A stretch of DNA of 64,000 nucleotides, taken from Bacteroidota bacterium. GTDB taxonomy: Bacteria; Bacteroidota; Ignavibacteria; UBA10030. Position numbers and translations under genes: made by a program. The stretch lies in the NCBI GenBank assembly GCA_035286705.1, contig DATECW010000088.1, forward strand, positions 2,853 to 66,852, written 5' to 3'. How positions within the stretch are numbered: the first letter of the stretch is position 1; every line of letters starts with the position of its first letter. Shown piece after piece: positions 1 through 64,000 of the stretch. Under the pieces are notes generated by a model. The model was given only the letters and a program-made list of their open reading frames with translations. It made no database searches and was not told the DNA's origin.

Positions 1-159
1 TTGATCGAATGAAATTGGAGAGTATCCCCGTGGATGCGACGAACTTCAAAACGTTTCAAGAAACACAGTACGTTCAAACATATCGACCAGCCTGATGGCT
101 CTCCACAGCGCCGTCGAGGAAGACCCACGCGTTACTACATACAAGGAGACATCGTGAGA

Positions 160-1086
160 ATGCGAATAGTCAAAATCCTGACAATAATACTTGCCGTCAG
201 CCTTGGAACATCCTTTTCAGTCGCCGGGGAAAAGATGGGAATCTTGATTCTTGCTCACGGTAGCAAGGATAAGAGATGGGAAGATGCAGTCCGGAGTGTC
301 GCAGAGCCAATCAAACAGCGTTATCCGCTCGAGATTGCTTTTGGAATGGCCGATCCGGCAACCATGCAACAGGCCATCGACAAGTTGGAAGCCGAGGGCG
401 TGACAAGAATTGTAGTGGTTCCTTTATTTATCTCAAGCTACAGCCCCATCATACGCCAGAACGAATACTTGCTCGGGTTAAGAAAGAAACTTGCCGATCC
501 TCCGATGATGATGCAGCACTCGTCAGACGGACATGAAAGCAATCATCTCTCACACGGGGGAGAACTACCTTCACTCAGGCCATTGAGAGTGAATGCCCAG
601 GTAATTCTCACAAAAGCGCTTGATGATAATCCCCTCGTTGCCGAGATCCTTGATGAGAGGATTAACGAACTCAGCAAGGATCCCCCGAATGAAACGGTCA
701 TCCTCGTGGCTCATGGGCCAAACGACGAAGAGGATAACAGGAATTGGCTTGGGACAATGGAGAGTATTGCAGATCGAATCTACGTGTCGCGATCTGAGGC
801 CCGAATGAGATTCAAGCACATCTTTTGCGTGACCGTGCGCGATGACGCTGAAAAGGCCGTCCATGACCAGGCAAGACAACACCTGCGCTCATTGGTTCGT
901 CAGTCTGGAAAGAGCGGAGATGTCATTGTGATTCCCGTGTTTGTTGCGCAGGGTGGCGTAGAATTGAAGATTGTGGAAAGACTAGAAGGGTTGAAGTATA
1001 GATGGAGCGGAAAAACCCTTCTGCCTCATGGTAACATTCAGCGTTTCATAGAGGAATCAGTTCAACATCTCCCTGGTCTTGATTGA
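160..1086 (+). CDS. cbiX: Signal-peptide-bearing sirohydrochlorin cobaltochelatase CbiX-like protein with two tandem CbiX domains; likely periplasmic
   Basis: ORF 34-1086. An internal Met at 160 is followed by a hydrophobic signal peptide (MRIVKILTIILAVSLGTSFSVAG). Two repeats of the class II chelatase motif (ILILAHGSKD... and VILVAHGPNDEED...). The start at 160 is inferred. Confidence 0.6.
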   Translation: MRIVKILTIILAVSLGTSFSVAGEKMGILILAHGSKDKRWEDAVRSVAEPIKQRYPLEIAFGMADPATMQQAIDKLEAEGVTRIVVVPLFISSYSPIIRQNEYLLGLRKKLADPPMMMQHSSDGHESNHLSHGGELPSLRPLRVNAQVILTKALDDNPLVAEILDERINELSKDPPNETVILVAHGPNDEEDNRNWLGTMESIADRIYVSRSEARMRFKHIFCVTVRDDAEKAVHDQARQHLRSLVRQSGKSGDVIVIPVFVAQGGVELKIVERLEGLKYRWSGKTLLPHGNIQRFIEESVQHLPGLD

Positions 1087-1163
1087 GGACTGAAGCACTC
1101 GCACCGCTGAAAAATCGGTATTTGGGGCGGCAAAGCGAATTTGCCATATGTTCCCCTAGGATC

Positions 1164-1589
1164 TCAATGCTTGTGGCCGTGAAAGTTGGGTTTCACTTTT
1201 TCTTTCGTCACGCCTGGAATGTCCTTACCCTCTCCAAGCTGCCATCCTGCATAGCAATCGGAACAAATACCTTTTCCCTCTCTCAAGTCCTTGTTGCAGG
1301 TGCAGCTCTGATGGTCCAGCGCGCATCGGTCACACGGCGCCTTTATGCAGCAGTTATAATACATCTCCTCTTTCGCTTCAGCAAGAAGCTCTTTTGCTTT
1401 CTGAACTTTCTCCTTCGCCGTGAGGCTGTCCGATTGTTTCTGAGACTTCGATTGAATGTTCTGCTGATCTGCCGCCGGTTTCGCAGTTTCCTGTTTCCCG
1501 TGGCCGGCATGCTTTTCCTGCGCAGTTGTCGTCGCGGAAAAAGCGACCGCTGCAATGACAATCAAACAAGCAATGATGATGCGCTGCAT
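1164..1589 (-). CDS. Secreted Cys-rich hypothetical protein with a His-rich C-terminus (HGHKH); possible metal binding
   Basis: N-terminal signal peptide. A Lys/Gln-rich linker, then a 12-Cys module (YYNCCIKAPCDRCALDHQSCTCNKDL...CSDCYAGW). No family recognised. Confidence 0.45.
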   Translation of the reverse strand: MQRIIIACLIVIAAVAFSATTTAQEKHAGHGKQETAKPAADQQNIQSKSQKQSDSLTAKEKVQKAKELLAEAKEEMYYNCCIKAPCDRCALDHQSCTCNKDLREGKGICSDCYAGWQLGEGKDIPGVTKEKVKPNFHGHKH

Positions 1590-1668
1590 AGCTCCTCCTT
1601 CAAGGTATTATTGGTTTGTGAACGGCGTGAATTCTCTTGTTTTTTCGTCGCTTCATGAGGCGACGATT

Positions 1669-2436
1669 TCAGCGCGTCAGTCTGTAAATCGCTACGTTTG
1701 TCCACAGACTGTTAAGGCGACCGGCAGCAAGTTGAGAGAGTCGAATATGCGCCAACAGTACCGGATGCTGAGGATCAACCGACACTTGCCCCAGACCCTG
1801 TTTGTCCGTTCTCACAACGGTCGTGTTCCGGTTCGTTATCACGCGAACCGGAGCATTGGAGACTGCCACACCTTCATAGAGCAACTGGAACTGAATGGTC
1901 GCCCGATCCTGCCCGGTATCCTTCCACGATTTCACCACTATCTCCAACGGCAATCCGAGCACTGAATCCTGCGGCGTATGAGAATCCGTTGCGACAACGA
2001 TCTTCATAATGCGGCTGTACGTTTCCCTGAATTCCTCAACGTGAGGCGTGAGGTAGTGTGACGCCTCTCTCTTTGTCAGTCCGATCTCTTCTCGTAGATA
2101 CTGTTCAGCCAGATCTCCTTTGAACGTGATCTCCCGCTGCTTCACACCCGTTGCAACGATCATGGTTGGCTCGGGAGGAAGCGAACCCAACAAGGTCGAA
2201 TCCGACGGGTCGCCTGCAAGGGCAATGGAGACGCCGGCGGGTAAATAGGCACGCGGGTCAACGAAGCGGTCAACACCTTTGATGGGCTCTCCATGCGGAA
2301 AATGCTCCGCAACAAGCGCAGAGATCGTGATCCGCGTCTTATCCTTGTTCCATTTCGCTGCGAGCCAGGCATCATGGGCATGAGCGGAAAGTGTGACAAG
2401 AACCATCACCACGACAGCACCGGAGACACGTTTCAT
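1669..2436 (-). CDS. Periplasmic DUF4198/COG5266 (CbiK-like) putative metal-binding protein
   Basis: Signal peptide ends ...LSAHA, with mature N-terminal His (HDAWL...) as in DUF4198 proteins. Size about 255 aa. Family assignment is from memory, not a search. Confidence 0.45.
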   Translation of the reverse strand: MKRVSGAVVVMVLVTLSAHAHDAWLAAKWNKDKTRITISALVAEHFPHGEPIKGVDRFVDPRAYLPAGVSIALAGDPSDSTLLGSLPPEPTMIVATGVKQREITFKGDLAEQYLREEIGLTKREASHYLTPHVEEFRETYSRIMKIVVATDSHTPQDSVLGLPLEIVVKSWKDTGQDRATIQFQLLYEGVAVSNAPVRVITNRNTTVVRTDKQGLGQVSVDPQHPVLLAHIRLSQLAAGRLNSLWTNVAIYRLTR

Positions 2437-2484
2437 GAAACCTCCCTTTCTAATGGTCCGACGAGTTTCTTTTCTTCCAAGAAC

Positions 2485-3216
2485 CTATTGCGCAACAGCC
2501 AGATGACGTTCTGTGTGTACTGACACATCATCGCTGAGCCTTCCATCTCTCAGGTAAATACATCGTTTTGCAAATCGAAGGTTTTCCGGATTGTGAGTTA
2601 CCATGATGATCGTGTGCCCTTCGGAATTCAGGCGTTGAAGAATCTTCATGATTTCATCGCTCGTCCCGGTATCCAGGTTCCCTGTCGGTTCGTCAGCAAG
2701 AACAATCGGCGGCTGATTCACAAGTCCACGCGCAATCGCAACCCGCTGCTGCTCCCCCCCGCTCAGCTCATCCGGAAGCCGAAATGCTTTTGAGCCCAAA
2801 CCGACATTTTCGAGAATCGCTTTTGCCATGATCTCTTGCTCATCGTTGTTGCGACCTGTGATGACCAATGGGATCATGACGTTCTCGAGAATGGTCAAAT
2901 ACGGCAACAATTGAAAGGACTGAAACACGAAGCCCAGATACTCACGGCGAAAATCCGCCCTGCGTTCGTCGCTCAACGAATACACATCAATGCCATCCAC
3001 AATGACCGACCCCTCAGACGGATGATTCAATCCACCCAGAATAGACAGGAGCGTGCTTTTACCGGAGCCTGACGGGCCCATGACCGCGACGAATTCTCCC
3101 TGAGCGATTTCAACCGAAACTCCGTCCAGCGCAGGGACGCACTCTTTACCGGTGTTATATGTTTTTTTCAATTGCTGAATCTGGACAAGGCTCATATTCT
3201 TCGTTCCATTGTTCAC
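2485..3216 (-). CDS. ABC transporter ATP-binding protein (MacB/LolD-type)
   Basis: Walker A GPSGSGKST, signature LSGGEQQRVAIARGL and Walker B ILADEPTGNLD. Confidence 0.9.
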   Translation of the reverse strand: MNNGTKNMSLVQIQQLKKTYNTGKECVPALDGVSVEIAQGEFVAVMGPSGSGKSTLLSILGGLNHPSEGSVIVDGIDVYSLSDERRADFRREYLGFVFQSFQLLPYLTILENVMIPLVITGRNNDEQEIMAKAILENVGLGSKAFRLPDELSGGEQQRVAIARGLVNQPPIVLADEPTGNLDTGTSDEIMKILQRLNSEGHTIIMVTHNPENLRFAKRCIYLRDGRLSDDVSVHTERHLAVAQ

Positions 3217-3229
3217 AAATTAAGAATGC

Positions 3230-4390
3230 CTACAATGCCTTTAGGGCGACCGTCGGATCGAGCCGCGACGCCTTATATGCAGGGTAGATACTTGAAACCA
3301 GTCCCACGGAAACAGCGAGCATTATCGAAAATGCAAACAATGCATAATCGGCTGACCAGCCGGCCGTCCCATTCACTGTCATCAATGGAGTTACCAACTG
3401 TGCAGCACCTGCACCGATGAAATATCCGCTCACCCCCGACAGAAAGCTCGTGAGAAATGCCTCCGTGAGAATGATCTTCATGACATGGGTTTGGCGGAAC
3501 CCGATGGCGCGGAAGATACCGATCTCCCTTGTTCGTTCATTCACGGACGCCATCATATTCGTGATAACAATAAGAGCTGCCACGAGGAGGACCACCCCGG
3601 AGATCCCATACGAGAAATGCTCAAACCGGTGCATCGCCTCCATTTTTGATTCAATCGTCTGACGAATGGCCACCACCTTCGCCCCGGGCAATTTCTCCGA
3701 TGTCTGGCGCACAATCTCCTCGATGGGACAGTCGTAACAGAGAGCCGCGACTTCGACGAGGCTCAATTCATCCGGTTTGCCGAACAATCGCTGGGCTTCC
3801 GCAAGATCAATGAATACAACGCCATCGTCTTGCGAACCGGTTGGTTCGAGGACCCCCGCAACGGTAAACGATTCTCCTTGGATCTCGAAAGACTGGTTCA
3901 AGTCGAGCCCGAGCGACTTCTTCGCGTCTGCTCCAATGATCGCCTGATCCTTCGTTGCCGGTCTCCGTCCAACCAACTTCCACCATTTCTTCAGTTGCAG
4001 TTCTTGATCGAACTCGACACCGACAACGAGGACGGTTCGGTCTATCACCTCGGTTATATTGAGAAGCTTCGGAGCGATGATCCTAATATTCTTGCTGTTC
4101 TCGATCGTGAGAATCTCCTGCGCGTCTTTTGTACGAAGCTGCTTCACATCCAAAGCAACGCCAGAGACCGCCATTCCACCGTAGTTCAGCGAGAGGTCAT
4201 CAGATTTTGGAGTGATGAGAATATTCGCTCCAAACTCGTCTAATTTGTTGGCAATATCTGCATTCATGATCCTGGCCACCGTAATGAGTGTGACAACCGT
4301 ACTGACGGCAATGGTTAGTCCAAGAACAAGAAAGAGCATCTTGGACTTTCGCCGTCGAAGATTGTTGAGCGAGATGTTGTAGAGTTTCAT
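3230..4390 (-). CDS. ABC transporter permease, FtsX/MacB family
   Basis: N-terminal TM helix, large periplasmic domain, three C-terminal TM helices. Size and topology fit FtsX-like permeases. Adjacent to the ABC ATPase. Confidence 0.8.
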   Translation of the reverse strand: MKLYNISLNNLRRRKSKMLFLVLGLTIAVSTVVTLITVARIMNADIANKLDEFGANILITPKSDDLSLNYGGMAVSGVALDVKQLRTKDAQEILTIENSKNIRIIAPKLLNITEVIDRTVLVVGVEFDQELQLKKWWKLVGRRPATKDQAIIGADAKKSLGLDLNQSFEIQGESFTVAGVLEPTGSQDDGVVFIDLAEAQRLFGKPDELSLVEVAALCYDCPIEEIVRQTSEKLPGAKVVAIRQTIESKMEAMHRFEHFSYGISGVVLLVAALIVITNMMASVNERTREIGIFRAIGFRQTHVMKIILTEAFLTSFLSGVSGYFIGAGAAQLVTPLMTVNGTAGWSADYALFAFSIMLAVSVGLVSSIYPAYKASRLDPTVALKAL

Positions 4391-4458
4391 TGTAATCTTT
4401 GATTGTTCGTTTTCTGCATCCCGCTGTTCTTGGGCGGGAACGATAGGCGACTATCGAC

Positions 4459-5133
4459 TTAGATTCGCCTCTGCCACCGGACGACCAATTGCTCGTCGAT
4501 CTGAATTTCGTTCCCAGCGACGGTATTGGGGAGGGCGTCCGGCGGGTACTTCCCGCATGAACCACTCACCGGCTCGAGATCGTTCAACTCCCATGTCGAG
4601 CCGCAAGAGTTGCAAACCAGCTTGTCGCCCTTCATGTGGAACCGAGTCGAATTGCACGGTTCACACATGCTCACGGCTGTCACCACCTTTCCCTCGCCGG
4701 TGATATAGGCAAGAAGGGGTATATTGTTCAGTTCGGTGGAATACTGAAAGGCAATGAACTTCCGTTCCCTGAGCAGGTCGAGTGGTAGTATGATCTTTCG
4801 ATTCTCGACTTTTGCAGGGACATCGATCATCTGCTCTCCCGTCACACTGTAGCTCGCAGGCGAGACAATTGCTGGAGACGCCTTGATGACTGGGTTACCG
4901 CTCTCTGGAAGGTTGAAATATACCCAGCCGCCGAACACGGCAACAACTCCGAGCGCGATGAATATTTTCAACCGATTCTTGCCCGACGGTCTATGGTTTG
5001 CCACAACTCGGTCGTGTTTTTCCTGCCAAAGAGGTTTTGCCGGTTTCTTCCCGGTCAGTGAAGCTCCGCATCCGATGCAGAAGTTCGAATCAGGCTCGAG
5101 AGCCTTTCCACATTCTGAACAAAAGTTTGCCAT
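4459..5133 (-). CDS. Zinc-ribbon / TM / Cys-rich membrane protein (DUF2318-like)
   Basis: N-terminal CxxC...CxxC zinc ribbon (CSECG...CIGCG), one TM helix, C-terminal CEPCN...CNSCGS...CGKY motifs. Resembles the DUF2318 membrane proteins that accompany FtsX-type ABC transporters. Confidence 0.5.
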   Translation of the reverse strand: MANFCSECGKALEPDSNFCIGCGASLTGKKPAKPLWQEKHDRVVANHRPSGKNRLKIFIALGVVAVFGGWVYFNLPESGNPVIKASPAIVSPASYSVTGEQMIDVPAKVENRKIILPLDLLRERKFIAFQYSTELNNIPLLAYITGEGKVVTAVSMCEPCNSTRFHMKGDKLVCNSCGSTWELNDLEPVSGSCGKYPPDALPNTVAGNEIQIDEQLVVRWQRRI

Positions 5134-5168
5134 GATGTTGCTCCTGTTGTGATTCGGTTTCTGTTGAT

Positions 5169-7361
5169 TTACAATCTTGCACTTACACCTATGACCGGAA
5201 GAAATGGAATGATTGTTAGTTGTTCTTTCGAAGAATACGTCTCATCCCACATGTAGTGCACGATGTTCTTTTGATTGTAGGCATTCAGTACTTCCAAATA
5301 GACATCGAGATCGAACGATGCAAATTGAAAATGTCGAGTTACACGAACGTCGAGTCGATTATATGCCGAATAACGATCCGAGTTATGGATGCCGGGAATG
5401 GGAAACCAGCGTTCTTCGTTCGGGTCGTACCAGGACGAAGCGACCGGTGTGTATGGCCTTCCGCTGCCATAGCGGAAGCGCAAACCGGCTTGCCAATGTT
5501 CCGAGAATTTGTAGTTTGAAACGACACTTATCAAGTGTGGCCGGTCAAAATCGAAAACGTGCAGATCGCTGTTTGTTCCTTCTCTCCGCTTTGACAGAGA
5601 ATAGGTGTACGACAACCAGCCGAAGAATCCTTGACCATTCTTGAGTTGAACGTAAGACTCTACGCCGCGTGAGTATCCGTCGCCATTATTGGAAAGATTC
5701 CAAAGCGAATCGATTGTAATGAGTCGAGAAAGATTCTTGTTGTACAGCTCAAGGCTCACCACCATTGCGTCACCCACCTCGTGCCTGATGCCGATGCCAT
5801 AGCTTTCAGCACGCTTGGATTTGAGATTGCTGTTGATATCCAGCTCAAACGGTCGTGGTGACTGATAATACCATCCGTAGCCTGCCGAAAGACTCATGTG
5901 TTCATTCCAGGCATAGGAAAGATTGAATCGCGGGGAGAACGTACTCTCCTTGCTTTTCGCAATGTAGTCATATCGAACACCAACGCTCGCACTTAGCGAT
6001 GGGGAGATGGTCCATCTGTCATCAACATAAAGTGAAGGCTTCATGGATGTTCCGGTTCCCCGAAGTTTTAGCTCGTTGAAGTTCAAGGCTATTTCGAGCG
6101 GGACATCAATGGTGACATCTTCCTTCTCTCGACCGAGCCATCCGCCGATATGCAGCTCATTTGCGGGAAAGATGACGGTGAAATCCTGCTTGAGCGTCCA
6201 TTCTTGAATGTTGTATGCTTCTACGGCATTACGCGGTTGAACGGAAGAGCTTTTCGCTTGACTCCATGAGACGATAAAATCCGAAAGAAAGAACTCGCCG
6301 AGCAGAGAGCGAAGGCGGCCTGTTACAACACCGCTTTTGTTTTCCCAGGAAAAATCTCCTGTGTAGTTGGGACGGTCAAAAAAACCGTACATCCGTTCTC
6401 TGGAGTAAAGCCCGGAGAAGGTCAATTTATGGTCTTGTGAAAGGTTGAAATCCACTTTTGAGTTAATATCAAAGAAGTACGGCAGCACGCTGTAATCGCT
6501 GGCAAGATCAGTATATTTGAGCAGCACGTCGAAATAACTCCGCCGGGCAGAGAGCATTGCTGTGCCATTGGCAAATGCGAGCGGCACTTCGACTGTTCCA
6601 CTCGCATCCGACATGCTGATCGATGCCTCGCCATTCAGCTTCTCCATATTGCCGGTCCGATTCTCAATCAACAACACCGAAGAGAGCCTATCACCATAGC
6701 GGGCAGGGAATCCCGCCGCATAGAACTCGACTTTCTCGACGAGTCGGGAGTTGAAAATGCTCCAGTAGCCGCCGCCCATCATATCGAAATGGAATGGGTT
6801 TCGGATTGTTGCGCCGTCGTACAGCACGAGATTTTCATCCGGACTTCCGCCGCGCACGTAGAGCTTTGAATTGTCACCATCGGATGCGATTCCTGGGAGT
6901 GTCTGAACCACCCAGAAGATATCCTGGGCGGAACCTGGTGTATTGACCACCATTTGTTTTCCGAGACGCGCTGTGATGCCGCTTGCATCGTAGCGCTCGG
7001 GTTTCGGTGTAATGACGATTTCTTCCGTTTCCAAAGCTGTTTCTTCCAGCAGCACGTCAATAACATTTTCCCCCTGTTTGATTCGAACGTTTGAAACGAG
7101 CTTCTCCTTGAAACCGATCATCGAAAATCTCACGGTATACGTTCCAATCGGGATATTTTGAATAGAGTAACGTCCCTGTGAATTTGTTGCAGATCCAATG
7201 TTCGTGCCCTTGAGAATAACGTTGACCAGCTCAAGCGGCTGCTTTGATCCCTTGTCCAGCACAACTCCTTCAAGACTGCCCGTTTGCGCTTGTGCGGGGA
7301 GACAAACGACTGTGAGTGCAAACAATAAGACCATTAGAGACGATTTCATTTTGTGTCTCAT
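5169..7361 (-). CDS. TonB-dependent outer-membrane receptor with N-terminal CarboxypepD_reg-like domain
   Basis: Signal peptide, then a CarboxypepD_reg-like region (GVVLD...QPLELVNVILKGTNIGSATNSQGRYSIQNIPIGTYTV), plug and about 22-strand barrel length. The start may be at the MKSSL Met (7349). Confidence 0.8.
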   Translation of the reverse strand: MRHKMKSSLMVLLFALTVVCLPAQAQTGSLEGVVLDKGSKQPLELVNVILKGTNIGSATNSQGRYSIQNIPIGTYTVRFSMIGFKEKLVSNVRIKQGENVIDVLLEETALETEEIVITPKPERYDASGITARLGKQMVVNTPGSAQDIFWVVQTLPGIASDGDNSKLYVRGGSPDENLVLYDGATIRNPFHFDMMGGGYWSIFNSRLVEKVEFYAAGFPARYGDRLSSVLLIENRTGNMEKLNGEASISMSDASGTVEVPLAFANGTAMLSARRSYFDVLLKYTDLASDYSVLPYFFDINSKVDFNLSQDHKLTFSGLYSRERMYGFFDRPNYTGDFSWENKSGVVTGRLRSLLGEFFLSDFIVSWSQAKSSSVQPRNAVEAYNIQEWTLKQDFTVIFPANELHIGGWLGREKEDVTIDVPLEIALNFNELKLRGTGTSMKPSLYVDDRWTISPSLSASVGVRYDYIAKSKESTFSPRFNLSYAWNEHMSLSAGYGWYYQSPRPFELDINSNLKSKRAESYGIGIRHEVGDAMVVSLELYNKNLSRLITIDSLWNLSNNGDGYSRGVESYVQLKNGQGFFGWLSYTYSLSKRREGTNSDLHVFDFDRPHLISVVSNYKFSEHWQAGLRFRYGSGRPYTPVASSWYDPNEERWFPIPGIHNSDRYSAYNRLDVRVTRHFQFASFDLDVYLEVLNAYNQKNIVHYMWDETYSSKEQLTIIPFLPVIGVSARL

Positions 7362-7365
7362 TGAC

Positions 7366-8295
7366 TTAGAATTTGCGCCCTCCGTACTTTTTTTCTACCT
7401 CATCGACTAGCTGCACGATAGTGTATGTGCCCTCGCGAATCTTGTCATCAACAAAAGTCTTGACCTCCTGTGCTCCGCGTGGATGAGCACAACTGCAGTC
7501 TTTCAGTTCATCAATGCCGCATTGACCGCACGGGCACGTGAAGCGTGAAAAGACTTCCACTCGATCCGCAATGGTTGCGGGCTTGGAGGTGTTGGAGATT
7601 CTTGAAGCTAAGGCGAACATCTCGCTTACCGGCTGTTTGGGTACCGTGAGCTTTGTCGATTGCCCTGTCGTGTGGGCAAGAGAATCGTAGCGAGAGGAAA
7701 GCGCGGACTTCATCCACCCGAACGTGTTATTGACGGCAAGTATGATTTCCTGCGATGATTTTCCGGATTGAAGGTTCGTCCTGATGAATTGCCGTTCCTG
7801 TATGGCGGTGTTGCACCGGCAGGTATCGAGAGGCTGTTCCCCACACGCTCCGCACGAACAAATGAATTGTGAGGCAATGTCCAGCACTTTCCTCTCCAAG
7901 GCCGCATCGCTGCTCTTCAACTCCACGAGAGAGGCTTGTGGTTCCGGTTTCCCCCGCTCACCACGCTCGTAGAGTACAACAATGAAGAGAATCCCGGCAG
8001 TCAACAAGATAAGACCGACTACTCCGGGACTCCGGCGCCATTTCGTATCGACTCGTCGATCCTTTTTCTTGTATCGCGCTTGTGCTGGAGCCAGTTGTCG
8101 AGGGTGATGAGCTCGTTCTTGCCGAATTTCGGAACCGCAATTTGCGCAGAACTTCGCCCCTGGAATGCTTTCAAAGCTGCATGTAGGGCATGGCCTCAAA
8201 TCATTTGCCTTCTCTGTTTTCCCAACCTCAATACCACAGTTCGCACAAAACTTTGTATTATCCCTGTTTTCCGCACCACATTCGTTGCACTTCAT
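7366..8295 (-). CDS. Membrane-anchored protein with an N-terminal double zinc ribbon and two C-terminal PCYCGC-like Cys modules
   Basis: MKCNECGAE...FCANCG and CPTCSF...FCANCG are two zinc ribbons. One TM helix follows. Then two repeats: FICSCGACGEQPLDTCRCN and FTCPCGQCGIDELKDCSCAH. Confidence 0.55.
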   Translation of the reverse strand: MKCNECGAENRDNTKFCANCGIEVGKTEKANDLRPCPTCSFESIPGAKFCANCGSEIRQERAHHPRQLAPAQARYKKKDRRVDTKWRRSPGVVGLILLTAGILFIVVLYERGERGKPEPQASLVELKSSDAALERKVLDIASQFICSCGACGEQPLDTCRCNTAIQERQFIRTNLQSGKSSQEIILAVNNTFGWMKSALSSRYDSLAHTTGQSTKLTVPKQPVSEMFALASRISNTSKPATIADRVEVFSRFTCPCGQCGIDELKDCSCAHPRGAQEVKTFVDDKIREGTYTIVQLVDEVEKKYGGRKF

Positions 8296-8315
8296 TTCAA
8301 AATCCTTTCATTGAA

Positions 8316-8666
8316 TCACTTCCTCGCTGTGAGTTTCTCAGCCTCTAATCCATCTCCAATCTGTCCTGAGACAAGTTCAACTTCAGCTCTCGTCTCATCA
8401 ACAAGACGCATAACCTTAACAATGCCGAGTTCTTGCTTGTGGGGCAAAGGGGCACTGGCGCCATGATTGTGTCCGCCGCTTGAGGTTGAAGGCTGATGAT
8501 ATTGGTAGAGAATAAAAAGGTCTCCCACTTTTACATCGGCTCCCTTGGAGAATTCGAGGTAGATCTCTTTCGGGAGGCCATCGACGACTTGAATCCGGTA
8601 CGATGTGCTGCATGAAGAAACAAATAAAGAAAGGACGGATAGAGTACCATATGCAAGATATTTCAT
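8316..8666 (-). CDS. Small lipoprotein with a His-rich insert; paralog of the 10324-10710 product
   Basis: Lipobox LFVSSC. VKVGDLFILYQY and IVKVMRLVDE...EVELVSGQIG blocks are shared with the 10324-10710 product. Carries a GGHNHGASAPLPH insert. Confidence 0.5.
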   Translation of the reverse strand: MKYLAYGTLSVLSLFVSSCSTSYRIQVVDGLPKEIYLEFSKGADVKVGDLFILYQYHQPSTSSGGHNHGASAPLPHKQELGIVKVMRLVDETRAEVELVSGQIGDGLEAEKLTARK

Positions 8667-8680
8667 ATTTGTTCCCTCGT

Positions 8681-9337
8681 CTAGAACATGCTTCCCCCAC
8701 GTGCAGCCCAGATGACGATCATCACAGCCCCCATGACGATGCCGCCAATGATGAGATAGTCCGACATTCCTCCCCTCCGGTCCATCATCATGCTGCCGTG
8801 GCCATCTCCTGATGCTGCCGGGTGCCTTGTCGTTTCGATGATAACCTCAGGCCGTAATCGTCGCTCGCCCAGCGCGCCAATGTGAAACATGGTCTTGTGC
8901 TCACTCGCCTGGGAAGGTGTAAAGCTGACGACATAGACTCCTGGTTGCGCGCTTTCCTCGACTTCCTGGTCAAAATTCATATCATGCTCCGGCGACAGAA
9001 GAACGCGCGTGGAGTCGCCCTCGCCATACATCGCGCTCATATGGCGTTCTTCTGGCGCATGCAAGAACGATGTGTGGAAGGAAACCTTCGCGTTCGAGAC
9101 GGGTTGGCCGGTTGTCTTATCCACGAGCTTGAGGGTAAAAACCGCCTTTTCACCCACTTGAAGTGGTGGGAAGAGTGCAATTGCCTTCACATCTCCGAAT
9201 TCGACTTCCTTTTCAAGAGCTGATTCAAGTGCCATCTGGTGGCTCCCCGAATCCATTCTTCCGTGAGTTCCCATCATCCCGACACCCATGCAGGATACGA
9301 GGAACAGACTTAGAGTAAATGCGACCATGCTTTTCAT
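8681..9337 (-). CDS. Secreted protein with C-terminal TM anchor; Ig-like (YtkA/FixH-like) putative metal-binding domain
   Basis: Signal peptide. TLKLVDKTTGQPVSNAKVSF block is similar to TLTDEKSSQPVEKAKVTIEI in the 12037-12879 product. His/Met-rich tail (DGHGSMMMDRRGGM) and a final TM helix. Confidence 0.45.
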   Translation of the reverse strand: MKSMVAFTLSLFLVSCMGVGMMGTHGRMDSGSHQMALESALEKEVEFGDVKAIALFPPLQVGEKAVFTLKLVDKTTGQPVSNAKVSFHTSFLHAPEERHMSAMYGEGDSTRVLLSPEHDMNFDQEVEESAQPGVYVVSFTPSQASEHKTMFHIGALGERRLRPEVIIETTRHPAASGDGHGSMMMDRRGGMSDYLIIGGIVMGAVMIVIWAARGGSMF

Positions 9338-9367
9338 TGTTTTTGATCCTTTTGTGAATTCCGTGTG

Positions 9368-9676
9368 TCAGGCTCCGACATATTGTTTCGGACTGCTCTC
9401 AAACTGTTCCCGGCAGGCGTGCGAGCAAAAATAGAACCGGATCCCTTTGTACTCAACGAAATATGGGGGACTGTTCTTATCCACATTCATTCCACAAACG
9501 AGGTCGATGGCTGTTTCACCATCATTTGTCCCGGATGTGAAGTAGCCTGGATCCTTGATGAAGGTCAACATGCACTCTGCGCTGCAGAAGTAGTATGTCT
9601 TGTCGAGAAATGTCTTTACGACCGTCCTCGAATCATCTTCTTCGATATCCATTCCACAGACGATGTCCCGTATCAT
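9368..9676 (-). CDS. Tandem YHS/TRASH-domain metal-binding protein
   Basis: Two copies of VCGM...(Y)YFCS..C (VCGMDIEEDD...YYFCSAEC and VCGMNVDKNS...FYFCSHAC). The start is chosen at the Met just before the first VCGM. Confidence 0.7.
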   Translation of the reverse strand: MIRDIVCGMDIEEDDSRTVVKTFLDKTYYFCSAECMLTFIKDPGYFTSGTNDGETAIDLVCGMNVDKNSPPYFVEYKGIRFYFCSHACREQFESSPKQYVGA

Positions 9677-9686
9677 GGCTTCCCTT

Positions 9687-10313
9687 TCATTCACTGCCGT
9701 AGAAGTACCGTGCCACGTCATACCCCAGCCTGCTGATCAGCCCCTGCAGAAGTTGTCCATCGGTGTAAAACGTCCCCTGCTGCTCGCCGCCGCTGTAATA
9801 GTAGGTCGTCGTCGAGAAAGTGGATTCCACGTGCTTTGCCCAAACGACGGTCGAGGAATCGCAATCGACCAGCCTGACTGTGACGCTGCCTGATGCGATT
9901 CGGTTTGAATATGAGTTTGTGTATTTCACTTCGCCAACCGACGTAAACAGGTTTCCTGTCAGGAGATATCGACATTGAAGACCTTGCTTCAATCCATGAA
10001 TGGTATGCATATCGGGAATGCCGTTTACGTTGAGATTGTTCGCAAGCAGATAATTGCGTACAACCGTTGCAGGAATAATTTTCATATGCGCGGAGTGTTC
10101 AAGAAGGTTGACAATAACCTCATCGGACACCTGTCCACCCAAATTCGAAAGAACGCTTTCGGTTTCGAACGGCATGATCGCAATCGCCTCGCCGGGCTTG
10201 ATGATGACAGAGGGACTGATCTGTACCGTCCTCTTCGTAACCGAGCCTGTTCCGCAACCAGTCAGAAAGAACATAGCCAGGAACACCGTTGAAAGGTAAA
10301 TGATTGTTTTCAT
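9687..10313 (-). CDS. Lipoprotein, function unknown (LpoB/LPP20-like size class)
   Basis: MKTIIYLSTVFLAMFFLTGC lipoprotein signal. The rest is soluble, with no recognised motif. Start moved to the internal Met. Confidence 0.45.
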   Translation of the reverse strand: MKTIIYLSTVFLAMFFLTGCGTGSVTKRTVQISPSVIIKPGEAIAIMPFETESVLSNLGGQVSDEVIVNLLEHSAHMKIIPATVVRNYLLANNLNVNGIPDMHTIHGLKQGLQCRYLLTGNLFTSVGEVKYTNSYSNRIASGSVTVRLVDCDSSTVVWAKHVESTFSTTTYYYSGGEQQGTFYTDGQLLQGLISRLGYDVARYFYGSE

Positions 10314-10323
10314 AGCACTCTCC

Positions 10324-10710
10324 TTATCGAAGCCGTTGTTTCTCAACGATGTCGTTCGACTGAAGCTCACCGCTGATGAGTGTCACCGCTGCGAAGTGTC
10401 CATCGAATAATTCGACGACTTTCGCTTCGCCGACCTTGATTTTCCGATAACTCGGTCTCCCGTTACGCGCCGTCGGAACATCTCGTTGATATTCAGAAAG
10501 CCACCGCGTATTATCCACTTTTACTCGGTACACGAACATGATATCGCCGACCTGTATTCCGTCGTCAGTTCCAATGCAGATGTGGACCCTGTCTTCGAAT
10601 TTCATCAGTACGGATCCACGCATTGTTTGATGGCTTGTAGAACACCCGCCAAACGCACTCACAATCAAGAGCATACTAATCGCTATCGGGATGAATCCTG
10701 TCGTTTTCAT
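10324..10710 (-). CDS. Small lipoprotein, paralog of the 8316-8666 product
   Basis: Lipobox AFGGC. IQVGDIMFVYRV and IKVGEAKVVELFDGHFAAVTLISGEL blocks align with the paralog. Confidence 0.5.
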   Translation of the reverse strand: MKTTGFIPIAISMLLIVSAFGGCSTSHQTMRGSVLMKFEDRVHICIGTDDGIQVGDIMFVYRVKVDNTRWLSEYQRDVPTARNGRPSYRKIKVGEAKVVELFDGHFAAVTLISGELQSNDIVEKQRLR

Positions 10711-11741
10711 TTGACCACTCCCGTATCAATTATGTTCGCTTCTTCGACGAGCTTCCGGATAGGGCGATTAACCTTTCGCTCCAACATGAGCCATAGCAAT
10801 GTAGTGAGGACAATCGCAACACCGGCCAGTAGAAGAAGCGAAGTCCTCACTTCTTGTGCCGACCGGTTCATCTCTCTTTGCTGCTGAGCGAGAAGTTCTC
10901 TTGTGTCGCTCCCAAACGAGTCAAGTTGGTCAAGAAGCCTGAGTCTAAGGCTGTCAAGTGATGACATGATGAGATTGTGCGAGACAAATAGTTCCGCTCT
11001 CTCTTGCTGATGATTCCGCTTCCCTTCATTTGACAGCCTCTCCACAACGTCGAACATGCCACCTGCGATCAGATGGAAACGATGCTCAAGATTTGTAAGC
11101 ACGTCGAAAGTCGACTTGGACACAGCCTGCGATTCCTCGAGATCTGAAACCGCATCGATGACCTTCACACGGGCTCTCTTGAAATCGCTAAGGGCATCAG
11201 TCGCCTCTCCACGGTGGAATCGTTCTACCGCCAACATTTCCTCAAGCACGCCGCTTTCCATCGCACTCGACGCCTCTGAAAGAAGTCGCACGGTTTCCAC
11301 TGTTCTTCTTGCGTCGAGTTGAATCTCGTTTGTCCGAAGCCCAATGAACAGTGCGACACCGAGGACACTGATTGTCATGAGCAAAAATGCCGACCGAATT
11401 CTCCTGTGGCTGCCACGCAGCATGAAGTTGATGAGTTGCTTGATCCGTGATTCCTCCAGTTTGCTTGTCCGCTTGCCCAGCGGGATTTGACTTGGAAGCC
11501 CTGGATCGTATTCCTCTACAAAGAAACAATGATCAGCTACAGCCCCTATCGTGCCAACGCGATGTACGCTCTCACGAACAAGTTCCACTTCATCGTCGCG
11601 CGAAAGCAACTCCATTCGGGAGATTTTGGATGATGGTGAAAAGTATTCGGTGACCATGATTTCTGCAATTCCCAGGGCCTCGAGCTCTTCAACGAGCCAG
11701 TGGACTCGCACCGTGTTGATGTATGCGGTGATCTTTTTCAT
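10707..11741 (-). CDS. P-II-like (GlnB/PII-NG, DUF3240-type) N-terminal domain fused to a two-TM coiled-coil membrane module
   Basis: N-terminus MKKITAYINTVRVHWLVEELEALGIAEIMVTEYF matches the GlnB fold start (MKKIEAIIKP...GI.GMTVTEV). TM helices at about 120-140 and about 300-320 flank a roughly 160-aa helical segment. No output domain. Confidence 0.5.
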   Translation of the reverse strand: MKKITAYINTVRVHWLVEELEALGIAEIMVTEYFSPSSKISRMELLSRDDEVELVRESVHRVGTIGAVADHCFFVEEYDPGLPSQIPLGKRTSKLEESRIKQLINFMLRGSHRRIRSAFLLMTISVLGVALFIGLRTNEIQLDARRTVETVRLLSEASSAMESGVLEEMLAVERFHRGEATDALSDFKRARVKVIDAVSDLEESQAVSKSTFDVLTNLEHRFHLIAGGMFDVVERLSNEGKRNHQQERAELFVSHNLIMSSLDSLRLRLLDQLDSFGSDTRELLAQQQREMNRSAQEVRTSLLLLAGVAIVLTTLLWLMLERKVNRPIRKLVEEANIIDTGVVK

Positions 11742-11820
11742 GTTTCCTTTGCCTGGTCGCTAGCTCCGAACGAGAGACCCATCGTTTGTCGAGCTAGCTC
11801 CATGATGATCGTTTCTCTGG

Positions 11821-12015
11821 TCATTCCTCCACGATCAGATCGTTTGCCGACGTATTGTCGTCCTTTCCCATTGCCTTTAGATATTTTGCAGGCTTTTCAA
11901 CAAACGAATGAAGACATCCCGGTGCACAAAAAAAATACGTTTGACCATCATAGAGAGCACTGCCCGCTGCAAATTCCTCATCAATCATCATTCCACAGAC
12001 AGGGTCTTTTTTCAT
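11821..12015 (-). CDS. Single YHS/TRASH-domain protein
   Basis: PVCGMMIDEE...TYFFCAPGC motif. 64 aa. Confidence 0.7.
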   Translation of the reverse strand: MKKDPVCGMMIDEEFAAGSALYDGQTYFFCAPGCLHSFVEKPAKYLKAMGKDDNTSANDLIVEE

Positions 12016-12036
12016 AACGGCATCTCCACCGAGGGA

Positions 12037-12879
12037 TTAGTGCCCATCATAAGCAAACCTTGCATGTTTGACCTCATTGTCGCTCTGAAAGCTCACATCA
12101 ATCATGTACCTTCCTTTTTCATCGAGCTTCAGGCCGCCGCCATAATGATTCATCATCGAGGATAAATCAACACTGCCCGATTTCTCCGATGGCGCAACGA
12201 TCTCAATCGTAACTTTCGCTTTCTCTACGGGCTGGCTTGATTTCTCATCCGTGAGAGTGACCATTACATGGTGAGTTCCGGCCATCATTGCTTCCATCAT
12301 CTTATTATGTTCATCGTCTTTCATATCGGGTTTTGTTCCTTCTTCCATCTTTCCGTGATCCATCCCTTTCATCTCTCCATGCATCATGTGCCCACCCATC
12401 GATGAATCTTTTTTGCCTTGCATCATCGTGCCCATCATTCCGTGATCCATTTTGCCCATATCGTGTTTCTTTTCCGAGTGCATCATACCTCCAGCCTCGG
12501 ATGAGTTCTTACCACTTTGCATCATTGTTCCCATCATCTTCTTATGTTCATCTTGCGTTATGAGCCATACTCGGACCTGTACACCTTCAACAGACTTTTC
12601 GAACGTCGGCTTTCCCATCATAGCGGACATCCTCTCTTGCCGGTCGGTTGCGGACAATTGCTTCTTTTCCAGAGTCATACCGCACTTGGGGCATTTCCCG
12701 GGTTTATCGGAAATGACATCCGGATGCATGGGACACGTGTACACAACCTTTGATTGCGCTTGTGCCTGTGTCGTTTGCTGTTCAGGCGTTTGATGATTGT
12801 GTTCCTGAGCCACGGATGTATTCCGCAAGCCGAAGAATGCCGCAATTGCAATTACGATAATGAAATGATTCTGTCTCAT
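12037..12879 (-). CDS. Secreted Met/His-rich metal-binding protein with N-terminal heavy-metal-binding domain (TCPMHP motif) and C-terminal Ig-like domain
   Basis: Signal peptide, then YTCPMHPDVISDKPGKCPKCGMTL (HMBD as in CusB/Cu oxidases). Long M/H/G/K-rich repeats (MMGTMMQ..., GGHMMHGEMKGMDHGKMEEG). Confidence 0.65.
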   Translation of the reverse strand: MRQNHFIIVIAIAAFFGLRNTSVAQEHNHQTPEQQTTQAQAQSKVVYTCPMHPDVISDKPGKCPKCGMTLEKKQLSATDRQERMSAMMGKPTFEKSVEGVQVRVWLITQDEHKKMMGTMMQSGKNSSEAGGMMHSEKKHDMGKMDHGMMGTMMQGKKDSSMGGHMMHGEMKGMDHGKMEEGTKPDMKDDEHNKMMEAMMAGTHHVMVTLTDEKSSQPVEKAKVTIEIVAPSEKSGSVDLSSMMNHYGGGLKLDEKGRYMIDVSFQSDNEVKHARFAYDGH

Positions 12880-12893
12880 ACTGTTCTCCTCTG

Positions 12894-13232
12894 TTACTGT
12901 TGATTGTGTTGGTGGTTTGATTTTTCCTTCTTCGTGTCTTCAAGCATTTCCAAAACAATGCGGAGCATCCGCTTGTCATCTATCATGGCTCTGCACATTT
13001 CCGTCATCTTCATCGTATCGCCGACTGCGTAATAGATCATCTTCTTCATCATCGTTGCGTGCATCTGATTGTTAGAGGCAATATGGTCCATCAGCAAGTC
13101 CATCATCACTGAATCTTTCATCATCTCCATCATTTGCATGTGTTTGTGCTGTCCCAAAGCGAACGATGAGAGGGCAGTCAGGAGAGCCACAAGGAGGATC
13201 AAAGGTCTTATTTTCATAGTTTTTTTCTTCAT
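12894..13232 (-). CDS. Secreted Met-rich helical protein (SilE/PcoE-like metal sponge candidate)
   Basis: Signal peptide, about 25% Met in the mature part (HMQMMEMMKDSVMMDLLMDH...), His-rich C-terminus (NHQHNQQ). Located directly downstream of cusA. Confidence 0.45.
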   Translation of the reverse strand: MKKKTMKIRPLILLVALLTALSSFALGQHKHMQMMEMMKDSVMMDLLMDHIASNNQMHATMMKKMIYYAVGDTMKMTEMCRAMIDDKRMLRIVLEMLEDTKKEKSNHQHNQQ

Positions 13233-13235
13233 CGT

Positions 13236-16200
13236 TTAGTCTTCTAGGAGCTGCCCTTCGGTGGCCAATTCCTTCTTCAAGCTCCAGCTCTTCCACAAAT
13301 AGTAGATGACGGGATAGACAGCGAGTTCCAGCAAGAAGGAAGATGTGAGACCGCCGACCATCGGGGCAGCGATGCGTTTCATAACATCCGCGCCGGTGCC
13401 CGTGCTCCACATGATCGGGAAGAGGCCGATCATGGTCGTCAACACGGTCATGAGCTTGGGCCGCACGCGCTGGACGGCCCCGTGGTGGATGGCCTCCCGC
13501 AGATGCTGCAAGCTTCTCATCTTGCCTTCTTTCTTCCACTGTTCATACGCTATGTCGAGGTAGAGAAGCATGATCACCCCCGTTTCCGCGTCCAGGCCGG
13601 CCAGTGCAATAATGCCCACCCAGACAGCGATACTCAGGTTATACCCGAGGATGTAGAGCAGCCAGAAGGCTCCGATGAGCGAGAACGGCACCGCCAAAAA
13701 CACTATTCCCACCTTGGTCATCGATCGCGTGCTGAGATAGAGCAGCACGAAGACGATGAAGAGCGTCAGGGGAATGACGAGCATCAGGCGCGTTTGCGCC
13801 CGCTCCATGTACTCGTACTGACCGCTCCAAATGATATTGTATCCCGCAGGCAGTTTTATCTTTTCTGCAACGGTTCGCTTCGCATTCTGTACGTATGTTC
13901 CGACATCGATGTCTTTGATGTCGACATAAACCCAGGCATTGGGACGCGTATCTTCACTTCGAACGACCATCGGACCTTTGCGGGGAGTGATCGTGGCAAG
14001 CTGACCGATCGGAATCTGTTCCCCTGTTGGCGTCGGGACGAGCACACGTTGAATCGCCTCGAGATCATCGCGGAGTTCGCGGCTATATCGCAGGTTGACA
14101 CTGTACCTTTCGAGGCCCTCCACCGTGTTTGTGATGCTCATTCCTCCCATTGCCGTCTGAATGACCATTTGCACATCGCCGACCGTCAAGCCGTAGCGGG
14201 CGGCCTCCCTGCGATCGATATCGAAATCAAGGTAGTTCCCGCCGACGGCCCGTTCGGCAAAGGCACTCAATGTGCCGGGAACGGTGCGCATGACGGACTC
14301 AACTTCTTTCCCTATTTCTTCCAACACTTTGAGATCGGGGCCGGCGATTTTGATCCCCACCGGAGTCTTAATCCCGGTGCTCAACATATCTGTGCGGGTT
14401 TTGATCGGCATCGTCCAGGCATTCGTCAGTCCCGGAAACTGGATAGCACGGTCCATCTCGTCGACCAGCTTCTCCACTGTCATGCCGGCGCGCCATTCAC
14501 TTTCTGGTTTAAGCATGATCGTCGTTTCGATCATATCCAGACCAGCGGGATCGGTCGCGGTCTCAGCGCGGCCGATCTTGCCGAACACATGATGCACTTC
14601 GGGAAATTGTCGAAGAATCTTGTCGGTTTGCTGAAGGAGCTCTCTTGCCTTTGTGATCGACATTCCCGGCAACGTTGTCGGCATATACAGGAGGTCACCT
14701 TCATACAGGGGCGGCATGAACTCAGAGCCAAGTTGGCTGTAAGGGAGATAAGTCACCACGAGGAGAGCCAGCGTCAGCCCGATCACCCATTTGTTATGCT
14801 TCAACACAAAATCGACAACAGGGTGATACAGCCTGATCAAGACCCGACTGAGAGGATGGCGTTCCTCCGACCGGATTTTTCCGCGAATCCAATATCCCAT
14901 CAGCACAGGAACGAGCGTGACCGCAAGAATGGCTGCGGCTCCCATGGCGTAGGTCTTGGTAAAGGCAAGCGGTTTGAACAGCCGGCCTTCTTGCGCTTCC
15001 AGGGTAAAGACGGGAAGGAACGAAATGGTGATGATAGCCAGAGAAAAGAACAACGAGGGACCTACTTCCTTGGCTGCATCCAATATCACTTGCCAGTGTT
15101 CCTTGCGCTGTGCCGGGGGTTTCTCATGCTCGCGTTCAAGATGCTTATGACCATTCTCGACCATGATGATAGCGGCATCAACCATGGCTCCGATGGCGAC
15201 AGCGATTCCACTCAGTGACATGATGTTCGCGTTAATGCCCTGCATTTTCATGACAATGAAGGAGATCAAGACTGCCGTCGGCAGTGTAATGATCACGACA
15301 AATGAACTCCGGGCATGCAAGAGGAACGCAATAATCACGAGAGCCACAACAACCATCTCTTCAATGAGGCTTTCGGTGAGCGTATCAATGGCTCGCTCAA
15401 TGAGGCTTGACCTGTCGTAGGCCATCTCGATTTTCACGTCCTCCGGCAACCCTTGCTTCAGGCCTTCTAACTTTTTCTTCACGTTCTCGATTACTTCCAG
15501 GGCGTTCTGGCCATATCGCATCACAATAATGCCGCCGACGACTTCGCCTTCGCCGTTGCTTTCGGCAAGACCACGGCGCATCAGAGGTCCAATCGTCACG
15601 TCCGCAACATCCGCCACGTACACTGGAGTGCCGCTTTTCTTGTCCACCATAAGCGGGATGTTCTTGACATCATCAACGGACTTTATATATCCAAGGCCCC
15701 GCACCATGAACTCCATCTCACTCATTTCGATAACTTCACCGCCAACGTCGTTGTTGGAGTTTTTGATTGCCATCTCAACCATATTGAGCGGGATGTTATA
15801 GGCTAAGAGCTTTGTCGGATCGACCGTTACCTGATACTGTTTGACAAATCCACCGATGCTTGCTACCTCTGCGACTCCTTCAACGGCCGTGAGTTCGTAT
15901 TTGAGATACCAATCCTGGTATGACCGAAGCTCCTGCAGCGAGCGCTTATCGGATGTGAGTGTATACATAAAGACCCAGCCTACGCCGGTTGCATCCGGTC
16001 CCAGTGCGGGAACAACGTTCGGAGGAAGACGCTTCTGTGCATAGTTCAGGTATTCTAGGACCCGACTACGGGCCCAGTAGAGATCGGTTCCGTCCTCGAA
16101 GATGACGTAGACCAAGGAATAGCCGAAGAACGAATAGCCACGCACAACTTTGGATCCCGAAACAGAGACCATTGCGGTGGTGAGTGGATAGGTCACCTGG

Positions 16201-16388
16201 TCTTCCACAATGCGTGGAGATTGACCCGGATACTCGGTATAAATGATCACCTGGACGTCGCTCAAATCGGGGATCGCATCAATCGGAATGCTCAGCATCG
16301 AATAGACACCCCAACCGATAAGAAAGAGCACCGCGAGAATGACCATGAACTTATTTCGAATCGACGCTTCAATGATTTTTTCTAACAT
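13236..16388 (-). CDS. cusA: Heavy-metal efflux RND transporter, CusA/CzcA (HME) family
   Basis: 1050 aa, 12-TM RND layout, the long antisense ORF typical of HME pumps, and adjacent adaptor and OMF genes. Cu/Ag specificity is inferred from the surrounding Met-rich/HMBD proteins. Confidence 0.9.
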   Translation of the reverse strand: MLEKIIEASIRNKFMVILAVLFLIGWGVYSMLSIPIDAIPDLSDVQVIIYTEYPGQSPRIVEDQVTYPLTTAMVSVSGSKVVRGYSFFGYSLVYVIFEDGTDLYWARSRVLEYLNYAQKRLPPNVVPALGPDATGVGWVFMYTLTSDKRSLQELRSYQDWYLKYELTAVEGVAEVASIGGFVKQYQVTVDPTKLLAYNIPLNMVEMAIKNSNNDVGGEVIEMSEMEFMVRGLGYIKSVDDVKNIPLMVDKKSGTPVYVADVADVTIGPLMRRGLAESNGEGEVVGGIIVMRYGQNALEVIENVKKKLEGLKQGLPEDVKIEMAYDRSSLIERAIDTLTESLIEEMVVVALVIIAFLLHARSSFVVIITLPTAVLISFIVMKMQGINANIMSLSGIAVAIGAMVDAAIIMVENGHKHLEREHEKPPAQRKEHWQVILDAAKEVGPSLFFSLAIITISFLPVFTLEAQEGRLFKPLAFTKTYAMGAAAILAVTLVPVLMGYWIRGKIRSEERHPLSRVLIRLYHPVVDFVLKHNKWVIGLTLALLVVTYLPYSQLGSEFMPPLYEGDLLYMPTTLPGMSITKARELLQQTDKILRQFPEVHHVFGKIGRAETATDPAGLDMIETTIMLKPESEWRAGMTVEKLVDEMDRAIQFPGLTNAWTMPIKTRTDMLSTGIKTPVGIKIAGPDLKVLEEIGKEVESVMRTVPGTLSAFAERAVGGNYLDFDIDRREAARYGLTVGDVQMVIQTAMGGMSITNTVEGLERYSVNLRYSRELRDDLEAIQRVLVPTPTGEQIPIGQLATITPRKGPMVVRSEDTRPNAWVYVDIKDIDVGTYVQNAKRTVAEKIKLPAGYNIIWSGQYEYMERAQTRLMLVIPLTLFIVFVLLYLSTRSMTKVGIVFLAVPFSLIGAFWLLYILGYNLSIAVWVGIIALAGLDAETGVIMLLYLDIAYEQWKKEGKMRSLQHLREAIHHGAVQRVRPKLMTVLTTMIGLFPIMWSTGTGADVMKRIAAPMVGGLTSSFLLELAVYPVIYYLWKSWSLKKELATEGQLLED

Positions 16389-16429
16389 GTCTTAAATCCT
16401 TTGTCAGGTTCTATTCGTCAAGAAGAACA

Positions 16430-18130
16430 TTAGTGCTGTTGGTCGTCTGGCACGTACTTCTCAGGGCTCTTCTTAAACTTCTCCAAGTCATCATCGCTGC
16501 AGAAAAAGTAGGTCTTCCCTTTGTGCATGTACGATCGTTCCTTGTCGGGTGTAATTGTCATTCCACAAACAGGATCTACCACAGTTTCAGGAACCACGGC
16601 CATCGTATCGACGTCATTGTGATCCTGCGCCCGAGGTTTTTCCTGATTCATTTCGTGACCCGCATGTTCCGCCGATTTCAGCGTCTCCTGTCCTTTCTTC
16701 GCCTCTTGTTGCTCCATGGGTTTCCCTGCCCGCCCGGAAGAATCCCCTGTGGCGGGCGGGGACATGTCATGCCCCTCGTGTCCCCGCATCAAGCCCACAG
16801 CTGCCTTGAGGTTGCTTTCGGAATCAATAAGGAATTGAGACGAAGTGACTATTTTCTCACCCTCTTTGATCCCGTCGAGAACCTGGACGTAACCGTCGGC
16901 CATCACCCCGAGTCGTATTTCACGCGGATCAAAGTAGCCTCCGCCCAGAGCTATCACGGCAATATTGCGTTCGCCTGATCGAATGATGGCCTGATTCGGA
17001 ATGGCCACCGCATCGACAGCAACGGGAGATATAATCTTCACCGTCGCAAACATTTCCGGTTTCAAGTCGAGACTCGCGGTGTTGCTGACAACCACGCGCA
17101 CCTTCGCTGTTTTTGTTTCCATATTGAGGGTGGGATAGACGTACGTAATCGTCCCTCGAAACGTTTTTCCGGGCAGATAGGAAAGTTCCACATTCGCCTG
17201 TTGCCCAACTTTTACCCACGGCAACTCGTACTGGTAGATGTCCGCAAGAACCCACAGCGTGGAAAGATCGGCAATCTTATAGAGGTCCATCCCCGCCATG
17301 ACATTCTGCCCTTTAAAAACCATTTTCTCCATGACGATCCCCTCAACGGGCGAGTAGATTGTCATCGTTTTCCTGGGCGATCCGCGCTTTTCGAGCTGCT
17401 GGATCTCAGACTCGGAAATGTCCCAATACAGAAGCCTGCGCTTTGCACTCTCGATAAGTTCATCTGCACCTGTGCGTGCCTCTTCAATACTGCTTTGCTG
17501 CAACTGTTTTCTGTATCGAATTGCTTGCAAGTATTCTTCCTGTGTTGAGACCAGTTCGGGGCTGTATAACTCCATCAAGGGATCCCCTTTTTGAACAACC
17601 TTGCCAGTGTAATCAACGTGAAGCTTCTCCACCCATCCCATGATTTTCGTGTTGACTGAATACACCTTCGTCTCGTCAAAATCGACCTTCCCGACTGCTC
17701 GAATGACTTTGCTGAGTTTCCTCCGTTCGACCGTTGCAATCTTGACGCCAATATTCTGGACGGTCACAGGATCGATTTTGATTCCCTTCGAATCGCCTTG
17801 ACCTTCGTAGACCGGCACCAAATCCATTCCGCAATCAGGGGCTTTCCCCGGCTTGTCGGAAGTGTACCACGGGTGCATCGGATCTCTGTAGAAGGCGATT
17901 GTTTTTTCGCCTGATGTGCCCGACGATTCATCGTAGACCGGGACGAAGTCCATACCATCAGCGGCTTTCTTCGGTGTTGGAGATGTTATTTGAGGACTCA
18001 TCGGGTCACGATAGTAAAGGATCTTCCTTTCCGATGAAGAGTTTCCTGCGTCCGAAGGGCGAAATGCCAACCAGCCTGCCCCCAGACCGATTACGAGACT
18101 CAAAACTGCTATCACGGCGATGCGTTTCAT
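16430..18130 (-). CDS. cusB: Efflux RND periplasmic adaptor (CusB/CzcB family) with N-terminal HMBD repeats and C-terminal YHS/TRASH domain
   Basis: N-terminus has YYRDPMSPQ...GMDFVPVY and FYRDPMHPWYTSDKPGKAPDCGMDLVPVY. Central barrel/lipoyl/MP domains. C-terminus has VCGMTITPDKERSYMHKGKTYFFCSDDD (YHS). Confidence 0.85.
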   Translation of the reverse strand: MKRIAVIAVLSLVIGLGAGWLAFRPSDAGNSSSERKILYYRDPMSPQITSPTPKKAADGMDFVPVYDESSGTSGEKTIAFYRDPMHPWYTSDKPGKAPDCGMDLVPVYEGQGDSKGIKIDPVTVQNIGVKIATVERRKLSKVIRAVGKVDFDETKVYSVNTKIMGWVEKLHVDYTGKVVQKGDPLMELYSPELVSTQEEYLQAIRYRKQLQQSSIEEARTGADELIESAKRRLLYWDISESEIQQLEKRGSPRKTMTIYSPVEGIVMEKMVFKGQNVMAGMDLYKIADLSTLWVLADIYQYELPWVKVGQQANVELSYLPGKTFRGTITYVYPTLNMETKTAKVRVVVSNTASLDLKPEMFATVKIISPVAVDAVAIPNQAIIRSGERNIAVIALGGGYFDPREIRLGVMADGYVQVLDGIKEGEKIVTSSQFLIDSESNLKAAVGLMRGHEGHDMSPPATGDSSGRAGKPMEQQEAKKGQETLKSAEHAGHEMNQEKPRAQDHNDVDTMAVVPETVVDPVCGMTITPDKERSYMHKGKTYFFCSDDDLEKFKKSPEKYVPDDQQH

Positions 18131-18152
18131 TACTTGGCTCCTTGAATATCCG

Positions 18153-19448
18153 TTATTGAACTTGTGCTGAGATTTCCGAGATGTCCATGCCGACAGCCTG
18201 CTCGAGCTGGGCCTGACTTGCCATATGGCTCATAACTGACATGTAATAATCGAGCTTGGCCATCAGAAGCATGCGATAGGCATCGATGAGCATGAGAAAC
18301 TCCGTCTTTCCGGTTTGGTATGCCGCGACAGTCGATTGCAGGGTCTGTTCTGCCTGCGGGATGACAGTGTTCTTGTACAAGAGCACCAGATTCTGATTTG
18401 TTTGAACCTTTACAAGAGCATCCTGAACCTCAAACAAGGTCATGTTTTTCATAGCGGTAAGATCTTCCTCGGCCTTCCTTACATTCAGTGCGTTTTCATC
18501 AGTCTTCGACGTATATTTTCCGCTCGACCACGGAGTCAAGGGAATGCTGATTCCAAGCATTGCCGACCAGAAATCGTTTTTGGTCATGGCCATGTCCTTG
18601 TACATGAAACGCAGCATCAGATCGGGGAAATATTCCTTTTTCGAAAGCGAGAGTTCAGATTTGTTCATTTCGATGTTAAAATTCATCGCTTTCAGTTCCG
18701 GACGAGATTCGAGGGCTAGAGGTCGAATTTGCTCAAACGTCCAGCGTGGAATATCCTTCTCAATTTCAGGTACGAACCCGAGCGGTGCATTTGCTGGACG
18801 ACTCAGGATTGTGTTAATCATCGATTCGATGACCGCACGCTCCTTTTGCAGATTGAGACCATCATTGATAAGCGTGGACAACTCTGTTTGTGCGCGCAAG
18901 ATATCGGGCTGCTTCCCCATCCCAACTTCGTATTGTTTTAAGGCGATATCGACAAACCGGCGCATGAGGTCCTGATTTTCTGCATTGATCTGAATTTTGC
19001 GCTGCACGAGGTAGAGCTCAAAGTACGATGACTTGAGTTCGCGAAGAACTTTTCGCTCTAACGCATTATATCCCTGATCCATCATATTGGCGTTGTTTTC
19101 CGCTGCCTTGCCCATATCAGAAAGCTTCCCCGGGAATGGAAACATTTGCTGTATGAAATAGTCCATTTCCATTTGATTTTTGAGCGGATTGGGAAATGAC
19201 TGAACTGGCGTCTGAAAGAACTCGACGCCGAATTGTGGCGCATCCCAGGATGTCACTTGATCAACGCGGGTTCTCGCGGCCGCGGTTTGATGCCGGGCAG
19301 CGCGAAGCTGAGGATTGTTTTCGAGCGCCTCCTTCACAAGTCCATCAAGACGAAGGGGCTTCTTCTCTTCTTGTGAGAAAGCCTGGTAAGTGACGAGAAC
19401 CGCCATCAAGAAGAAAACGAGAGAACGGAAGAATCGGAACATGGGCAA
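18153..19448 (-). CDS. cusC: TolC-family outer-membrane efflux protein (CusC/CzcC)
   Basis: Signal peptide, two-repeat helical OEP architecture, 431 aa, directly upstream of the adaptor. Confidence 0.85.
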   Translation of the reverse strand: MPMFRFFRSLVFFLMAVLVTYQAFSQEEKKPLRLDGLVKEALENNPQLRAARHQTAAARTRVDQVTSWDAPQFGVEFFQTPVQSFPNPLKNQMEMDYFIQQMFPFPGKLSDMGKAAENNANMMDQGYNALERKVLRELKSSYFELYLVQRKIQINAENQDLMRRFVDIALKQYEVGMGKQPDILRAQTELSTLINDGLNLQKERAVIESMINTILSRPANAPLGFVPEIEKDIPRWTFEQIRPLALESRPELKAMNFNIEMNKSELSLSKKEYFPDLMLRFMYKDMAMTKNDFWSAMLGISIPLTPWSSGKYTSKTDENALNVRKAEEDLTAMKNMTLFEVQDALVKVQTNQNLVLLYKNTVIPQAEQTLQSTVAAYQTGKTEFLMLIDAYRMLLMAKLDYYMSVMSHMASQAQLEQAVGMDISEISAQVQ

Positions 19449-19566
19449 CTCCTTGTTGAGAAAGAATGATCTCTTTCGTTACCTCACGTGGAAAACATGA
19501 GGAAAGCACACCCGTATCCTTGGGATAGAGGAATCCCCGGATTAGGGTAATTACAAGGAGAAGCTG

Positions 19567-19995
19567 TTAGATAAGAAAGGAAGAGTTGAGAATGTGTTTC
19601 CCCACCGGCGACAAGAACGATGCCTCGGTGCGGGAATCAGAACGGCTGGAGGAAAGGGAAGAGAACGAAATATCTGAAAAAAGACTGACGACAAGAGTCG
19701 CCGCTCTTTGAACCTTGCTGATTTTGTCTTTTTCGACTATTGCCTGCTTAACAGCCAGACCGCCAATAATACTATTCGTATGGCACGCTTGGTCAGATTC
19801 AAACGATGCGCCAGCCTTCGGCGCTGAGTTCTGGTTGCATTCATCCTCATTCATGCGATCAGGTATTGCGCAGCATGCCATTTGCTGCTGCAACCTGCAT
19901 TCATGAAGAATAGTCGTAAAACCAGAGCTCGCCAGTACAAAAACAAAGAGCACAACAACGTGCAAGCTCGCGTTATAATGAAGAATTTTTCTCAT
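19567..19995 (-). CDS. Hypothetical membrane-anchored Cys-containing protein at the head of the metal operon
   Basis: One N-terminal TM helix, then HECRLQQQMACCAIPDRMNEDEC. No recognised family. Start chosen at MRKIL. Confidence 0.35.
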   Translation of the reverse strand: MRKILHYNASLHVVVLFVFVLASSGFTTILHECRLQQQMACCAIPDRMNEDECNQNSAPKAGASFESDQACHTNSIIGGLAVKQAIVEKDKISKVQRAATLVVSLFSDISFSSLSSSRSDSRTEASFLSPVGKHILNSSFLI

Positions 19996-20449
19996 GGTGG
20001 TGAAATTATCAACATTCATGCCAGGCTAACTCGAAATAAAATCAGGAATAATTCTTTGAAAGTCAATAGTATTTGAAGCCGCTATTCTCGAATCTGAAAA
20101 TTCATGAGTACTTCTGATTCCTACTCTTGAGAACCCAATGACCTTTACGATCTGCTTAAAACATACGGCGCCAGGCCGGAAAAAGCGTTATAGATAATTG
20201 ACAAATGTTTATATTTTGTCGCGTGCATCACCCGTGTGCGTCATTTGCGCGGTTCTTTGAACGATCTATCCCCTGCCTCCTGCGCTCTTCAAAGGCTTGT
20301 AAGGAAGAATTCCAAAGACAAGAAAGCAGATCCCGGGGCGTACGAGAAGCTCGATGAATGCTGCAAGCTGCCTGAGGATCGGGAGTAGTCGCACCGGCGG
20401 TGGATCGGCTCATGCTCGTACGGACGGCGAGTATCGAGCTCTTGTCTGC

Positions 20450-21319
20450 CTATTGTGAGCCGAAATTATAGGCGAACCCAACCCAGGGGAAGAAAGGAAA
20501 TCCTCTGATTCGGGAGCCGGCAGGATAAATGAAGCCCAAATCAGCTGCGAGGCGATCCCCGAAAAAGCGTATGCCAAACGATAAAAGAGCAATGTCGGAA
20601 TCGGGCGGAATCCAGTTCTCCGTAATTAATTTGATGCTGTTCGACGCCCTGACTTCTCCACCTATCAGGATGATTGGCTTGTCGGCAGTCTCGTCTCCGG
20701 AGAACCCCCATCCGAGCCCGCCTGTGATTGACGCCGCATCCGTTCCATAAGAAGCGACGCCATAGAAAATCCCCATTCCATCGGACCCTGCTGAAGTCGA
20801 TTGTATGAAGAGAACTCCGCCAGAGATACTCAGCTTTTCTGTTTGAACCGGGGTTATTTTTGGGGCGATGTAGAAAAGTTGGTTCTCCGCTCCCGGCAAT
20901 AGCGACATCCCACCTGCGAGGGTAATGAAATCAGACACTCCGATGGCAAGAAACGGGAAGAAAATCTGATACGCTGAAAAGTACCCCTGGCCCAGCCTGA
21001 GCGCCCGAGCTGTCGGAGCAAAGAACAGACGGGTGTAGTTGGGATCGCCGCCGACATACCCATTTCGTGAGGTTTGTCCCAAGACTCGTTCGATAGACTC
21101 CACCTGATCTTTCGGTACCGTCATGGAAATCCCCCCGGAGGTCCTGAACATGATCGAGTCGGGAACTCCCCTCACGACGGTCCCGATCAGCTCTGAGCCG
21201 TCTTTAAGGGTGAGCCTGATAAGTTGTGCTGATGTCGTATCCTGCTGAGAAAGAGAGTTGGCCGGGAAGACGCCCTCGAGACCACCGACCAGCACAAGTG
21301 CACCGAGAATTGATTTCAT
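20450..21319 (-). CDS. Hypothetical secreted protein (possible outer-membrane beta-rich protein)
   Basis: Signal peptide. Gly/Ser-rich alternating pattern. C-terminus ...GFAYNFGSQ. Confidence 0.4.
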   Translation of the reverse strand: MKSILGALVLVGGLEGVFPANSLSQQDTTSAQLIRLTLKDGSELIGTVVRGVPDSIMFRTSGGISMTVPKDQVESIERVLGQTSRNGYVGGDPNYTRLFFAPTARALRLGQGYFSAYQIFFPFLAIGVSDFITLAGGMSLLPGAENQLFYIAPKITPVQTEKLSISGGVLFIQSTSAGSDGMGIFYGVASYGTDAASITGGLGWGFSGDETADKPIILIGGEVRASNSIKLITENWIPPDSDIALLSFGIRFFGDRLAADLGFIYPAGSRIRGFPFFPWVGFAYNFGSQ

Positions 21320-21495
21320 GGTCTGCGAGTCTATTTCATTTCTGTGTCTCTGTCAAAGGCGGAATTGAAAGGCCTGGTCACCCGTAGAAAACATCCCGAC
21401 TGAAAACATCGCGACAGGCGGGGCATGCAAAGGAGGACATGGAGACGAGCGGGGTGTTATCGCTTCCATCACCGTGGCTCTCCCCCCAATGCGAA

Positions 21496-23706
21496 TCAGC
21501 TCAGGAGCGACTCCAGGAGGCGGATGACTTCGCCCACGTCCCTTACATTGAACCTCGCGTGACTATTCGTGACACCCACGCGAATGGAATATGCATCTTC
21601 GGGGAGAGCACAAAAGAGATCTTCGTCAGTCCAGTCATCCCCAATGGCAAGTACGAAAGCGCCGGGTTCCCTCACAAGCCAGTGCCCTGCCGCCACGCCT
21701 TTGTTGACGGCGGCCGGCCTGACCTCGACAACCCGGTGTCCGCGAAGTATCTGGAGGTCGGTATTGGCTGCAAGATTCAGGAGGCGATCTGTCAGCTCGG
21801 CAGCAAGGAACGCCGCCTGATCCGGATCGGACATCCGGTAATGCCAGACAATCGAGTGTTCCTTTTCCTCCACGAGGGCACCCGGTAATCGGTCAGCGTA
21901 CTGCTCGAGAATTGGAAGCAGCGACGCTTTCCAGTCGTTGTTGCCGCGTCCCAGGAATTCCCAGTCCTTGTCTCTTTCCTTCCGCCAGATTCCATGTTCG
22001 GCAACGAACTCCATGGGAATGTCGTGAAACCATGAAATCAGTGTCTTCCGGTCTCTTCCGCTGATCAACACAGTGTTATTTTTCTTGTCGTTTGCCAGCT
22101 TTCTCAGCAATGCCAGAATTGAGGCTGAGGGTGTCGCAAGGTCGGGAAGCCGTACAAGGGGGGTGAGGGTACCGTCATAGTCGAGAAAAATAAGTCTCTT
22201 GGCCGCTCTTTGATAAGCATCGCGCAGTGCTTTGGCAGCCGCCGCTTCAAGAAGCCTGGCGTTCAGTTTCTCCTGAATTGCTTTTGCAGAATTCAATTCA
22301 CTGATGAAGTCTCCGGCCCAGCGGGTCACGTCGTAGCGCCTGAGGCGGCTCTGCATCATCCGGTTTCGGCGAATCTGCTCTCCGCTCTCCATGGCGAGGG
22401 CTTCCTTCAGTGCGGCTGCAATCTCGGCACGATCATTCGGGTTGATAATAATCGCCTCGCCCAACTCCTTGGCCGCACCAGCCATCTCGCTCAAGATAAG
22501 GACTCCCGTCCCTTCGGAACGGCATGCAACGTATTCCTTCGCAATGAGGTTCATCCCATCGCGCAAGGGAGTCACCAGGGCAATGTCGGCAACACCGTAC
22601 AGGGCTACGAGTGAGGTGAGCGAAAGCTGCCTGTACTGATAGATGACCGGCATCCATCCTATCGTTCCGAATCTGCCATTGATTTTTCCGACGTACTCTT
22701 CCACCTGCCTTTTCATCTGCTCATACTCTGTTACCCCAATGCGGGAGGGAACAACAACCATCGTCAGGACAACCTTGCCGTGAACCTCAGGGGTCGTTTC
22801 CAACAATACCTCATAACCCTGCAGCCGATGGAGGATCCCCTTGGTGTAATCCAGGCGGTCAACCGACAGAATCACCCTTGCCCCGCCGAGAACTTTTCTC
22901 AGCTCGTCCTTTTCTGCCTCCGTTTGCGGGTCGCAACTTGCGGTTGTGAACCTCTGATAATCGATACCCATGGGGAGCGTGTCCGTCTTGACAATCCGGT
23001 TCGGAAGAGAGATTTGTCCCATTGAGTGATCATGACCAAGGATGCGCAGGACTGATTGGAGAAAGTGATGGGTGTATTCGTACGTATGAAAGCCGATCAG
23101 GTCAGCACCCAGAAGGCCTTCCAGGATCCCTCTTCTCCAATGAAGGGGGAGCAGCCGGAAGATCTCAAATGAAGGAAAAGGGATGTGGAGGAAAAATCCG
23201 ACGACTGCGCTGGGCATCCTTTTTCGCAACATGGCCGGCAGCAACATCAGGTGATAATCCTGAATCCAGACCATATCATCTTCCCGCATGATCTCTCCAA
23301 GGGTATCGCAGAACAAGGTATTGACCTTTTCATACTGCTCCCAATAGTCTTCCCGGTAAGCCGTCCAGGAGGGAAAATAGTGAAAAAGCGGCCATATGGT
23401 GCTGTTGCAGAAGCCCATGTAGAATTTCTCCATGTCGCTTTCGGACAGGAAGACCGGGCTTGCATGGTACTCAGCGAGCGCCCGTACGCGCACTGTCTCG
23501 CGATACGGTTCGTCCACCGTGGCACCGGGCCATCCGACCCAAAGATGGTCTTCACTCCTGGGGAAATGGTCCTTGTAGGAATCGAGGAAGGCACTGAGAC
23601 CCGTTGTGAGGCCTCCTGCGACCTCGCCAAAACGGACCTCCCCCTCGACAACGCTTGCCGAAAAAGGAAGACGATTTGAGACAATGATGAGTCGACGATG
23701 TTTCAC
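21496..23706 (-). CDS. otsA: Bifunctional trehalose-6-phosphate synthase / trehalose-6-phosphatase (OtsA-OtsB fusion; GT20 + HAD)
   Basis: N-terminal GT20 region (RLIIVSNRLP..., WVGWPG, HDYHLMLLPAMLRK). C-terminal HAD phosphatase with DXD motif (IFLDYDGTLTP). 736 aa. Confidence 0.85.
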   Translation of the reverse strand: MKHRRLIIVSNRLPFSASVVEGEVRFGEVAGGLTTGLSAFLDSYKDHFPRSEDHLWVGWPGATVDEPYRETVRVRALAEYHASPVFLSESDMEKFYMGFCNSTIWPLFHYFPSWTAYREDYWEQYEKVNTLFCDTLGEIMREDDMVWIQDYHLMLLPAMLRKRMPSAVVGFFLHIPFPSFEIFRLLPLHWRRGILEGLLGADLIGFHTYEYTHHFLQSVLRILGHDHSMGQISLPNRIVKTDTLPMGIDYQRFTTASCDPQTEAEKDELRKVLGGARVILSVDRLDYTKGILHRLQGYEVLLETTPEVHGKVVLTMVVVPSRIGVTEYEQMKRQVEEYVGKINGRFGTIGWMPVIYQYRQLSLTSLVALYGVADIALVTPLRDGMNLIAKEYVACRSEGTGVLILSEMAGAAKELGEAIIINPNDRAEIAAALKEALAMESGEQIRRNRMMQSRLRRYDVTRWAGDFISELNSAKAIQEKLNARLLEAAAAKALRDAYQRAAKRLIFLDYDGTLTPLVRLPDLATPSASILALLRKLANDKKNNTVLISGRDRKTLISWFHDIPMEFVAEHGIWRKERDKDWEFLGRGNNDWKASLLPILEQYADRLPGALVEEKEHSIVWHYRMSDPDQAAFLAAELTDRLLNLAANTDLQILRGHRVVEVRPAAVNKGVAAGHWLVREPGAFVLAIGDDWTDEDLFCALPEDAYSIRVGVTNSHARFNVRDVGEVIRLLESLLS

Positions 23707-23855
23707 TGGGACCGTGGCCGGTATTTGTAAAGCTGATTCTAGTGGCGAGTGTCAGAGATTCCTTTAATAAGTCGCCAGCAGCTTTCGGACGAATTCTGAC
23801 TGTTTTGAGCAATCTTAGGGAACGAATTTATTCAAGGAACTTGCAGCTCGAGACA

Positions 23856-25073
23856 CTAGAGGGAAACGACATCCCCCTGATGGAACAAGGAAATAAACAG
23901 CAGCAGATAATCTCTGATGTGGCGGGTGATGAGAAAATTGTTCTTGATGTGTTCCCTGCCGTTCAAACCCAGCTTGCGTGCATATTCAGGCTCGTTGATC
24001 ATCTGCTTGATCCAGTATGCTGTTCCCTCAACGGAATGAGTGAGAATTCCCGAATACTTGTGGGCAATTTGCAGGGGAATTCCCCCCACCGCAGAGGCTA
24101 TTGTCGGCCTTCCCTTCCACAACGCCTCCGAGACAGTCAGCCCAAAACCCTCTTTCAGGGATTTCTGCAGTACTACCGTTGACCCGCGTTGAAGCGCGTT
24201 GATTTCGAGATCGCTCCCAGGCGGCAGGAAAAGCGAGAAAATGTTCTTGTCACCTGCAGCCTCGTCTTCGACCTGTTTCATGATCGCAGGGCCCTCCGGA
24301 TCGTCCGTAGCACCACCGCCTGCAAGCACCAACTGAACATCCAGGTGTTTTTTGACAAGCTTGTATGCTTTGATAACGCCAAGAGGATCTTTGAGATAAT
24401 CGAAACGGGAGATCTGGGTGACGACCGGCAGGGAACGGTCAATATGAAACCGCTCAAACACAGAATCAATGTAGCTTTCGGGCAGTTCCTTGTTCTTATC
24501 GCTCAAAGGGTCAATGGACGGAGCAATCAACACCTGGGGAATTGGAAGACTTCGGGCAAATGCCGGAGCGGAAAAAACGGCGACATCGTACCGCTTGATA
24601 TATTGTTCCAGGAAACTCCAGATCTTCCTGTCGGGCCTGGAGAAGTCGATATGACAACGCCACATCCATTTTCGTCCTTCGTGTTTGTCCTGGTCGATAA
24701 GGGCAACCGGCTGGGGATCGTGAACAAACACAAGCCCTGCGGACTGGAGCACCTGCGCATTATCCCGGTTGACCTGCAGAAACCACTCGTACTCATCGTC
24801 GCTCACCGTCACCGGCACTCCGTGAAGCCCGTTGTGGAATTTCTTCGTTATCACAAAGAATTTCTCGTCGCCTTTAATGACATCCCACCGGGCCTGGACA
24901 CCCAGCTGATTGAGGAGCGGTATCATTCGGGAAAGTATCTCCGCGACACCGCCTCCCACGGCAGTCGAGTTAATATTCTGCACCTGCTTCCCTTCCAGAT
25001 GCCTCGCCAGCATGCGGAGCTCATCAACGGTCGACTGTCCCACGATTGGGATGTATTCTTCAAGCTGTACCAT
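23856..25073 (-). CDS. treT: Trehalose glycosyltransferring synthase TreT (GT4)
   Basis: Multiple blocks match archaeal/Thermotoga TreT: NSTAVGGGVAEIL, VHDPQPVALI, WRCHIDFS, PSIDPLSDKN, VTQISRFD, DDPEG, KEGFGLTVSEALWKG, AVGGI, NNFLITRHIRDYL. Confidence 0.8.
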   Translation of the reverse strand: MVQLEEYIPIVGQSTVDELRMLARHLEGKQVQNINSTAVGGGVAEILSRMIPLLNQLGVQARWDVIKGDEKFFVITKKFHNGLHGVPVTVSDDEYEWFLQVNRDNAQVLQSAGLVFVHDPQPVALIDQDKHEGRKWMWRCHIDFSRPDRKIWSFLEQYIKRYDVAVFSAPAFARSLPIPQVLIAPSIDPLSDKNKELPESYIDSVFERFHIDRSLPVVTQISRFDYLKDPLGVIKAYKLVKKHLDVQLVLAGGGATDDPEGPAIMKQVEDEAAGDKNIFSLFLPPGSDLEINALQRGSTVVLQKSLKEGFGLTVSEALWKGRPTIASAVGGIPLQIAHKYSGILTHSVEGTAYWIKQMINEPEYARKLGLNGREHIKNNFLITRHIRDYLLLFISLFHQGDVVSL

Positions 25074-25701
25074 GCACCTGCACCAATTGTATGATCATGC
25101 TTCGAAGCCCTTCGAGCGTATAGGTATACGGGTCAAGGCGAGCAACCATGTCCGCAAGCTCCATCTTTCCAAGATCACGAAACCAGCGTGAGAAATCGTT
25201 TTCCCCTTTTTCCAGTCTCAATTTGGCCTCAAAGATATGATAGTACAGCGAGCCGTGGCTAATCAGCTTCAACGATTCCACAAAATCCTGAAGCGAATGC
25301 GCTACGTACGGTGTGCGGAGGACAAAGGTTCTCGCCGCCATGAAGTGAAATTCCTGGCCCGCTGGAGCCGAGGGCATACGCTCCGTGCTGTCCATGTGTG
25401 ATTGCAGAATGTCAACGAAGACATTCCGAAGCTCTTCCAGAGTGTGGAACTGTATGATATCGACACTGGAGATTCTCTCCGCCAGCGATCCTTCGTTCAG
25501 GACATCAGTGATCCAGTACGCAAAATCGTTGGGGGGCTCCGGAGAAAGAAAGTGGTGCTGCCGGAGATACCGATGCGTGTGGTAATAAATCGAAGATTCC
25601 GGGACCCCCTGGACCCCTGCGAGCAATTCAGAGAGGTTTCGCGCCTTGATTCCCAGGAGGATCGATTGATCCAGTTTCGTATGGAAATAGAATTCGTCCA
25701 A
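25060..25701 (-). CDS. Conserved hypothetical protein co-transcribed with treT
   Basis: 213-aa soluble ORF overlapping treT by 14 nt. No recognised motif. Confidence 0.4.
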   Translation of the reverse strand: MDEFYFHTKLDQSILLGIKARNLSELLAGVQGVPESSIYYHTHRYLRQHHFLSPEPPNDFAYWITDVLNEGSLAERISSVDIIQFHTLEELRNVFVDILQSHMDSTERMPSAPAGQEFHFMAARTFVLRTPYVAHSLQDFVESLKLISHGSLYYHIFEAKLRLEKGENDFSRWFRDLGKMELADMVARLDPYTYTLEGLRSMIIQLVQVHGTA

Positions 25702-25863
25702 CTTCGCTCCTCTGGTGTGGGTTTTCTTTCACAATCAATATTACGAGAGTCACTTAGAAAGTCAAGCATTGAAGAGACCGATTACAGGCGGAGGTCACCG
25801 ATGGCGAAGGTCTGACTTTGATTCTTTTGGCTGAAAATGCTATACTGTTTTCACGGTTGAACA

Positions 25864-26925
25864 ATGAGTGACTCCGGCCTCACACGCTTCCTGAAGGAAC
25901 ACAAAGAGAAACTGAATCCCCTTCTCGTGCTCACACACGACTATCCGGATCCGGACGCGCTCGCTTCTGCGTTCGCCCTGACGTATCTCGCAGAGCAACT
26001 GGCCGGCATTCATGGCAAAATCGTTCATGGAGGAGTCATCGGGAGAAGCGAAAACCGGGAGATGGCGAGACTTCTCAAGATTCCGGCGCACAAGCTTCAG
26101 ACTTCGGATCTGAGCCACTTTGCGGGGATTGCCCTCGTGGATACACAGCCGATCTTTGACAACAACTCATTCCCGGCGACACGGAAAGCATCGTTAGTCA
26201 TTGATCAGCATCCCAGCGATGAACCGCCGAATGCCGAGTTTGTCCTCATTGATACTGAAGCAGCTGCGACATCTGCTTTGTTGGCCAGAGAACTTCTCGC
26301 CAGCAACCTGGCAATTCCGGCCCCGCTTGCCACAGCTCTTGTATACGGCATTCTCTCCGACACTCTCAATTTCTTTCGGGTCACGAATCGTGAAACCATC
26401 GAGCTCTATCTGCGACTCTTGCACCGCGCGGATATCCGTATGCTCGCCCGAATCCAGAACCCGCCGCGTCCAAGGAAGTTTTTCGGAGACCTCGCGGCTG
26501 GAATCGAAAAAGCATGGGCACAGGGAACACTCATCGTTACGCATCTGGGCCCAACCGAATTTCCAGACCATATCTCCCAAATGGCCGATTTCCTGTTAAC
26601 GTGCGAAGGAATCCAGTGGGCTTTTTGTACGGGCTGGCACGGGGAATTTCTCCATATGTCGTTGCGAACGAACCTCCCTGATGGCCAAGCTGTCGTCATT
26701 CTTCGCGCAATCTGCGACCATCCCCGACAGGCCGGGGGTCACGGTCAAATCGCGGGCGGAAAAGTGAACCTCGGAGCGATGAACGAGAAGAGCCGTTGGA
26801 AATCCACGGAGGAGTTCACAAGAAGGCTCATCAACCAACTCGACAAGGGTCGCCGGGGGCGGATTACTCCGCTCATCGCTTCCGGTCCCGTCGGCCTGAT
26901 GCCACAACAAAAAAGGAGAAGTTGA
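25864..26925 (+). CDS. DHH/DHHA1 phosphoesterase (NrnA / DhhP-type); candidate pApA / c-di-AMP phosphodiesterase
   Basis: LTHDYPDPDALASAFAL (DHH motifs I-II), VIDQHP (motif III with DQH instead of DHH), AGGHGQIAGGK (DHHA1 GGGH motif). Ends 2 nt before cdaA. Confidence 0.7.
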   Translation: MSDSGLTRFLKEHKEKLNPLLVLTHDYPDPDALASAFALTYLAEQLAGIHGKIVHGGVIGRSENREMARLLKIPAHKLQTSDLSHFAGIALVDTQPIFDNNSFPATRKASLVIDQHPSDEPPNAEFVLIDTEAAATSALLARELLASNLAIPAPLATALVYGILSDTLNFFRVTNRETIELYLRLLHRADIRMLARIQNPPRPRKFFGDLAAGIEKAWAQGTLIVTHLGPTEFPDHISQMADFLLTCEGIQWAFCTGWHGEFLHMSLRTNLPDGQAVVILRAICDHPRQAGGHGQIAGGKVNLGAMNEKSRWKSTEEFTRRLINQLDKGRRGRITPLIASGPVGLMPQQKRRS

Positions 26926-26927
26926 CG

Positions 26928-28088
26928 ATGTTTGAGATCTTCGAGTCCGTCGGTGTCCCCGATCTGCTGGATATCCTCTTCATGACCATCGTTATCTATT
27001 CCGCTCTGGTGTGGTTCAAGCGCACGCGGGCCGGATTTGCAGTGCTCGGATTGTTCATCTTCGGGGCAGTCTATCTTCTGGCACGTCAGCTCGACCTCAC
27101 GCTCACGACAATCGTCTTCCAGGGATTTTTCGCGATCATCCTGATCGCGATTGTCATTCTTTTCCAGGAGGAGATCAAGCATTTCCTTGAACAACTCGCA
27201 AGCCGCAGTCTCATTCAGGGCCGCCGGTTGAAGGAGCGATTCGGCGTATCAAAGAATCGAGCACAGATCCTTGTCGATTCCCTCAACAACCTCGCCCGCC
27301 AAAGAATCGGAGCAATCATTGCCGTCCGGGGAAAGGACCCTATCTCACGCCATCTTAACGGAGGGATAGCGCTCAACGGGGAGGTGAGTGAGGAACTGAT
27401 TCGCAGTATCTTTAACCCGTCCGCGCCGGGTCATGACGGCGCTGTCGTTATTGAAGGGGACCGCGTGACGGTTTTTTCGTGCTATCTTCCTCTTTCCCGC
27501 GACTTTCAAAGATTCGAAAAGGCGGGATCACGTCACGCCGCGGCGCTGGGCCTCGCAGAACTCACAGATGCGCTTTGCCTCGTTGTTTCGGAAGAGCGAG
27601 GTACAATCTCTGTTGCGCGGGGCAGCCGCATCCGCGCGCTTCGGGATGCCGAAGAATTACGAGCGGCGATCGCGGCGTTCTACGAAGAGACCCTGCCGAC
27701 GAGCAAGGCGGGAAAGTGGAAGAGCTTCTTTAAGAAGAGCTACAGAGAACTCGCTATTGCATTTGGTGCCACAGTTATTCTCTGGTTCTTTTTCGTCCAT
27801 GCGACAAGGATCGACTACCGAACGTTCACTATACCGGTGGAACCCAACATCCCCCAGGCGTTGGAGATTCATAGTATGGATCCACCCGAGGTTCAGGTCA
27901 CATTCTCGGGGACCCGACGCGCATTCTGGTTCATCGGTACAGATCAGATCAAAATCAGCCTGAAATTCCAGGGAAGGGGAACCTTCCGAAAGACAATTAC
28001 CCGGTCGGATATTTCCTCACCGGAAGGCCTCGTGCTGGAGAATATTGAGCCAAACAGGATTGTGGTGCAGATTGGAGGGAAATCCTGA
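26928..28088 (+). CDS. cdaA: Diadenylate cyclase CdaA fused to a C-terminal TM + YbbR (CdaR-like) domain
   Basis: Three N-terminal TM helices. DAC domain motifs APGHDGAVVIEGDRV and GSRHAAALGLAE. Then a TM helix (LAIAFGATVILWFFFV) and about 100 aa with the YbbR pattern (VQVTFSGTRRAFW...ISLKFQGRG...PEGLVLENIEPNRIVVQIGG). Start moved to MFEIF (26928). Confidence 0.75.
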   Translation: MFEIFESVGVPDLLDILFMTIVIYSALVWFKRTRAGFAVLGLFIFGAVYLLARQLDLTLTTIVFQGFFAIILIAIVILFQEEIKHFLEQLASRSLIQGRRLKERFGVSKNRAQILVDSLNNLARQRIGAIIAVRGKDPISRHLNGGIALNGEVSEELIRSIFNPSAPGHDGAVVIEGDRVTVFSCYLPLSRDFQRFEKAGSRHAAALGLAELTDALCLVVSEERGTISVARGSRIRALRDAEELRAAIAAFYEETLPTSKAGKWKSFFKKSYRELAIAFGATVILWFFFVHATRIDYRTFTIPVEPNIPQALEIHSMDPPEVQVTFSGTRRAFWFIGTDQIKISLKFQGRGTFRKTITRSDISSPEGLVLENIEPNRIVVQIGGKS

Positions 28089-28166
28089 CCTTCCCGCGCG
28101 GCCCGCGTTCACAACACGTTGATTGCGCCGTTGTCTTCTGCAACGTCGAGATCCCTTTTCCGAAGA

Positions 28167-30524
28167 TCAGGGGGTTGGTTCATTCTGGCGGGCTTCCTGG
28201 ACGCGGCGGAGAATTGTGAGAAAGAATCCTACTACGAGGGTCACCGTCCCCATCCACACGAGGTTGATCATCGGCTTGATGCTGGCTTCGACCACAAGGG
28301 TCTCAGCCTTCCGCCCGGCTATGGGATCGTCGGGAAGCTTTACCGAGAGCTGAACCTTCGACTTCGAGGGGTCTTCCCTGTCTGGCAAAATTCGGGAAAG
28401 TGTGAAAACATAATCCCCCACTCCCTTCAGTGCATAGGGAACTGGAACGGGCTCCATCGTTCCCTTTTCACCTTTGATAGACACAGTCAGCTTCTTCCCC
28501 GTGCCGGCTTTCCCCTCTTTTACTAACAGACCGGCGCTGATGGTGAAATCGCGACCTTCAACCATCGCCATCCGATCGACGTTCGTGAAATCCACAAATT
28601 CAACCTGAAGATCCCCTATTTCGGCAGTCTGGCCCTTCTGAATTTCAACCGATTTCTCCTGTGCGGCGGCGGGCTCCTCCAGGGAAAGCGGGGCAAGATA
28701 GATGTCCTTGCTCAGAAGATTCATCAAGTCGGGATGACGCATGAGCCCTTTCGTGAACTCGCTGTAGTACATCACAGGAGACACAGAATGCCGGCGGCCG
28801 TCTCTTTCGAGATCAACACGGAATGCATATTTCTCCTGGTCAATCGGGGCGTAGCCGACATACGTCATGGTATATCCAAGAGCTTCGACCGGCTTGTTTC
28901 GCTCAAGCGAGATAGTTTCTTGCTCATCGTACCGTTCCGAGGTAATAAATCCCAGACAAAGAAGAGCAAGACCGATATGAGCGATCGAACCCCCGACGAA
29001 CTTTGGATTTCCCACATAGATGGCATACCCAACCTGCGTGTTGGCAACGAGAGAGAACACTGCACAGAAGGCAAAAAGGAGAATCAGGACTTCTTCCGTC
29101 GCAAATATGGCCATGAAGACGGTAGCAAGAGCTGCAACGACGAGAGACGGCAGCATGCCGCGCAGAACCGACCCGCCTTGTGAATGTCGCCACCAGAGGA
29201 GCTGACCCAATCCCGACAGAAAAGCAATAGCGATGCCAAGTGGAAGGTTCGTTTTCACATAGTACGACATCTCTACAGCGGAAGCTTTGCCTTTGAGAAT
29301 TGTTGTAATGATTGGCGAAGAGGTTCCAATGGTGACAAAAATCGCAACCGCAGCAAGTGCAAACGCTCCGAGGAACAGCGCAAACTCTCGTGAGAAAAAT
29401 GAATGCTGAACCGGAATCCTGGGCATTTCGCGTGAACGCACGTAGAGCAAGCCGAAACCGAGTCCGGCAAAGAAGATGATGCAACCCATCAACAACCAAT
29501 ATACCCACATCCCCGGATCGACAAACGAATGCACCGATGTTTCTCCCAGGACGCCGCTCCTCGTGAGGAACGTACTATACAGGACGGCAAGGAATGTGAG
29601 GATGCTGAGGGCGAAGTTCGTTTTTTGATAGGAACCGTTTTTTCGCTGCACAAGGGTCGTATGAATCGTTGCAACACACACAAGCCATGGTACAAGAGAC
29701 GAATTCTCGACCGGATCCCATCCCCAGAACCCGCCCCATCCCAGTGTTTCGTACGCCCAATAGCCGCCCAGAATAATACCAGTGCCGAGAATCATTGCGC
29801 CAAACACAAGCCATGGAGTCGCTACCTTGATCCAGGATGTGTAGTCCCTCTTCATGAGTCCCGCTATGGCATGTGCATACGGTACTGCCATCGACGAGAA
29901 TCCGATGAACAGAATTTGCGGATGAATCACCATCCAGTAATTCTGGAGGAGGGGATTCAGTCCCTTTCCTTCTACGGGAAACTGAGCCCAAATATTTCGC
30001 GCCGCATCGAGGACAACGATATTCCCCATCTCCGCTGGAAGAGGCCCTGTATGAATGAGGTCGCTGGGAAATTTATCCCAGATGAACTCAAACGGATTCT
30101 TGACGATCAGCATGAGCAAGAGAAACGAGAGAATGAGCGAGTAGACGCTCATAACTTCCGGCTCGTAGCTCTTCCTCATGGAGTACTGCATCAAGAAAAC
30201 GCCGATGAGGGCCGTATAGAGCGCCCAGAGTGTAAAACTTCCCTCCTGCCCGGCATAGAACGTCGATATCAGCAGAGGCAAAGAGAGATTCGTCGAACTG
30301 TAGTTCCAGACGTACGAGTACTGAAACTGGTGAGTCAAGATGAGGTAAAGCAGGATGGCAGAAGCCGAAAGAAGAGAAATTGTTGCCAGATGATAGCTGT
30401 TCCGCGCCAACCCGAGAAGGAATGGCTGGTTGGTCTTGTACACCCGGTAATACATGAAAGCGCCTGCCAGAGCGGCGAGCAAGGCAAGCTTGATGAGAAC
30501 GGCACCCACAATACCGATCGTCAT
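28167..30524 (-). CDS. ccmF: Cytochrome c-type biogenesis protein CcmF (System I heme lyase)
   Basis: 785 aa polytopic. WWD motif WGGFWGWDPVENSSLVPWL. Conserved His-containing loops. C-terminal periplasmic domain with a final TM helix. Confidence 0.8.
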   Translation of the reverse strand: MTIGIVGAVLIKLALLAALAGAFMYYRVYKTNQPFLLGLARNSYHLATISLLSASAILLYLILTHQFQYSYVWNYSSTNLSLPLLISTFYAGQEGSFTLWALYTALIGVFLMQYSMRKSYEPEVMSVYSLILSFLLLMLIVKNPFEFIWDKFPSDLIHTGPLPAEMGNIVVLDAARNIWAQFPVEGKGLNPLLQNYWMVIHPQILFIGFSSMAVPYAHAIAGLMKRDYTSWIKVATPWLVFGAMILGTGIILGGYWAYETLGWGGFWGWDPVENSSLVPWLVCVATIHTTLVQRKNGSYQKTNFALSILTFLAVLYSTFLTRSGVLGETSVHSFVDPGMWVYWLLMGCIIFFAGLGFGLLYVRSREMPRIPVQHSFFSREFALFLGAFALAAVAIFVTIGTSSPIITTILKGKASAVEMSYYVKTNLPLGIAIAFLSGLGQLLWWRHSQGGSVLRGMLPSLVVAALATVFMAIFATEEVLILLFAFCAVFSLVANTQVGYAIYVGNPKFVGGSIAHIGLALLCLGFITSERYDEQETISLERNKPVEALGYTMTYVGYAPIDQEKYAFRVDLERDGRRHSVSPVMYYSEFTKGLMRHPDLMNLLSKDIYLAPLSLEEPAAAQEKSVEIQKGQTAEIGDLQVEFVDFTNVDRMAMVEGRDFTISAGLLVKEGKAGTGKKLTVSIKGEKGTMEPVPVPYALKGVGDYVFTLSRILPDREDPSKSKVQLSVKLPDDPIAGRKAETLVVEASIKPMINLVWMGTVTLVVGFFLTILRRVQEARQNEPTP

Positions 30525-30539
30525 TCAGAATTGTCCTCC

Positions 30540-30929
30540 TTATAAAGTCTTTTTTACGGCTTCAGCGTCTCCTTCATATTTTGACGGGCACTTTGTCAGT
30601 ACCTCCTTCGCATGAAAATGATCCCCGCTGAACGTGCCCTTTGCCACAACACTCGTGGCAATCTCGAAATTGTTCGGCTTGGCACCTTCAAGAACGACTT
30701 TCATGACCATCTGGTTGTCGTCCTTCATGTAAAACATAAACTGCGCCTTGTCCGGGTCGAACTTGCTGTCCATATCCTTCATCCATTCCCCCTTCACCTG
30801 AACTTTCTTGCCGGTCTTCTCGGCCGTCGCAAAGTCGGCATACTCCACATTCGACTCAAAAAAATTCACAGCACCCAGTACAAGTCCGACGACAATCACA
30901 GCTGCAGCGACAATAACCTTCCCGTTCAT
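30540..30929 (-). CDS. ccmE: Cytochrome c maturation heme chaperone CcmE, CxxxY variant
   Basis: N-terminal TM anchor, OB-fold-sized body. C-terminus LTKCPSKYEG aligns with E. coli LAKHDENYTP, so the heme-binding His is replaced by Cys. Confidence 0.7.
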   Translation of the reverse strand: MNGKVIVAAAVIVVGLVLGAVNFFESNVEYADFATAEKTGKKVQVKGEWMKDMDSKFDPDKAQFMFYMKDDNQMVMKVVLEGAKPNNFEIATSVVAKGTFSGDHFHAKEVLTKCPSKYEGDAEAVKKTL

Positions 30930-30937
30930 GGCGTTCT

Positions 30938-31075
30938 CTATCCCTTCTTCATTGATTGTTCCAGTTCTTTCACTTTCCTGTCGAGCCGCAACAAATAGAA
31001 TACGATCCCTGCCCAGATGAGCAGAATGATGGTCATGACAATAAACAATTGATTGTTCGCAAAAAATTCGAGCAT
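30938..31075 (-). CDS. ccmD: Small single-TM protein, CcmD-like (not in ORF track, 45 aa)
   Basis: Reverse-strand reading gives MLEFFANNQLFIVMTIILLIWAGIVFYLLRLDRKVKELEQSMKKG*. It sits exactly between ccmC and ccmE, with start codon adjacent to the ccmC stop. Confidence 0.5.
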   Translation of the reverse strand: MLEFFANNQLFIVMTIILLIWAGIVFYLLRLDRKVKELEQSMKKG

Positions 31076-31786
31076 TTATCCCTCTTCGTTCTGAAGTATC
31101 CGGTGATAGTCCAATCGGGCAACCCTCAGGCGCAGATTAAAAAGCCAGATGTAGAGCAGATTGAATCCGACAAGTCCAAGATAAAAAAGGACCCGCATGT
31201 TTGCCGCCATCATTTTCCCCTCGAACAACGGGCCCGAGCCTTCATCCCCTTTTGCCCCTGGATGAAGCCCTCCCACCATGCGCGGCATGACGAAAATAAA
31301 GAACGGTACGGTCAATCCCGCAATGATCGCGTACACAGCCGACAGTGCGGCCCTTTTTTCTTCCGAATCAATCGCCGAGCGCAGCGCAAAATAGGCGCCG
31401 TAGATCAGAAGAAGAACAAAAATTGATGTCTGTCGCGGATCCCAATTCCAGAAGGACCCCCAATTGAATTTCGCCCACAGCGCTCCCGTTACGGTCGCCA
31501 GAATGCAGAACAGGAGTCCCAATCCCGCAGACGTCACTGATTTCAGATCGTCGTCGATGTTTCTTTTTCGCAAATAACGAATGCCATAAAATGTGGAAAC
31601 AAGGAAGGCCAGTACCGTTGTCCATGCTGTGGGGACATGGAAGAAAATATTGCGTGCCTTTTGTTCCAGTCCCGGGATTTCAGGGAATTCCAGCCAGCTG
31701 GTCGGGGAAGGAACGAGAGGAATCGCCAGTCCTGCGACCAGGACAAATGTGATGATAAGAATGGATCCCAGTTTAACGAATTTCAT
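31076..31786 (-). CDS. ccmC: Heme exporter protein CcmC
   Basis: Six TM helices. WWD domain FNWGSFWNWDPRQTS. 236 aa. Confidence 0.85.
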   Translation of the reverse strand: MKFVKLGSILIITFVLVAGLAIPLVPSPTSWLEFPEIPGLEQKARNIFFHVPTAWTTVLAFLVSTFYGIRYLRKRNIDDDLKSVTSAGLGLLFCILATVTGALWAKFNWGSFWNWDPRQTSIFVLLLIYGAYFALRSAIDSEEKRAALSAVYAIIAGLTVPFFIFVMPRMVGGLHPGAKGDEGSGPLFEGKMMAANMRVLFYLGLVGFNLLYIWLFNLRLRVARLDYHRILQNEEG

Positions 31787-31834
31787 CGAGATTTGAGAAG
31801 TGGATATTTACAGGTGCAGCCTACCGCATTCAAT

Positions 31835-31980
31835 TTCACACCTCTGTGGCACTCTGTGTAATGTTTCTTTCCCTTGGGTTATTTCACAGAGAGACACAGA
31901 GCAAGAAAAGAGAGTTCCACAGAGAAAAGCTTCCCTCTGTGTCCCTCTGTGACTTCTCTGTGACACACTGTGTAATATTC
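31835..31980. repeat. Intergenic palindromic repeat element (CACAGAG x3 / CTCTGTG x3 arms plus a CTCTGTG..CTGTGTAAT copy) inserted between ccmB and ccmC
   Basis: 31885-31925 is cacagagagacacagagcaagaaaagagagttccacagag. Its reverse-complement-like arm at 31935-31976 is ctctgtgtccctctgtgacttctctgtgacacactgtgtaat. A further cctctgtggcactctgtgtaatg sits at 31841-31863. The ctctgtgtcc core recurs at 45406. Confidence 0.6.
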
Positions 31981-31989
31981 TCTTTGAAA

Positions 31990-32661
31990 CTAATCCTTCC
32001 AAACATAGTCGAAGAGCAGGTACGAACCCGCGGTGATGACCATAACATAGGAGATTAACACCAGAAAATCTACAGCAGCTTCACCGAATCGCTCACCATC
32101 GAGTGCTTTCGCGGTCGCATTCATCACGCTCATCAGCAGAATGATCAAGATCGGAAACGAAAGAACCGGATATAAAGTTCCTCGTGTGTTCGCTTTTGCG
32201 ATGATCGCCGCGATGATGGTTGCAGCCGATGCCAATCCCAGGCTTCCAAGAACGACAGTCACGAGGAAAACATCGAGCGACTGGATCGAGAAGCCCGGAA
32301 AAGCCACTGTATACACAATGGTAACACCCAGGACAAGTGACAGGGTCAACAGGACGTTGAACAGCAGTTTCCCAAAATATACGGAGGATGGAATCGCCAC
32401 CAATTGAAGCGTAAGCGCGGTGCCACGTTCTTCTTCACTCACAAAGGCTCTCGAAAGTCCGGACATAGCCGAAAAGAAAACAACAACCCAGAACATTCCC
32501 GCGAGCACCGTACTCGAGGGCTGGTCTCCTCGCAAAGCAAAGAGGATGATTGAAACCGTGGTGAGAACAAACATGAGGAGGGCATTCAGAGCATACCGCG
32601 TCCGAAGCTCGGACTGGACGTCCTTTGTCACAATGGCATAAATGCTCTTCCACGTATTCAT
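31990..32661 (-). CDS. ccmB: Heme exporter permease CcmB
   Basis: 223 aa, six TM helices, positioned between ccmA and ccmC. Confidence 0.75.
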   Translation of the reverse strand: MNTWKSIYAIVTKDVQSELRTRYALNALLMFVLTTVSIILFALRGDQPSSTVLAGMFWVVVFFSAMSGLSRAFVSEEERGTALTLQLVAIPSSVYFGKLLFNVLLTLSLVLGVTIVYTVAFPGFSIQSLDVFLVTVVLGSLGLASAATIIAAIIAKANTRGTLYPVLSFPILIILLMSVMNATAKALDGERFGEAAVDFLVLISYVMVITAGSYLLFDYVWKD

Positions 32662-32679
32662 GATCTGTCGATCACTTTG

Positions 32680-33306
32680 TCATACTCCGACATGAATTCT
32701 TTTCTTGCACCAGGATGCCTCCCGCTCATCGTTCGTGGCTATGATTGTGAGAGTGTCCGTCTGCAGGCTTTGCACCGTATCATGCACGACCCTGCATCCA
32801 TCTTCATCCAGGTTCGCCGTCGGCTCATCGAGCATGACGATGGAGGGGGCATGCGCTAATGCCACAATGTACTTCAATCGCTGCTTCATTCCGGATGAGA
32901 ATGTCCGCACAACGTCATCGCGTCGTTCCCAGAGTCCATAGGTTCTGAAAATCTTCTCGATATCCGCGGGCGCGGGCGTCGAGTTGTTTCGTATCCTTAA
33001 CAAGATCAGGAGATTTTCGAGCGCGGTAAATTCATCATAAAGCTGGAGGTACGGGGACACAAGCCCTATCGTCGGCCGCAACCCGTCCAGATCGACGGCT
33101 GCTCCTGAGAGCTCGTATTCCACTTTTCCTTTTGTGGGACTCAGCAATCCCGCCAGGACCTTGATCAATGTGGATTTTCCGGATCCGTTCTTTCCCGTGA
33201 CGGCAAGCGATTCGCCGGAGCTGAGGGAAAAAGTGATGTCTTTCAACACCGTTCTCCTGTTGAAATTCTTCCCTATTCCTGCTGCACGAATTGTTACGAG
33301 GTTCAT
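32680..33306 (-). CDS. ccmA: Heme ABC exporter ATP-binding protein CcmA
   Basis: Walker A GKNGSGKST, signature FSSGMKQRL, Walker B IVMLDEPTANLD. About 208 aa. Start moved to MNLVTI. Confidence 0.8.
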   Translation of the reverse strand: MNLVTIRAAGIGKNFNRRTVLKDITFSLSSGESLAVTGKNGSGKSTLIKVLAGLLSPTKGKVEYELSGAAVDLDGLRPTIGLVSPYLQLYDEFTALENLLILLRIRNNSTPAPADIEKIFRTYGLWERRDDVVRTFSSGMKQRLKYIVALAHAPSIVMLDEPTANLDEDGCRVVHDTVQSLQTDTLTIIATNDEREASWCKKRIHVGV

Positions 33307-34991
33307 CGGATGACCGCCAGTTTCCATCGGTATTCCCGCTGTCCCGTTTTCAGATAGATGAAATGAACTCCTGATGACACTTTTCCGGCAAAGTCCCTTG
33401 TGGGAACCGTCACAGTCGCCTGCCCGAAAACACTTGCCACGGGATACGAACCGGAGAACACGAGATCGAATGTTGCAGTCAGAATGAATACGCTGGCGGG
33501 GCCGGACAAAGAGCCTTCAGCCGGCAGAGCAAGAGTTGTCGCATCCTGAATTCTCAACGGATTAGGGGAAGGAACCGGCCTGCCGTTCAGACCCGATTCG
33601 GAGGCCGTTCCTATATAAAGAGTCCGCCAATCTTCTGCAGGTTCCCCCTCAAATCCCATGACAAACCCATTCAAGAGTCTCTGGATTGCTCCGTTGGTCT
33701 CAGACCGAGAGAGAGTCAGTCGGATACCCGAACGCTGGCCGGGGTTTGTGTAAGCCATCTCATGATTGACATTCGAAACCTCGGCAAGAATTGTATCTCC
33801 CGGGACCGTAAAGGCATAGTATTGTACTGACAAGGGATACGCCTCACCCTGGATGAACATTGACGATCCGCTGAACGATGCAGTCACGTTCGGCTGAATC
33901 ATCGGGAACAGATGCCCTTCTTCGTAGTATCGCAACGTGTCTGCGCGCTGGCCTGTGAACATGTTCCACGCCGAAAATTCGGCAAATGCCGTTCTGAGGC
34001 TGCTACCGGCATTCTTAAGCACCACATCCATACTCTTCAAGGCGGGCTGCAAACGCATTTCCTCCCAAATCCGCCTGATGACGTCTTTTCCGAATCGCTT
34101 CTCCAGGTATTGGTTCCAGATCGATCGTTCATACCCTGAGTTTGCAAGCGTGTACGTAGCAAATGCATGGGATTGCCCCGACGGGTCTTTGAAGCTCTGA
34201 AGAAATCGCGGAAGATCAAAGTAGTAGTCATTGATATCATCGTAGACCACTTCCTCAATCCACACAGAAGTCAATTCATAGAAAAAAAAGTCGTTGTCCG
34301 GAACCGTGTTCCAGATACCGTATGATCCAATTTGAAGGGCATGGTGAAACTCATGAGCAGCAGTGACGCGCGCGCCGTCTAATCCTTTCGTCCTTTGAGC
34401 AAAAAAATCATTGTCGATTTCTATGAATGTGACGTAACGATCCCGAACTCCGCTCTCGAGCTGTGTTTCCCCATCCCAGGATGTGAATCCGAACAGGTCG
34501 GACGGCTGATCCCGGATGTACACGTCGTACTCAGCTCCGCCGCCGCTCCCTCCGTCCGAAGGCGGCGGGCTGAAACCCAGAAGTTCAATCTCCACATTCC
34601 AGCATTGATCGAAGATCGCTCCCACGGAATCGACATATTCCTCGTGCGAATTGAGAACAGGATTCAACGGAGTACCGGCGAGCATCCGCGGAAGGTTCAC
34701 GCCTGATGTATCGTAGTGAATTCGGAATCGCCCCGACGGACTGAGCCGGCTTGTGTGCAGGTTCGGCCTCAGGAGTATTTGTCCAATTGTCGTTCTGACA
34801 TTCTCCGGGAATTCCTGAATCCTCCGGCGGGCTTCAAAGATGAGCGTTGTCCCGCATTTCCCGCCGAAATCCTCCCTTTTCCCAATCTGGACTTCACGAA
34901 GGATTTCCCGAAGAACCTCCATCGGTTTCTGCTGCGCCTCCGCTGCAACGGCCATGATCAAAGAGAGTACGGCAAAGACCGCAACCCGCAT
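33303..34991 (-). CDS. Secreted putative zinc metallopeptidase with T9SS C-terminal sorting domain
   Basis: Signal peptide MRVAVFAVLSLIMAVAAEAQQ. HExxH motif in AAHEFHHALQIGSYG. C-terminal SGVHFIYLKTGQREYRWKLAVIR matches the Por_Secre_tail pattern. Start moved to the internal Met. Confidence 0.6.
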   Translation of the reverse strand: MRVAVFAVLSLIMAVAAEAQQKPMEVLREILREVQIGKREDFGGKCGTTLIFEARRRIQEFPENVRTTIGQILLRPNLHTSRLSPSGRFRIHYDTSGVNLPRMLAGTPLNPVLNSHEEYVDSVGAIFDQCWNVEIELLGFSPPPSDGGSGGGAEYDVYIRDQPSDLFGFTSWDGETQLESGVRDRYVTFIEIDNDFFAQRTKGLDGARVTAAHEFHHALQIGSYGIWNTVPDNDFFFYELTSVWIEEVVYDDINDYYFDLPRFLQSFKDPSGQSHAFATYTLANSGYERSIWNQYLEKRFGKDVIRRIWEEMRLQPALKSMDVVLKNAGSSLRTAFAEFSAWNMFTGQRADTLRYYEEGHLFPMIQPNVTASFSGSSMFIQGEAYPLSVQYYAFTVPGDTILAEVSNVNHEMAYTNPGQRSGIRLTLSRSETNGAIQRLLNGFVMGFEGEPAEDWRTLYIGTASESGLNGRPVPSPNPLRIQDATTLALPAEGSLSGPASVFILTATFDLVFSGSYPVASVFGQATVTVPTRDFAGKVSSGVHFIYLKTGQREYRWKLAVIR

Positions 34992-35172
34992 TCCGGATAC
35001 TCTGCGTATCCACGTTTTCTTACATGGGGCCGGGAATGCCTGCCGTTCATCGATGAGGGGGCGATCAGAAAGCAAAAGACCGTTTGATAGACATCGCGTG
35101 GGAAAATGGATACAACGGTGCAGGCAGGGGTGCTCCGGCATGGACGTCCATCCATCGGGAGAGGGGGGCAAT

Positions 35173-35652
35173 TCAGGCATTCTTCTTGCCGCGATGTTTC
35201 AACCGCGACGCTCTTCGTCGGGCTGCATCTGCATACCGGCGCTTTTCTTCCTTTGTTTCAGGCCGAATAGGCGGAACTGCCACAGGATTGCCCGAGTCAT
35301 CGATAGCCACGAATGTCAGATAAGCCGTGTTGGCATGCTTGCGTTCGCCAGTCAGCAGATTCTCCCCAATAACCTTCACCCCTACTTCGACCGACGTGTG
35401 AAAAGCTCTGTTCACCGATCCCTGCAGGATTACCACCTCTCCCTCCTTGATGGGGTGCAGGAAATTGAGCTCGTCAACTGATGCAGTCACGCATACCCTG
35501 TTCGTGTGGCGAAAGGCGGCAATCGCGGCACAAATATCCATCCAATGCATCAATTGGCCTCCCAGAAGATTCCCCAACCTGTTGGTGTGGTTGGGCAGCA
35601 CCATTTCGGTCATCTGCACTTGGGATTCACGTATTGTCTTCTTTTTTCTCAT
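35173..35652 (-). CDS. Acyl-CoA thioesterase (hotdog fold, YciA-like)
   Basis: MVLPNHTNRLGNLLGGQLMHWMD...ASVDELNFLHPIKEGEVV is the typical YciA/4HBT pattern. Confidence 0.75.
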   Translation of the reverse strand: MRKKKTIRESQVQMTEMVLPNHTNRLGNLLGGQLMHWMDICAAIAAFRHTNRVCVTASVDELNFLHPIKEGEVVILQGSVNRAFHTSVEVGVKVIGENLLTGERKHANTAYLTFVAIDDSGNPVAVPPIRPETKEEKRRYADAARRRASRLKHRGKKNA

Positions 35653-36587
35653 AACGGTTGCGGGATGCCGGCACCGCTGTTGTCTGTTGTTTGCTTTGCG
35701 GATTTCGCCTGCTCCTCAACCGCTTCCTTGGCGTCATTCAAAAGCGATTCGGCCGTCTGCCGGAGAGAGCTTGACGGATATTTCTCCAGAAACCGCGTTG
35801 CGATATCTCTCGCGTCGCGAAAGCGCCGGCGGGCGTAAAGAGATTCCGCCTTCCTCAACAATGCCGGTTCGGCGAACGGAGAGTCATGGTATTTTTCAAG
35901 CACATGGTCAAACGAAACTGTTGCGGCACGGTAGTACTCCATTCTCATGTAGATAACGCCGCTTTCGTACTCTTTCCTGGCAAGCTTGGCATTCAGCTCA
36001 TTGATTCTCAATTCAGCATCGGGAACGCGGGGATCCGTCGGGTAATATTCCAAGAAAGCCTGAAATGCATCAATTGCCTTCACCGTGAATTCCTGGTCGT
36101 GATAATATTCAGGCGAACGGTTGTAATAACACATTGCCAGTTGATACTGCGCGTTCGATACGAACTCGGACGTCGGCATGATACGGATAAGAGTCTCATA
36201 CTCGAACGATGCCAGTATATAATCCTCGCGTCGGAATTGACATTCGCCCAGATAGAACTGAGCGTCGTCGGCGAACGCGCTTCCTTGATATTGCAGCGTC
36301 AACACTCGGAATTGTTCGTAGGCCTCCAGGTAGTCCTCCTCGTCGAATTTTTCCTTGGCGCTCTTGAACAACTCCTCCGCGCCCGGCGGACTCCCTTCAT
36401 CGCCGGAAGAACATCCTCCCATCATCAAAACAACCGCAGCAACAATCCCGACGCCGGTCAATACGAGAGATCTTGTCGGCACAACTTCACTGAATGATAG
36501 CAAACGTGGTATCCTTTCTGATAATCGAAACCCTTGACAACTTCCGAAGACGTTCCTCCAGCAGGAGCCGATCGGCGGAAGAAACAT
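35649..36587 (-). CDS. bamD: Outer-membrane protein assembly factor BamD-like TPR lipoprotein
   Basis: Lipoprotein signal ...VVLMMGGCSSG. TPR blocks typical of BamD (FADDAQFYLGECQFRREDY, NAQYQLAMCYY, AIDAFQAFLEYYP). The true start is uncertain. The ORF-track start at 36647 would overlap capA by 160 nt. Confidence 0.65.
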   Translation of the reverse strand: MFLPPIGSCWRNVFGSCQGFRLSERIPRLLSFSEVVPTRSLVLTGVGIVAAVVLMMGGCSSGDEGSPPGAEELFKSAKEKFDEEDYLEAYEQFRVLTLQYQGSAFADDAQFYLGECQFRREDYILASFEYETLIRIMPTSEFVSNAQYQLAMCYYNRSPEYYHDQEFTVKAIDAFQAFLEYYPTDPRVPDAELRINELNAKLARKEYESGVIYMRMEYYRAATVSFDHVLEKYHDSPFAEPALLRKAESLYARRRFRDARDIATRFLEKYPSSSLRQTAESLLNDAKEAVEEQAKSAKQTTDNSGAGIPQPL

Positions 36588-37509
36588 CAAACGACGGCTG
36601 GAATCCGGCCTTAAGGGGCAGAATCTCGGCTTTTTCAATCGACACACCCAGACTATCTCTCACCGCGGTGAAAGCGACGGCTATTCCCTTCTGCGTCCAT
36701 TCTCTTTGCGGTTGATAGAACACAAAATTGCCCAACGAATAGAAAATCAACTTCCCTTTGTACGATTCAACACCCTGCGGAACATGAGAATGATGTCCAA
36801 TGACAACGTCCGCACCGGCATCGATCAATGCTCTCATGTCGCTCACAGTTCGCTTGTTCGGCTGCTCGCGATATTCGTCCCCGCCGTGATAACTGACTAC
36901 AACAAGGTCGACCCGTGAACCCAGCGCTGCAATTTCCTTTTTCGCGAGTGACTTTTCGAAGAGGGCAATATGTCCAATCCAGCCGGTCTTCCTGTTGACA
37001 AACTGAGTATAAGCGAGAAACCCCATCCGGATTCCGTTCCGCTCAAGAACGACCGGCGGAAACGTACCGACTGAGTCAATCGATGTGCCGCTCCACGCGA
37101 TACCGGCATCCTTGAGATAGCCGATTGTTTCCCGCAACCCCTTCGCCTTATAGTCGTACGCGTGATTGTTTGCAGTGGCCACGAGGGTGACTCCAGCCAT
37201 CCTGAGTGCCTTCGCTGCCTGCGGGGGCGCACAGAAAATGTACCGGTCGCTGGGATGTTGAGTTTCACCATTCTGATCGGTAATCTGACTCTCGAGATTC
37301 CCCAACACAATATCATATCGTGAGAAGACGCCGGAGACGAAGAAAAACGGATAGTCCAGACTATCTTTGAGCAAGACCTGGCCAACATGTCGTCCGAGGT
37401 TGATATCTCCCACGGCGATCAACGACATTCGCCGGGCTTCGTCTCCCTGAGCTCCTGCTACTCCTGCTATTGCCGCCCATGCGACGGCCGTCAAAATCCA
37501 ATTCATCAT
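36487..37509 (-). CDS. capA: CapA/PGA_cap family metallophosphatase-like protein (paralog 1)
   Basis: Signal peptide. AVGDINLG...GNLESQI...ANNHAYDYKAKGL...VSYHGGDEY...GHHSHV motifs. Confidence 0.7.
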   Translation of the reverse strand: MMNWILTAVAWAAIAGVAGAQGDEARRMSLIAVGDINLGRHVGQVLLKDSLDYPFFFVSGVFSRYDIVLGNLESQITDQNGETQHPSDRYIFCAPPQAAKALRMAGVTLVATANNHAYDYKAKGLRETIGYLKDAGIAWSGTSIDSVGTFPPVVLERNGIRMGFLAYTQFVNRKTGWIGHIALFEKSLAKKEIAALGSRVDLVVVSYHGGDEYREQPNKRTVSDMRALIDAGADVVIGHHSHVPQGVESYKGKLIFYSLGNFVFYQPQREWTQKGIAVAFTAVRDSLGVSIEKAEILPLKAGFQPSFDVSSADRLLLEERLRKLSRVSIIRKDTTFAIIQ

Positions 37510-37614
37510 CCGGGGCGCTGCCACTCTGTCATTGTTGTGTTTGAAAATGCAAAGTGCGATTGGAGCTGCCGTAGACCTCTGAGCGAGAACCAAGATCTTC
37601 TTCTACAATCGGCA

Positions 37615-38154
37615 CTAGCTTCGTATGGTGAAAAACAGATAAACAACCAGGATGGTCCCTGCTATTACGACGAGCGGTTCGAGGATTCGTTCCAGGACAG
37701 TCCCGCCCGGAGGGCCGTTTTCTAACGGCTTAATTGGCACATCGCTACGGAATCTGCCGAGATAACTCACGCTTCCATCCCCTTCTTCCCACCTGGCATC
37801 GCAACTCGTTTGAAGAGAAGGGCTTTCGAGAGTCACAATCCCGGAAATTCGGAGCACCCGTGTTTCACCCGAGGCCTTTTCTTCTGTGATCATCAACTGC
37901 GCCCCTTTCCGCCCGAAGGAGACGAGAAAGGCATTCTCAATGGTAGACCTGTCCTTCTCCGCTTCCACAACAAGCATCACCCGCCCCAAAGACGCCAACG
38001 GGATTCTCACAAAGATGGACTCAGCGAGCGTCTCCCATTGAACCCTCAGGGAATTGACATCGGCATCTTTCCCCGATTGTGCCATTGAAGAGGACACGCC
38101 AATCGTCACCAGCAGCGCGATATTCGCGGAAGCCAGATTCACGAAGAGATACAA
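37615..38154 (-). CDS. Hypothetical protein with N-terminal signal/TM and C-terminal TM helix
   Basis: Hydrophobic N-terminus and C-terminal LVVIAGTILVVYLFFTI. No recognised motif. Confidence 0.35.
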   Translation of the reverse strand: MYLFVNLASANIALLVTIGVSSSMAQSGKDADVNSLRVQWETLAESIFVRIPLASLGRVMLVVEAEKDRSTIENAFLVSFGRKGAQLMITEEKASGETRVLRISGIVTLESPSLQTSCDARWEEGDGSVSYLGRFRSDVPIKPLENGPPGGTVLERILEPLVVIAGTILVVYLFFTIRS

Positions 38155-38264
38155 CCCAAAATGACAAGGTAGCGAAAACTCAAGGGATATTCAACCAGGC
38201 AGGCCGTCAGGTAGTGTCTCAATTTGCCTCTTCGACCACAATGAGATTGAGACACTGCCGACCC

Positions 38265-39125
38265 TCAACCACGTTGCTCTCTCATCTCCACGATTCTCTG
38301 AAGTGCACGAAGCAAAAGGGCGGGATCTTCATCAAGCACGTGGCGCGATAATCGACGCGCGCGACGAACGTTCTCCGACGAAAGTTCGGCGATGAGCAGG
38401 TCCTCTTCGAACGTTTTTGCTACTGTCAGCGACTCACCCGAGGGATCTGTGACACTGGATCCTCCCCAGAAATTCACACCATCCTCAAATCCAACCCTGT
38501 TCGAGAAAAGAAAGTACGTTCCAAGAAGGCGTGCGTACGTTCTATGATGCTCGTGATTGACCTGAGCCGTCGCGAGACCTTCCTTGTCTCCTGCGATCCT
38601 GGTCGGACTCGCGGTAAGACACAACAGGGCCTCGGCACCATCCATCGTCAGGGCATAAGGAACGGACATATGCCAGACATCCTCGCAGATCAACATGCCA
38701 AACCGGCCGTGTTTTGAATCGAATGAACGCAAGGACCTGCCACGGCTGAAATACCGTCCTTCTTCAAACATTCCGTACGTCGGCAAGTACAACTTCCGAT
38801 GGGTGTGCCGGATACGTCCGTCTTCCAGAAAAAGAGCGGAGTTGTACATTGCGTGGTTTTCACCGTTCTCAACACACCCACAGGCGATGGAAATCTGATT
38901 GCTTTTCCTGAGAAGTTTTCGGAGCAGTGGATTTCGAAGAGGATCGATCGCTACTTCCCATGCAAGATCGCGGAGAGTATATCCCGTGAGGCTCAGCTCC
39001 GGGAAGAGAATCAACTTTGCCTTCTGGCGGATGGCCCGGTTGATGAACTCGAGATGACGGTCGACATTTTCCCGAAGATCGCCAACGGTACAATCGATTT
39101 GTGCTATTGCTGCACGGAGGTTCAT
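38265..39125 (-). CDS. Carbon-nitrogen hydrolase (nitrilase superfamily) protein
   Basis: The E-K-C triad context is LILFPELSLTGY ... MLICEDVWH. 286 aa. Confidence 0.75.
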   Translation of the reverse strand: MNLRAAIAQIDCTVGDLRENVDRHLEFINRAIRQKAKLILFPELSLTGYTLRDLAWEVAIDPLRNPLLRKLLRKSNQISIACGCVENGENHAMYNSALFLEDGRIRHTHRKLYLPTYGMFEEGRYFSRGRSLRSFDSKHGRFGMLICEDVWHMSVPYALTMDGAEALLCLTASPTRIAGDKEGLATAQVNHEHHRTYARLLGTYFLFSNRVGFEDGVNFWGGSSVTDPSGESLTVAKTFEEDLLIAELSSENVRRARRLSRHVLDEDPALLLRALQRIVEMREQRG

Positions 39126-39131
39126 TGGTCT

Positions 39132-39806
39132 TCAGGAAATATCAATCATTCGGATATCTTTGATATACTGGACGGTCTTGTCTTCCTTCAGATTCTTGAG
39201 CTTCTCAATCTTGAAATGGATTCGGTCAACATTTTCCTTGATGATGGAAAGATATTTTTCCGTCTTGTCACTCGGTTCGCCCTCAAGCAGTTCCTGCACA
39301 ATGGTTTTCATGGCATCGAGGGGCGCTGCGACCTCGTTCGTAATATTGACGATCATCTCCTGAATCGCCTCCAGTCGTTTCTTCCTGATCTCGAGTTCCC
39401 CCATTTCCCTTTGCAGCTTCCGCTTCTCCACCACGCTCATAATCGTCTTCGGAAGGATCGGCGTGGAGATTTCCTCTTTGACAAGATAATCTTCAACGCC
39501 CAGTTTCATGACTTCGACGGCGAGGTTGACGTCTTTGTTCACTGTAAGGAACACCACCGGGGTTGCGACATTTTTCTGCTGCAGGTTGCGCGTCACTTCC
39601 AGTCCGTTCAAACCCGGAAGGAAGTAATCCATAAGGATAACATCGTAATGACGCGCGATCGCTTCATCGACACCTTCCCTTCCATTACCCTTCCATTCCA
39701 CGATGAATTTCATTTCCTCAGATCTGCCAAGGTACAGTTTCACCAGTTTGGCAAAATCGGCGTTGTCTTCTATGAGCAGCACTTTGACAGACTGTTGTTC
39801 GTCCAT
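39132..39806 (-). CDS. Response regulator receiver protein with C-terminal coiled-coil (DHp-like) extension, no DNA-binding output
   Basis: REC motifs VLLIEDN...ILMDYFLPGLNG...VVFLTV...LGVEDYLVK. The C-terminal 110 aa are helical (EMGELEIRKKRLEAIQEM...). Start at MDEQQ. Confidence 0.7.
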   Translation of the reverse strand: MDEQQSVKVLLIEDNADFAKLVKLYLGRSEEMKFIVEWKGNGREGVDEAIARHYDVILMDYFLPGLNGLEVTRNLQQKNVATPVVFLTVNKDVNLAVEVMKLGVEDYLVKEEISTPILPKTIMSVVEKRKLQREMGELEIRKKRLEAIQEMIVNITNEVAAPLDAMKTIVQELLEGEPSDKTEKYLSIIKENVDRIHFKIEKLKNLKEDKTVQYIKDIRMIDIS

Positions 39807-39807
39807 A

Positions 39808-40248
39808 TTATCCTCTGCGGGGAAGCTTTGCAATCCTCGACCAGTAATCAAGTACGGATTGGAGTGAGTCGCTGAGTTCATTCAAGATCACAGCTTTGCT
39901 GATGTACGTGCTTGCACCAAGTTCATAGGCCCTGCAAATATCCTCATCCCTTTCAGAGCTGCTAAGGATGATCACCGGAACGTTTTTCGACGACTCGCTC
40001 GATTTCAGCTGCACCAACACATCCTTCCCATCGATTTTCGGGAGATTGAAATCCAGGAAAATGAGGTCGGGCGGGCCGCTCAGCCGGTGTCCGGCCTTCG
40101 CAAGATGATTGAGTGCAGTCTCAGCGTCCTGAAAGAACGTCAGGTGTGTCTGGTGACTGGTCCGCTCAAATGCCCACTTAAGAATCTTCGCATGATCCTG
40201 GTTGTCTTCGATCAGGACAATACGAAGCGGAATGCCGTTGTCCGCCAC
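39808..40248 (-). CDS. Single-domain response regulator (CheY-like)
   Basis: IVLIEDNQDHAKIL...LIFLDFNLPKIDGKDVL...VIILSSS...LGASTYISKA. Confidence 0.8.
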   Translation of the reverse strand: MADNGIPLRIVLIEDNQDHAKILKWAFERTSHQTHLTFFQDAETALNHLAKAGHRLSGPPDLIFLDFNLPKIDGKDVLVQLKSSESSKNVPVIILSSSERDEDICRAYELGASTYISKAVILNELSDSLQSVLDYWSRIAKLPRRG

Positions 40249-40261
40249 GTGTCACTCCTTT

Positions 40262-42697
40262 TTAGCTCGTCGGCAACGTGAAATGGAAAGTTGATCCTTC
40301 TCCCTTTTTTGAGGTCACCCAAATCTGGCCTCCAAGACCCTCAATGATCTTCTTTACAATTGTCAATCCTGCCCCTGTTCCTTCGTACTCTTCTTTCATA
40401 TGCAGCCTTTGGAAGATCATGAAAATACGCTCAAAATACTCCTCTTCGATCCCTATGCCGTTGTCAGAAACCAATATTTCAGTCTGATGCCCGCGCGGCA
40501 CGTGTTTGATCACGATTCGAGGTACCTGTTTGTCGCAGAATTTCACCCCATTCGAGAGAATATTGCGGAACACGATTCTGAGATGCTGGTCCACGCCCAG
40601 GACCTTCGGGAGGGTCGGTTGAATCTCAATGACGGCCTGCCGCTCGCGCAGGGTATACTGCATCTCTTCCAGGACGCCCTGAATGAGGCTGTACAAATCG
40701 ATGGGTGTCCTCTTTTCAGCCAGCTTGCTCACTCTTGATAGCAGGAGAAGGTCCTCGATGAGTCTTTTCATGTGGGAACAGGATTCCACGATCGATTTGA
40801 CATATTCCCGTCCGGACTCATCAAACGAATCCTCGTATTCCTGGCGGAGGATCTTTGCGTATCCTTCGACGCTGATGAGTGGCTCCTTCAGGTCGTGAGA
40901 CACCACGTAGGTGAAATCATCCAGTTCTTTGTTGCGTGCTTCAATTTCAGTGGATTTCTCCAACGTTTCCTGATACAGCTTCGCCTTTTCAATCGCAATT
41001 GCGGCGACGTTTGCGATGCTTTCCAGAAGAGTGAGCTGGTCGCGGGTGTAAGCGTTCAGGTCATAGGACTGCGCGGACATGATCCCAATAATCCGATCTT
41101 TGGAAAACATCGGGGCATGCATCAGAGATGCGGAAGCGCGCGACGTATCCCCAAAGGCCATGAGTTCCGGTTTGTCGGGAATCGACTTGCGAAGGTCAAG
41201 CAACGGCCGGCGCTTCGATACGACATTCCAGCTCGCTGTTTGTCGCTCGAGCGGGATGGGATCCGCAGGGATTGCAAGCTCCCTTTGCTGCCCGTCGATG
41301 ATGTCGACAACGTACAGCCACTGCACTTCCTGCCGTTCTTCATCGTAGAGATCGATGTAGAATGCATCCGTCGGAATGACTTTCTTGAGCTGGCGGAACG
41401 TTATCTTGCCGATTTCCACCGGGTCGAGAGTTCCGCCCAACATCTTGCTCAGCTCATACAGCACCTCCAGACGTTTGACCTGGCGGTCCAGCTCAACCCG
41501 CGCGGTTTGCCGTTCCGTGATATCGCGGGCAATATTCACCATGAGAATAGGATCGCCGGCGGAGTTGTGAAGAAGAGTCGTGTTGAGACTCACCTCAATT
41601 TTTTGCCCTCCTTTGTTGACCCAAGTGATGTCAAAGTCGCGAAGCTCGCTGTGTGATCTCAGTCCTTCCAGCCATGCCATATAGATGCGCAGGCCCTCTT
41701 CGTCGATCCATGGGTACGGGATGGTCGCGTTCAGTGCTTCCTGCCGTCGGTAACCGGTCAACCTCTCGAATTCTTCGTTCACGTCAAGAACTCTTCCCTG
41801 CAGATCGGTAATGACAAGCGCGTCAACCATCGAGTTTACCACGTTACGAAAGAGGCGCTCGGAATCAGTGAGACGCTTCTCCAACTCTTTTCGCAGAGTG
41901 ATGTCGCTGATGGTGAGATTCAGAGCAAGCTCGCCTTTGTACGATCCCAGAGTCAACGTGGCCTCCACCTCAATGGCCGAGCCGTTGATTTCGATCATTT
42001 GAGTCTCAAACCGATCAGGAACCGATTCTCCGTTCACTTTCCGGCGAAGAAGGAGCTGAAAAAACCGCCGTGAGTGGGGCTCGACAAACTCGAGGATACT
42101 GTGCCCGGGGATCGATTCGGCGGAACGATGTCCCAGGATGCGGGCAAACATTTGATTGGCGACAACGATTTCTTCACCCCGGAGAATGCCGACACCGTAG
42201 GGTGAATGTTGTATGATCGACTGATAGTAGCCCTCCTCATCCATGCTGTCGGTAACAATCACCTGAGAGAGAAATGATGAAGACTTCAGCCGGCTTGACT
42301 TAGTCCGCGGACCGCCTTTCATCCCTTCTTCCTTCATTGTGAGAAGGTACCGGCCGGAATCGAGTGCATTCCATCGAATCTCGACCGGGCACATTTCCGC
42401 GCTTTTGGATGCGGCCTGGGTCTGGAGAGTCCCGTCTTTGCGTCTTAGAAACAACTGGTGATCAATCGACGGGAAAAGATGGTTCAGCGTGGTTTTTGAT
42501 GAGAGACGAGACGGGAGACTCAGGAGAAGGCGTGCATGTTTGTTCGCGGCGAGAACGAGCCCATCGCGTTTGACGATCATACAGGGCTCGGGGAAGACCT
42601 CGAAACTGCGGGAAAAGTCCAACATTCCGGCCGCAAGCGGTACCTGCTGCTTCGCCCGCGGGGGCGTTTTCGTTCGACGACGAGGCCGAGATTTCAC
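40262..42697 (-). CDS. Multi-PAS/GAF sensor histidine kinase
   Basis: HisKA H-box VSHDLKEPL. HATPase N/G-boxes (NILSNGVKF, GTGAGLTIVKKIIEGLGGQIWV). Several PAS-like and one GAF-like segment upstream. No TM helix. Confidence 0.8.
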   Translation of the reverse strand: MKSRPRRRTKTPPRAKQQVPLAAGMLDFSRSFEVFPEPCMIVKRDGLVLAANKHARLLLSLPSRLSSKTTLNHLFPSIDHQLFLRRKDGTLQTQAASKSAEMCPVEIRWNALDSGRYLLTMKEEGMKGGPRTKSSRLKSSSFLSQVIVTDSMDEEGYYQSIIQHSPYGVGILRGEEIVVANQMFARILGHRSAESIPGHSILEFVEPHSRRFFQLLLRRKVNGESVPDRFETQMIEINGSAIEVEATLTLGSYKGELALNLTISDITLRKELEKRLTDSERLFRNVVNSMVDALVITDLQGRVLDVNEEFERLTGYRRQEALNATIPYPWIDEEGLRIYMAWLEGLRSHSELRDFDITWVNKGGQKIEVSLNTTLLHNSAGDPILMVNIARDITERQTARVELDRQVKRLEVLYELSKMLGGTLDPVEIGKITFRQLKKVIPTDAFYIDLYDEERQEVQWLYVVDIIDGQQRELAIPADPIPLERQTASWNVVSKRRPLLDLRKSIPDKPELMAFGDTSRASASLMHAPMFSKDRIIGIMSAQSYDLNAYTRDQLTLLESIANVAAIAIEKAKLYQETLEKSTEIEARNKELDDFTYVVSHDLKEPLISVEGYAKILRQEYEDSFDESGREYVKSIVESCSHMKRLIEDLLLLSRVSKLAEKRTPIDLYSLIQGVLEEMQYTLRERQAVIEIQPTLPKVLGVDQHLRIVFRNILSNGVKFCDKQVPRIVIKHVPRGHQTEILVSDNGIGIEEEYFERIFMIFQRLHMKEEYEGTGAGLTIVKKIIEGLGGQIWVTSKKGEGSTFHFTLPTS

Positions 42698-43734
42698 CGT
42701 ACCTCCGCGCTCACCTCTTCGGGGCTGGTTCGCCCGACGTACGCCGCTAGCTCCCGGAGCCGCTCCATAAGAACGCGAAACTTGTCCGGACGCAGCGACT
42801 GAAATCCATCCGACAGAGCCGACTCGGGACTGGGATGCACTTCAATGATCAACCCATCCGCCCCGGCGACAATGGCCGCCTGAGCCATGGGAATCACGAG
42901 ATCCCATGCACCCGTCCCGTGACTCGGATCCACGATGAAAGGCAAATGGGACAACTTTTTCGCGAGTGGAACTGCATTCAGGTCCAAGGTATTCCTTGTA
43001 TAGGTCTCAAAGGTCCGAATCCCGCGCTCGCAGAGAATGATATTGTAATTACCTCGCGAAGCAATGTACTCCGCAGACATGAGCAATTCTTCGAGAGTGG
43101 CGGAAAACGAGCGCTTCAACAGCACGGGCTTGCCGATTTCACCGAGCTTTTCCAGCAAAGTGAAATTGTACATGTTCCGGGCACCGACCTGAATGACATC
43201 CGCCTGTTGCGCCACCTGTGAAAGGGTCTCGGTATCCTTGGCTTCCGTCACAATGTGCATTCCGGTCTTGTCCGCAGCCTCGCGGAGATACTCCAGACCC
43301 TCGAGTTTCAGTCCTTGAAATGAATATGGCGACGTCCGAGGTTTGAATGCACCGCCCCGCAGGAACTTTACACCCATCTCCCGAAGCATTATTGCAGTCT
43401 CAAGAATCTGCGTACGGCTTTCGACCGAACACGGGCCGGCAATGATGGTAAGTTCCTTGCCCCCTATTTCGCTGCCGCCGACCCGAACGATGGTACTTTC
43501 CGGCTTGATCTCGCGGCTGACAAGCTTAAACGGTTTGGACACCGGTATAGCATCGAGCACCCCGGGCAAGCTCAAGAAGAGATCCGGACTCACGCGACCT
43601 CTGTTTCCCGTTATCCCAATGGCTACCCGCTGGGCCCCGGGAATTTCGTGCGGAACATACCCCAGCTTCTTGACCTTCTCCTTGACCGTTTCGATCTCGG
43701 AAGGGGTGACGCCTTGTTTCATCAGAATGAGCAT
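42694..43734 (-). CDS. 3-deoxy-7-phosphoheptulonate (DAHP) synthase, Thermotoga/AroG2 type with N-terminal ferredoxin-like regulatory domain
   Basis: TIIAGPCSVES, KPRTSPYSFQGL and FIVDPSHG motifs. The N-terminal 70 aa are an ACT/FL-like extension. Confidence 0.8.
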   Translation of the reverse strand: MLILMKQGVTPSEIETVKEKVKKLGYVPHEIPGAQRVAIGITGNRGRVSPDLFLSLPGVLDAIPVSKPFKLVSREIKPESTIVRVGGSEIGGKELTIIAGPCSVESRTQILETAIMLREMGVKFLRGGAFKPRTSPYSFQGLKLEGLEYLREAADKTGMHIVTEAKDTETLSQVAQQADVIQVGARNMYNFTLLEKLGEIGKPVLLKRSFSATLEELLMSAEYIASRGNYNIILCERGIRTFETYTRNTLDLNAVPLAKKLSHLPFIVDPSHGTGAWDLVIPMAQAAIVAGADGLIIEVHPSPESALSDGFQSLRPDKFRVLMERLRELAAYVGRTSPEEVSAEVR

Positions 43735-43754
43735 TGCTATCGCTTCGCTCCTCG

Positions 43755-44360
43755 CTAGAACCGCACCTGCGGCGCATCCTGGGCACCGCTGACGGCCTGG
43801 AAGTACTGAGCTTCCTTGAAATTGCCAAAACCTGCCACCAGGGAGCCGGGGAACCGACGAATTGTTGTATTAAATTCCTGCACCGTCTCATTGAACCGAT
43901 TCCGTGCGACAGCGATCCTGTTCTCTGTTCCTTCCAGCTGCGATTGGAGCTGTAAGAAATTCTCGTTGGACTTGAGTATGGGATAGTTTTCAACAACAGC
44001 CAGAAGGCGTGACAACGCGGAACTCAGACCATCCTGTGCACTTTGGAACCGTGCAAAGGCTTCCGGATTGTTCAGAACTTCAGGAGTGACCGTGATCTGA
44101 CCGACCCGAGCCCTCGCACTCACCACGTTGTCGAGAACCTCTCTTTCCTGCTTCGCAAATCCCTTAACGGTTTCAACAAGATTGGGAATCAGATCGTAAC
44201 GACGCTGGTACTGGCTTTCCACCTGTCCCCAGCTCGATTTCACTCCCTCATCGAGCCCTACAATCTTGTTATAGGTCGAAACAGCCCAAACAATAAGAAT
44301 CGAGACGACAAACAAAATTCCGATAAGTGCCACGATACCAATTGAGAGTTTTCGGTTCAT
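43755..44360 (-). CDS. lemA: LemA family protein
   Basis: N-terminal TM helix, then the LemA signature (WGQVESQYQRRYDLIPNLVETVKGFAKQEREVL...). Start moved to MNRKLS. Confidence 0.8.
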   Translation of the reverse strand: MNRKLSIGIVALIGILFVVSILIVWAVSTYNKIVGLDEGVKSSWGQVESQYQRRYDLIPNLVETVKGFAKQEREVLDNVVSARARVGQITVTPEVLNNPEAFARFQSAQDGLSSALSRLLAVVENYPILKSNENFLQLQSQLEGTENRIAVARNRFNETVQEFNTTIRRFPGSLVAGFGNFKEAQYFQAVSGAQDAPQVRF

Positions 44361-45334
44361 TCTTCTGCTCCTGGTGCAAGTATGTTTTTCATAAAATTCC
44401 GTGAACGTTCCTCGACAAGCTGCAGTACTTTGCGCTTCTGCGCACCAACGGCGAGCACTGGTTGCCACCGTTTCACGGTGACCGGAAGAAGCTGCACGAC
44501 GACGCTGTCGCCCAAGGTTACTTTCAAAACCCCCGTTTCATAGGTATGTTGAGTATTCCCTCCAAAAACAAAGTTACCAAGGGAATACGCAATGTGTTTT
44601 CCCTGATATTGTTCAATGCCCTGAAGGACGTGCGGATGATGGCCCACGATCAAGTCGGCACCAGCCTCTATGACACGGTGTGCGAGGCGGACTTGCCATT
44701 GAACCGGCTCGGGAGCCCGCTCTGTTCCCCAATGAAAATTGACGACAACAAAATCCGCCTTTTTCCGAAGAGACCGCACATCCTCAATGATGTACCTCTC
44801 AAATCGGGGTGCAAATCCCGGGCGGGTCGCTGTTGCAGCATACTCTCCCCCGCCATAGTATCCAAGAAAGCCGATCCTGCGTCCTTTTGTTTCCAGAATC
44901 ACGGGCGTTCGGGCACCGCGAAGGTCCTTTCCTATTCCCACAAACTTCACTCCCGCAGAATCGAGGTTTCTCATAGTTTCTTCGATCCCCTGCAACCCAT
45001 AGTCAAACACATGGTTATTGGCGCAATTAACAAGAGAAACGCCGCCGCTCTTCAACGTTCCGATCGCAGCAGGATTCATCTTGAAATTGTATTTCTTCTC
45101 GACCTTTTCAACCCCCGTTGTGACCGGATGCTCCAGATTCACCATGAAAATATCGCAATCCCCGCCCGGCTTCCACAACCCGAACACATAGGACGTGTCC
45201 ATGCCAATGTGACGTTCCACATTGTCCGAGAGAGTCACATCTCCGGCAAAGAGGATCGTCACTGGTTCGGGGGTCTGCGCCGCGAGAGTGCAGATCCCCG
45301 TTGAAATTATTACAGCAATGAAGAGACGGCGCAT
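44357..45334 (-). CDS. capA: CapA/PGA_cap family protein (paralog 2)
   Basis: Signal peptide. FAGDVTL...VNLEHPVT...CANNHVFDYG...VNFHWGTE...GHHPHVLQG motifs. Confidence 0.7.
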   Translation of the reverse strand: MRRLFIAVIISTGICTLAAQTPEPVTILFAGDVTLSDNVERHIGMDTSYVFGLWKPGGDCDIFMVNLEHPVTTGVEKVEKKYNFKMNPAAIGTLKSGGVSLVNCANNHVFDYGLQGIEETMRNLDSAGVKFVGIGKDLRGARTPVILETKGRRIGFLGYYGGGEYAATATRPGFAPRFERYIIEDVRSLRKKADFVVVNFHWGTERAPEPVQWQVRLAHRVIEAGADLIVGHHPHVLQGIEQYQGKHIAYSLGNFVFGGNTQHTYETGVLKVTLGDSVVVQLLPVTVKRWQPVLAVGAQKRKVLQLVEERSRNFMKNILAPGAEE

Positions 45335-45402
45335 TGGTGGTGTAATTTTTTCTATGGTACGAAATGTTCACGGTAAAAACAACAAAGCCGACGAGAGGCG
45401 GT

Positions 45403-45466
45403 GAGCACTTGGCTTTTCTCTGTGTCCGCTGTGGTAACATTGTTCACCACAGAGCGCACAGAGAAG
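45403..45466. repeat. Second copy of the CTCTGTG/CACAGAG palindromic element, in the panD upstream region
   Basis: ttctctgtgtccgctgtggtaacattgttcaccacagagcgcacagagaag is an imperfect inverted repeat, with arms about 20 bp. It shares ctctgtgtcc and cacagag..cacagag with the ccmB-ccmC element. Confidence 0.55.
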
Positions 45467-45477
45467 GCACGCCCGCC

Positions 45478-45504
45478 CCCGCCCGACCAAGTCGTTCGGG
45501 CGGG
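45478..45504. other. Perfect 9-bp GC-rich stem-loop (cccgcccga / ccaagtcgt / tcgggcggg)
   Basis: Read directly. 9-bp stem, 9-nt loop, no downstream T-run. Located between the capA stop and the panD start. Confidence 0.5.
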
Positions 45505-45683
45505 CGACCGAACGCATCTGACCTCCGCGCGGTCATTCGGGCGGGGAGGGCACGGAGAATTCAGAGTCACACCGCTGCGCGTAGCTTGCTTTCGTTTGTC
45601 ACTCTCCCTTTTTCCCCTGGAGAAGGTATTTTGCATTTGAACCAATCCCACAGTATGTTTGTTCAAAGATACGACCGAATCTC

Positions 45684-46064
45684 ATGAGAGTATATCTTCG
45701 TTCAAAAATCCACAAGGCGACTGTCACGGAAGCCGACCTTCATTACGTCGGCTCCATTTCGATTGACGAAGATCTTATGGACCATGCCGGGCTCGAGGAG
45801 TACGAGAAAGTACTTGTCGTCGACAACTCCAACGGGGCTCGAATTGAAACATACGTCATCAAGGGGCCGAGAGACTCAGGTATGATCGGAATCAACGGGG
45901 CGGCAGCTCACATGATTCACAAAGGTGACGAAGTCATCATCATGGCCTTTCAACTCACCGATAAGCGCCCTGCCAAACCTGTTAATGTACTGGTCGACAA
46001 GAAGAACAGATTCAAGCAATTCCTGTCTGAGAGGTCCGAAATGAGGGATACAGACGGCTGTTAA
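45684..46064 (+). CDS. panD: Aspartate 1-decarboxylase (pyruvoyl-dependent) PanD
   Basis: MRVYLRSKIHKATVTEADLHYVGSISID is a near-identical pattern to PanD, including the G-S self-cleavage site. 126 aa. Confidence 0.9.
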   Translation: MRVYLRSKIHKATVTEADLHYVGSISIDEDLMDHAGLEEYEKVLVVDNSNGARIETYVIKGPRDSGMIGINGAAAHMIHKGDEVIIMAFQLTDKRPAKPVNVLVDKKNRFKQFLSERSEMRDTDGC

Positions 46065-46083
46065 GTCCTTCGCGATGCAGTAA

Positions 46084-46119
46084 ACAAAAAAGGCGATCTG
46101 ACGATCGCCTTTTCTTTTT
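46084..46119. terminator. Bidirectional rho-independent terminator between panD (+) and bcd (-)
   Basis: acaaaaa AGGCGATC tgac GATCGCCT tttcttttt: an 8-bp perfect stem flanked by an A-run and a T-run. Confidence 0.8.
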
Positions 46120-46133
46120 CTCTTTGGATTTTG

Positions 46134-47273
46134 TTACTGGAGCATGGCTCGTGAAATAACCATGCGTTGGATTTCAGATGTGCCCTCATAAATCTCAGTT
46201 ATCTTCGCGTCTCTCAGGAACCGCTCCACCTTGTATTCCCGCATGTAGCCGTAGCCGCCATGGATCTGAATCGCTTCCAGGGCGGCGTTCACAGCGACCT
46301 TGGACGCATACAATTTGGCCATTGCCGCCGCAGTGCTAAAGCTCTGTCCCGCGTCCTTGAGGCGTGCCGCTTTGAGCGTCAGCTGACGTGCCGCTTCAAC
46401 AGCCGTTGCCATATCGGCAATCTTGAACTGAATTGCTTGAAACTCCGCAAGAAGATGGTCGAAGGCCTTTCTTTCCTTGCTGTAGGCAATCGAAGCATCC
46501 AAAGAAGCCTGGGCAATGCCCAGGGCCTGCGCGGCGATTCCGATTCTTCCCCCATCAAGGGTCTTAAAAGCGAACTTGATTCCAAATCCCTCTTCCTTGA
46601 TCAGATTCTCCTTCGGAATCTTACAGTCTTGAAATGCCAGCGAAACTGTATCAGAACTGCGGATTCCGAGTTTCCGCTCCTTCTTCGCGACGGAGAATCC
46701 TGATGTGCTCTTCTCGACAATAAAGGCGCTGACACCCCTCGATCCCTTTGTCTTGTCCGTCGACGCTGTGACAAGAACCACGTCGGCGTTGGCGCCATTG
46801 GTGGTGAAGTTCTTTGTTCCATTCAAGATGTAATGGTCGCCGTTTCGAACTGCAGTCGTTAGCTGGTTGGTTGCATCGCTGCCAGCCTCCGGCTCGGAGA
46901 GGGCAAACGCACCCAACTTTTTCCCCGAGGCGAGATCTTTCAGGTATTTTTCTTTCTGGTAGTCTGACCCGTACGTTTCCAACCCCCAGGTAACAAGGGA
47001 ATTATTCACCGACATAATGACACCTGCCGATGCATCGACCTTGGAGATTTCTTCGATGGCAAGAACATACGAAACGGTATCCAACCCCGCGCCGCCGTAT
47101 TTTTCCGAAACCATCATCCCCATGAATCCAAGCTCCCCAAGTTTCTTCACGGCTTCATACGGGAATTCTTCCTTCTCATCCCGTTCATCAGCAGAAGACG
47201 CCAATTCATCCTGCGCGAACTTCCTCGCCGTTTCTCTGATCATCTGCTGCGTTTCGTTGAATTCGAAATTCAT
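46134..47273 (-). CDS. bcd: Acyl-CoA dehydrogenase (short-chain/butyryl-CoA type)
   Basis: [24 protein letters not shown]... start. ACAD N-, middle- and C-domain length of 379 aa. Start moved to the internal Met, giving a 4-nt ATGA overlap with hbd. Confidence 0.85.
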
Positions 47274-48139
47274 TTCTTCACCTCGGCCGTCTGGGTGTAA
47301 TCGAAAAACCCCTTTCCGGATTTCCTGCCAAGGTGTCCCGCTGCGACCATTTTCTTCAACAGCGGACAGGGACGGTACTTCGAGTCGCCCAATCCCTGAT
47401 GAAGCACCTCCATGATAGAAAGGCACACATCGAGACCAATGAAGTCGGCCAAGGTTAACGGCCCCATCGGATGGTTCATCCCAAGCTTCATCACGGTGTC
47501 AATGGCTTCCGGCGAAGCGACACCCTCCATGACACAGTACATCGCTTCGTTCAGCATTGGAAGGAGCACCCTGTTGGACACGAATCCCGGATAATCGTTA
47601 ACCTCCACAGGAACCTTCTCGAGCCTTTCGGTCAATTCTTTTACAACCCCGAAGGTATCATTGGAAGTCGACAGCCCCCTGATAATTTCCACAAGTTTCA
47701 TGACAGGGACCGGATTCATGAAATGCATTCCCACAACCTTCTCCGGCCGCCTCGTGACCGCCGCGATCTCTGTTATCGAAATCGAGGATGTGTTGGAGGC
47801 CAGAATTGCTGCGGGCTTCGTGGACCGATCGACCGTCCGGAAAATGTCCTTCTTGATCGCATCGTTCTCGGTTGCCGCTTCAACCACCAGATCGGCCTCT
47901 TGACATGCCTGCTCAAGATTCGTGCTCGTTTTGATTCGATCGAGGGTCTGCTTCTTCTGATCCTCGCTCAACACGCCTTTCTTCATTTGCCGATCGAGGT
48001 TCGCCGTAATCGTCTTCATTGCGCGGTCGACAAATTCGGGCTTGATATCGCACAGCGTGACGGCAAAGCCGTATTGGGCAAACACATGGGCAATACCGTT
48101 GCCCATGGTTCCGGCCCCAATGACCGTTATGTTCTTCAT
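47270..48139 (-). CDS. hbd: 3-hydroxybutyryl-CoA dehydrogenase
   Basis: NAD-binding fold [16 protein letters not shown], then the 3HCDH C-domain. Confidence 0.85.
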
Positions 48140-48221
48140 CGATTGAGATATCATGGGATTGTCATTCTGTTGGTGGAAGTTGCTGGTCAATGTGACGTAT
48201 TCTGCAAACTGTGCCAGCCCG

Positions 48222-49397
48222 CTACGGACTCTCCACGATCATGCCGCTGGCCTCGCCTCCGCCGATGCAGATGGCAGCCATTCCGCGGCGCTTCTGATGT
48301 TGTTTCAATGCGTGCAAAAGAGTCACCAGAATCCTCGCACCGCTTGCGCCAATCGGATGGCCAAGTGCCACTGCCCCTCCGTTGACGTTGACTTTTTCGA
48401 TATCAAGTCCGAGGATCTTGTTAACGGCAAGAGAGACAACTGCAAAGGCCTCATTGATTTCGTACAAATCGATATCACTTTCTTTCAGGCCGGCCTTTTT
48501 GAGCGTTTTCGGAATAACATCGGCAGGAGCCGTGGTGAACCACTCCGGTTTCTTTGCGGCCGACGAAAATGCAACAATCTTTGCCAATGGTGTCAACCCG
48601 AGAGATTTCGCCTTATCGGCGGACATGACGACCACCGCCGCTGCACCGTCATTGATCTTGGAGGCATTGGCCGCGGTCACTGTTCCCTCTTTCTGAAATG
48701 CCGGCTTCAGCTTTGGAATTTTCTCAAAATTGGTCTTAAAGGGCTCCTCGTCCTTGTCCACGATGGTATCCCCTTCTTTCCCTTTGATCACCACCGCGAC
48801 GATCTCTTCTTTGAACAATCCCTTCTCGATTGCACCCTGTGCCCGCTTGTAGCTTGTGACGGCAAATTCGTCCTGCGCATCGCGTGGAATGGAACACTCC
48901 TTCGCACAAAGCTCCGCAGCATTCCCCATATGGAAATCGTTATAAACATCCCACAAACCGTCCTTCACCATGGAATCCAGTACCTGGCCATGCCCCATGC
49001 GATATCCGGTTCTTGCTTTGTCGAGCAAATAGGGCGTCTGAGACATGTTCTCCATCCCTCCCGCAACGATAACGTCGGCGTCGCCGAGCTGCACGGCTTG
49101 GGCCGCAAGCATCACTGCCTTGAGCCCTGATCCGCAAACCTTGTTGACCGTCATACATTCAACAGATTCCGGCAGTCCGGCAAAGAGTGCGGCCTGGCGT
49201 GCCGGTGCCTGGCCGATCCCGGCAGTCAGCACATTCCCCATGATCACTTCCTGGACATCCGTTTTCTTGATGCCCGCCCTCTTGACCGCTTCCTCAATAA
49301 CAATTGATCCCAGCCGGGGCGCCGAAAATGAACTGAGACTTCCCATGAACGATCCAATGGGAGTCCGGCAAGCACTTACAATGACTGCGTCTTTCAT
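48222..49397 (-). CDS. Acetyl-CoA C-acetyltransferase (thiolase II)
   Basis: [17 protein letters not shown]. Active-site Cys context [13 protein letters not shown]-terminal [11 protein letters not shown]...AICIGGGEA. Confidence 0.9.
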
Positions 49398-49411
49398 AGC
49401 AGATCCTTGGC

Positions 49412-50662
49412 TTAGCTGTTCATCGATTTCAGGAATTCTTTATTGGACTTCGTTCCGCGCATTTTCTCCAGCAGAAACTCCATCGCCTCGATCGGACTGA
49501 GATCGCTCAGGAGCTTGCGCAGGATCCAGACGCGGTTCAGTTCCTCCGGTTCCAGGAGCATTTCTTCTTTTCTCGTCCCTGACCGGTAGTCGATTGCAGG
49601 GAAGACTCTCCGATCGCTCAGTTTTCTGTCGAGTACCACTTCACTGTTGCCGGTTCCCTTGAACTCTTCAAAAATCACCTCATCCATTCTGCTCCCTGTC
49701 TCAACCAGAGCAGTAGCAATGATCGTCAGGCTGCCCCCTTCTTCGATGTTCCTGGCTGCACCGAAGAATCTTTTCGGCCGGTGCAGGGCATTTGCGTCGA
49801 CACCGCCCGAGAGAATCTTTCCGCTATGCGGAACGACGGTATTATGTGCCCGGGCGAGCCGCGTAATACTGTCGAGCAGAACCACCACATCGTGTTTTGC
49901 TTCAACGAGACGCTTTGCCTTTTCCAGAACCATATCGGAGACCTGAACGTGACGCTCGGGCGGCTCGTCGAATGTGGAGCTCACCACCTCGGCATGCACA
50001 GTCCGTTCCATGTCGGTCACTTCTTCCGGACGTTCATCGATCAAAAGGACGATGAGCTTGATTTCCGGATGGTTCCGGGTGATGCTGTTTGCAATTTTCT
50101 GCAGGATTACTGTTTTTCCCGCCTTTGGAGGCGAAACGATCATCCCCCTCTGCCCCTTTCCAAGAGGTGCGAGGAGGTCGAGAATGCGCATGGAATATTC
50201 CCCCGGAGCAGTTTCGAGCTTGATCCGGCCTGTCGGATACAAGGGAGTGAGGTTGTCGAACAGAACGCGCTCACGAATGACATCAGGATGGTCATCGTTG
50301 ACTGCTTCAACTCGCAGGAGAGCGAAGAACCGTTCACCCTCTTTCGGAGGTCTCACCTGACCGCTGACGCTATCGCCTGTTCGAAGACCGAATTTCTTGA
50401 TTTGGGATGGGGAAACATAGATATCGTCAGGCGAAGGAAGATAGTTGTAGTCGACCGAGCGAAGGAAGCCGTAGCCGTCGGGCAAGACTTCCAACACACC
50501 TTTGCTGAAAGTCAATCCGTCTTTTTCGGTCTGCGCCTCCAGGATCTTGAAGATCAATTCCTGTTTACGCATATCGCTGTAGCCGATGATATTCATCTCT
50601 TTCGCGATGGAATTCAGTTCGGCGATTTTTTTGGACTTCAGTTCAGTGATGTCCATGGGCAT
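49412..50662 (-). CDS. rho: Transcription termination factor Rho
   Basis: N-terminal Rho_N ([18 protein letters not shown]), CSD, and P-loop [12 protein letters not shown]. 416 aa. Confidence 0.9.
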
Positions 50663-50831
50663 GGCGTGAAGACCTTACAATGGTGGAAGGATAGAACGAT
50701 CAAGAAAATCTTGGGGGATAGAAATGGATCCGTTGGAGATCGTTGAAATTCGGTTGGGATTAGTGAACTATGAAGTGCGCTGGATGGAAAAACGAAATGG
50801 GGCACCCACTTCTGAAGGAGAATATACCCGA

Positions 50832-52175
50832 TTACTGGTTGATTGTCAAGTATTTTTTCCCCTCCAGAAATGCCAGCGCTTCCCCAACCACGAAGTGCGA
50901 TCCGGTCACAAGCACCGTACCAACCGATCCCGCTTTCTTCATCGCGAACGTGATTCCATCGCGGACTGAACCCGTGAAGAGGACCGGTACATCAACCTCT
51001 TTGAATTGCCGTTTCAACACCGTTGCTTCTTGTGCACGTTCGGTCGCGGGCTGCACCAAGATGGCACACGATGAAACCTCTCGCAGTGTTGCGACCATGG
51101 GATGAAACTTCTTGTCTTTCATGACGCCGAAAACGAGAATGGTTTTTACAATCCCAAGCCGCTTCAGTTCCTTCACCAGCGTTTTGATGCCCGCTGGATT
51201 GTGGGCAACGTCCATTATGATTCGAGGCTTGGCGTGAACCACCGAGAGCCGGGAACGCAGTCCCGTCCGCGCTTGAACCTCAGCAAGGCCCTCTCGGATG
51301 CTTTCGTCGGAAATTCTGACAACTCCTCTGCTTTCAAGCACGCGAATAACGAGCAGCGCGATACGGGCGTTTTCAACCTGATGATATCCGGGGAGATCAA
51401 GGAACAAATCCCTGTATGATTTCCCTTGGAGGCCGATGTCCACGCAAGTCCCACGTATCGATTGATTCTTGACGCGCGTTCGCACGCGGTTCGAATGCAG
51501 AATGGGAGCTTTCTGTGCACGGGCTGCGGCACGGATAACATCGAGAGCCCTTCGCGACCTGACCCCCGTAATGCAGGGTATCCCGGGCTTGATGATCCCC
51601 GCTTTCTCATACGCAATAGTGCCGATCAGGTTTCCAAGAATCTCCGTGTGTTCCCTGCTGATCGTCGTGATAACCGATGCCTCAGGCTGAATCACATTTG
51701 TTGCATCGAGTCTTCCACCCAACCCGGTCTCGACAACGACAATGTCCGTTTTCTGTTCGGCAAAATACTTGAAGGCCAGCGCTGTGGTTGTTTCAAAAAA
51801 TGTCACTTCGTCGCGATTGACCATCTTTCTCAACAGGCCGACAAGCCGAACGATATCCGATGGCGCGATCGGACGGCCGTTGATGCGAATTCTCTCGCGA
51901 AACGAAACGAGATGAGGCGATGTATAGAGGCCCGTTCTGTACCCGGCAGCGGAAAGAATTGCGGCAATCATAGCCGCGGTGGATCCCTTTCCATTCGAGC
52001 CGGCTACATGAATCGAGCGGAAGTTGCTTTCAGGATTGCCGAGTCTGAGAAGCAGCCTGCGAATGTTCCGCAGACCGAATTTCATTCCGCTCTTTTGCAG
52101 TCCGTACAGGAAAGCAATGGCATCATCGAACGAATTCAAAAGGGACTCGCCTTGTGAGGAAGGATTCACAGCCAC
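50832..52175 (-). CDS. folC: Bifunctional folylpolyglutamate synthase / dihydrofolate synthase
   Basis: HVAGSNGKGSTAAMIAAIL P-loop and Mur ligase middle/C domains. Confidence 0.8.
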   Translation of the reverse strand: MAVNPSSQGESLLNSFDDAIAFLYGLQKSGMKFGLRNIRRLLLRLGNPESNFRSIHVAGSNGKGSTAAMIAAILSAAGYRTGLYTSPHLVSFRERIRINGRPIAPSDIVRLVGLLRKMVNRDEVTFFETTTALAFKYFAEQKTDIVVVETGLGGRLDATNVIQPEASVITTISREHTEILGNLIGTIAYEKAGIIKPGIPCITGVRSRRALDVIRAAARAQKAPILHSNRVRTRVKNQSIRGTCVDIGLQGKSYRDLFLDLPGYHQVENARIALLVIRVLESRGVVRISDESIREGLAEVQARTGLRSRLSVVHAKPRIIMDVAHNPAGIKTLVKELKRLGIVKTILVFGVMKDKKFHPMVATLREVSSCAILVQPATERAQEATVLKRQFKEVDVPVLFTGSVRDGITFAMKKAGSVGTVLVTGSHFVVGEALAFLEGKKYLTINQ

Positions 52176-53107
52176 GACTGAAGCACGGAAAACTCAACAT
52201 TTGCATCGAGAGCCCCGACGAGTTCTCCCGCGTCCTTGAGCCCGGACTGCCTGCAGTATGCTTCAATCCCTTGCGCCACTTGAACGCCGGTAGTCGGATC
52301 AATGAAATTCGCAGTGCCAACCTGAACGGCACTCGCCCCCACGAGGAGAAACTCGATCGCATCTTCGGCCGAGGAGATCCCTCCGATGCCGATCACGGGA
52401 ATATCAACCACCTGTGCAGCCTCATACACTTTTGCAAGGGCGATGGGCCTGATCGCCGGTCCCGAAAGCCCGCCCGTGACAGTCGAGAGTTTCGGTTTTC
52501 TGGTTTTGATGTCAACCGCCATGCCAATCAGGGTATTGATGAGGGAAATTGCATCCGCACCCGAATCCTCCACAGCCTTCGCAAACTCAGAGACATGAGT
52601 GACATTGGGCGTGAGCTTGATGATCAGCGGCTTCTCCGTCAACGCCCGAAGCCGCGCTGTCATCTCGGCTGTCTTGGAACAATCCGCCCCGAAGCTGAGC
52701 CCTCCCTCCTTGACATTGGGACAGGAAACATTGATTTCAAATGCATCGATGCCCTCTTGCTCATCCAGCAGACGCAACACGTCACAGTATTCATCAAAGG
52801 AGCTGGCAGCGATGTTGACGACAATGGTCGTATCGAGAGTACGCAGATACGGCAGTTTCTTCTCGATGAACGCATGGACCCCGACGTTTGCCAGACCGAT
52901 CGAGTTCAGCATTCCGCTTGGAGTTTCGGCGATTCTCCTCGGCGGATTGCCGTCGCGCGGTTTCCATGAGAGAGATTTGGTCACAATCCCGCCAAGCCCC
53001 GCGACATCCACAAGCTCCTTCACCTCATCGCCATACCCGAACGTGCCCGATGCGACAAGAACCCTGTTCTTGAATTCCACGTTCCTTATTGAAAAGGCAG
53101 TTTTCAT
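52166..53107 (-). CDS. pyrD: Dihydroorotate dehydrogenase catalytic subunit (class 1B)
   Basis: NRVLVASGTFGYG...GGIVTKSL...NVSCPNV...GGISSAEDAIEFLLVGASAVQVGTA. Confidence 0.85.
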   Translation of the reverse strand: MKTAFSIRNVEFKNRVLVASGTFGYGDEVKELVDVAGLGGIVTKSLSWKPRDGNPPRRIAETPSGMLNSIGLANVGVHAFIEKKLPYLRTLDTTIVVNIAASSFDEYCDVLRLLDEQEGIDAFEINVSCPNVKEGGLSFGADCSKTAEMTARLRALTEKPLIIKLTPNVTHVSEFAKAVEDSGADAISLINTLIGMAVDIKTRKPKLSTVTGGLSGPAIRPIALAKVYEAAQVVDIPVIGIGGISSAEDAIEFLLVGASAVQVGTANFIDPTTGVQVAQGIEAYCRQSGLKDAGELVGALDANVEFSVLQSWL

Positions 53108-53874
53108 TATCCCAGAATCACGTCACGAGAATTGAAGGTCGGTCCCTCCACGCACACGAGAGAGTATTTCTTTTCGCCTGAGGCACGCTCAACGGGGCAA
53201 CCCTGGCAAATTCCTATGCCGCATGCCATCTCTCCCTCAAGGGAGAGCTCGCACTCAATGTCTTTGCTCCCGGCGAAATCGCTCAGTGCTTTCATCATGC
53301 GCGTCGGGCCGCATCCGAAAATCTTGGCTTTCGCCGGCTTCTCCGTATTCCAGAACTCCTCGAGCAGCTGTACCACCGTTCCCCGGAATCCCAGCGATCC
53401 GTCATCCGTGGCGACATGAACGTTCACGAGATATTTCTCAGTCAGGTGAGCCGCCGTGCGCGCGCCCAGAAACGATTGGACCTTTTTGCGGCCTTTCCGA
53501 AGAGCACCCGTCAGCAGAGGAAACGGCGCCACACCAAGTCCGCCGGCAACGATCACCGCCAGGTCATATTCCCCTTCGACCCGGAACGGAACGCCCAAAG
53601 GACCGAGAATATTCAGCTCATCGCCGACCCTTTTTCCCGCAAGAATTTCAGTACCGCGACCCACGACATTGAAGAGAATCTCAAGAGTGTCCCCCTCGAC
53701 TCTGGAAACGCTGAATGGCCGCCGCAAGAGCGGTGAAGTCTCATGGTCGATCCGGATATTGAGGAACTGGCCCGGACGGGTCATGCGCGCAATCTCACGC
53801 GCATCCAGTGAAAGCGCGAAGAGTCCCTCCGCTCTTTGTTCCCGCGATACAATTCTCACATCCTGTAAACGCAT
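53107..53874 (-). CDS. pyrK: Dihydroorotate dehydrogenase electron-transfer subunit
   Basis: FAD/NAD-binding fold (RPFSVS, GGLGVAPF). C-terminal 2Fe-2S Cys cluster CGIGICQGC. Confidence 0.8.
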   Translation of the reverse strand: MRLQDVRIVSREQRAEGLFALSLDAREIARMTRPGQFLNIRIDHETSPLLRRPFSVSRVEGDTLEILFNVVGRGTEILAGKRVGDELNILGPLGVPFRVEGEYDLAVIVAGGLGVAPFPLLTGALRKGRKKVQSFLGARTAAHLTEKYLVNVHVATDDGSLGFRGTVVQLLEEFWNTEKPAKAKIFGCGPTRMMKALSDFAGSKDIECELSLEGEMACGIGICQGCPVERASGEKKYSLVCVEGPTFNSRDVILG

Positions 53875-53908
53875 GCTGGTCTTTCAATCCGATGTTCTCC
53901 GCCCTTCT

Positions 53909-55855
53909 TCATTCCTCCCGCTTCGACGATTTCTTCCCCTCCAGAGGAGCTCCCGTGGAGGTTGTATCGGTACGCGATAGCTGAATTGCGCGAATGCGCG
54001 GACGGACACGCGCAGCATAAGGACTGGAAGAATAGGTTTGCAGCAAAACAGTGTACTGATTCAGCGCGCTGTCCGGCTGGGAAAGCCGATGTTCATACAG
54101 CCAACCTACCGTATAGGCGCTTTTTGCGGCAAAAGGAGAAAGCGGAAAGTCTGATGTGATCTTCTTAAGCGTACTTATTGCCTGAGAGTAGTTGCCCGAA
54201 TCAATTGTCGCTTCGGCTTTCTTGTAGAGCATCTCGCTGTCATCCGATTCGGTTGGCTCGAGAGGGACGCCAAGCTGGATCTTTGCTCTCATCGCATAGA
54301 CAGACTTCGGGTAGGTTTCAATGATCGAGCGCAACAGCGCGTTGCCATCGCCATACCCCCTGGACGCGTTGGAGAGCGCTAACTCTGCAAGAATATACGT
54401 GATGCGGGGAGTTCTCACACTATCGTCTATCCCCTTCAGTGCCTCTTTATACCAGAATACGGCCGAATCGGGATTCTCAATGTCGATGTAAAACAGTTCA
54501 CCCATTTCATAGCAATTCACCGCGAAAGCAGACCGGAGCGAGTCGAGATTGAGCCGCGGAGTTGTTGCCGCTGTCGTATCGAGGGGCAGACTATCGGCGA
54601 GAGATTCGACAGCAATCACGCTGTCAAGTTTCGCTCGGGCATCGTTCAGAGAAAAATACCGAGTGAATCCCGATTGTTTCCTTCGCGCTTCAGCAATGAA
54701 CTCGGGGACCGGGAAGGCAGTTGACCGCCCATAGGAATCACGAGCAGCGCGATAGTCGCCTTTCGTATACTCAGACAATCTGGCAAGTTCAAAAGAAGCC
54801 TTTGACCCGAGCTCTGACCGACCCGACGTTGTGTCCACTTCCGTAAAATCGTCCACGGCAAGCTCGATCTGTCCCCCTAGCCTGTACGTAACTCCCCGTT
54901 CAAAGACTATTTCCCTGGAATTCTGTGCAAAACGAAAGTTGTCCAGCATCTCATTCAACCTGCCCAGAGATTCATCGAGCCGGCCCAAGGATCGCAACGT
55001 ACGAATGTACTCAAGATGGCATCGGTACTGGATTTGACGATCGTCGGTGTTTTCCGCGGCACGTCGAAACATCTCGGCGGCGTCTTCAGGTTGATTGAGA
55101 ACAATTTTTTGTTCGCCGGCCCTGAAGAGCGCCCATGCCCGTGTTTCGTCATCCGCGCCGAGTTCCTTCAACCGATCATACATCGCCAGCGACCGGTCAT
55201 GCCGGTTCACCCGTTCGTAGAGAACGCCCAGGACGTCTGAGACTGCGGCAGCAAGATCAGTTTCATCTCCCGCCTCCGTCTGCGGAAGGAGAAATTCTCC
55301 CTCCTCGATCGCCTGGTCATCCTTTTTCAGGCGGGCGAGGGTCTTGATGTACCAGAGGCGCGCTTCGAAATTCAGCGGGGAATTCGGATAGACGGAAAAA
55401 AATTCTGTGAATTTCCTCTCGGCTTTCAGATAGTCGCCCTGGTAGTAATAGGATTTCCCGATCAGCATCAATGCATCATCGACGAGAGCGCTCGAAGGAT
55501 AGAACTGGAGGATATTCGAGCATTTGTCGATGACGATGGTCAACCGCGGCCGCGTTGTGTTCGGCAACGGTTGGGGTTTGTCGGTAAATCCCCGAATGCC
55601 GGAAAGCTGATCGGCCGCAGCAATCTCAGCCTCGGCATCATCAAATGCGCGGCGGGCGTTGTAGTATGAATTGAAATATGCAACGGTGTTCTGATAGCCG
55701 TCGGAGATCGAGTCTCCGACCGAACTGAAAAATGAACAACCATTGAAGAACGACAGGGTCAACAGGAGGATGGAAAAGAGGAAGCGAAATACTGGGAACG
55801 ATCTCATTGCACCATTCAAGATATTGAAAAAGCCGCTGCTTATCAAGTCACTCAC
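53909..55855 (-). CDS. TPR-repeat protein (648 aa), likely lipoprotein/periplasmic
   Basis: N-terminal hydrophobic segment with Cys (LSFFNGCSFF). Multiple TPR-like helical repeats throughout. Its stop overlaps the SDR start by 4 nt. Confidence 0.6.
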   Translation of the reverse strand: MSDLISSGFFNILNGAMRSFPVFRFLFSILLLTLSFFNGCSFFSSVGDSISDGYQNTVAYFNSYYNARRAFDDAEAEIAAADQLSGIRGFTDKPQPLPNTTRPRLTIVIDKCSNILQFYPSSALVDDALMLIGKSYYYQGDYLKAERKFTEFFSVYPNSPLNFEARLWYIKTLARLKKDDQAIEEGEFLLPQTEAGDETDLAAAVSDVLGVLYERVNRHDRSLAMYDRLKELGADDETRAWALFRAGEQKIVLNQPEDAAEMFRRAAENTDDRQIQYRCHLEYIRTLRSLGRLDESLGRLNEMLDNFRFAQNSREIVFERGVTYRLGGQIELAVDDFTEVDTTSGRSELGSKASFELARLSEYTKGDYRAARDSYGRSTAFPVPEFIAEARRKQSGFTRYFSLNDARAKLDSVIAVESLADSLPLDTTAATTPRLNLDSLRSAFAVNCYEMGELFYIDIENPDSAVFWYKEALKGIDDSVRTPRITYILAELALSNASRGYGDGNALLRSIIETYPKSVYAMRAKIQLGVPLEPTESDDSEMLYKKAEATIDSGNYSQAISTLKKITSDFPLSPFAAKSAYTVGWLYEHRLSQPDSALNQYTVLLQTYSSSPYAARVRPRIRAIQLSRTDTTSTGAPLEGKKSSKREE

Positions 55856-56559
55856 GGCCTGGTCGGTCGGATATCAATTTCGCTTATCATGGCCCGATCC
55901 GGCATGGTAACAGCGAGGAGAACCGTATCGGCAACATCCTGCGGTGAGAGAATTCTCTGCGCTTTGTCAGGATCCCGCTGCGGGGAAAACGTCGTATCTA
56001 CCGATCCCGGTGAGATCGTCACGACACGGATATTATGGTCGCGTTCCTCAAGCATGAGACATCGGGAAAATCCGAGCAATGCCCATTTCGTTGAGGCGTA
56101 TCCTGCTCCCCCAACAAACGCGTTCTTTCCCGCGAGTGATGATATATTAACAATGACTCCCCGCTTGTCCCTTTCCATAGCCTGGATGGCAAGTTTCGTA
56201 CAATGGACCACTGCCCTCACGTTCAGCCTCCACATCTCATCCAGGTCGTTCATCGTGAGGCTTCGGACCGGTGCGAATCTTCCAATACCCGCGTTGTTGA
56301 CGAGGATGTCGATTCGGCCGTGGCGTTCGGTGATGTCCCTGAAAACCCGCTCGGCGGCAGCGTCGTCGGTAATATCTGCTTCGGCAGTCTCTGCCTTTCC
56401 GCCGCGTTCTTCAATCTCTCTCCGAACAGCGTCCAACTCTTTCCCGGATCTGGAGTTCAGGACAACCAAAGCACCTTCTGCCGAGAGAGAAATGGCGATT
56501 GCCCTTCCTATCCCCCTGCCGGCACCCGTAACGAGTGCGATCGTGCCCTCCAGTTTCAT
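55852..56559 (-). CDS. SDR family oxidoreductase (candidate pterin/sepiapterin reductase 1)
   Basis: TGAGRGIGRAIAISL Rossmann motif. Y/K catalytic context (GYASTKWAL). Start moved to MKLEG. Confidence 0.75.
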   Translation of the reverse strand: MKLEGTIALVTGAGRGIGRAIAISLSAEGALVVLNSRSGKELDAVRREIEERGGKAETAEADITDDAAAERVFRDITERHGRIDILVNNAGIGRFAPVRSLTMNDLDEMWRLNVRAVVHCTKLAIQAMERDKRGVIVNISSLAGKNAFVGGAGYASTKWALLGFSRCLMLEERDHNIRVVTISPGSVDTTFSPQRDPDKAQRILSPQDVADTVLLAVTMPDRAMISEIDIRPTRP

Positions 56560-57287
56560 ATTTTCAGATCTCCAAGTTGCGGACGAAAAGCGATTTCTTC
56601 CACCATCATGGAAACCGGCATGCCAGCCGTCGCAACAATGAACTCGGCAACATCTTCCGGCCTCATCATCCGATGTTTGAAACGCGAACGGGCTTTCACG
56701 CTCCACATCGGCGTCACTGAAGCCCCGGGATAGACGTTGACAACCTTGATGTTCTTGTCCCGAACCTCCTCCCGAAGAACACTCATCATGGCGGCCCCGG
56801 CAGATTTCGACGCCGCATAGACACTCGAACCGGTGTAAACAGTCTTCGCCGCATACGAGAGGATGTTGATGATAAGACCCCTCCGCATTTTGAGCATCGA
56901 AGGAAGAACAGCTGAGGTCAAGAGAAACATACCCCTCACGTTTGTCTCCATCACATGGTCGAACTCTTTCGGCGTCATTGAAATGAAATCCTTGAAGTAC
57001 GTCACTCCGGCATTATTCACCAGGATATCAACCTTACCCAACCGCGCGACTTTCCTTGCGGCCGCTCGGATGCTCGCTTCACTGCGAACGTCACACTGCA
57101 CGGGAATGAAGTCGCCGCCCGACCGACTGATTCTGTTTGCCAAAGTCTTTAAGCGCGCGGCGTTCCTCCCGTACCCTATCACCACGTCCCCTTCACACGC
57201 AAACCTGCGTGCAAGGGCTTCTCCAATACCTGATCCCGCCCCTGAAACAAGAACGATACGCGTGGTTCTTTGATCCCTACTTGGCAA
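56556..57287 (-). CDS. SDR family oxidoreductase (paralog 2)
   Basis: [13 protein letters not shown] Rossmann motif. SVYAASKSA catalytic YxxxK. Overlaps the neighbouring genes by 4 and 11 nt. Confidence 0.75.
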
Positions 57288-57858
57288 GGTTGGGTCCGAT
57301 GAGAGTGAGGAACTCGCTTCTTGTTTTCACGTCATCGCGGAAGCTGCCGATCATGGCACTTGTCGTGGCCATGGAACTCTGCTTTTCCACTCCGCGCATC
57401 ATCATACAGAGGTGTCTTGCTTCAACAATGACACCGACTCCCAGGGGGTTCAACCACTCAAACAACGTGTCGGCAATCTGCTGGGTCATGCGTTCCTGAA
57501 CCTGCAGCCGGCGGGAAAACACTTCGACAATGCGCGGCATCTTGCTGAGGCCGATGATCTTTCCATTGGGGATATAGGCGATATGGCATTTCCCATAGAA
57601 AGGAAGCAAGTGATGTTCACACAGACTGAAAAAATCGATGTCTTTCACAATCACCATCTCGCTGTACCGTTCCTTGAACACCGCTCCGTTCATTACCTCA
57701 TTGATATCCTTTTTGTAGCCCTGGAGAAGGAACTCGTACATTGAAGCAACCCTGGCCGGGGTGCTTTTGAGGCCCTCGCGTTGCGGGTCCTCGCCCCATT
57801 GAGTAAGGAGATCCTTGATCAACGATTCAGTTTTGCGGACGTTCGATGGCATTCTCAT
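57277..57858 (-). CDS. folE: GTP cyclohydrolase I
   Basis: [18 protein letters not shown] is a near-identical pattern to FolE, including the zinc-binding Cys/His. Confidence 0.9.
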
Positions 57859-58268
57859 TCTCCCCGATACTCAACAACGTTATTTTCGGTTTCATGAAGG
57901 CGAATGGAAAAGAGCTTACCCTCCGTTATCCTGGGCGCCAGAAGATTCCATATCACCACGGCAATGTTTTCTGCCGTGGGAATCACCCCTTTGAATGACT
58001 CGACATCGAGATTCAAATGCTTGTGATCCATCTTTGAAAGCACCTCTTCCTGAATGATCCGCTTCAGTTTCTTGAGATCTATGACGTACCCCGACTTTTT
58101 CCCCGGTTTTCCGGCAACAGTCACTTCCAGCACGTAATTGTGCCCATGGCCATGTGGATTGGCGCATTTGTCAAAGAGCTCGTTGTTTTCGGCATCCGAT
58201 AACGCAGGATTGTACAAACGATGGGATGCACTGAATGTTGAACGACGAGTAACATAAACGGTGTTCAT
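57855..58268 (-). CDS. 6-pyruvoyl-tetrahydropterin synthase family protein (PTPS / QueD)
   Basis: [29 protein letters not shown] carries the Cx3HGH zinc/catalytic motif. 137 aa. Confidence 0.8.
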
Positions 58269-58729
58269 TGATTTCCGATAATCTCCAAAACTTGTTCTGT
58301 ATGCCCGTCCACTTTGACCTTCCTGAAAATCGCAGTTATCTTTCCTTTTTCATCAATCACGAAGGTGGACCTTTCAATTCCCATGAACTTCCGCCCATAC
58401 AGGCTTTTCTCCCTCCAGACACCGTATGCTTTGATAGTCTTTTCCCCCGAGTCACTCAGCAGAGGGAACTTCAGCCCGAACTTGCCAACGAATCGCTCAT
58501 GTGACTCAAGAGAATCCCCGCTGATGCCGAGGACGACGGCGCCGGAGGACCGGATCGAATCGAAATGCTCATTAAATGAGCAGGCCTCCCTGGTGCAGCC
58601 AGACGTATTGTCTTTTGGATAGAAATAGAGCACCACCTTTTTTCCCCGGAGATCCTTCAACCGGAGATTCATCTTGCCGCCGGTCACCGGAAGGTCGAAT
58701 TCAGGAGCTTTGTCCCCGATCTTCAGCAT
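58265..58729 (-). CDS. bcp: Thioredoxin-dependent peroxiredoxin Bcp (PrxQ)
   Basis: YFYPKDNTSGCTREACSF has the peroxidatic Cys in the conserved context. Confidence 0.85.
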   Translation of the reverse strand: MLKIGDKAPEFDLPVTGGKMNLRLKDLRGKKVVLYFYPKDNTSGCTREACSFNEHFDSIRSSGAVVLGISGDSLESHERFVGKFGLKFPLLSDSGEKTIKAYGVWREKSLYGRKFMGIERSTFVIDEKGKITAIFRKVKVDGHTEQVLEIIGNQ

Positions 58730-58741
58730 CGTTTTTGTCTC

Positions 58742-59269
58742 TCAGAATGGTAGAATCAGTGTGATAACAACGCAAAGACCAAGGAAAAGGTTCACAGTAA
58801 GCAGCATCATTGAACGTCCCACCGCCCGCCGAATCCTCCGGATTTCCTCGTTGCCCGGATCGGTGATTTCCGATGTGTGGAGCCTCGATCGCAGTGCCTC
58901 GATTCCGGGAAGCATCGTAAACCGGAGATAGACTGTCAGCAGAGTTGCAAGTGAAGTGAGACTGAGGGCAATTCGCAGCTTGAGGCCGATCGAGTCAGAG
59001 AGAAGAAGGAGTTGCAGGTAAAGAGTCGCGAGAAGAAACACCTGGAGGAATGCAAGGAGTCCATTATAGCGCCTCATAATAAGAGCTACCAATTCGCTTG
59101 CCCCTTCAAGGGGTGAAGTGCGAAAAGCGGACGGCGCCACGATAGTCAACAGGACTGTCGTTCCGCCGATCCACAGCGAGAGACAGACGAACTGAAGAAT
59201 CAGGACCAAATACGTCATCATGGAGGGTAGAAAGAGCAGCGGGTCGCTTGTGCGACCCGCGGGTTTCAT
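58742..59269 (-). CDS. Hypothetical integral membrane protein (DUF4149-like)
   Basis: Four or five predicted TM helices. Sits between the two peroxiredoxin genes. Confidence 0.4.
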   Translation of the reverse strand: MKPAGRTSDPLLFLPSMMTYLVLILQFVCLSLWIGGTTVLLTIVAPSAFRTSPLEGASELVALIMRRYNGLLAFLQVFLLATLYLQLLLLSDSIGLKLRIALSLTSLATLLTVYLRFTMLPGIEALRSRLHTSEITDPGNEEIRRIRRAVGRSMMLLTVNLFLGLCVVITLILPF

Positions 59270-59751
59270 TTGATGGCCGTGAGAGCCGAGGATATTTCAT
59301 CATAATTCGGTTCAACGCCGGGACTTTCGGTAATCCATACGTATGTGACCTTGCCATGCTTATCAATCACGAATATGGATCGTTTGGATGCAGTGTAACC
59401 GGAGACTCCTGCGAAATCGTTATACAAGCCCGCGTATTGCTTGCTCACGATCCGATCGTGATCGGAGAGCAGAATGAATTGAAGTTTGTTCTGTGTGGCA
59501 AAGGCTTTGTTGGCAAATGGGCTGTCAATGCTGATGCCGACAACATGCGCATTGAGTGTGTTCATCCCCGCCATGGAATCCTGAATCGCGCACATTTCCT
59601 TTGTACATACGCCAGTGAACGCGCCGGGATAGAATGCCAGAACCGTGCTCTTTCCGAGGAATTCCTTCAACGAATGCGGTTTCTTGTCATAGTCAAAAAG
59701 CGTAAACTCGGGGGCTTTGTCCCCAACTTTGACCGGCATAGTGACCTCCAT
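59266..59751 (-). CDS. Peroxiredoxin, AhpC/TSA-Bcp type
   Basis: FYPGAFTGVCTKEMCAIQD gives the Cp...Cr spacing typical of Bcp. Confidence 0.8.
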   Translation of the reverse strand: MEVTMPVKVGDKAPEFTLFDYDKKPHSLKEFLGKSTVLAFYPGAFTGVCTKEMCAIQDSMAGMNTLNAHVVGISIDSPFANKAFATQNKLQFILLSDHDRIVSKQYAGLYNDFAGVSGYTASKRSIFVIDKHGKVTYVWITESPGVEPNYDEISSALTAIK

Positions 59752-59864
59752 CGTGTTCTAGGATTGTTCCCTTTGGGAACGAAGTGTATGTTCGTGAAAG
59801 CAAAGCGTCCCCTTCTCTTTCTGCGAAAGAGAGGGGTACCCTCCAGGGAGAATCGTGCGGAAGG

Positions 59865-60260
59865 CTACTCGTTGAGAAGACACTCAGAGCACGTTCCAAA
59901 GAAATCCAGCCGGTGAGTGTAGACAATGCCCGGCACCGAGTTCTTCACGCGCTCATTGAGATCTTGCTGCGGTGGCACATCGAGATCCTTGACCCCTCCA
60001 CATTGCATGCAGACGAAGTGATAATGCTCGTCGACGAATGCATCATAGCGGCGGGATGTCTCTCCAAAGTCGAGTTCTCGGACTTTTCCCTGTTGCTTGA
60101 GAATATTGAGATTCCGATAAACAGTTCCAAGTGAAATCTTGGGCATCTGCTCACGGACTTTCTCAAATACCCACTCGGCTGTCGGGTGAGAACGCGTTTT
60201 CCTCAGAGTCTGGAATATTCTTTCACGCTGCTTACTGCGTTTGGTAATCAGAGTTTGCAT
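59865..60260 (-). CDS. Fur family transcriptional regulator (PerR-like by context)
   Basis: Winged helix N-terminus. HYHFVCMQCG and FGTCSEC metal-site motifs. Adjacent to the peroxiredoxins. Confidence 0.75.
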   Translation of the reverse strand: MQTLITKRSKQRERIFQTLRKTRSHPTAEWVFEKVREQMPKISLGTVYRNLNILKQQGKVRELDFGETSRRYDAFVDEHYHFVCMQCGGVKDLDVPPQQDLNERVKNSVPGIVYTHRLDFFGTCSECLLNE

Positions 60261-60371
60261 GAATTGTCCTCGAGAAGGTGAAGTTGGACAAAAAAAAGAT
60301 ATCGAATAATGAGAGTAATGTCAAGAACCATTCCGAAAATCATACCTGTTTGTCCTAAAACGGAACTCTCG

Positions 60372-60417
60372 TGAACAATGCAATGTTCATCATCGTGTTG
60401 CAGCACACGCATTGCAT
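60372..60417. promoter_or_regulatory. Candidate operator: palindrome TGAACAatgcaaTGTTCA overlapping an 8-bp inverted repeat ATGCAATG..(24)..CATTGCAT
   Basis: Read directly in the divergent intergenic region between the Fur-family gene (start 60260) and the + strand ORF (start 60447, with RBS agaaggag). Confidence 0.4.
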
Positions 60418-60446
60418 CGAACAACAAAACCAGAGAAGGAGATCGC

Positions 60447-60833
60447 ATGGCAAACGTTGCTCTCTTTTTGTTCCTGCTTCTATCTGTCGCAATGCCACAG
60501 GACACGGCGAATCAGCTCCACGAAGTCACCATCGTAGGGGAAGTGATTGACACGAAATGTTATCTGACACAGGATTCAGAACTCTCGACTGGGGAGAAGC
60601 ACCGGGAGTGCGCGATCAAATGCGCAAAGCGCGGCATTCCGCTCGCTATACTGGAAGAGAAAACGGAGAAGGTGTATTTTACAACCAAGGAACGCGGTAA
60701 CTCCGACGCGAACGAGATGCTTCTTCCGTTTGTCGGTGAGCGAGTTGAGGTGCACGGTACACTTGCTGAGAAAGGCGGGGCAAGACTGCTTCTTGTTCGC
60801 AGTGTCGAAAGGTCGCGCACGATTCCGAAATGA
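60447..60833 (+). CDS. Hypothetical secreted protein (3 Cys)
   Basis: Signal peptide MANVALFLFLLLSVAM. Good RBS. No recognised family. Confidence 0.45.
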   Translation: MANVALFLFLLLSVAMPQDTANQLHEVTIVGEVIDTKCYLTQDSELSTGEKHRECAIKCAKRGIPLAILEEKTEKVYFTTKERGNSDANEMLLPFVGERVEVHGTLAEKGGARLLLVRSVERSRTIPK

Positions 60834-60893
60834 ACTGCTACCGCGTTTGAAGTTAGACCACTTTTCGCTATATTAGCAGCCCAAAACCATTCG

Positions 60894-60980
60894 GGAAGGG
60901 TGCGAGAGTGGTTGAATCGGCCGGTCTCGAAAACCGGTGTGGCCTCCGGGCTACCGTGGGTTCGAATCCCACCCCTTCCG
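60894..60980 (+). tRNA. tRNA-Ser (anticodon CGA)
   Basis: Acceptor stem GGAAGGG/CCCTTCC with discriminator G. Anticodon stem CCGGT/ACCGG with loop CTCGAAA. Long variable arm (GTGTGGCCTCCGGGCTACC). T-arm GTGGGTTCGAATCCCAC. Confidence 0.85.
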
Positions 60981-61033
60981 CAAAACTACGTCCATACAAC
61001 GGACTCCGTTTTGCAGGGATCTTCAGTAGACGA

Positions 61034-62464
61034 TCATCCCTGCTTGCCGCCGGCAGTAAATCCTTTTCGTTGCATCTCTCCCCATGATCGCACGTCCCTC
61101 ACAAAGTAGTCCCAGAAGGCTTTTACCCTCCACCAGGTAGTCAATTGCCGGTATCCGAAATTCTCAATGACACCAATAGAAAGCAACAAGGCAAGATCCC
61201 GCGGTCGAGGGTATCGCTGGAACGAAACCTCCTCAAGAAGGACAGCTCCCACTGAGAACATCACTCCGTAGAAGAGGGCGACGATAAAAAAGAGAACAGC
61301 CAACTTCATGTCAAGAATCCCCAATGCATATAGCCCTGTGAGCGAAGCGTAGCCAAAAAACTCGATTGCCGGACCCAACAGCTCGACGAAAACAAAGTAT
61401 GGCATCGCAGCAAGCCCAATGACGCCATACGCCGGATTAAACAACATCTTCCTGTGAATCAACATTGTATCAAGCAAACCCCTATGCCATCGGTTGCGCT
61501 GGCGCGAGAGCATTTTGAACGATTCCGGCGCTTCCGTCCAGCAAACCGGATCCGGGACGAACACCACCCTGTAGGGTTCTTTCTTTTCCCTCTTCATCCG
61601 ATGAAGCCTTGTGATCAGCTCCATGTCTTCACCAACAGTATCCCGACGGTAGCCTCCTGCCTCAACAAGGGCATCCTTCCTGAAGAGACCAAAAGCTCCG
61701 GAGATAATGAGTAAACCATTGACACCGTGCCAGGCCATTCTGCCGGACAAGAAGGCCCTGAAGTATTCCACAACCTGAAAAACCGGAAGGAGCCGGCTTG
61801 AAAGCTTGACGTTCACCACTCGACCGTTCACCACTTCGCACCCGTTCGCAATGCGTACAATCCCCCCCGCTGCAACGACCGTGTCATCCTCCAAGAACGG
61901 CTTGACAACGCGAAGCAGAGCATCGTCTTCCAGGAGCGAGTCGGCATCAATGGAGCACACGAATTCGTGCCTTGCCGCATTGATTCCGGCATTCAGCGCA
62001 TCTGCCTTTCCTCCGTTTTCCTTGTCAACCACAACCAGGTTTTTGTGCTCAGTTTTGGTAGACCGATAGATTCCCCTCACCTCTTTGCATGGAAGCACGG
62101 GAGCATAGAGCTGCTTCGAAGGAAGAAGATGGAATTCCCGTTGAAGACGGTCCAGGGTTCCATCTTTCGACCCATCATTGATGACGACAACTTCGAAATT
62201 CCCATAATTCAGTTTCATAAGGCTCCGCACGCTCTCAACGACCGTTGCCTCTTCATTGAATGCAGGCGCAATAATTGACACGGGCGGCGTAAGCTCCGAC
62301 TGAACCATCACCCGGTAGTTGCTGAAGGCATTATGGCGCATGTATCGCATGATTTCCCGGAACGAGAGAATGAGGAGGACAGTATACGTCACATTGACGA
62401 CGATAAAGAAGCCCGTCACAAAATACATGTAGTATTCAGCCGCTATTTCAAGGATGCCGATCAT
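61034..62464 (-). CDS. Processive family-2 glycosyltransferase (PgaC/IcaA-like poly-beta-1,6-GlcNAc synthase type)
   Basis: N-terminal TM helices. DGSKDGT, DADS and QRNRWHRG (QxxRW) motifs. C-terminal TM cluster. Confidence 0.75.
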   Translation of the reverse strand: MIGILEIAAEYYMYFVTGFFIVVNVTYTVLLILSFREIMRYMRHNAFSNYRVMVQSELTPPVSIIAPAFNEEATVVESVRSLMKLNYGNFEVVVINDGSKDGTLDRLQREFHLLPSKQLYAPVLPCKEVRGIYRSTKTEHKNLVVVDKENGGKADALNAGINAARHEFVCSIDADSLLEDDALLRVVKPFLEDDTVVAAGGIVRIANGCEVVNGRVVNVKLSSRLLPVFQVVEYFRAFLSGRMAWHGVNGLLIISGAFGLFRKDALVEAGGYRRDTVGEDMELITRLHRMKREKKEPYRVVFVPDPVCWTEAPESFKMLSRQRNRWHRGLLDTMLIHRKMLFNPAYGVIGLAAMPYFVFVELLGPAIEFFGYASLTGLYALGILDMKLAVLFFIVALFYGVMFSVGAVLLEEVSFQRYPRPRDLALLLSIGVIENFGYRQLTTWWRVKAFWDYFVRDVRSWGEMQRKGFTAGGKQG

Positions 62465-63597
62465 GATTGTGGCTGGAGCCCCTCAACCTCCTCAAGAACA
62501 TGGAGGGCGATTGCCTTGACAAGGCTCTCACTGTGGTCGGTAAACAGGCGAAGCTCTTCGAGCCCGGCGTTCCCCGATTTCGCGAGAGCACGGGCCGCAG
62601 AAATACGTTCCTGAATATCCCCCGACGTGATGCGTTCTTTCAGTCGAGGAATGGATCCCGGCGAACCGACGCGCTCGAGTGCCTTGACGGCGCTTGACCT
62701 GATGAGCGGGTAGGGATTGGAGAGGAGATCGCGAAGAAGCGGCTCCGACCGTTCGTCACTGAGCCGGCCAAGGGCTTCTATCGCCTTGGAGCGTACGATC
62801 ACATTGGGATAGTCTTGCGCCATCGCGACAAGAGGTTCCACCGCCGACACGAAACCGATTTCCGCGAGCATCTCAATCGAGAAAAGGATGACCGATTGAT
62901 CCTTGTACTGCAAAGCCTCAATCAGGTAGGGAATGGATTTTTCTTCGAACTGTCTCACGATGATCGACAGTTCGAGTGTTGTCCATCTCGACAGGCCCTT
63001 TACCATTTGGAAAATGGTCCTCAGCGCTTCAACTCCCACCAGAGCCACGAGAGATTGCATCGCCTGATTGCGAACGTCATCGTGATCGTCGGTCAATGCA
63101 GCGGTCAAGGCGGGAGTTCCTCTCCGTGCCCGCAGCAAACCAAGGTTCCGCGCCGCGTGCGCACGCACCCACCAATGCCTGCTTCCCAAAAGAGCGATTT
63201 CTTCATCGACGAAGCCAAACGAATAGAAAAAATATTGCAGCCGGTCCAGAGATTCTCCCGACAGGTCCCTGGCAAAATCAATGAGCACGTTCCGAATTGC
63301 AGTGCGATGCAAGCCCTTTCTGGCCCTGGACGACCACGAGAGCCCGCTTTTCACGGGAGCGAGAAGACTCTCGTACTGATCGAAGACGGCGCTTTTTCGG
63401 GATCCGGAAAGCTCGGGCAACGGCTGCAAAAGTAGGTCGGCAAGCAATCCCGAATAGTACCGGTACAGCCGTTCCGTGCTGCGTGACTGACGGAGTTCGA
63501 TCCACTTGTTGATAATCAGGCCAACACTCACCACGATAACAAAGAATGTCGCCCCCACGGCAAGTGCAATGACAATAAGGAATTCGATCGAAAGCAT
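62461..63597 (-). CDS. HEAT-repeat (PBS-lyase-like) membrane-anchored protein co-transcribed with the GT2 synthase
   Basis: N-terminal TM helix. Repeated HEAT-like units (VRSKAIEALGRL, IRSSAVKALERVG, ISAARALAKSG). 4-nt overlap with the GT2 gene. Confidence 0.6.
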   Translation of the reverse strand: MLSIEFLIVIALAVGATFFVIVVSVGLIINKWIELRQSRSTERLYRYYSGLLADLLLQPLPELSGSRKSAVFDQYESLLAPVKSGLSWSSRARKGLHRTAIRNVLIDFARDLSGESLDRLQYFFYSFGFVDEEIALLGSRHWWVRAHAARNLGLLRARRGTPALTAALTDDHDDVRNQAMQSLVALVGVEALRTIFQMVKGLSRWTTLELSIIVRQFEEKSIPYLIEALQYKDQSVILFSIEMLAEIGFVSAVEPLVAMAQDYPNVIVRSKAIEALGRLSDERSEPLLRDLLSNPYPLIRSSAVKALERVGSPGSIPRLKERITSGDIQERISAARALAKSGNAGLEELRLFTDHSESLVKAIALHVLEEVEGLQPQS

Positions 63598-63602
63598 TGT
63601 TC

Positions 63603-64000
63603 TCAGAACAAAAAGGAAAGTGTCACAAGGGCGAGATGGGAGTCAGACGGCGAGTTCCTTGCCGTGTATTGATACAGGACTTCGATTGCGAATGGCTTGC
63701 TCACCCGTGATTTCAATGCCGCGAAACCACCGCTTGTCTTCAGAGCAGAGAGTTCATTGAACGTTGTCGCCCGAAATGCTTCAGTACCCGTGAAGGCACC
63801 AACGCGCAACACTGTCAAGGGATCCAGCGAATAGTACACAGCAGCGGTCGTGGAATTCGTGGTGGCGCCTGAAGAAGTCAGGCCGACATACACCTTCACT
63901 GTCAACCAGGCATCACCCGTCATGTACCACGTTGCTCCAGGTTGAAGAATATGGGCATGTGCTGAATCGAATTTCACATACCGATAGCCTCCGATCAATT
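63603..64000 (-). CDS. Outer-membrane beta-barrel-like protein, C-terminal part (runs off the window end)
   Basis: Alternating hydrophobic pattern. The C-terminal residue is Phe (...LVTLSFLF). The ORF is open to the window edge. Confidence 0.4.
   Translation of the reverse strand, partial: LIGGYRYVKFDSAHAHILQPGATWYMTGDAWLTVKVYVGLTSSGATTNSTTAAVYYSLDPLTVLRVGAFTGTEAFRATTFNELSALKTSGGFAALKSRVSKPFAIEVLYQYTARNSPSDSHLALVTLSFLF

Follow-up and report, generated by a model that had tools for sequence, protein, structure and literature searches.

The spacer between ccmB and ccmC in the 64,000 nt stretch of Ignavibacteria DNA analysed here (the window, to which all positions refer) is best explained as a lineage-specific insertion of two tandem, non-coding, intergenic palindromic repeats of REP/BIME/REPIN-like character, one of which is internally deleted. 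We put the probability of this reading at roughly 60 %. The arms of these repeats are arrays of the heptamer CACAGAG, and the same arm design recurs in other bacterial phyla and in phages.

The ccm genes lie on the minus strand in the order ccmA, ccmB, ccmC, ccmD_alt, ccmE and ccmF. In the ORF listing ccmA occupies 32680-33327 (-) and is followed by ccmB (31990-32661, -; 223 aa) and ccmC (31076-31786, -; 236 aa). A PF03379 (CcmB) record covers the 223 aa ccmB at the equivalent position of strain contigs with identical CcmC, and the ATG assigned to ccmC is the one that directly follows the ccmB stop in relatives. Read in the sense direction, the spacer begins with a unique flank of 13 nt from the ccmB TAG stop to the first repeat (31977-31989, -; TTTCAAAGAGAAT). 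That repeat, element A, is a 96 nt imperfect palindrome with the heads of its arms pointing outwards (31881-31976, -; ATTACACAGTG...CTCTGTGAAAT). Its 5' arm, purine-rich on the mRNA strand (31935-31976, -), consists of ATTA and CACAGTG followed by three CACAGAG units, with the spacers GTGT, AAGT and GGA. A predicted apical loop region (31925-31934, -; GGAAGCTTTT) separates this arm from the pyrimidine-rich 3' arm (31881-31924, -), which is made up of CTCTGTG, a degenerate CTCTCTT unit, two CTCTGTG units and AAAT. An 18 nt linker (31863-31880, -; AACCCAAGGGAAAGAAAC) joins element A to a 30 nt remnant of a second repeat, element B, delimited by alignment with the strain contigs (31833-31862, -; ATTACACAGAGTGCCACAGAGG followed by TGTGAAAT), and a unique flank of 46 nt (31787-31832, -) leads up to the ccmC ATG.

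The first-pass annotation had reported three CACAGAG repeats facing three CTCTGTG repeats in this spacer, with an additional copy, and the sequence is as described: on the plus strand, CACAGAG at 31885, 31895 and 31918 faces CTCTGTG at 31935, 31945 and 31956, CACTGTGTAAT lies beyond the three CTCTGTG at 31966-31976, and a further heptamer stretch, CTCTGTGGCACTCTGTGTAAT, is found at 31842-31862. Its description of the whole as one palindrome of about 200 bp has to be given up; the 203 nt resolve into an element, a linker, a remnant and two unique flanks. Exact CTCTGTG or CACAGAG occurs 11 times on the two strands of the window, against 7.5 expected, and all 11 occurrences fall in two loci, eight of them within 121 nt of the ccm spacer (31842-31962; Poisson P of about 4e-20) and three upstream of panD (45418-45463). 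A scan of the window for clusters of the general unit CRCRRAG returned only the ccm and panD clusters, against 0.06 expected. A promoter scan of the ccm spacer detected no sigma-70-like promoter. Rfam, searched at gathering and at permissive thresholds, gave no family match for either locus or for a high-density phage contig, and its output for the repeats comprised only sub-threshold generic hairpins (miRNA-precursor); the window's sole match at the gathering threshold is a tRNA gene at 60894-60980 (+).

In relatives with CcmC proteins 83, 77 and 76 % identical to that of the window, ccmC starts only 1-2 nt after the ccmB stop, and the ccm spacer is therefore a lineage-specific insertion. In a closer relative (91 %; L517) the two genes are separated by an unrelated spacer of ~40 nt. 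This spacer, at about 10010-10050, carries GTCGAGT-type direct repeats and no CACAGAG arrays; ccmC of this relative has been called as a 255 aa protein, its start having been extended upstream by the gene caller. Homologous copies are present at other sites. A full-length homologue of element A, 84 % identical, follows a UvrD-like helicase gene at a distance of 22 nt (L530). In the 83 % relative (L520) the ccmA-ccmB gap, 243 nt long compared with 18 nt in the window, holds a homologue in opposite orientation that consists of pyrimidine arm, linker and purine arm. Absence at orthologous sites together with homologous copies elsewhere bears out the earlier suggestion of a dispersed REP/MITE-like family, as do the strain-level deletion and unit gain described below and the occurrence of members far beyond the source genome. 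Some 10 kb of flanking sequence on each side of the window contained no further arrays, leaving two loci in ~84 kb, and the family is therefore sparse in the source genome. No target-site duplication was evident around element A, around the L530 copy or around 12 elements of other genomes, although the pre-insertion site of the ccm spacer has diverged so strongly that the call is uncertain there.

The insert also varies between strains. Nine metagenome contigs with identical CcmC, from groundwater or sediment Ignavibacteriales, carry two alleles of the gap, of 203 nt and of 255-256 nt; metagenomes with the locus include ERZ272548xx and JGI 33000251xx-33000253xx. Element A is identical in all of them. 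Element B is full length in other strains of the population, at ~85 nt in the long allele (sense, ATTACACAGAG ... TGTGAAAT) and ~95 nt in contig L557, which has one additional 10 nt heptamer unit; the window allele has lost the central 52-53 nt of element B, leaving the 30 nt remnant. Elements A and B are diverged duplicates whose pyrimidine arms align end to end. The strain indels (52, 53 and 10 nt) are not multiples of three, and the spacer is therefore non-coding. The long hairpin that the first-pass annotation expected in the ccm mRNA, with a possible modulation of ccmC-F expression, is supported at the level of prediction: calculated folds of the sense RNA reach -61.3 kcal/mol for the short allele (z = -2.4) and -82.9 kcal/mol for the long allele (z = -2.5), z-scores that are modest. 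Across 18 elements the sense and antisense RNAs folded equally stably, giving no sign of selection on the RNA strand.

The second locus of the window lies between panD and a divergently oriented PGA_cap gene, where a related imperfect palindrome is indeed present at 45416-45466 (TTCTCTGTGTCCGCTGTGG-N-CCACAGAGCGCACAGAGAA; no strand assigned). It is composed of TTCTCTGTG-TCC-GCTGTGG, then TAACATTGTTCAC, then CACAGAG-CG-CACAGAG-AA, so that the array heads face each other (CTCTGTG-TCC-GCTGTGG TAAC...TTCAC CACAGAG-CG-CACAGAG), a heads-in or type B arrangement. As DNA it has a predicted fold of -16.7 kcal/mol (z = -3.8). To call it a second copy of the ccm element, as had been proposed, is too strong: BLAST revealed no similarity between the two beyond the heptamer arrays, and the order of the arms is opposite. 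The gap is 349 nt long in all 10 of the strain contigs returned and the array is fixed, while the orthologous gap of a 90 % relative, of 207 or 562 nt, is without it; the panD array is therefore a recent, lineage-specific gain. A separate G+C-rich palindrome (CCCCGCCCGA ... GTCGTTCGGGCGGG ... GTCATTCGGGCGGGG) sits beside the heptamer palindrome at 45470-45546, and a related G+C-rich element is found in the orthologous gap of 90-91 % relatives (L597, L598). The panD gap thus seems to be a hot spot for differing palindromic inserts. The neighbouring PGA_cap (CapA-like) gene, at 44357-45334 (-), has a paralogue at about 36-38 kb, upstream of the ccm cluster, where it is part of a conserved gene order (YfiO, 4HBT, DUF6055, ccm) that relatives have in common with the window.

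Outside the source genome, we searched IMG/VR for a hairpin pattern of two CACAGAG followed, after 5-35 nt, by CTCTGTG. The pattern matched 68 stretches, 32 of them full palindromes, compared with nine stretches and no full palindrome for each of two composition-matched control heptamers, so that CACAGAG hairpins are ~7 times commoner than the controls; the variant CGCAAAG gave 27 stretches. A three-unit pattern had at least 120 matches in IMG/VR and matched at least 120 GTDB species genomes. The GTDB matches listed fall in the Planctomycetota, Acidobacteriota, Chloroflexota, Bacteroidota, Myxococcota (including Sorangium So0157-2), Cyanobacteriota (including Nostoc), Verrucomicrobiota, Desulfobacterota and the Alpha-, Beta- and Gammaproteobacteria, with single matches elsewhere; among the matches listed, the arm design extends to more than 12 bacterial phyla and to phage contigs. 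An inverted partner was found within 300 nt of 24-51 % of the CACAGAG arrays and of 0-2 % of the control arrays, and 84-95 % of the CACAGAG arrays have exactly three units. BLAST located the element, unannotated, in Bacteroides finegoldii, in human-gut phage contigs and in plasmids of Nostoc and of Anabaena cylindrica PCC 7122. Carriers with complete genomes include a member of the Pyrinomonadaceae (OY969475.1) and Sorangium (NC_021658.1). In the structural module of one phage contig (L017) up to 10 clusters occur within 14 kb, in nearly every gene gap. Searches of open-access full text by sequence string and by concept returned no account of such a family, which is apparently undescribed to date; an older or paywalled account is possible.

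Two considerations govern how these counts should be read. Plain tandem arrays of arbitrary heptamers are common, so raw counts of tri-heptamer arrays prove little and were rejected as proof of specificity, which rests instead on the inverted-pair architecture and on the matched hairpin-pattern controls; one control heptamer, CAGACAG, was a poor choice in that it overlaps (CAGA)n microsatellites. A de novo search of 1.87 Mb of unrelated phage DNA for inverted arrays of spaced heptamers found five, none of the CRCRRAG type. Secondly, of the 210 permutations of this base composition, CACAGAG/CTCTGTG ranks with the rarest, both in the window and in the GTDB, IMG/VR and unrelated control loci. The family is built on a word that ordinary prokaryotic DNA avoids. 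We considered whether the heptamer is avoided elsewhere as a toxic or recognized site and rejected this, CACAGAG ranking with the rarest words in the control loci too; its absence from the rest of the window is for that reason not special.

The consensus of 224 unique arms is an A/T-rich flank, a head TT(C/A)AC, then CACAGAG-R(R)-CACAGAG-RR-CACAGAG and AAA, and an arm usually faces its complement. The flanks are mildly T-rich only. The elements of the window belong to a low-G+C, Bacteroidota-type subfamily with the head ATTA, four units and spacers of 3-4 nt. Over the family as a whole the unit period within arrays is 8-11 nt. The arms are polar, and elements occur either heads-out (type A, median loop 30 nt) or heads-in (type B, 18-51 nt between the heads) at a ratio of ~8:1 in the GTDB sample, type B being common among the Bacteroidota-type matches. 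In 26 unique elements with three units in each arm, facing spacers are of equal length in 94 % of cases compared with 50 % after shuffling, whereas their positions are Watson-Crick complementary in 43 % compared with 35 % after shuffling, no better than chance. Hairpin register and heptamer identity are thus preserved, whereas spacer pairing is not. The same three-unit inverted architecture occurs in the same genomes with CGCAAAG, CGCGGAG, CACGAAG and CGCAGAG (L026, L035, L087, L121, L131, L136 and L144) and with CACGGAG, and the general unit is therefore CRCRRAG. In some cases another heptamer type symmetrically encloses a CACAGAG element or is enclosed by it; three of these loci (L026, L035 and L131) are nested or tandem composites, with composite units of 149 nt repeated in tandem in L035.

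The elements are intergenic, lying at a median of 24 nt past the upstream stop codon and 43 nt ahead of the next start. They occur in co-directional, convergent and divergent gaps, most copies in co-directional gaps, in proportions near those usually assumed for bacteria (the baseline being an assumption), and heads-in and heads-out elements show no bias in context. An all-against-all BLASTP comparison of 743 ORFs from 120 loci, with ~8 kb around each array, revealed no recurring gene near the arrays; in particular, no transposase or RAYT-like gene was seen near the arrays of the 120 genomes, the loci retrieved contained no insertion sequence that shares these ends and could be the parent, and widely spaced arms enclosed ordinary genes and no transposase.

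These features invite comparison with known repeat systems. REP/BIME repeats of the GTAG and CGTC superfamilies are tagged at one end with the conserved tetranucleotide of that name (Di Nocera et al. 2013, PMC3733652). Like REP/BIME sequences, those of Enterobacteria included, the elements described here are short, extragenic, imperfect palindromes that vary between strains and are unannotated in genome records (PMC3733652). They likewise occur as singletons, as head-head or tail-tail dimers and as tandem mosaic clusters, inside operons or at gene ends; dimers and mosaics are represented by the tandem A and B elements of the ccm spacer, by the type A and type B pairs and by the composites of L026, L035 and L131. 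In contrast, their heads are TT[C/A]AC or ATTAC, and the absence of a GTAG or CGTC tag means that they do not belong to a tagged-REP superfamily. Each arm is an array of spaced heptamers and not a unique palindrome of 20-40 nt and, unlike lineage-specific REP sequences, the heptamer is common to several phyla; an association with a RAYT was not seen at the 120 loci. What defines REPINs is a cognate Y1 transposase (RAYT), encoded by a single-copy gene that the repeats flank (Bertels and Rainey 2011, PMC3116915). The present elements share with them the two inverted arms with a short spacer that can form a long hairpin (PMC3116915), the presence of single arms beside doublets, and a non-autonomous nature with no coding capacity. 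They differ in that no cognate transposase was seen at the 120 loci, and in that they span phyla and phages, whereas REPIN families are inherited vertically at the level of the genus.

The resemblance to MITEs such as the Correia/NEMIS elements of Neisseria extends to a length of ~100-150 nt, inverted-repeat ends, an intergenic and co-transcribed position, and presence or absence among relatives. Our elements have inverted-repeat ends, measure 85-96 nt, lack coding capacity, and are present or absent at orthologous sites while having copies at unrelated sites. Unlike those of MITEs, however, their inverted repeats are internally repetitive, and since neither a target-site duplication nor a parent insertion sequence was found, they are not proven MITEs.

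Heptamer repeats have precedents of their own. The cyanobacterial STRR sequences are a heptanucleotide repeat family. TAACTGA forms intergenic direct heptamer repeats in Beggiatoaceae, Cyanobacteria and Bacteroidetes, for which a role as a post-transcriptional signal has been proposed and candidate binders have been discussed (PMC4679880). The CACAGAG arrays resemble both in having a 7 nt unit and an intergenic position near stop or start codons, and in their sporadic distribution over phyla, and TAACTGA-type and CACAGAG arrays co-occur in the same gaps (L115, L017). STRR and TAACTGA repeats are contiguous and direct, whereas the units here are 1-4 nt apart, usually number three and are typically paired in inverted orientation. 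The omega repressor of plasmid pSM19035 binds contiguous heptad operators at the promoters of a few plasmid genes. Its operators are likewise arrays of a 7 bp unit, direct or inverted, but the spacing is variable in our arrays and no regulon is seen. Resemblances to DnaA boxes, boxA, RSS/Transib heptamers, the end sites of Mu and Tn7, the CRESS nonanucleotide TAATATTAC, the IS608 target TTAC and the StyLTI site CAGAG were considered and dropped.

In the reading we prefer, each arm comprises two to four CACAGAG units separated by 1-4 variable purines, with a conserved head and an A-rich tail, and faces a CTCTGTG array. We infer that such elements spread to new intergenic sites through a factor acting in trans, and they evolve further through tandem duplication, the formation of tandem and mosaic clusters, slippage with gain or loss of units and deletion of the hairpin centre. 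For the polycistronic ccm transcript, the predictions give a single long imperfect hairpin with the short allele and two with the long one; the folded region would start ~14 nt past the ccmB stop and take the place of the stop-start junction of relatives. By analogy with the REP elements of Escherichia coli, the insert likely costs the translational coupling of ccmB and ccmC, and the hairpin may stabilize or process the mRNA. For the ccm operon the finding is a modest one, a recent and variable insert that breaks stop-start coupling. Its net effect is probably near neutral, because strains carry different alleles.

Several observations weigh against this interpretation. Neither a transposase or RAYT-like gene nor any other recurrent gene was found near the 120 arrays, target-site duplications are not evident, and the source genome offers only the two loci in ~84 kb. 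The conservation of the heptamer across phyla, combined with free spacers and loops, is not what would be expected of an element for which any stable hairpin suffices, or of a decaying transposon. The equal stability of sense and antisense folds gives no evidence of selection on the RNA strand, and the z-scores are modest.

A first alternative, which we consider unlikely, is that the arrays are bound by an abundant protein with affinity for single-stranded RNA or DNA, for instance of the cold-shock-domain, RRM or S1 type, and serve as a post-transcriptional signal behind the stop codon, the hairpin being secondary to binding or competing with it. Conserved heptamers with free spacers are consistent with such sites, a unit spacing of 8-11 nt suits independent binding modules, and arrays often start 1-20 nt past the upstream stop codon. 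In co-directional gaps, 34 unpaired arrays have CACAGAG on the mRNA strand, against 16 in the other orientation (binomial p = 0.015), but this count includes related, non-independent phage loci, and the general purine loading of mRNA may explain part of the bias. CTTAAAA and (C/T)AACTGA arrays (L115) precede start codons in the same gaps, and the TAACTGA repeats with their candidate binders provide a precedent (PMC4679880). Against this, most arrays stand in inverted pairs that would sequester one another, the protein is a candidate only, and close relatives lack the arrays of both window loci.

It is also conceivable, if rather improbable, that the arrays are double-stranded DNA operators or iterons, each heptamer contacted by one subunit of a regulator, a nucleoid protein or a domesticated transposase, and that ccm and panD share a regulatory input, as the first-pass annotation had considered. 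The conserved heptamer, the defined polarity of the arms, the existence of heads-out, heads-in and single arms and the location of the panD site in a divergent promoter region all point in this direction. Cooperative binders typically use arrays with about three units, for instance the omega repressor at its heptad operators. Spacings of 8, 9, 10 and 11 bp, however, are ill-suited to rigid cooperative binding, and operators and iterons have a fixed spacing and a defined gene set, whereas here the spacing varies, no neighbour family or functional theme recurs among the 120 arrays of other genomes, and gap types give no indication of promoter enrichment. The ccm copy is inside an operon, 13 nt past a stop codon. 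Close relatives that keep the same genes and are missing both arrays likewise speak against a shared regulatory site.

We judge it very unlikely that the element serves to terminate or attenuate transcription within the ccm operon, acting in both directions by virtue of being palindromic. Stable hairpins are predicted, some members lie between convergent genes, as in B. finegoldii, and E. coli BIMEs can attenuate transcription. A terminator scan of the ccm spacer, however, found no intrinsic terminator with a G+C-rich stem and a U-tract, the T-richness of the flanks is slight, the element comes between ccmB and ccmC, which encode subunits of one heme exporter and are coupled in relatives, and copies lie mostly in co-directional and in some cases divergent gaps. 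Mechanical ORFs of 50-70 aa cross the ccm spacer, but strain indels that break all reading frames refute a small protein-coding gene. Chance low complexity and an assembly artefact are refuted by the probability of the clustering and by recurrence of the sequence in nine independent assemblies from several projects.

The wider significance of the arrays lies in their distribution. REP, BIME and REPIN repeats are normally lineage-specific. Here one and the same heptamer and head, arms of about three units and mirrored spacing are found in Ignavibacteria, Bacteroides, Planctomycetes, Acidobacteria, Chloroflexi, Nostoc, Sorangium and the structural operons of phages. The heptamer is kept across phyla and phages while spacers and loops drift, which implies a sequence-specific reader or writer of CACAGAG itself; we know of no factor that reads or writes this word. 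As a tentative proposal that could easily prove wrong, we suggest that CRCRRAG arrays, of which CACAGAG is the commonest form, are a pan-bacterial cis-element read sequence-specifically by a widespread trans-acting factor, which may be a single-strand binder with a cold-shock domain or RRM, or a domesticated HUH or other transposase. If this were so, one intergenic word would be common to more than 12 phyla and to phages, marking gene ends and controlling the fate of mRNA, the ccm insert being a single example. Several carriers are culturable (B. finegoldii, A. cylindrica PCC 7122, Sorangium cellulosum So0157-2 and Labilibaculum euxinus), so the question is directly testable.

Some further features of array-bearing gaps and of the source genome were recorded. 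Contiguous heptamer arrays just before the next start codon occur in the same gaps as CACAGAG arrays in L115 (Isosphaeraceae), in L222, L240, L287 and their relatives, and in L017, L044 and L045, with the units (C/T)AACTGA, CTTAAAA, AATAACC, CAGTATC and AATAGTC. The first of these, from L115, matches the TAACTGA repeats described for Beggiatoaceae. In several phage contigs the CACAGAG array has the stop codon as its head, reading TAA-C-CACAGAG. Finally, the source genome encodes a 66 aa cold-shock-domain protein, a member of one candidate class of heptamer binders, ~7 kb past the end of the window (L650, 3028-3228), where its gene adjoins that of a family-B DNA polymerase.

Follow-up and report, generated by a model that had tools for sequence, protein, structure and literature searches.

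A peroxiredoxin-linked gene set for predicted tetrahydrobiopterin-type pterin synthesis beside a PerR-like regulator gene in Ignavibacteria

In the window, i.e. the whole 64,000-nucleotide stretch of DNA analysed here, we identified a putative polycistronic unit downstream of a PerR-like regulator gene. It codes for two cytoplasmic thiol peroxidases of the PrxQ/BCP type and for a predicted complete de novo tetrahydrobiopterin-type route. Our confidence in this reading, with the regulation and joint action that it implies, is evenly balanced; its pterin-synthesis part is well supported by sequence data. Sequence comparisons established the identities of the enzymes, with signatures of the PTPS-II and CT-SR types, as well as the translational-coupling junctions and the conservation of a five-gene core. 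The biopterin-type pathway is of a known kind, and what is new is its conserved link to peroxide defence. The features are as follows.

60296..60324, minus strand: sigma-70-type promoter TTGACA-17-TATCTT; the fur/perR-like ATG follows ~35 nt downstream
59865..60260, minus strand: Fur-family regulator, PerR-like, 131 aa (Pfam FUR, 5.8e-27)
59809..59836, minus strand: hairpin CCCCUCUCUUUC-GCA-GAAAGAGAAGGGG, then a U-rich stretch; after fur, terminator- or attenuator-like
59766..59780, minus strand: perfect 15-bp palindrome GTTCCCAAAGGGAAC; the prx2 ATG follows 15 nt downstream
59266..59751, minus strand: Prx2, PrxQ/BCP-class peroxiredoxin, 161 aa (AhpC-TSA, 1.2e-33)
58742..59269, minus strand: DUF4149 membrane protein (PF13664, 1.7e-07)
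58265..58729, minus strand: Bcp/PrxQ peroxiredoxin, 154 aa (NCBIfam PrxQ 3.9e-45, Bcp 9e-41)
57855..58268, minus strand: 6-pyruvoyl-tetrahydropterin synthase (PTPS), PTPS-II type (PDB matches and motif)
57277..57858, minus strand: GTP cyclohydrolase I, FolE, type IA (TIGR00063, 255.6 bits, cutoff 181.6)
56556..57287, minus strand: SDR1, sepiapterin reductase of Chlorobium tepidum (bacterial) type (PDB, profile, residues, tree)
55852..56559, minus strand: SDR2, classical SDR (closest PDB chains 3rkr and 2ehd)
53909..55855, minus strand: TPR lipoprotein, PorW/SprE-like (NF052312 PorW_SprE, 3.4e-38, below cutoff)

Pfam and NCBIfam matches bore out the genes named in the sequence-only reading (Bcp, PTPS-family, FolE, SDRs and TPR), and profile matches also recovered the second Bcp-type peroxiredoxin, the membrane protein and the Fur/PerR-like regulator that it had placed upstream. 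Prx2 has no signal peptide and harbours a PxxxTxxC motif with CxxxxC (PGAFTGVCTKEMC); the corresponding Bcp motif is PKDNTSGCTREAC. All genes from the Fur-family gene through the TPR gene are on the minus strand. The former lies 113 nt upstream of the string prx2–DUF4149–bcp–PTPS–folE–SDR1–SDR2, whose members are joined by ATGA overlaps, one 11-nt overlap and one 12-nt gap. Read directly from the sequence, the Prx2/DUF4149 (4 nt), Bcp/PTPS, PTPS/FolE and SDR1/SDR2 junctions are ATGA, and the 12-nt gap separates DUF4149 from Bcp; FolE and SDR1 overlap by 11 nt, TTG 57287 being the sole possible SDR1 start. SDR2 starts at ATG 56559 and not at the upstream GTG 56706 of the program-made ORF list. 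The tight Bcp-PTPS-FolE-SDR1(-SDR2) spacing was found again in every related Ignavibacteria locus and is thus not a chance feature of the window; the SDR1/SDR2 junction is -4 (ATGA) in all loci having SDR2. The DUF4149 gene is a variable operon insert, detected among relatives only in the window and in one other locus (L009).

Overlaps of 4-11 nt had been proposed from bcp to the TPR gene; they hold as far as SDR2, and the SDR2/TPR overlap is doubtful. That junction is GTGA if GTG 55855 is the TPR start, but ATG 55807, 48 nt later, opens a lipoprotein-like signal peptide (MRSFPVFRFLFSILLLTLSFFNGC) and is probably the start, which yields a 44-nt gap after SDR2. The TPR protein, which also matches BamD/YfiO and TPR domains, had been counted in the coupled operon; its gene probably lies outside the pterin/peroxide unit and heads the housekeeping run pyrK–pyrD–folC. 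Downstream of it, the co-directional, terminator-free array extends as far as 50832: pyrK follows after a gap of 34 nt, pyrD overlaps it by 1 nt, and folC overlaps pyrD by 10 nt. Because this tight array takes in housekeeping genes of unrelated function (porW-like, pyrK, pyrD and folC), co-transcription is here weak evidence for shared function.

With regard to the pterin enzymes, FolE harbours the Cys/His/Cys zinc motif (CEHH...HLC). The PTPS matches human PTPS (3i2b, E 7.2e-39) and rat PTPS (1.3e-36) far better than Escherichia coli QueD (5.4e-07). C35-x5-H41GH43, D81-H82 and E126 are invariant across the PTPS family alignment, where H41 and H43 align on the zinc ligands of the human and rat enzymes and residue 39, a His here, is Asn or Met in relatives. 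The true motif is therefore Cx5HGH, and CxxxxxHGH defines PTPS-II (PMC5041015); comparison of PTPS and QueD active-site signatures accordingly gave PTPS-II, neither QueD nor PTPS-III. It is highly improbable that the gene codes for a QueD of queuosine synthesis or a PTPS-III enzyme bypassing FolB in folate synthesis, with the SDRs as unrelated FabG-like reductases, even though close homologues carry the NCBI-derived name '6-carboxytetrahydropterin synthase', the naive CxxxHGH pattern also matches owing to His39, and folC is found four genes downstream. Beyond the zinc-ligand alignment and the motif, the PTPS-III position is not occupied by Glu, the QueD model scores 73.7, below its cutoff of 89.25, and SDR1 belongs to the CT-SR clade (see below). 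The absence of queC and queE nearby, as initially claimed, was confirmed and extends to queF: no que genes, folB/K/P or hydroxylase genes were found within the 64 kb. The window search also revealed no pterin-dependent enzyme or pterin glycosyltransferase.

A sepiapterin-reductase-like SDR had been placed in a Chlorobium-type route, a description that fits SDR1 only. Its top single-domain PDB match is 2bd0, to which the SDR1 family profile scores 231 bits versus 191 for the next single-domain chain, and SDR1 groups with CT-SR with 83/100 bootstrap support, at an identity of only 36%. It retains W196 (TPMW), F99, the S-Y-K triad and a C-terminal RPxxGDL tail; in CT-SPR, W196 and F99 are reported to be indispensable in substrate binding and the C-terminal extension to be typical. 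By contrast, 2bd0 ranks only fifth for SDR2, which has no W196 equivalent and, from its sequence, is not of the sepiapterin-reductase type. The SDR1 family adjoins PTPS-II in five phyla, with examples in Opitutaceae (PTPS-FolE2-SDR1 type), Bacteroidota, Rhodothermales and Nitrospinota.

The locus thus has the same three enzyme types as the tetrahydrobiopterin pathway of Chlorobium (Chlorobaculum) tepidum, in which FolE and PTPS act together with a sepiapterin reductase that yields the L-threo product (PDB 2BD0). FolE would convert GTP to dihydroneopterin triphosphate, PTPS-II would form 6-pyruvoyl-tetrahydropterin from it, and SDR1 would reduce the latter to a biopterin-type tetrahydropterin, while SDR2 may catalyse either a later step or one of the side chain's two carbonyl reductions. 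SDR1 keeps Phe99 and Trp196, so the product may be an L-threo form, by analogy with C. tepidum. The locus differs from that pathway by its non-phototrophic, Ignavibacteria-type host, by a second coupled SDR and two peroxiredoxins in one unit, and in that its surroundings revealed no glycosyltransferase that could form a tepidopterin-like glycoside. In its motif, its zinc ligands and the catalytic Cys-Asp-His residues, the PTPS agrees with animal and cyanobacterial PTPS-II (COG0720 subfamily), although its close homologues are publicly annotated as QueD.

Of the 80 PTPS-II loci, 28 keep the core Prx2–Bcp–PTPS–FolE–SDR1, with Prx2 and Bcp immediately preceding PTPS in the same orientation; every one of them is Ignavibacterium- or Melioribacter-like. 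No peroxiredoxin was found within 2 kb of PTPS-II in the 51 loci of other clades. The linkage is confined to a single lineage and has a single evolutionary origin. A presumed second case in Acidobacteria was rejected, the proteins being TlpA-like with WCPPC. Other PTPS-II clusters (PTPS-FolE2-SR in Opitutaceae, SDR-PTPS-GT1 in Ktedonobacteria and GT2-PTPS-PTPS'-FolE in Acidobacteria) likewise join PTPS-II to GTP cyclohydrolase I and/or a reductase, but without a peroxiredoxin. This distribution, together with large neighbourhood surveys that give only FolE and Nudix next to PTPS-II (PMC5445326), the terminator-free array through folC and a Fur-to-Rho block that is wholly syntenic in Ignavibacterium-like genomes, fits adjacency with no common function. 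In that case, the pterin genes would serve an enzyme or role encoded elsewhere (cofactor or pterin glycoside), the peroxiredoxins would be housekeeping peroxidases, and their packing would reflect a long co-directional array. We regard this as a possible but rather unlikely explanation, as the five-gene core is intact in Melioribacter-like genomes although both flanks differ and SDR1 identity falls to ~35-37%, and the Bcp/PTPS junction is ≤20 nt in nearly all loci. In Melioribacter sp. OK-6-Me, an unrelated M17 aminopeptidase gene precedes the six-gene unit, and the gene after it is convergent.

The regulator is PerR-like by its best structure match and ligand pattern. Its best NCBIfam match is PerR (1.1e-32, under the curated cutoff), and its top PDB match is Bacillus subtilis PerR (2fe3, 89 bits; best Fur, 68 bits). 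Equivalents of the five PerR metal ligands, H37, D85, H91, H93 and D104, are all present, including both Asp, as are the four Zn cysteines. The alternative of a Fur- or Zur-like metal sensor, with the operon responding to metal limitation in the manner of Zur regulons that contain folE and queD paralogues, appears improbable. It draws on the sub-cutoff PerR score, on the GTP cyclohydrolase I paralogue known in Zur regulons (PMC4628125), and on Melioribacter-like loci, where the same operon has beside it a different, divergently oriented Fur paralogue with Glu/Glu ligands (Glu85/Glu104), or no Fur. Against it, FolE is the zinc-dependent IA type and not FolE2, PTPS is PTPS-II and not QueD2, the Zur model matches at 1.4e-05 only, and both PerR-specific ligand positions are Asp. 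The proposal of one PerR-like regulator over the operon can apply to the Ignavibacterium-like group only and not to Melioribacter-like loci.

As for expression, all nine Ignavibacterium-like loci with upstream DNA available have just one strong promoter-like site from fur to SDR1, the equivalent TTGACA-17-TATATT. Transcription from this conserved promoter would proceed through the hairpin into prx2, and the PerR-like protein would derepress the unit upon peroxide exposure. The terminator-like hairpin argues against such read-through; the spacer that bears it folds with a z-score of -2.05, and related loci have comparable hairpins after fur. The palindrome GTTCCCAAAGGGAAC may be an operator or an RNA hairpin, and its sequence is not kept in relatives. 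No PerR-box-like operator was recognised, and no riboswitch was found near the operon. As in B. subtilis and in cyanobacteria with prx/trxB adjacent to perR, the PerR ligand set occurs beside thiol peroxidase genes, and PerR control of an adjacent peroxiredoxin has a precedent (PMC4628125). Here, the regulator gene and the unit share a strand, the regulator gene lying upstream and a hairpin separating the two, and the putative regulon includes pterin biosynthesis genes, of which we found no literature report for known PerR regulons.

From synteny in this one lineage, we infer a functional coupling of pterin synthesis and peroxide defence, in which the reduced pterin and the peroxiredoxins would act jointly. 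The pterin might be a small-molecule antioxidant or reductant; alternatively, the peroxiredoxins might clear H2O2 arising from autoxidation of the oxygen-labile tetrahydropterin in these facultative anaerobes. The conserved association of peroxiredoxin and pterin genes thereby offers a hint at the role of bacterial biopterins.

The genes considered here all lie on the minus strand of the window and run from a regulator gene to a gene for a PorW/SprE-like TPR protein. The DUF4149 gene is located between prx2 and bcp, and folE between the PTPS and SDR1 genes.

Genes and promoter of the locus, in the direction of transcription
60324-60296, minus strand: promoter TTGACA-17-TATCTT, upstream of the regulator gene
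59865-60260, minus strand: Fur-family regulator gene, predicted PerR-like
59266-59751, minus strand: prx2, PrxQ/BCP peroxiredoxin
58265-58729, minus strand: bcp, PrxQ/BCP peroxiredoxin
57855-58268, minus strand: PTPS-family gene
56556-57287, minus strand: SDR1, short-chain reductase
55852-56559, minus strand: SDR2, short-chain reductase

Junctions between the genes
prx2/DUF4149: ATGA overlap, read directly from the sequence
DUF4149 to bcp: gap of 12 nt, read directly from the sequence
bcp/PTPS: ATGA overlap, read directly from the sequence
PTPS/folE: ATGA overlap, read directly from the sequence
folE/SDR1: overlap of 11 nt, TTG 57287 being the sole available SDR1 start
SDR1/SDR2: ATGA overlap, with ATG 56559 as the SDR2 start
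SDR2/TPR: GTGA overlap, only with GTG 55855 as the TPR start

The sequence-only reading had proposed a translationally coupled operon ending at the TPR gene. The overlaps were borne out when the junctions were read, but the boundary is arbitrary, because the array continues past the TPR gene without an intergenic terminator-like site: pyrK follows co-directionally after 34 nt, pyrD with a 1-nt overlap and folC with a 10-nt overlap. No terminator-like sites were seen between the genes of the array through folC, and downstream in the array a strong promoter-like site appears only ahead of rho. The TPR gene more likely starts at ATG 55807, where a typical lipoprotein signal peptide begins; this start leaves a 44-nt gap after SDR2. 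The G+C content of the window is even, about 0.52. A strong hairpin, GCGGGTCGC-ACAA-GCGACCCGC (59239-59260, both strands; 9 bp, 8 of them GC), is found directly after the prx2 stop codon, just within the start of the DUF4149 gene. Among relatives, homology revealed the latter gene in L009 alone, one of the PTPS-II loci fetched from other genomes, so that this region of the window may represent an internal attenuator or a recently inserted stretch.

Three types of PTPS proteins are distinguished by their signatures, CxxxxxHGH for PTPS-II (true 6-pyruvoyl-tetrahydropterin synthase), CxxxHGH for PTPS-I (QueD, queuosine) and ExxHGH for PTPS-III (the FolB bypass, folate) (PMC5041015). The active-site classification suggested in the sequence-only reading assigned the window protein to PTPS-II and not to QueD, on the basis of its signature and structure matches. 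Among solved structures, it matches human PTPS with an E value of 7.2e-39 (136 bits) and rat PTPS with 1.3e-36 (129 bits), as against 5.4e-07 (33 bits) for E. coli QueD. Its signature, C35-ANPHG-H41-G-H43, conforms to CxxxxxHGH, with H41 and H43 falling on the zinc ligands when the protein is aligned with the human and rat enzymes, and the catalytic residues of animal PTPS, C35, D81-H82 and E126, are invariant across the family. Co-occurrence with sepiapterin reductase, used as a criterion for this assignment, was also observed, the Chlorobium-type SDR1 being coded two genes downstream. A QueD or a PTPS-III enzyme is much less likely. The motif CANPHGHGH also fits CxxxHGH, but this match is accidental, since the register follows from aligning the protein with human and rat PTPS and residue 39, a His in the window protein, is Asn or Met in its relatives; the Glu at the PTPS-III position (-3) is absent from the window protein. 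By fitting both CxxxHGH and CxxxxxHGH, His39 constitutes a trap for motif-based annotation. Close homologues are publicly named '6-carboxytetrahydropterin synthase' (QueD), a name that has probably been over-transferred. The protein has one metagenomic twin, 99% identical, and the remaining relatives carry the labels Bacteroidota or Ignavibacteriales, with the best species-level genome match only 75% identical. The window comes from an uncultured Ignavibacteria-type bacterium, not from Chlorobium; Ignavibacteria are the sister group of green sulfur bacteria.

FolE scores 255.6 bits, above the curated equivalog cutoff of 181.6, and harbours the zinc motif (Cys/His/Cys) that marks type IA. Both SDRs match C. 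tepidum sepiapterin reductase (CT-SR, PDB 2BD0) at about 36% identity, and the SDRs had been read as sepiapterin-reductase-like, which holds for SDR1 but not for SDR2. SDR1 is a classical SDR, with SGAGSGIG for TGxxxGxG and a S144, Y157, K161 triad, and 2BD0 is its best single-domain structure match, aligned end to end. In the Chlorobium enzyme, Trp196 and Phe99 are indispensable for swivelled substrate binding, and a longer C-terminal extension tells CT-SR from mammalian sepiapterin reductases (review, PMC7520308). SDR1 retains Phe99 (the F of GVTYF) and Trp196 (the W of an identical TPMW motif, invariant in 26/26 members of the SDR1 family), as well as the C-terminal extension, in which the conserved RPxxGD[LIV] tail reads RPxxGDL. 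The profile of the 26 SDR1-type proteins matches 2BD0 with 231 bits and the next single-domain chain with 191, and a neighbour-joining tree with a small outgroup set placed CT-SR inside the SDR1-type clade (83/100 bootstraps). We conclude from these sequence features that SDR1 is a predicted bacterial, Chlorobium-type sepiapterin reductase. SDR1-type genes, all with the Trp residue and the tail, adjoin PTPS-II genes in Ignavibacteria, Opitutaceae, other Bacteroidota, Rhodothermales and Nitrospinota. Their products, generically annotated as 'SDR family oxidoreductases', would form a sepiapterin-reductase clade whose link with PTPS-II extends over five or more phyla, a gain for annotation. SDR2 was rejected as a CT-SR-type enzyme: it has a Ser at the Trp196 position and a short C-terminus ending in RPTRP, and the structures 3RKR and 2EHD outrank 2BD0 among its matches. 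It is missing from L005, another of the fetched loci, and from most Melioribacter-like loci, and it overlaps SDR1 by ATGA wherever present. SDR2 might serve as a helper carbonyl reductase on the pterin side chain. With FolE, PTPS-II and a CT-SR-type SDR1 all predicted in the locus, the earlier proposal of a Chlorobium-type tetrahydrobiopterin (BH4) route is supported.

We performed a Pfam scan of the locus genes, three upstream ORFs and another 40 ORFs in the stretch 1-49,397, with a minimum of 130 residues for ORFs outside the locus. In this set, no queC, queE, queF or tgt was found, in line with the earlier remark that queuosine genes are absent nearby, nor folB, folK or folP, an aromatic amino-acid hydroxylase, a carbinolamine dehydratase or a GT-B pterin glycosyltransferase. 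The upstream GT2 gene (61034-62464) was rejected as a candidate pterin glycosyltransferase, as its product looks like a processive enzyme of the PgaC/chitin-synthase type and has a HEAT-repeat protein as its partner; between the GT2 gene and the regulator gene lie a tRNA gene and a divergent ORF.

Other features of the window
61034-63597, minus strand: PgaC/chitin-synthase-like GT2 gene overlapping a HEAT-repeat gene, a pair that Ignavibacterium-like loci also have ahead of the regulator
60894-60981, plus strand: tRNA-Ser(CGA), after the divergent ORF
60447-60833, plus strand: small Cys-containing ORF, secreted-looking, with no family match, divergent from the PerR-like gene
13236-25701 and 28167-33327, minus strand: Cus-like RND efflux system with HMBD/YHS domains, Ccm cytochrome c maturation cluster, OtsA-OtsB fusion and TreT with DUF5752 (trehalose), two PGA_cap genes

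Bcp and Prx2 are AhpC-TSA domain proteins of the PrxQ/BCP class, with a PxxxTxxC peroxidatic motif and a resolving Cys five residues on (PKDNTSGCTREAC and PGAFTGVCTKEMC). Bcp scores 139.4 bits for a Bcp model cutoff of 140, and no signal peptide was found in either protein.

The best structure match of the Fur-family protein is B. subtilis PerR, with 89 bits versus 68 for the next best, Fur. The five PerR regulatory ligands (H37, D85, H91, H93, D104) and the Cys4 zinc site are present in the window protein (9/9 residues), as they are in the ten Ignavibacterium-like orthologues examined, H37 lying outside the truncated fragment of locus L004. Asp instead of Glu at positions 85 and 104 separates PerR from Fur. 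These features point to a PerR-like regulator, and a metal-sensing Fur-family protein is much less likely; we call it PerR-like only, because its score is under the curated cutoff of lineage-specific PerR models (112.9 bits for the best, a Clostridia model, versus 180). The sequence-only reading had placed the module under one PerR-like regulator. This description suits the Ignavibacterium-like loci, with their PerR ligands, but not the whole clade, because the neighbouring Fur-family paralogue of Melioribacter-like loci, where present, is divergently oriented and has Glu at both diagnostic positions (L017, L023, L024, L032, L033, L036, L038 and L042, about 0.4-1 kb upstream of Prx2 on the opposite strand). 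It is a different type of regulator beside the same Prx-pterin operon.

In 9/9 Ignavibacterium-like loci with available upstream DNA, a conserved TTGACA-17-TATATT promoter precedes the regulator gene by ~60 nt, and no other strong sigma-70-like site occurs between regulator and SDR1. Most loci have a GC-rich hairpin 3' of the regulator gene (59836-59809 in the window, with a spacer z-score of -2.05). Transcription might proceed from the regulator promoter into prx2 by read-through or attenuation; a promoter overlooked within the fur-prx2 spacer is equally possible. Alignment of the fur promoters and of the fur-prx2 spacers showed no recognisable PerR box or conserved palindrome, the -35 and -10 elements being all that is conserved, and no riboswitch or other RNA element was found in the locus.

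We analysed the conservation of the linkage in 80 PTPS-II loci from species-representative genomes. Genes for both Prx2 and Bcp are directly upstream of the PTPS gene on the same strand in 28 loci, and that for Bcp only in one, all of them in Ignavibacterium, Melioribacter or related Bacteroidota/Ignavibacteria MAGs. The Bcp-PTPS-FolE-SDR1 junctions are overlapping or at most 20 nt long in nearly all Prx-linked loci. The block from the regulator to rho is wholly syntenic in Ignavibacterium-like genomes. In the cultured Melioribacter sp. OK-6-Me, the unit is exactly Prx2-Bcp-PTPS-FolE-SDR1-SDR2, and its flanks differ, with an M17 aminopeptidase gene upstream and a convergent gene downstream. 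The linkage has been maintained for a long time, since SDR1 proteins of the Ignavibacterium- and Melioribacter-like groups have diverged to 35-37% identity. The main rival explanation is that peroxiredoxin and pterin genes are co-located without sharing a function, an explanation favoured by the presence of the porW-like gene, pyrK, pyrD and folC in the same tight array.

No peroxiredoxin was found within 2 kb of PTPS-II in the other 51 loci, from Kapaibacteria, a Chlorobiota MAG, Rhodothermales, Nitrospinota, Acidobacteriota, Chloroflexota, Verrucomicrobiota, Gemmatimonadota and others. An independent Bcp-PTPS pairing in Acidobacteria and Methylomirabilota was considered, with tblastn/HMM matches 0.9-1.6 kb upstream of the PTPS gene in 13/13 loci, and was rejected: these proteins carry a WCPPC motif as well as a membrane segment at the N-terminus, and are TlpA/ResA-like thiol:disulfide oxidoreductases, not peroxiredoxins. 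As the acidobacterial matches are TlpA-like, the peroxiredoxin-PTPS link has a single origin. Other types of thioredoxin-fold protein do recur in the vicinity of PTPS-II, with TlpA-like proteins in Acidobacteria and a Thioredoxin_9 protein in a Kapaibacterium, which is at most a weak hint. In the Kapaibacterium MAG (L015, 11336-12055), the Thioredoxin_9 gene (PF14595) is directly downstream of PTPS-FolE.

Other PTPS-II clusters have different compositions. In L041 (8222-12643) and 12 other Acidobacteriota/Methylomirabilota loci, we found genes for a TlpA-like protein (WCPPC), a GT2, PTPS-II, a second PTPS-II paralogue in which DRT replaces the catalytic DHK, and FolE; L041 has a further TlpA-like protein after the cluster. 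As no SR-type SDR was detected in these loci, they may specify another pterin, possibly a glycosylated one. The Opitutaceae loci L046 (4811-6958) and L064 harbour a PTPS-II, FolE2 (PF02649) and SDR1-type SR cluster, predicted to be of the BH4 type and built on the zinc-independent GTP cyclohydrolase IB, non-homologous to FolE. Lastly, L045 (9266-11541) and other Ktedonobacteria/Chloroflexia loci encode an SDR of a different type, without the SR tryptophan, followed by PTPS-II and a GT1/GT4-family glycosyltransferase, and may represent pterin-glycoside clusters.

As judged from its genes, the window locus encodes a complete predicted three-step enzyme set from GTP to a biopterin-type tetrahydropterin, translationally coupled, as its junctions indicate, to two cytoplasmic thiol peroxidases and located behind a PerR-like gene, and the sequence-only reading of it was real and largely correct. 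The pterin pathway itself is already known from bacteria as the BH4 route, with the SR of C. tepidum and PTPS-II. De Crécy-Lagard and colleagues had noted PTPS-II together with SR in about 50 bacteria (PMC5041015), a neighbourhood survey of >10,000 family members listed only FolE and Nudix around PTPS-II (PMC5445326), and control of an adjacent peroxiredoxin by PerR has precedents (PMC4628125). A literature search for Ignavibacteria pterin synthesis or a peroxiredoxin-PTPS operon found no paper. The joining of the known pathway with peroxiredoxins behind a putative PerR-like gene appears to be new.

Peroxide might derepress the unit via the PerR-like regulator, and the pterin and the peroxidases might act jointly: either the pterin would serve as reductant or scavenger, or the peroxidases would dispose of the H2O2 generated by tetrahydropterin autoxidation when these facultative anaerobes are exposed to oxygen. 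In its most specific form, the proposal of joint action would make the BH4-type pterin of Ignavibacteria a dedicated part of a PerR-controlled peroxide defence, made on demand with two PrxQ proteins as their reductant, a direct scavenger or a redox buffer, which we regard as improbable. If true, bacterial unconjugated pterins would gain a defined physiological role; what biopterin-type pterins and the corresponding glycosides do in bacteria has been described as still unknown (PMC3546692). The analysis overturns nothing. It describes a conserved operon with a whole predicted pterin pathway among peroxiredoxin genes behind a PerR-like regulator, in bacteria whose cultured relatives include Ignavibacterium album and Melioribacter roseus, and offers the hypothesis that pterin synthesis may be part of the peroxide response, giving experimental access, through cultured organisms, to the long-standing question of bacterial biopterin function.
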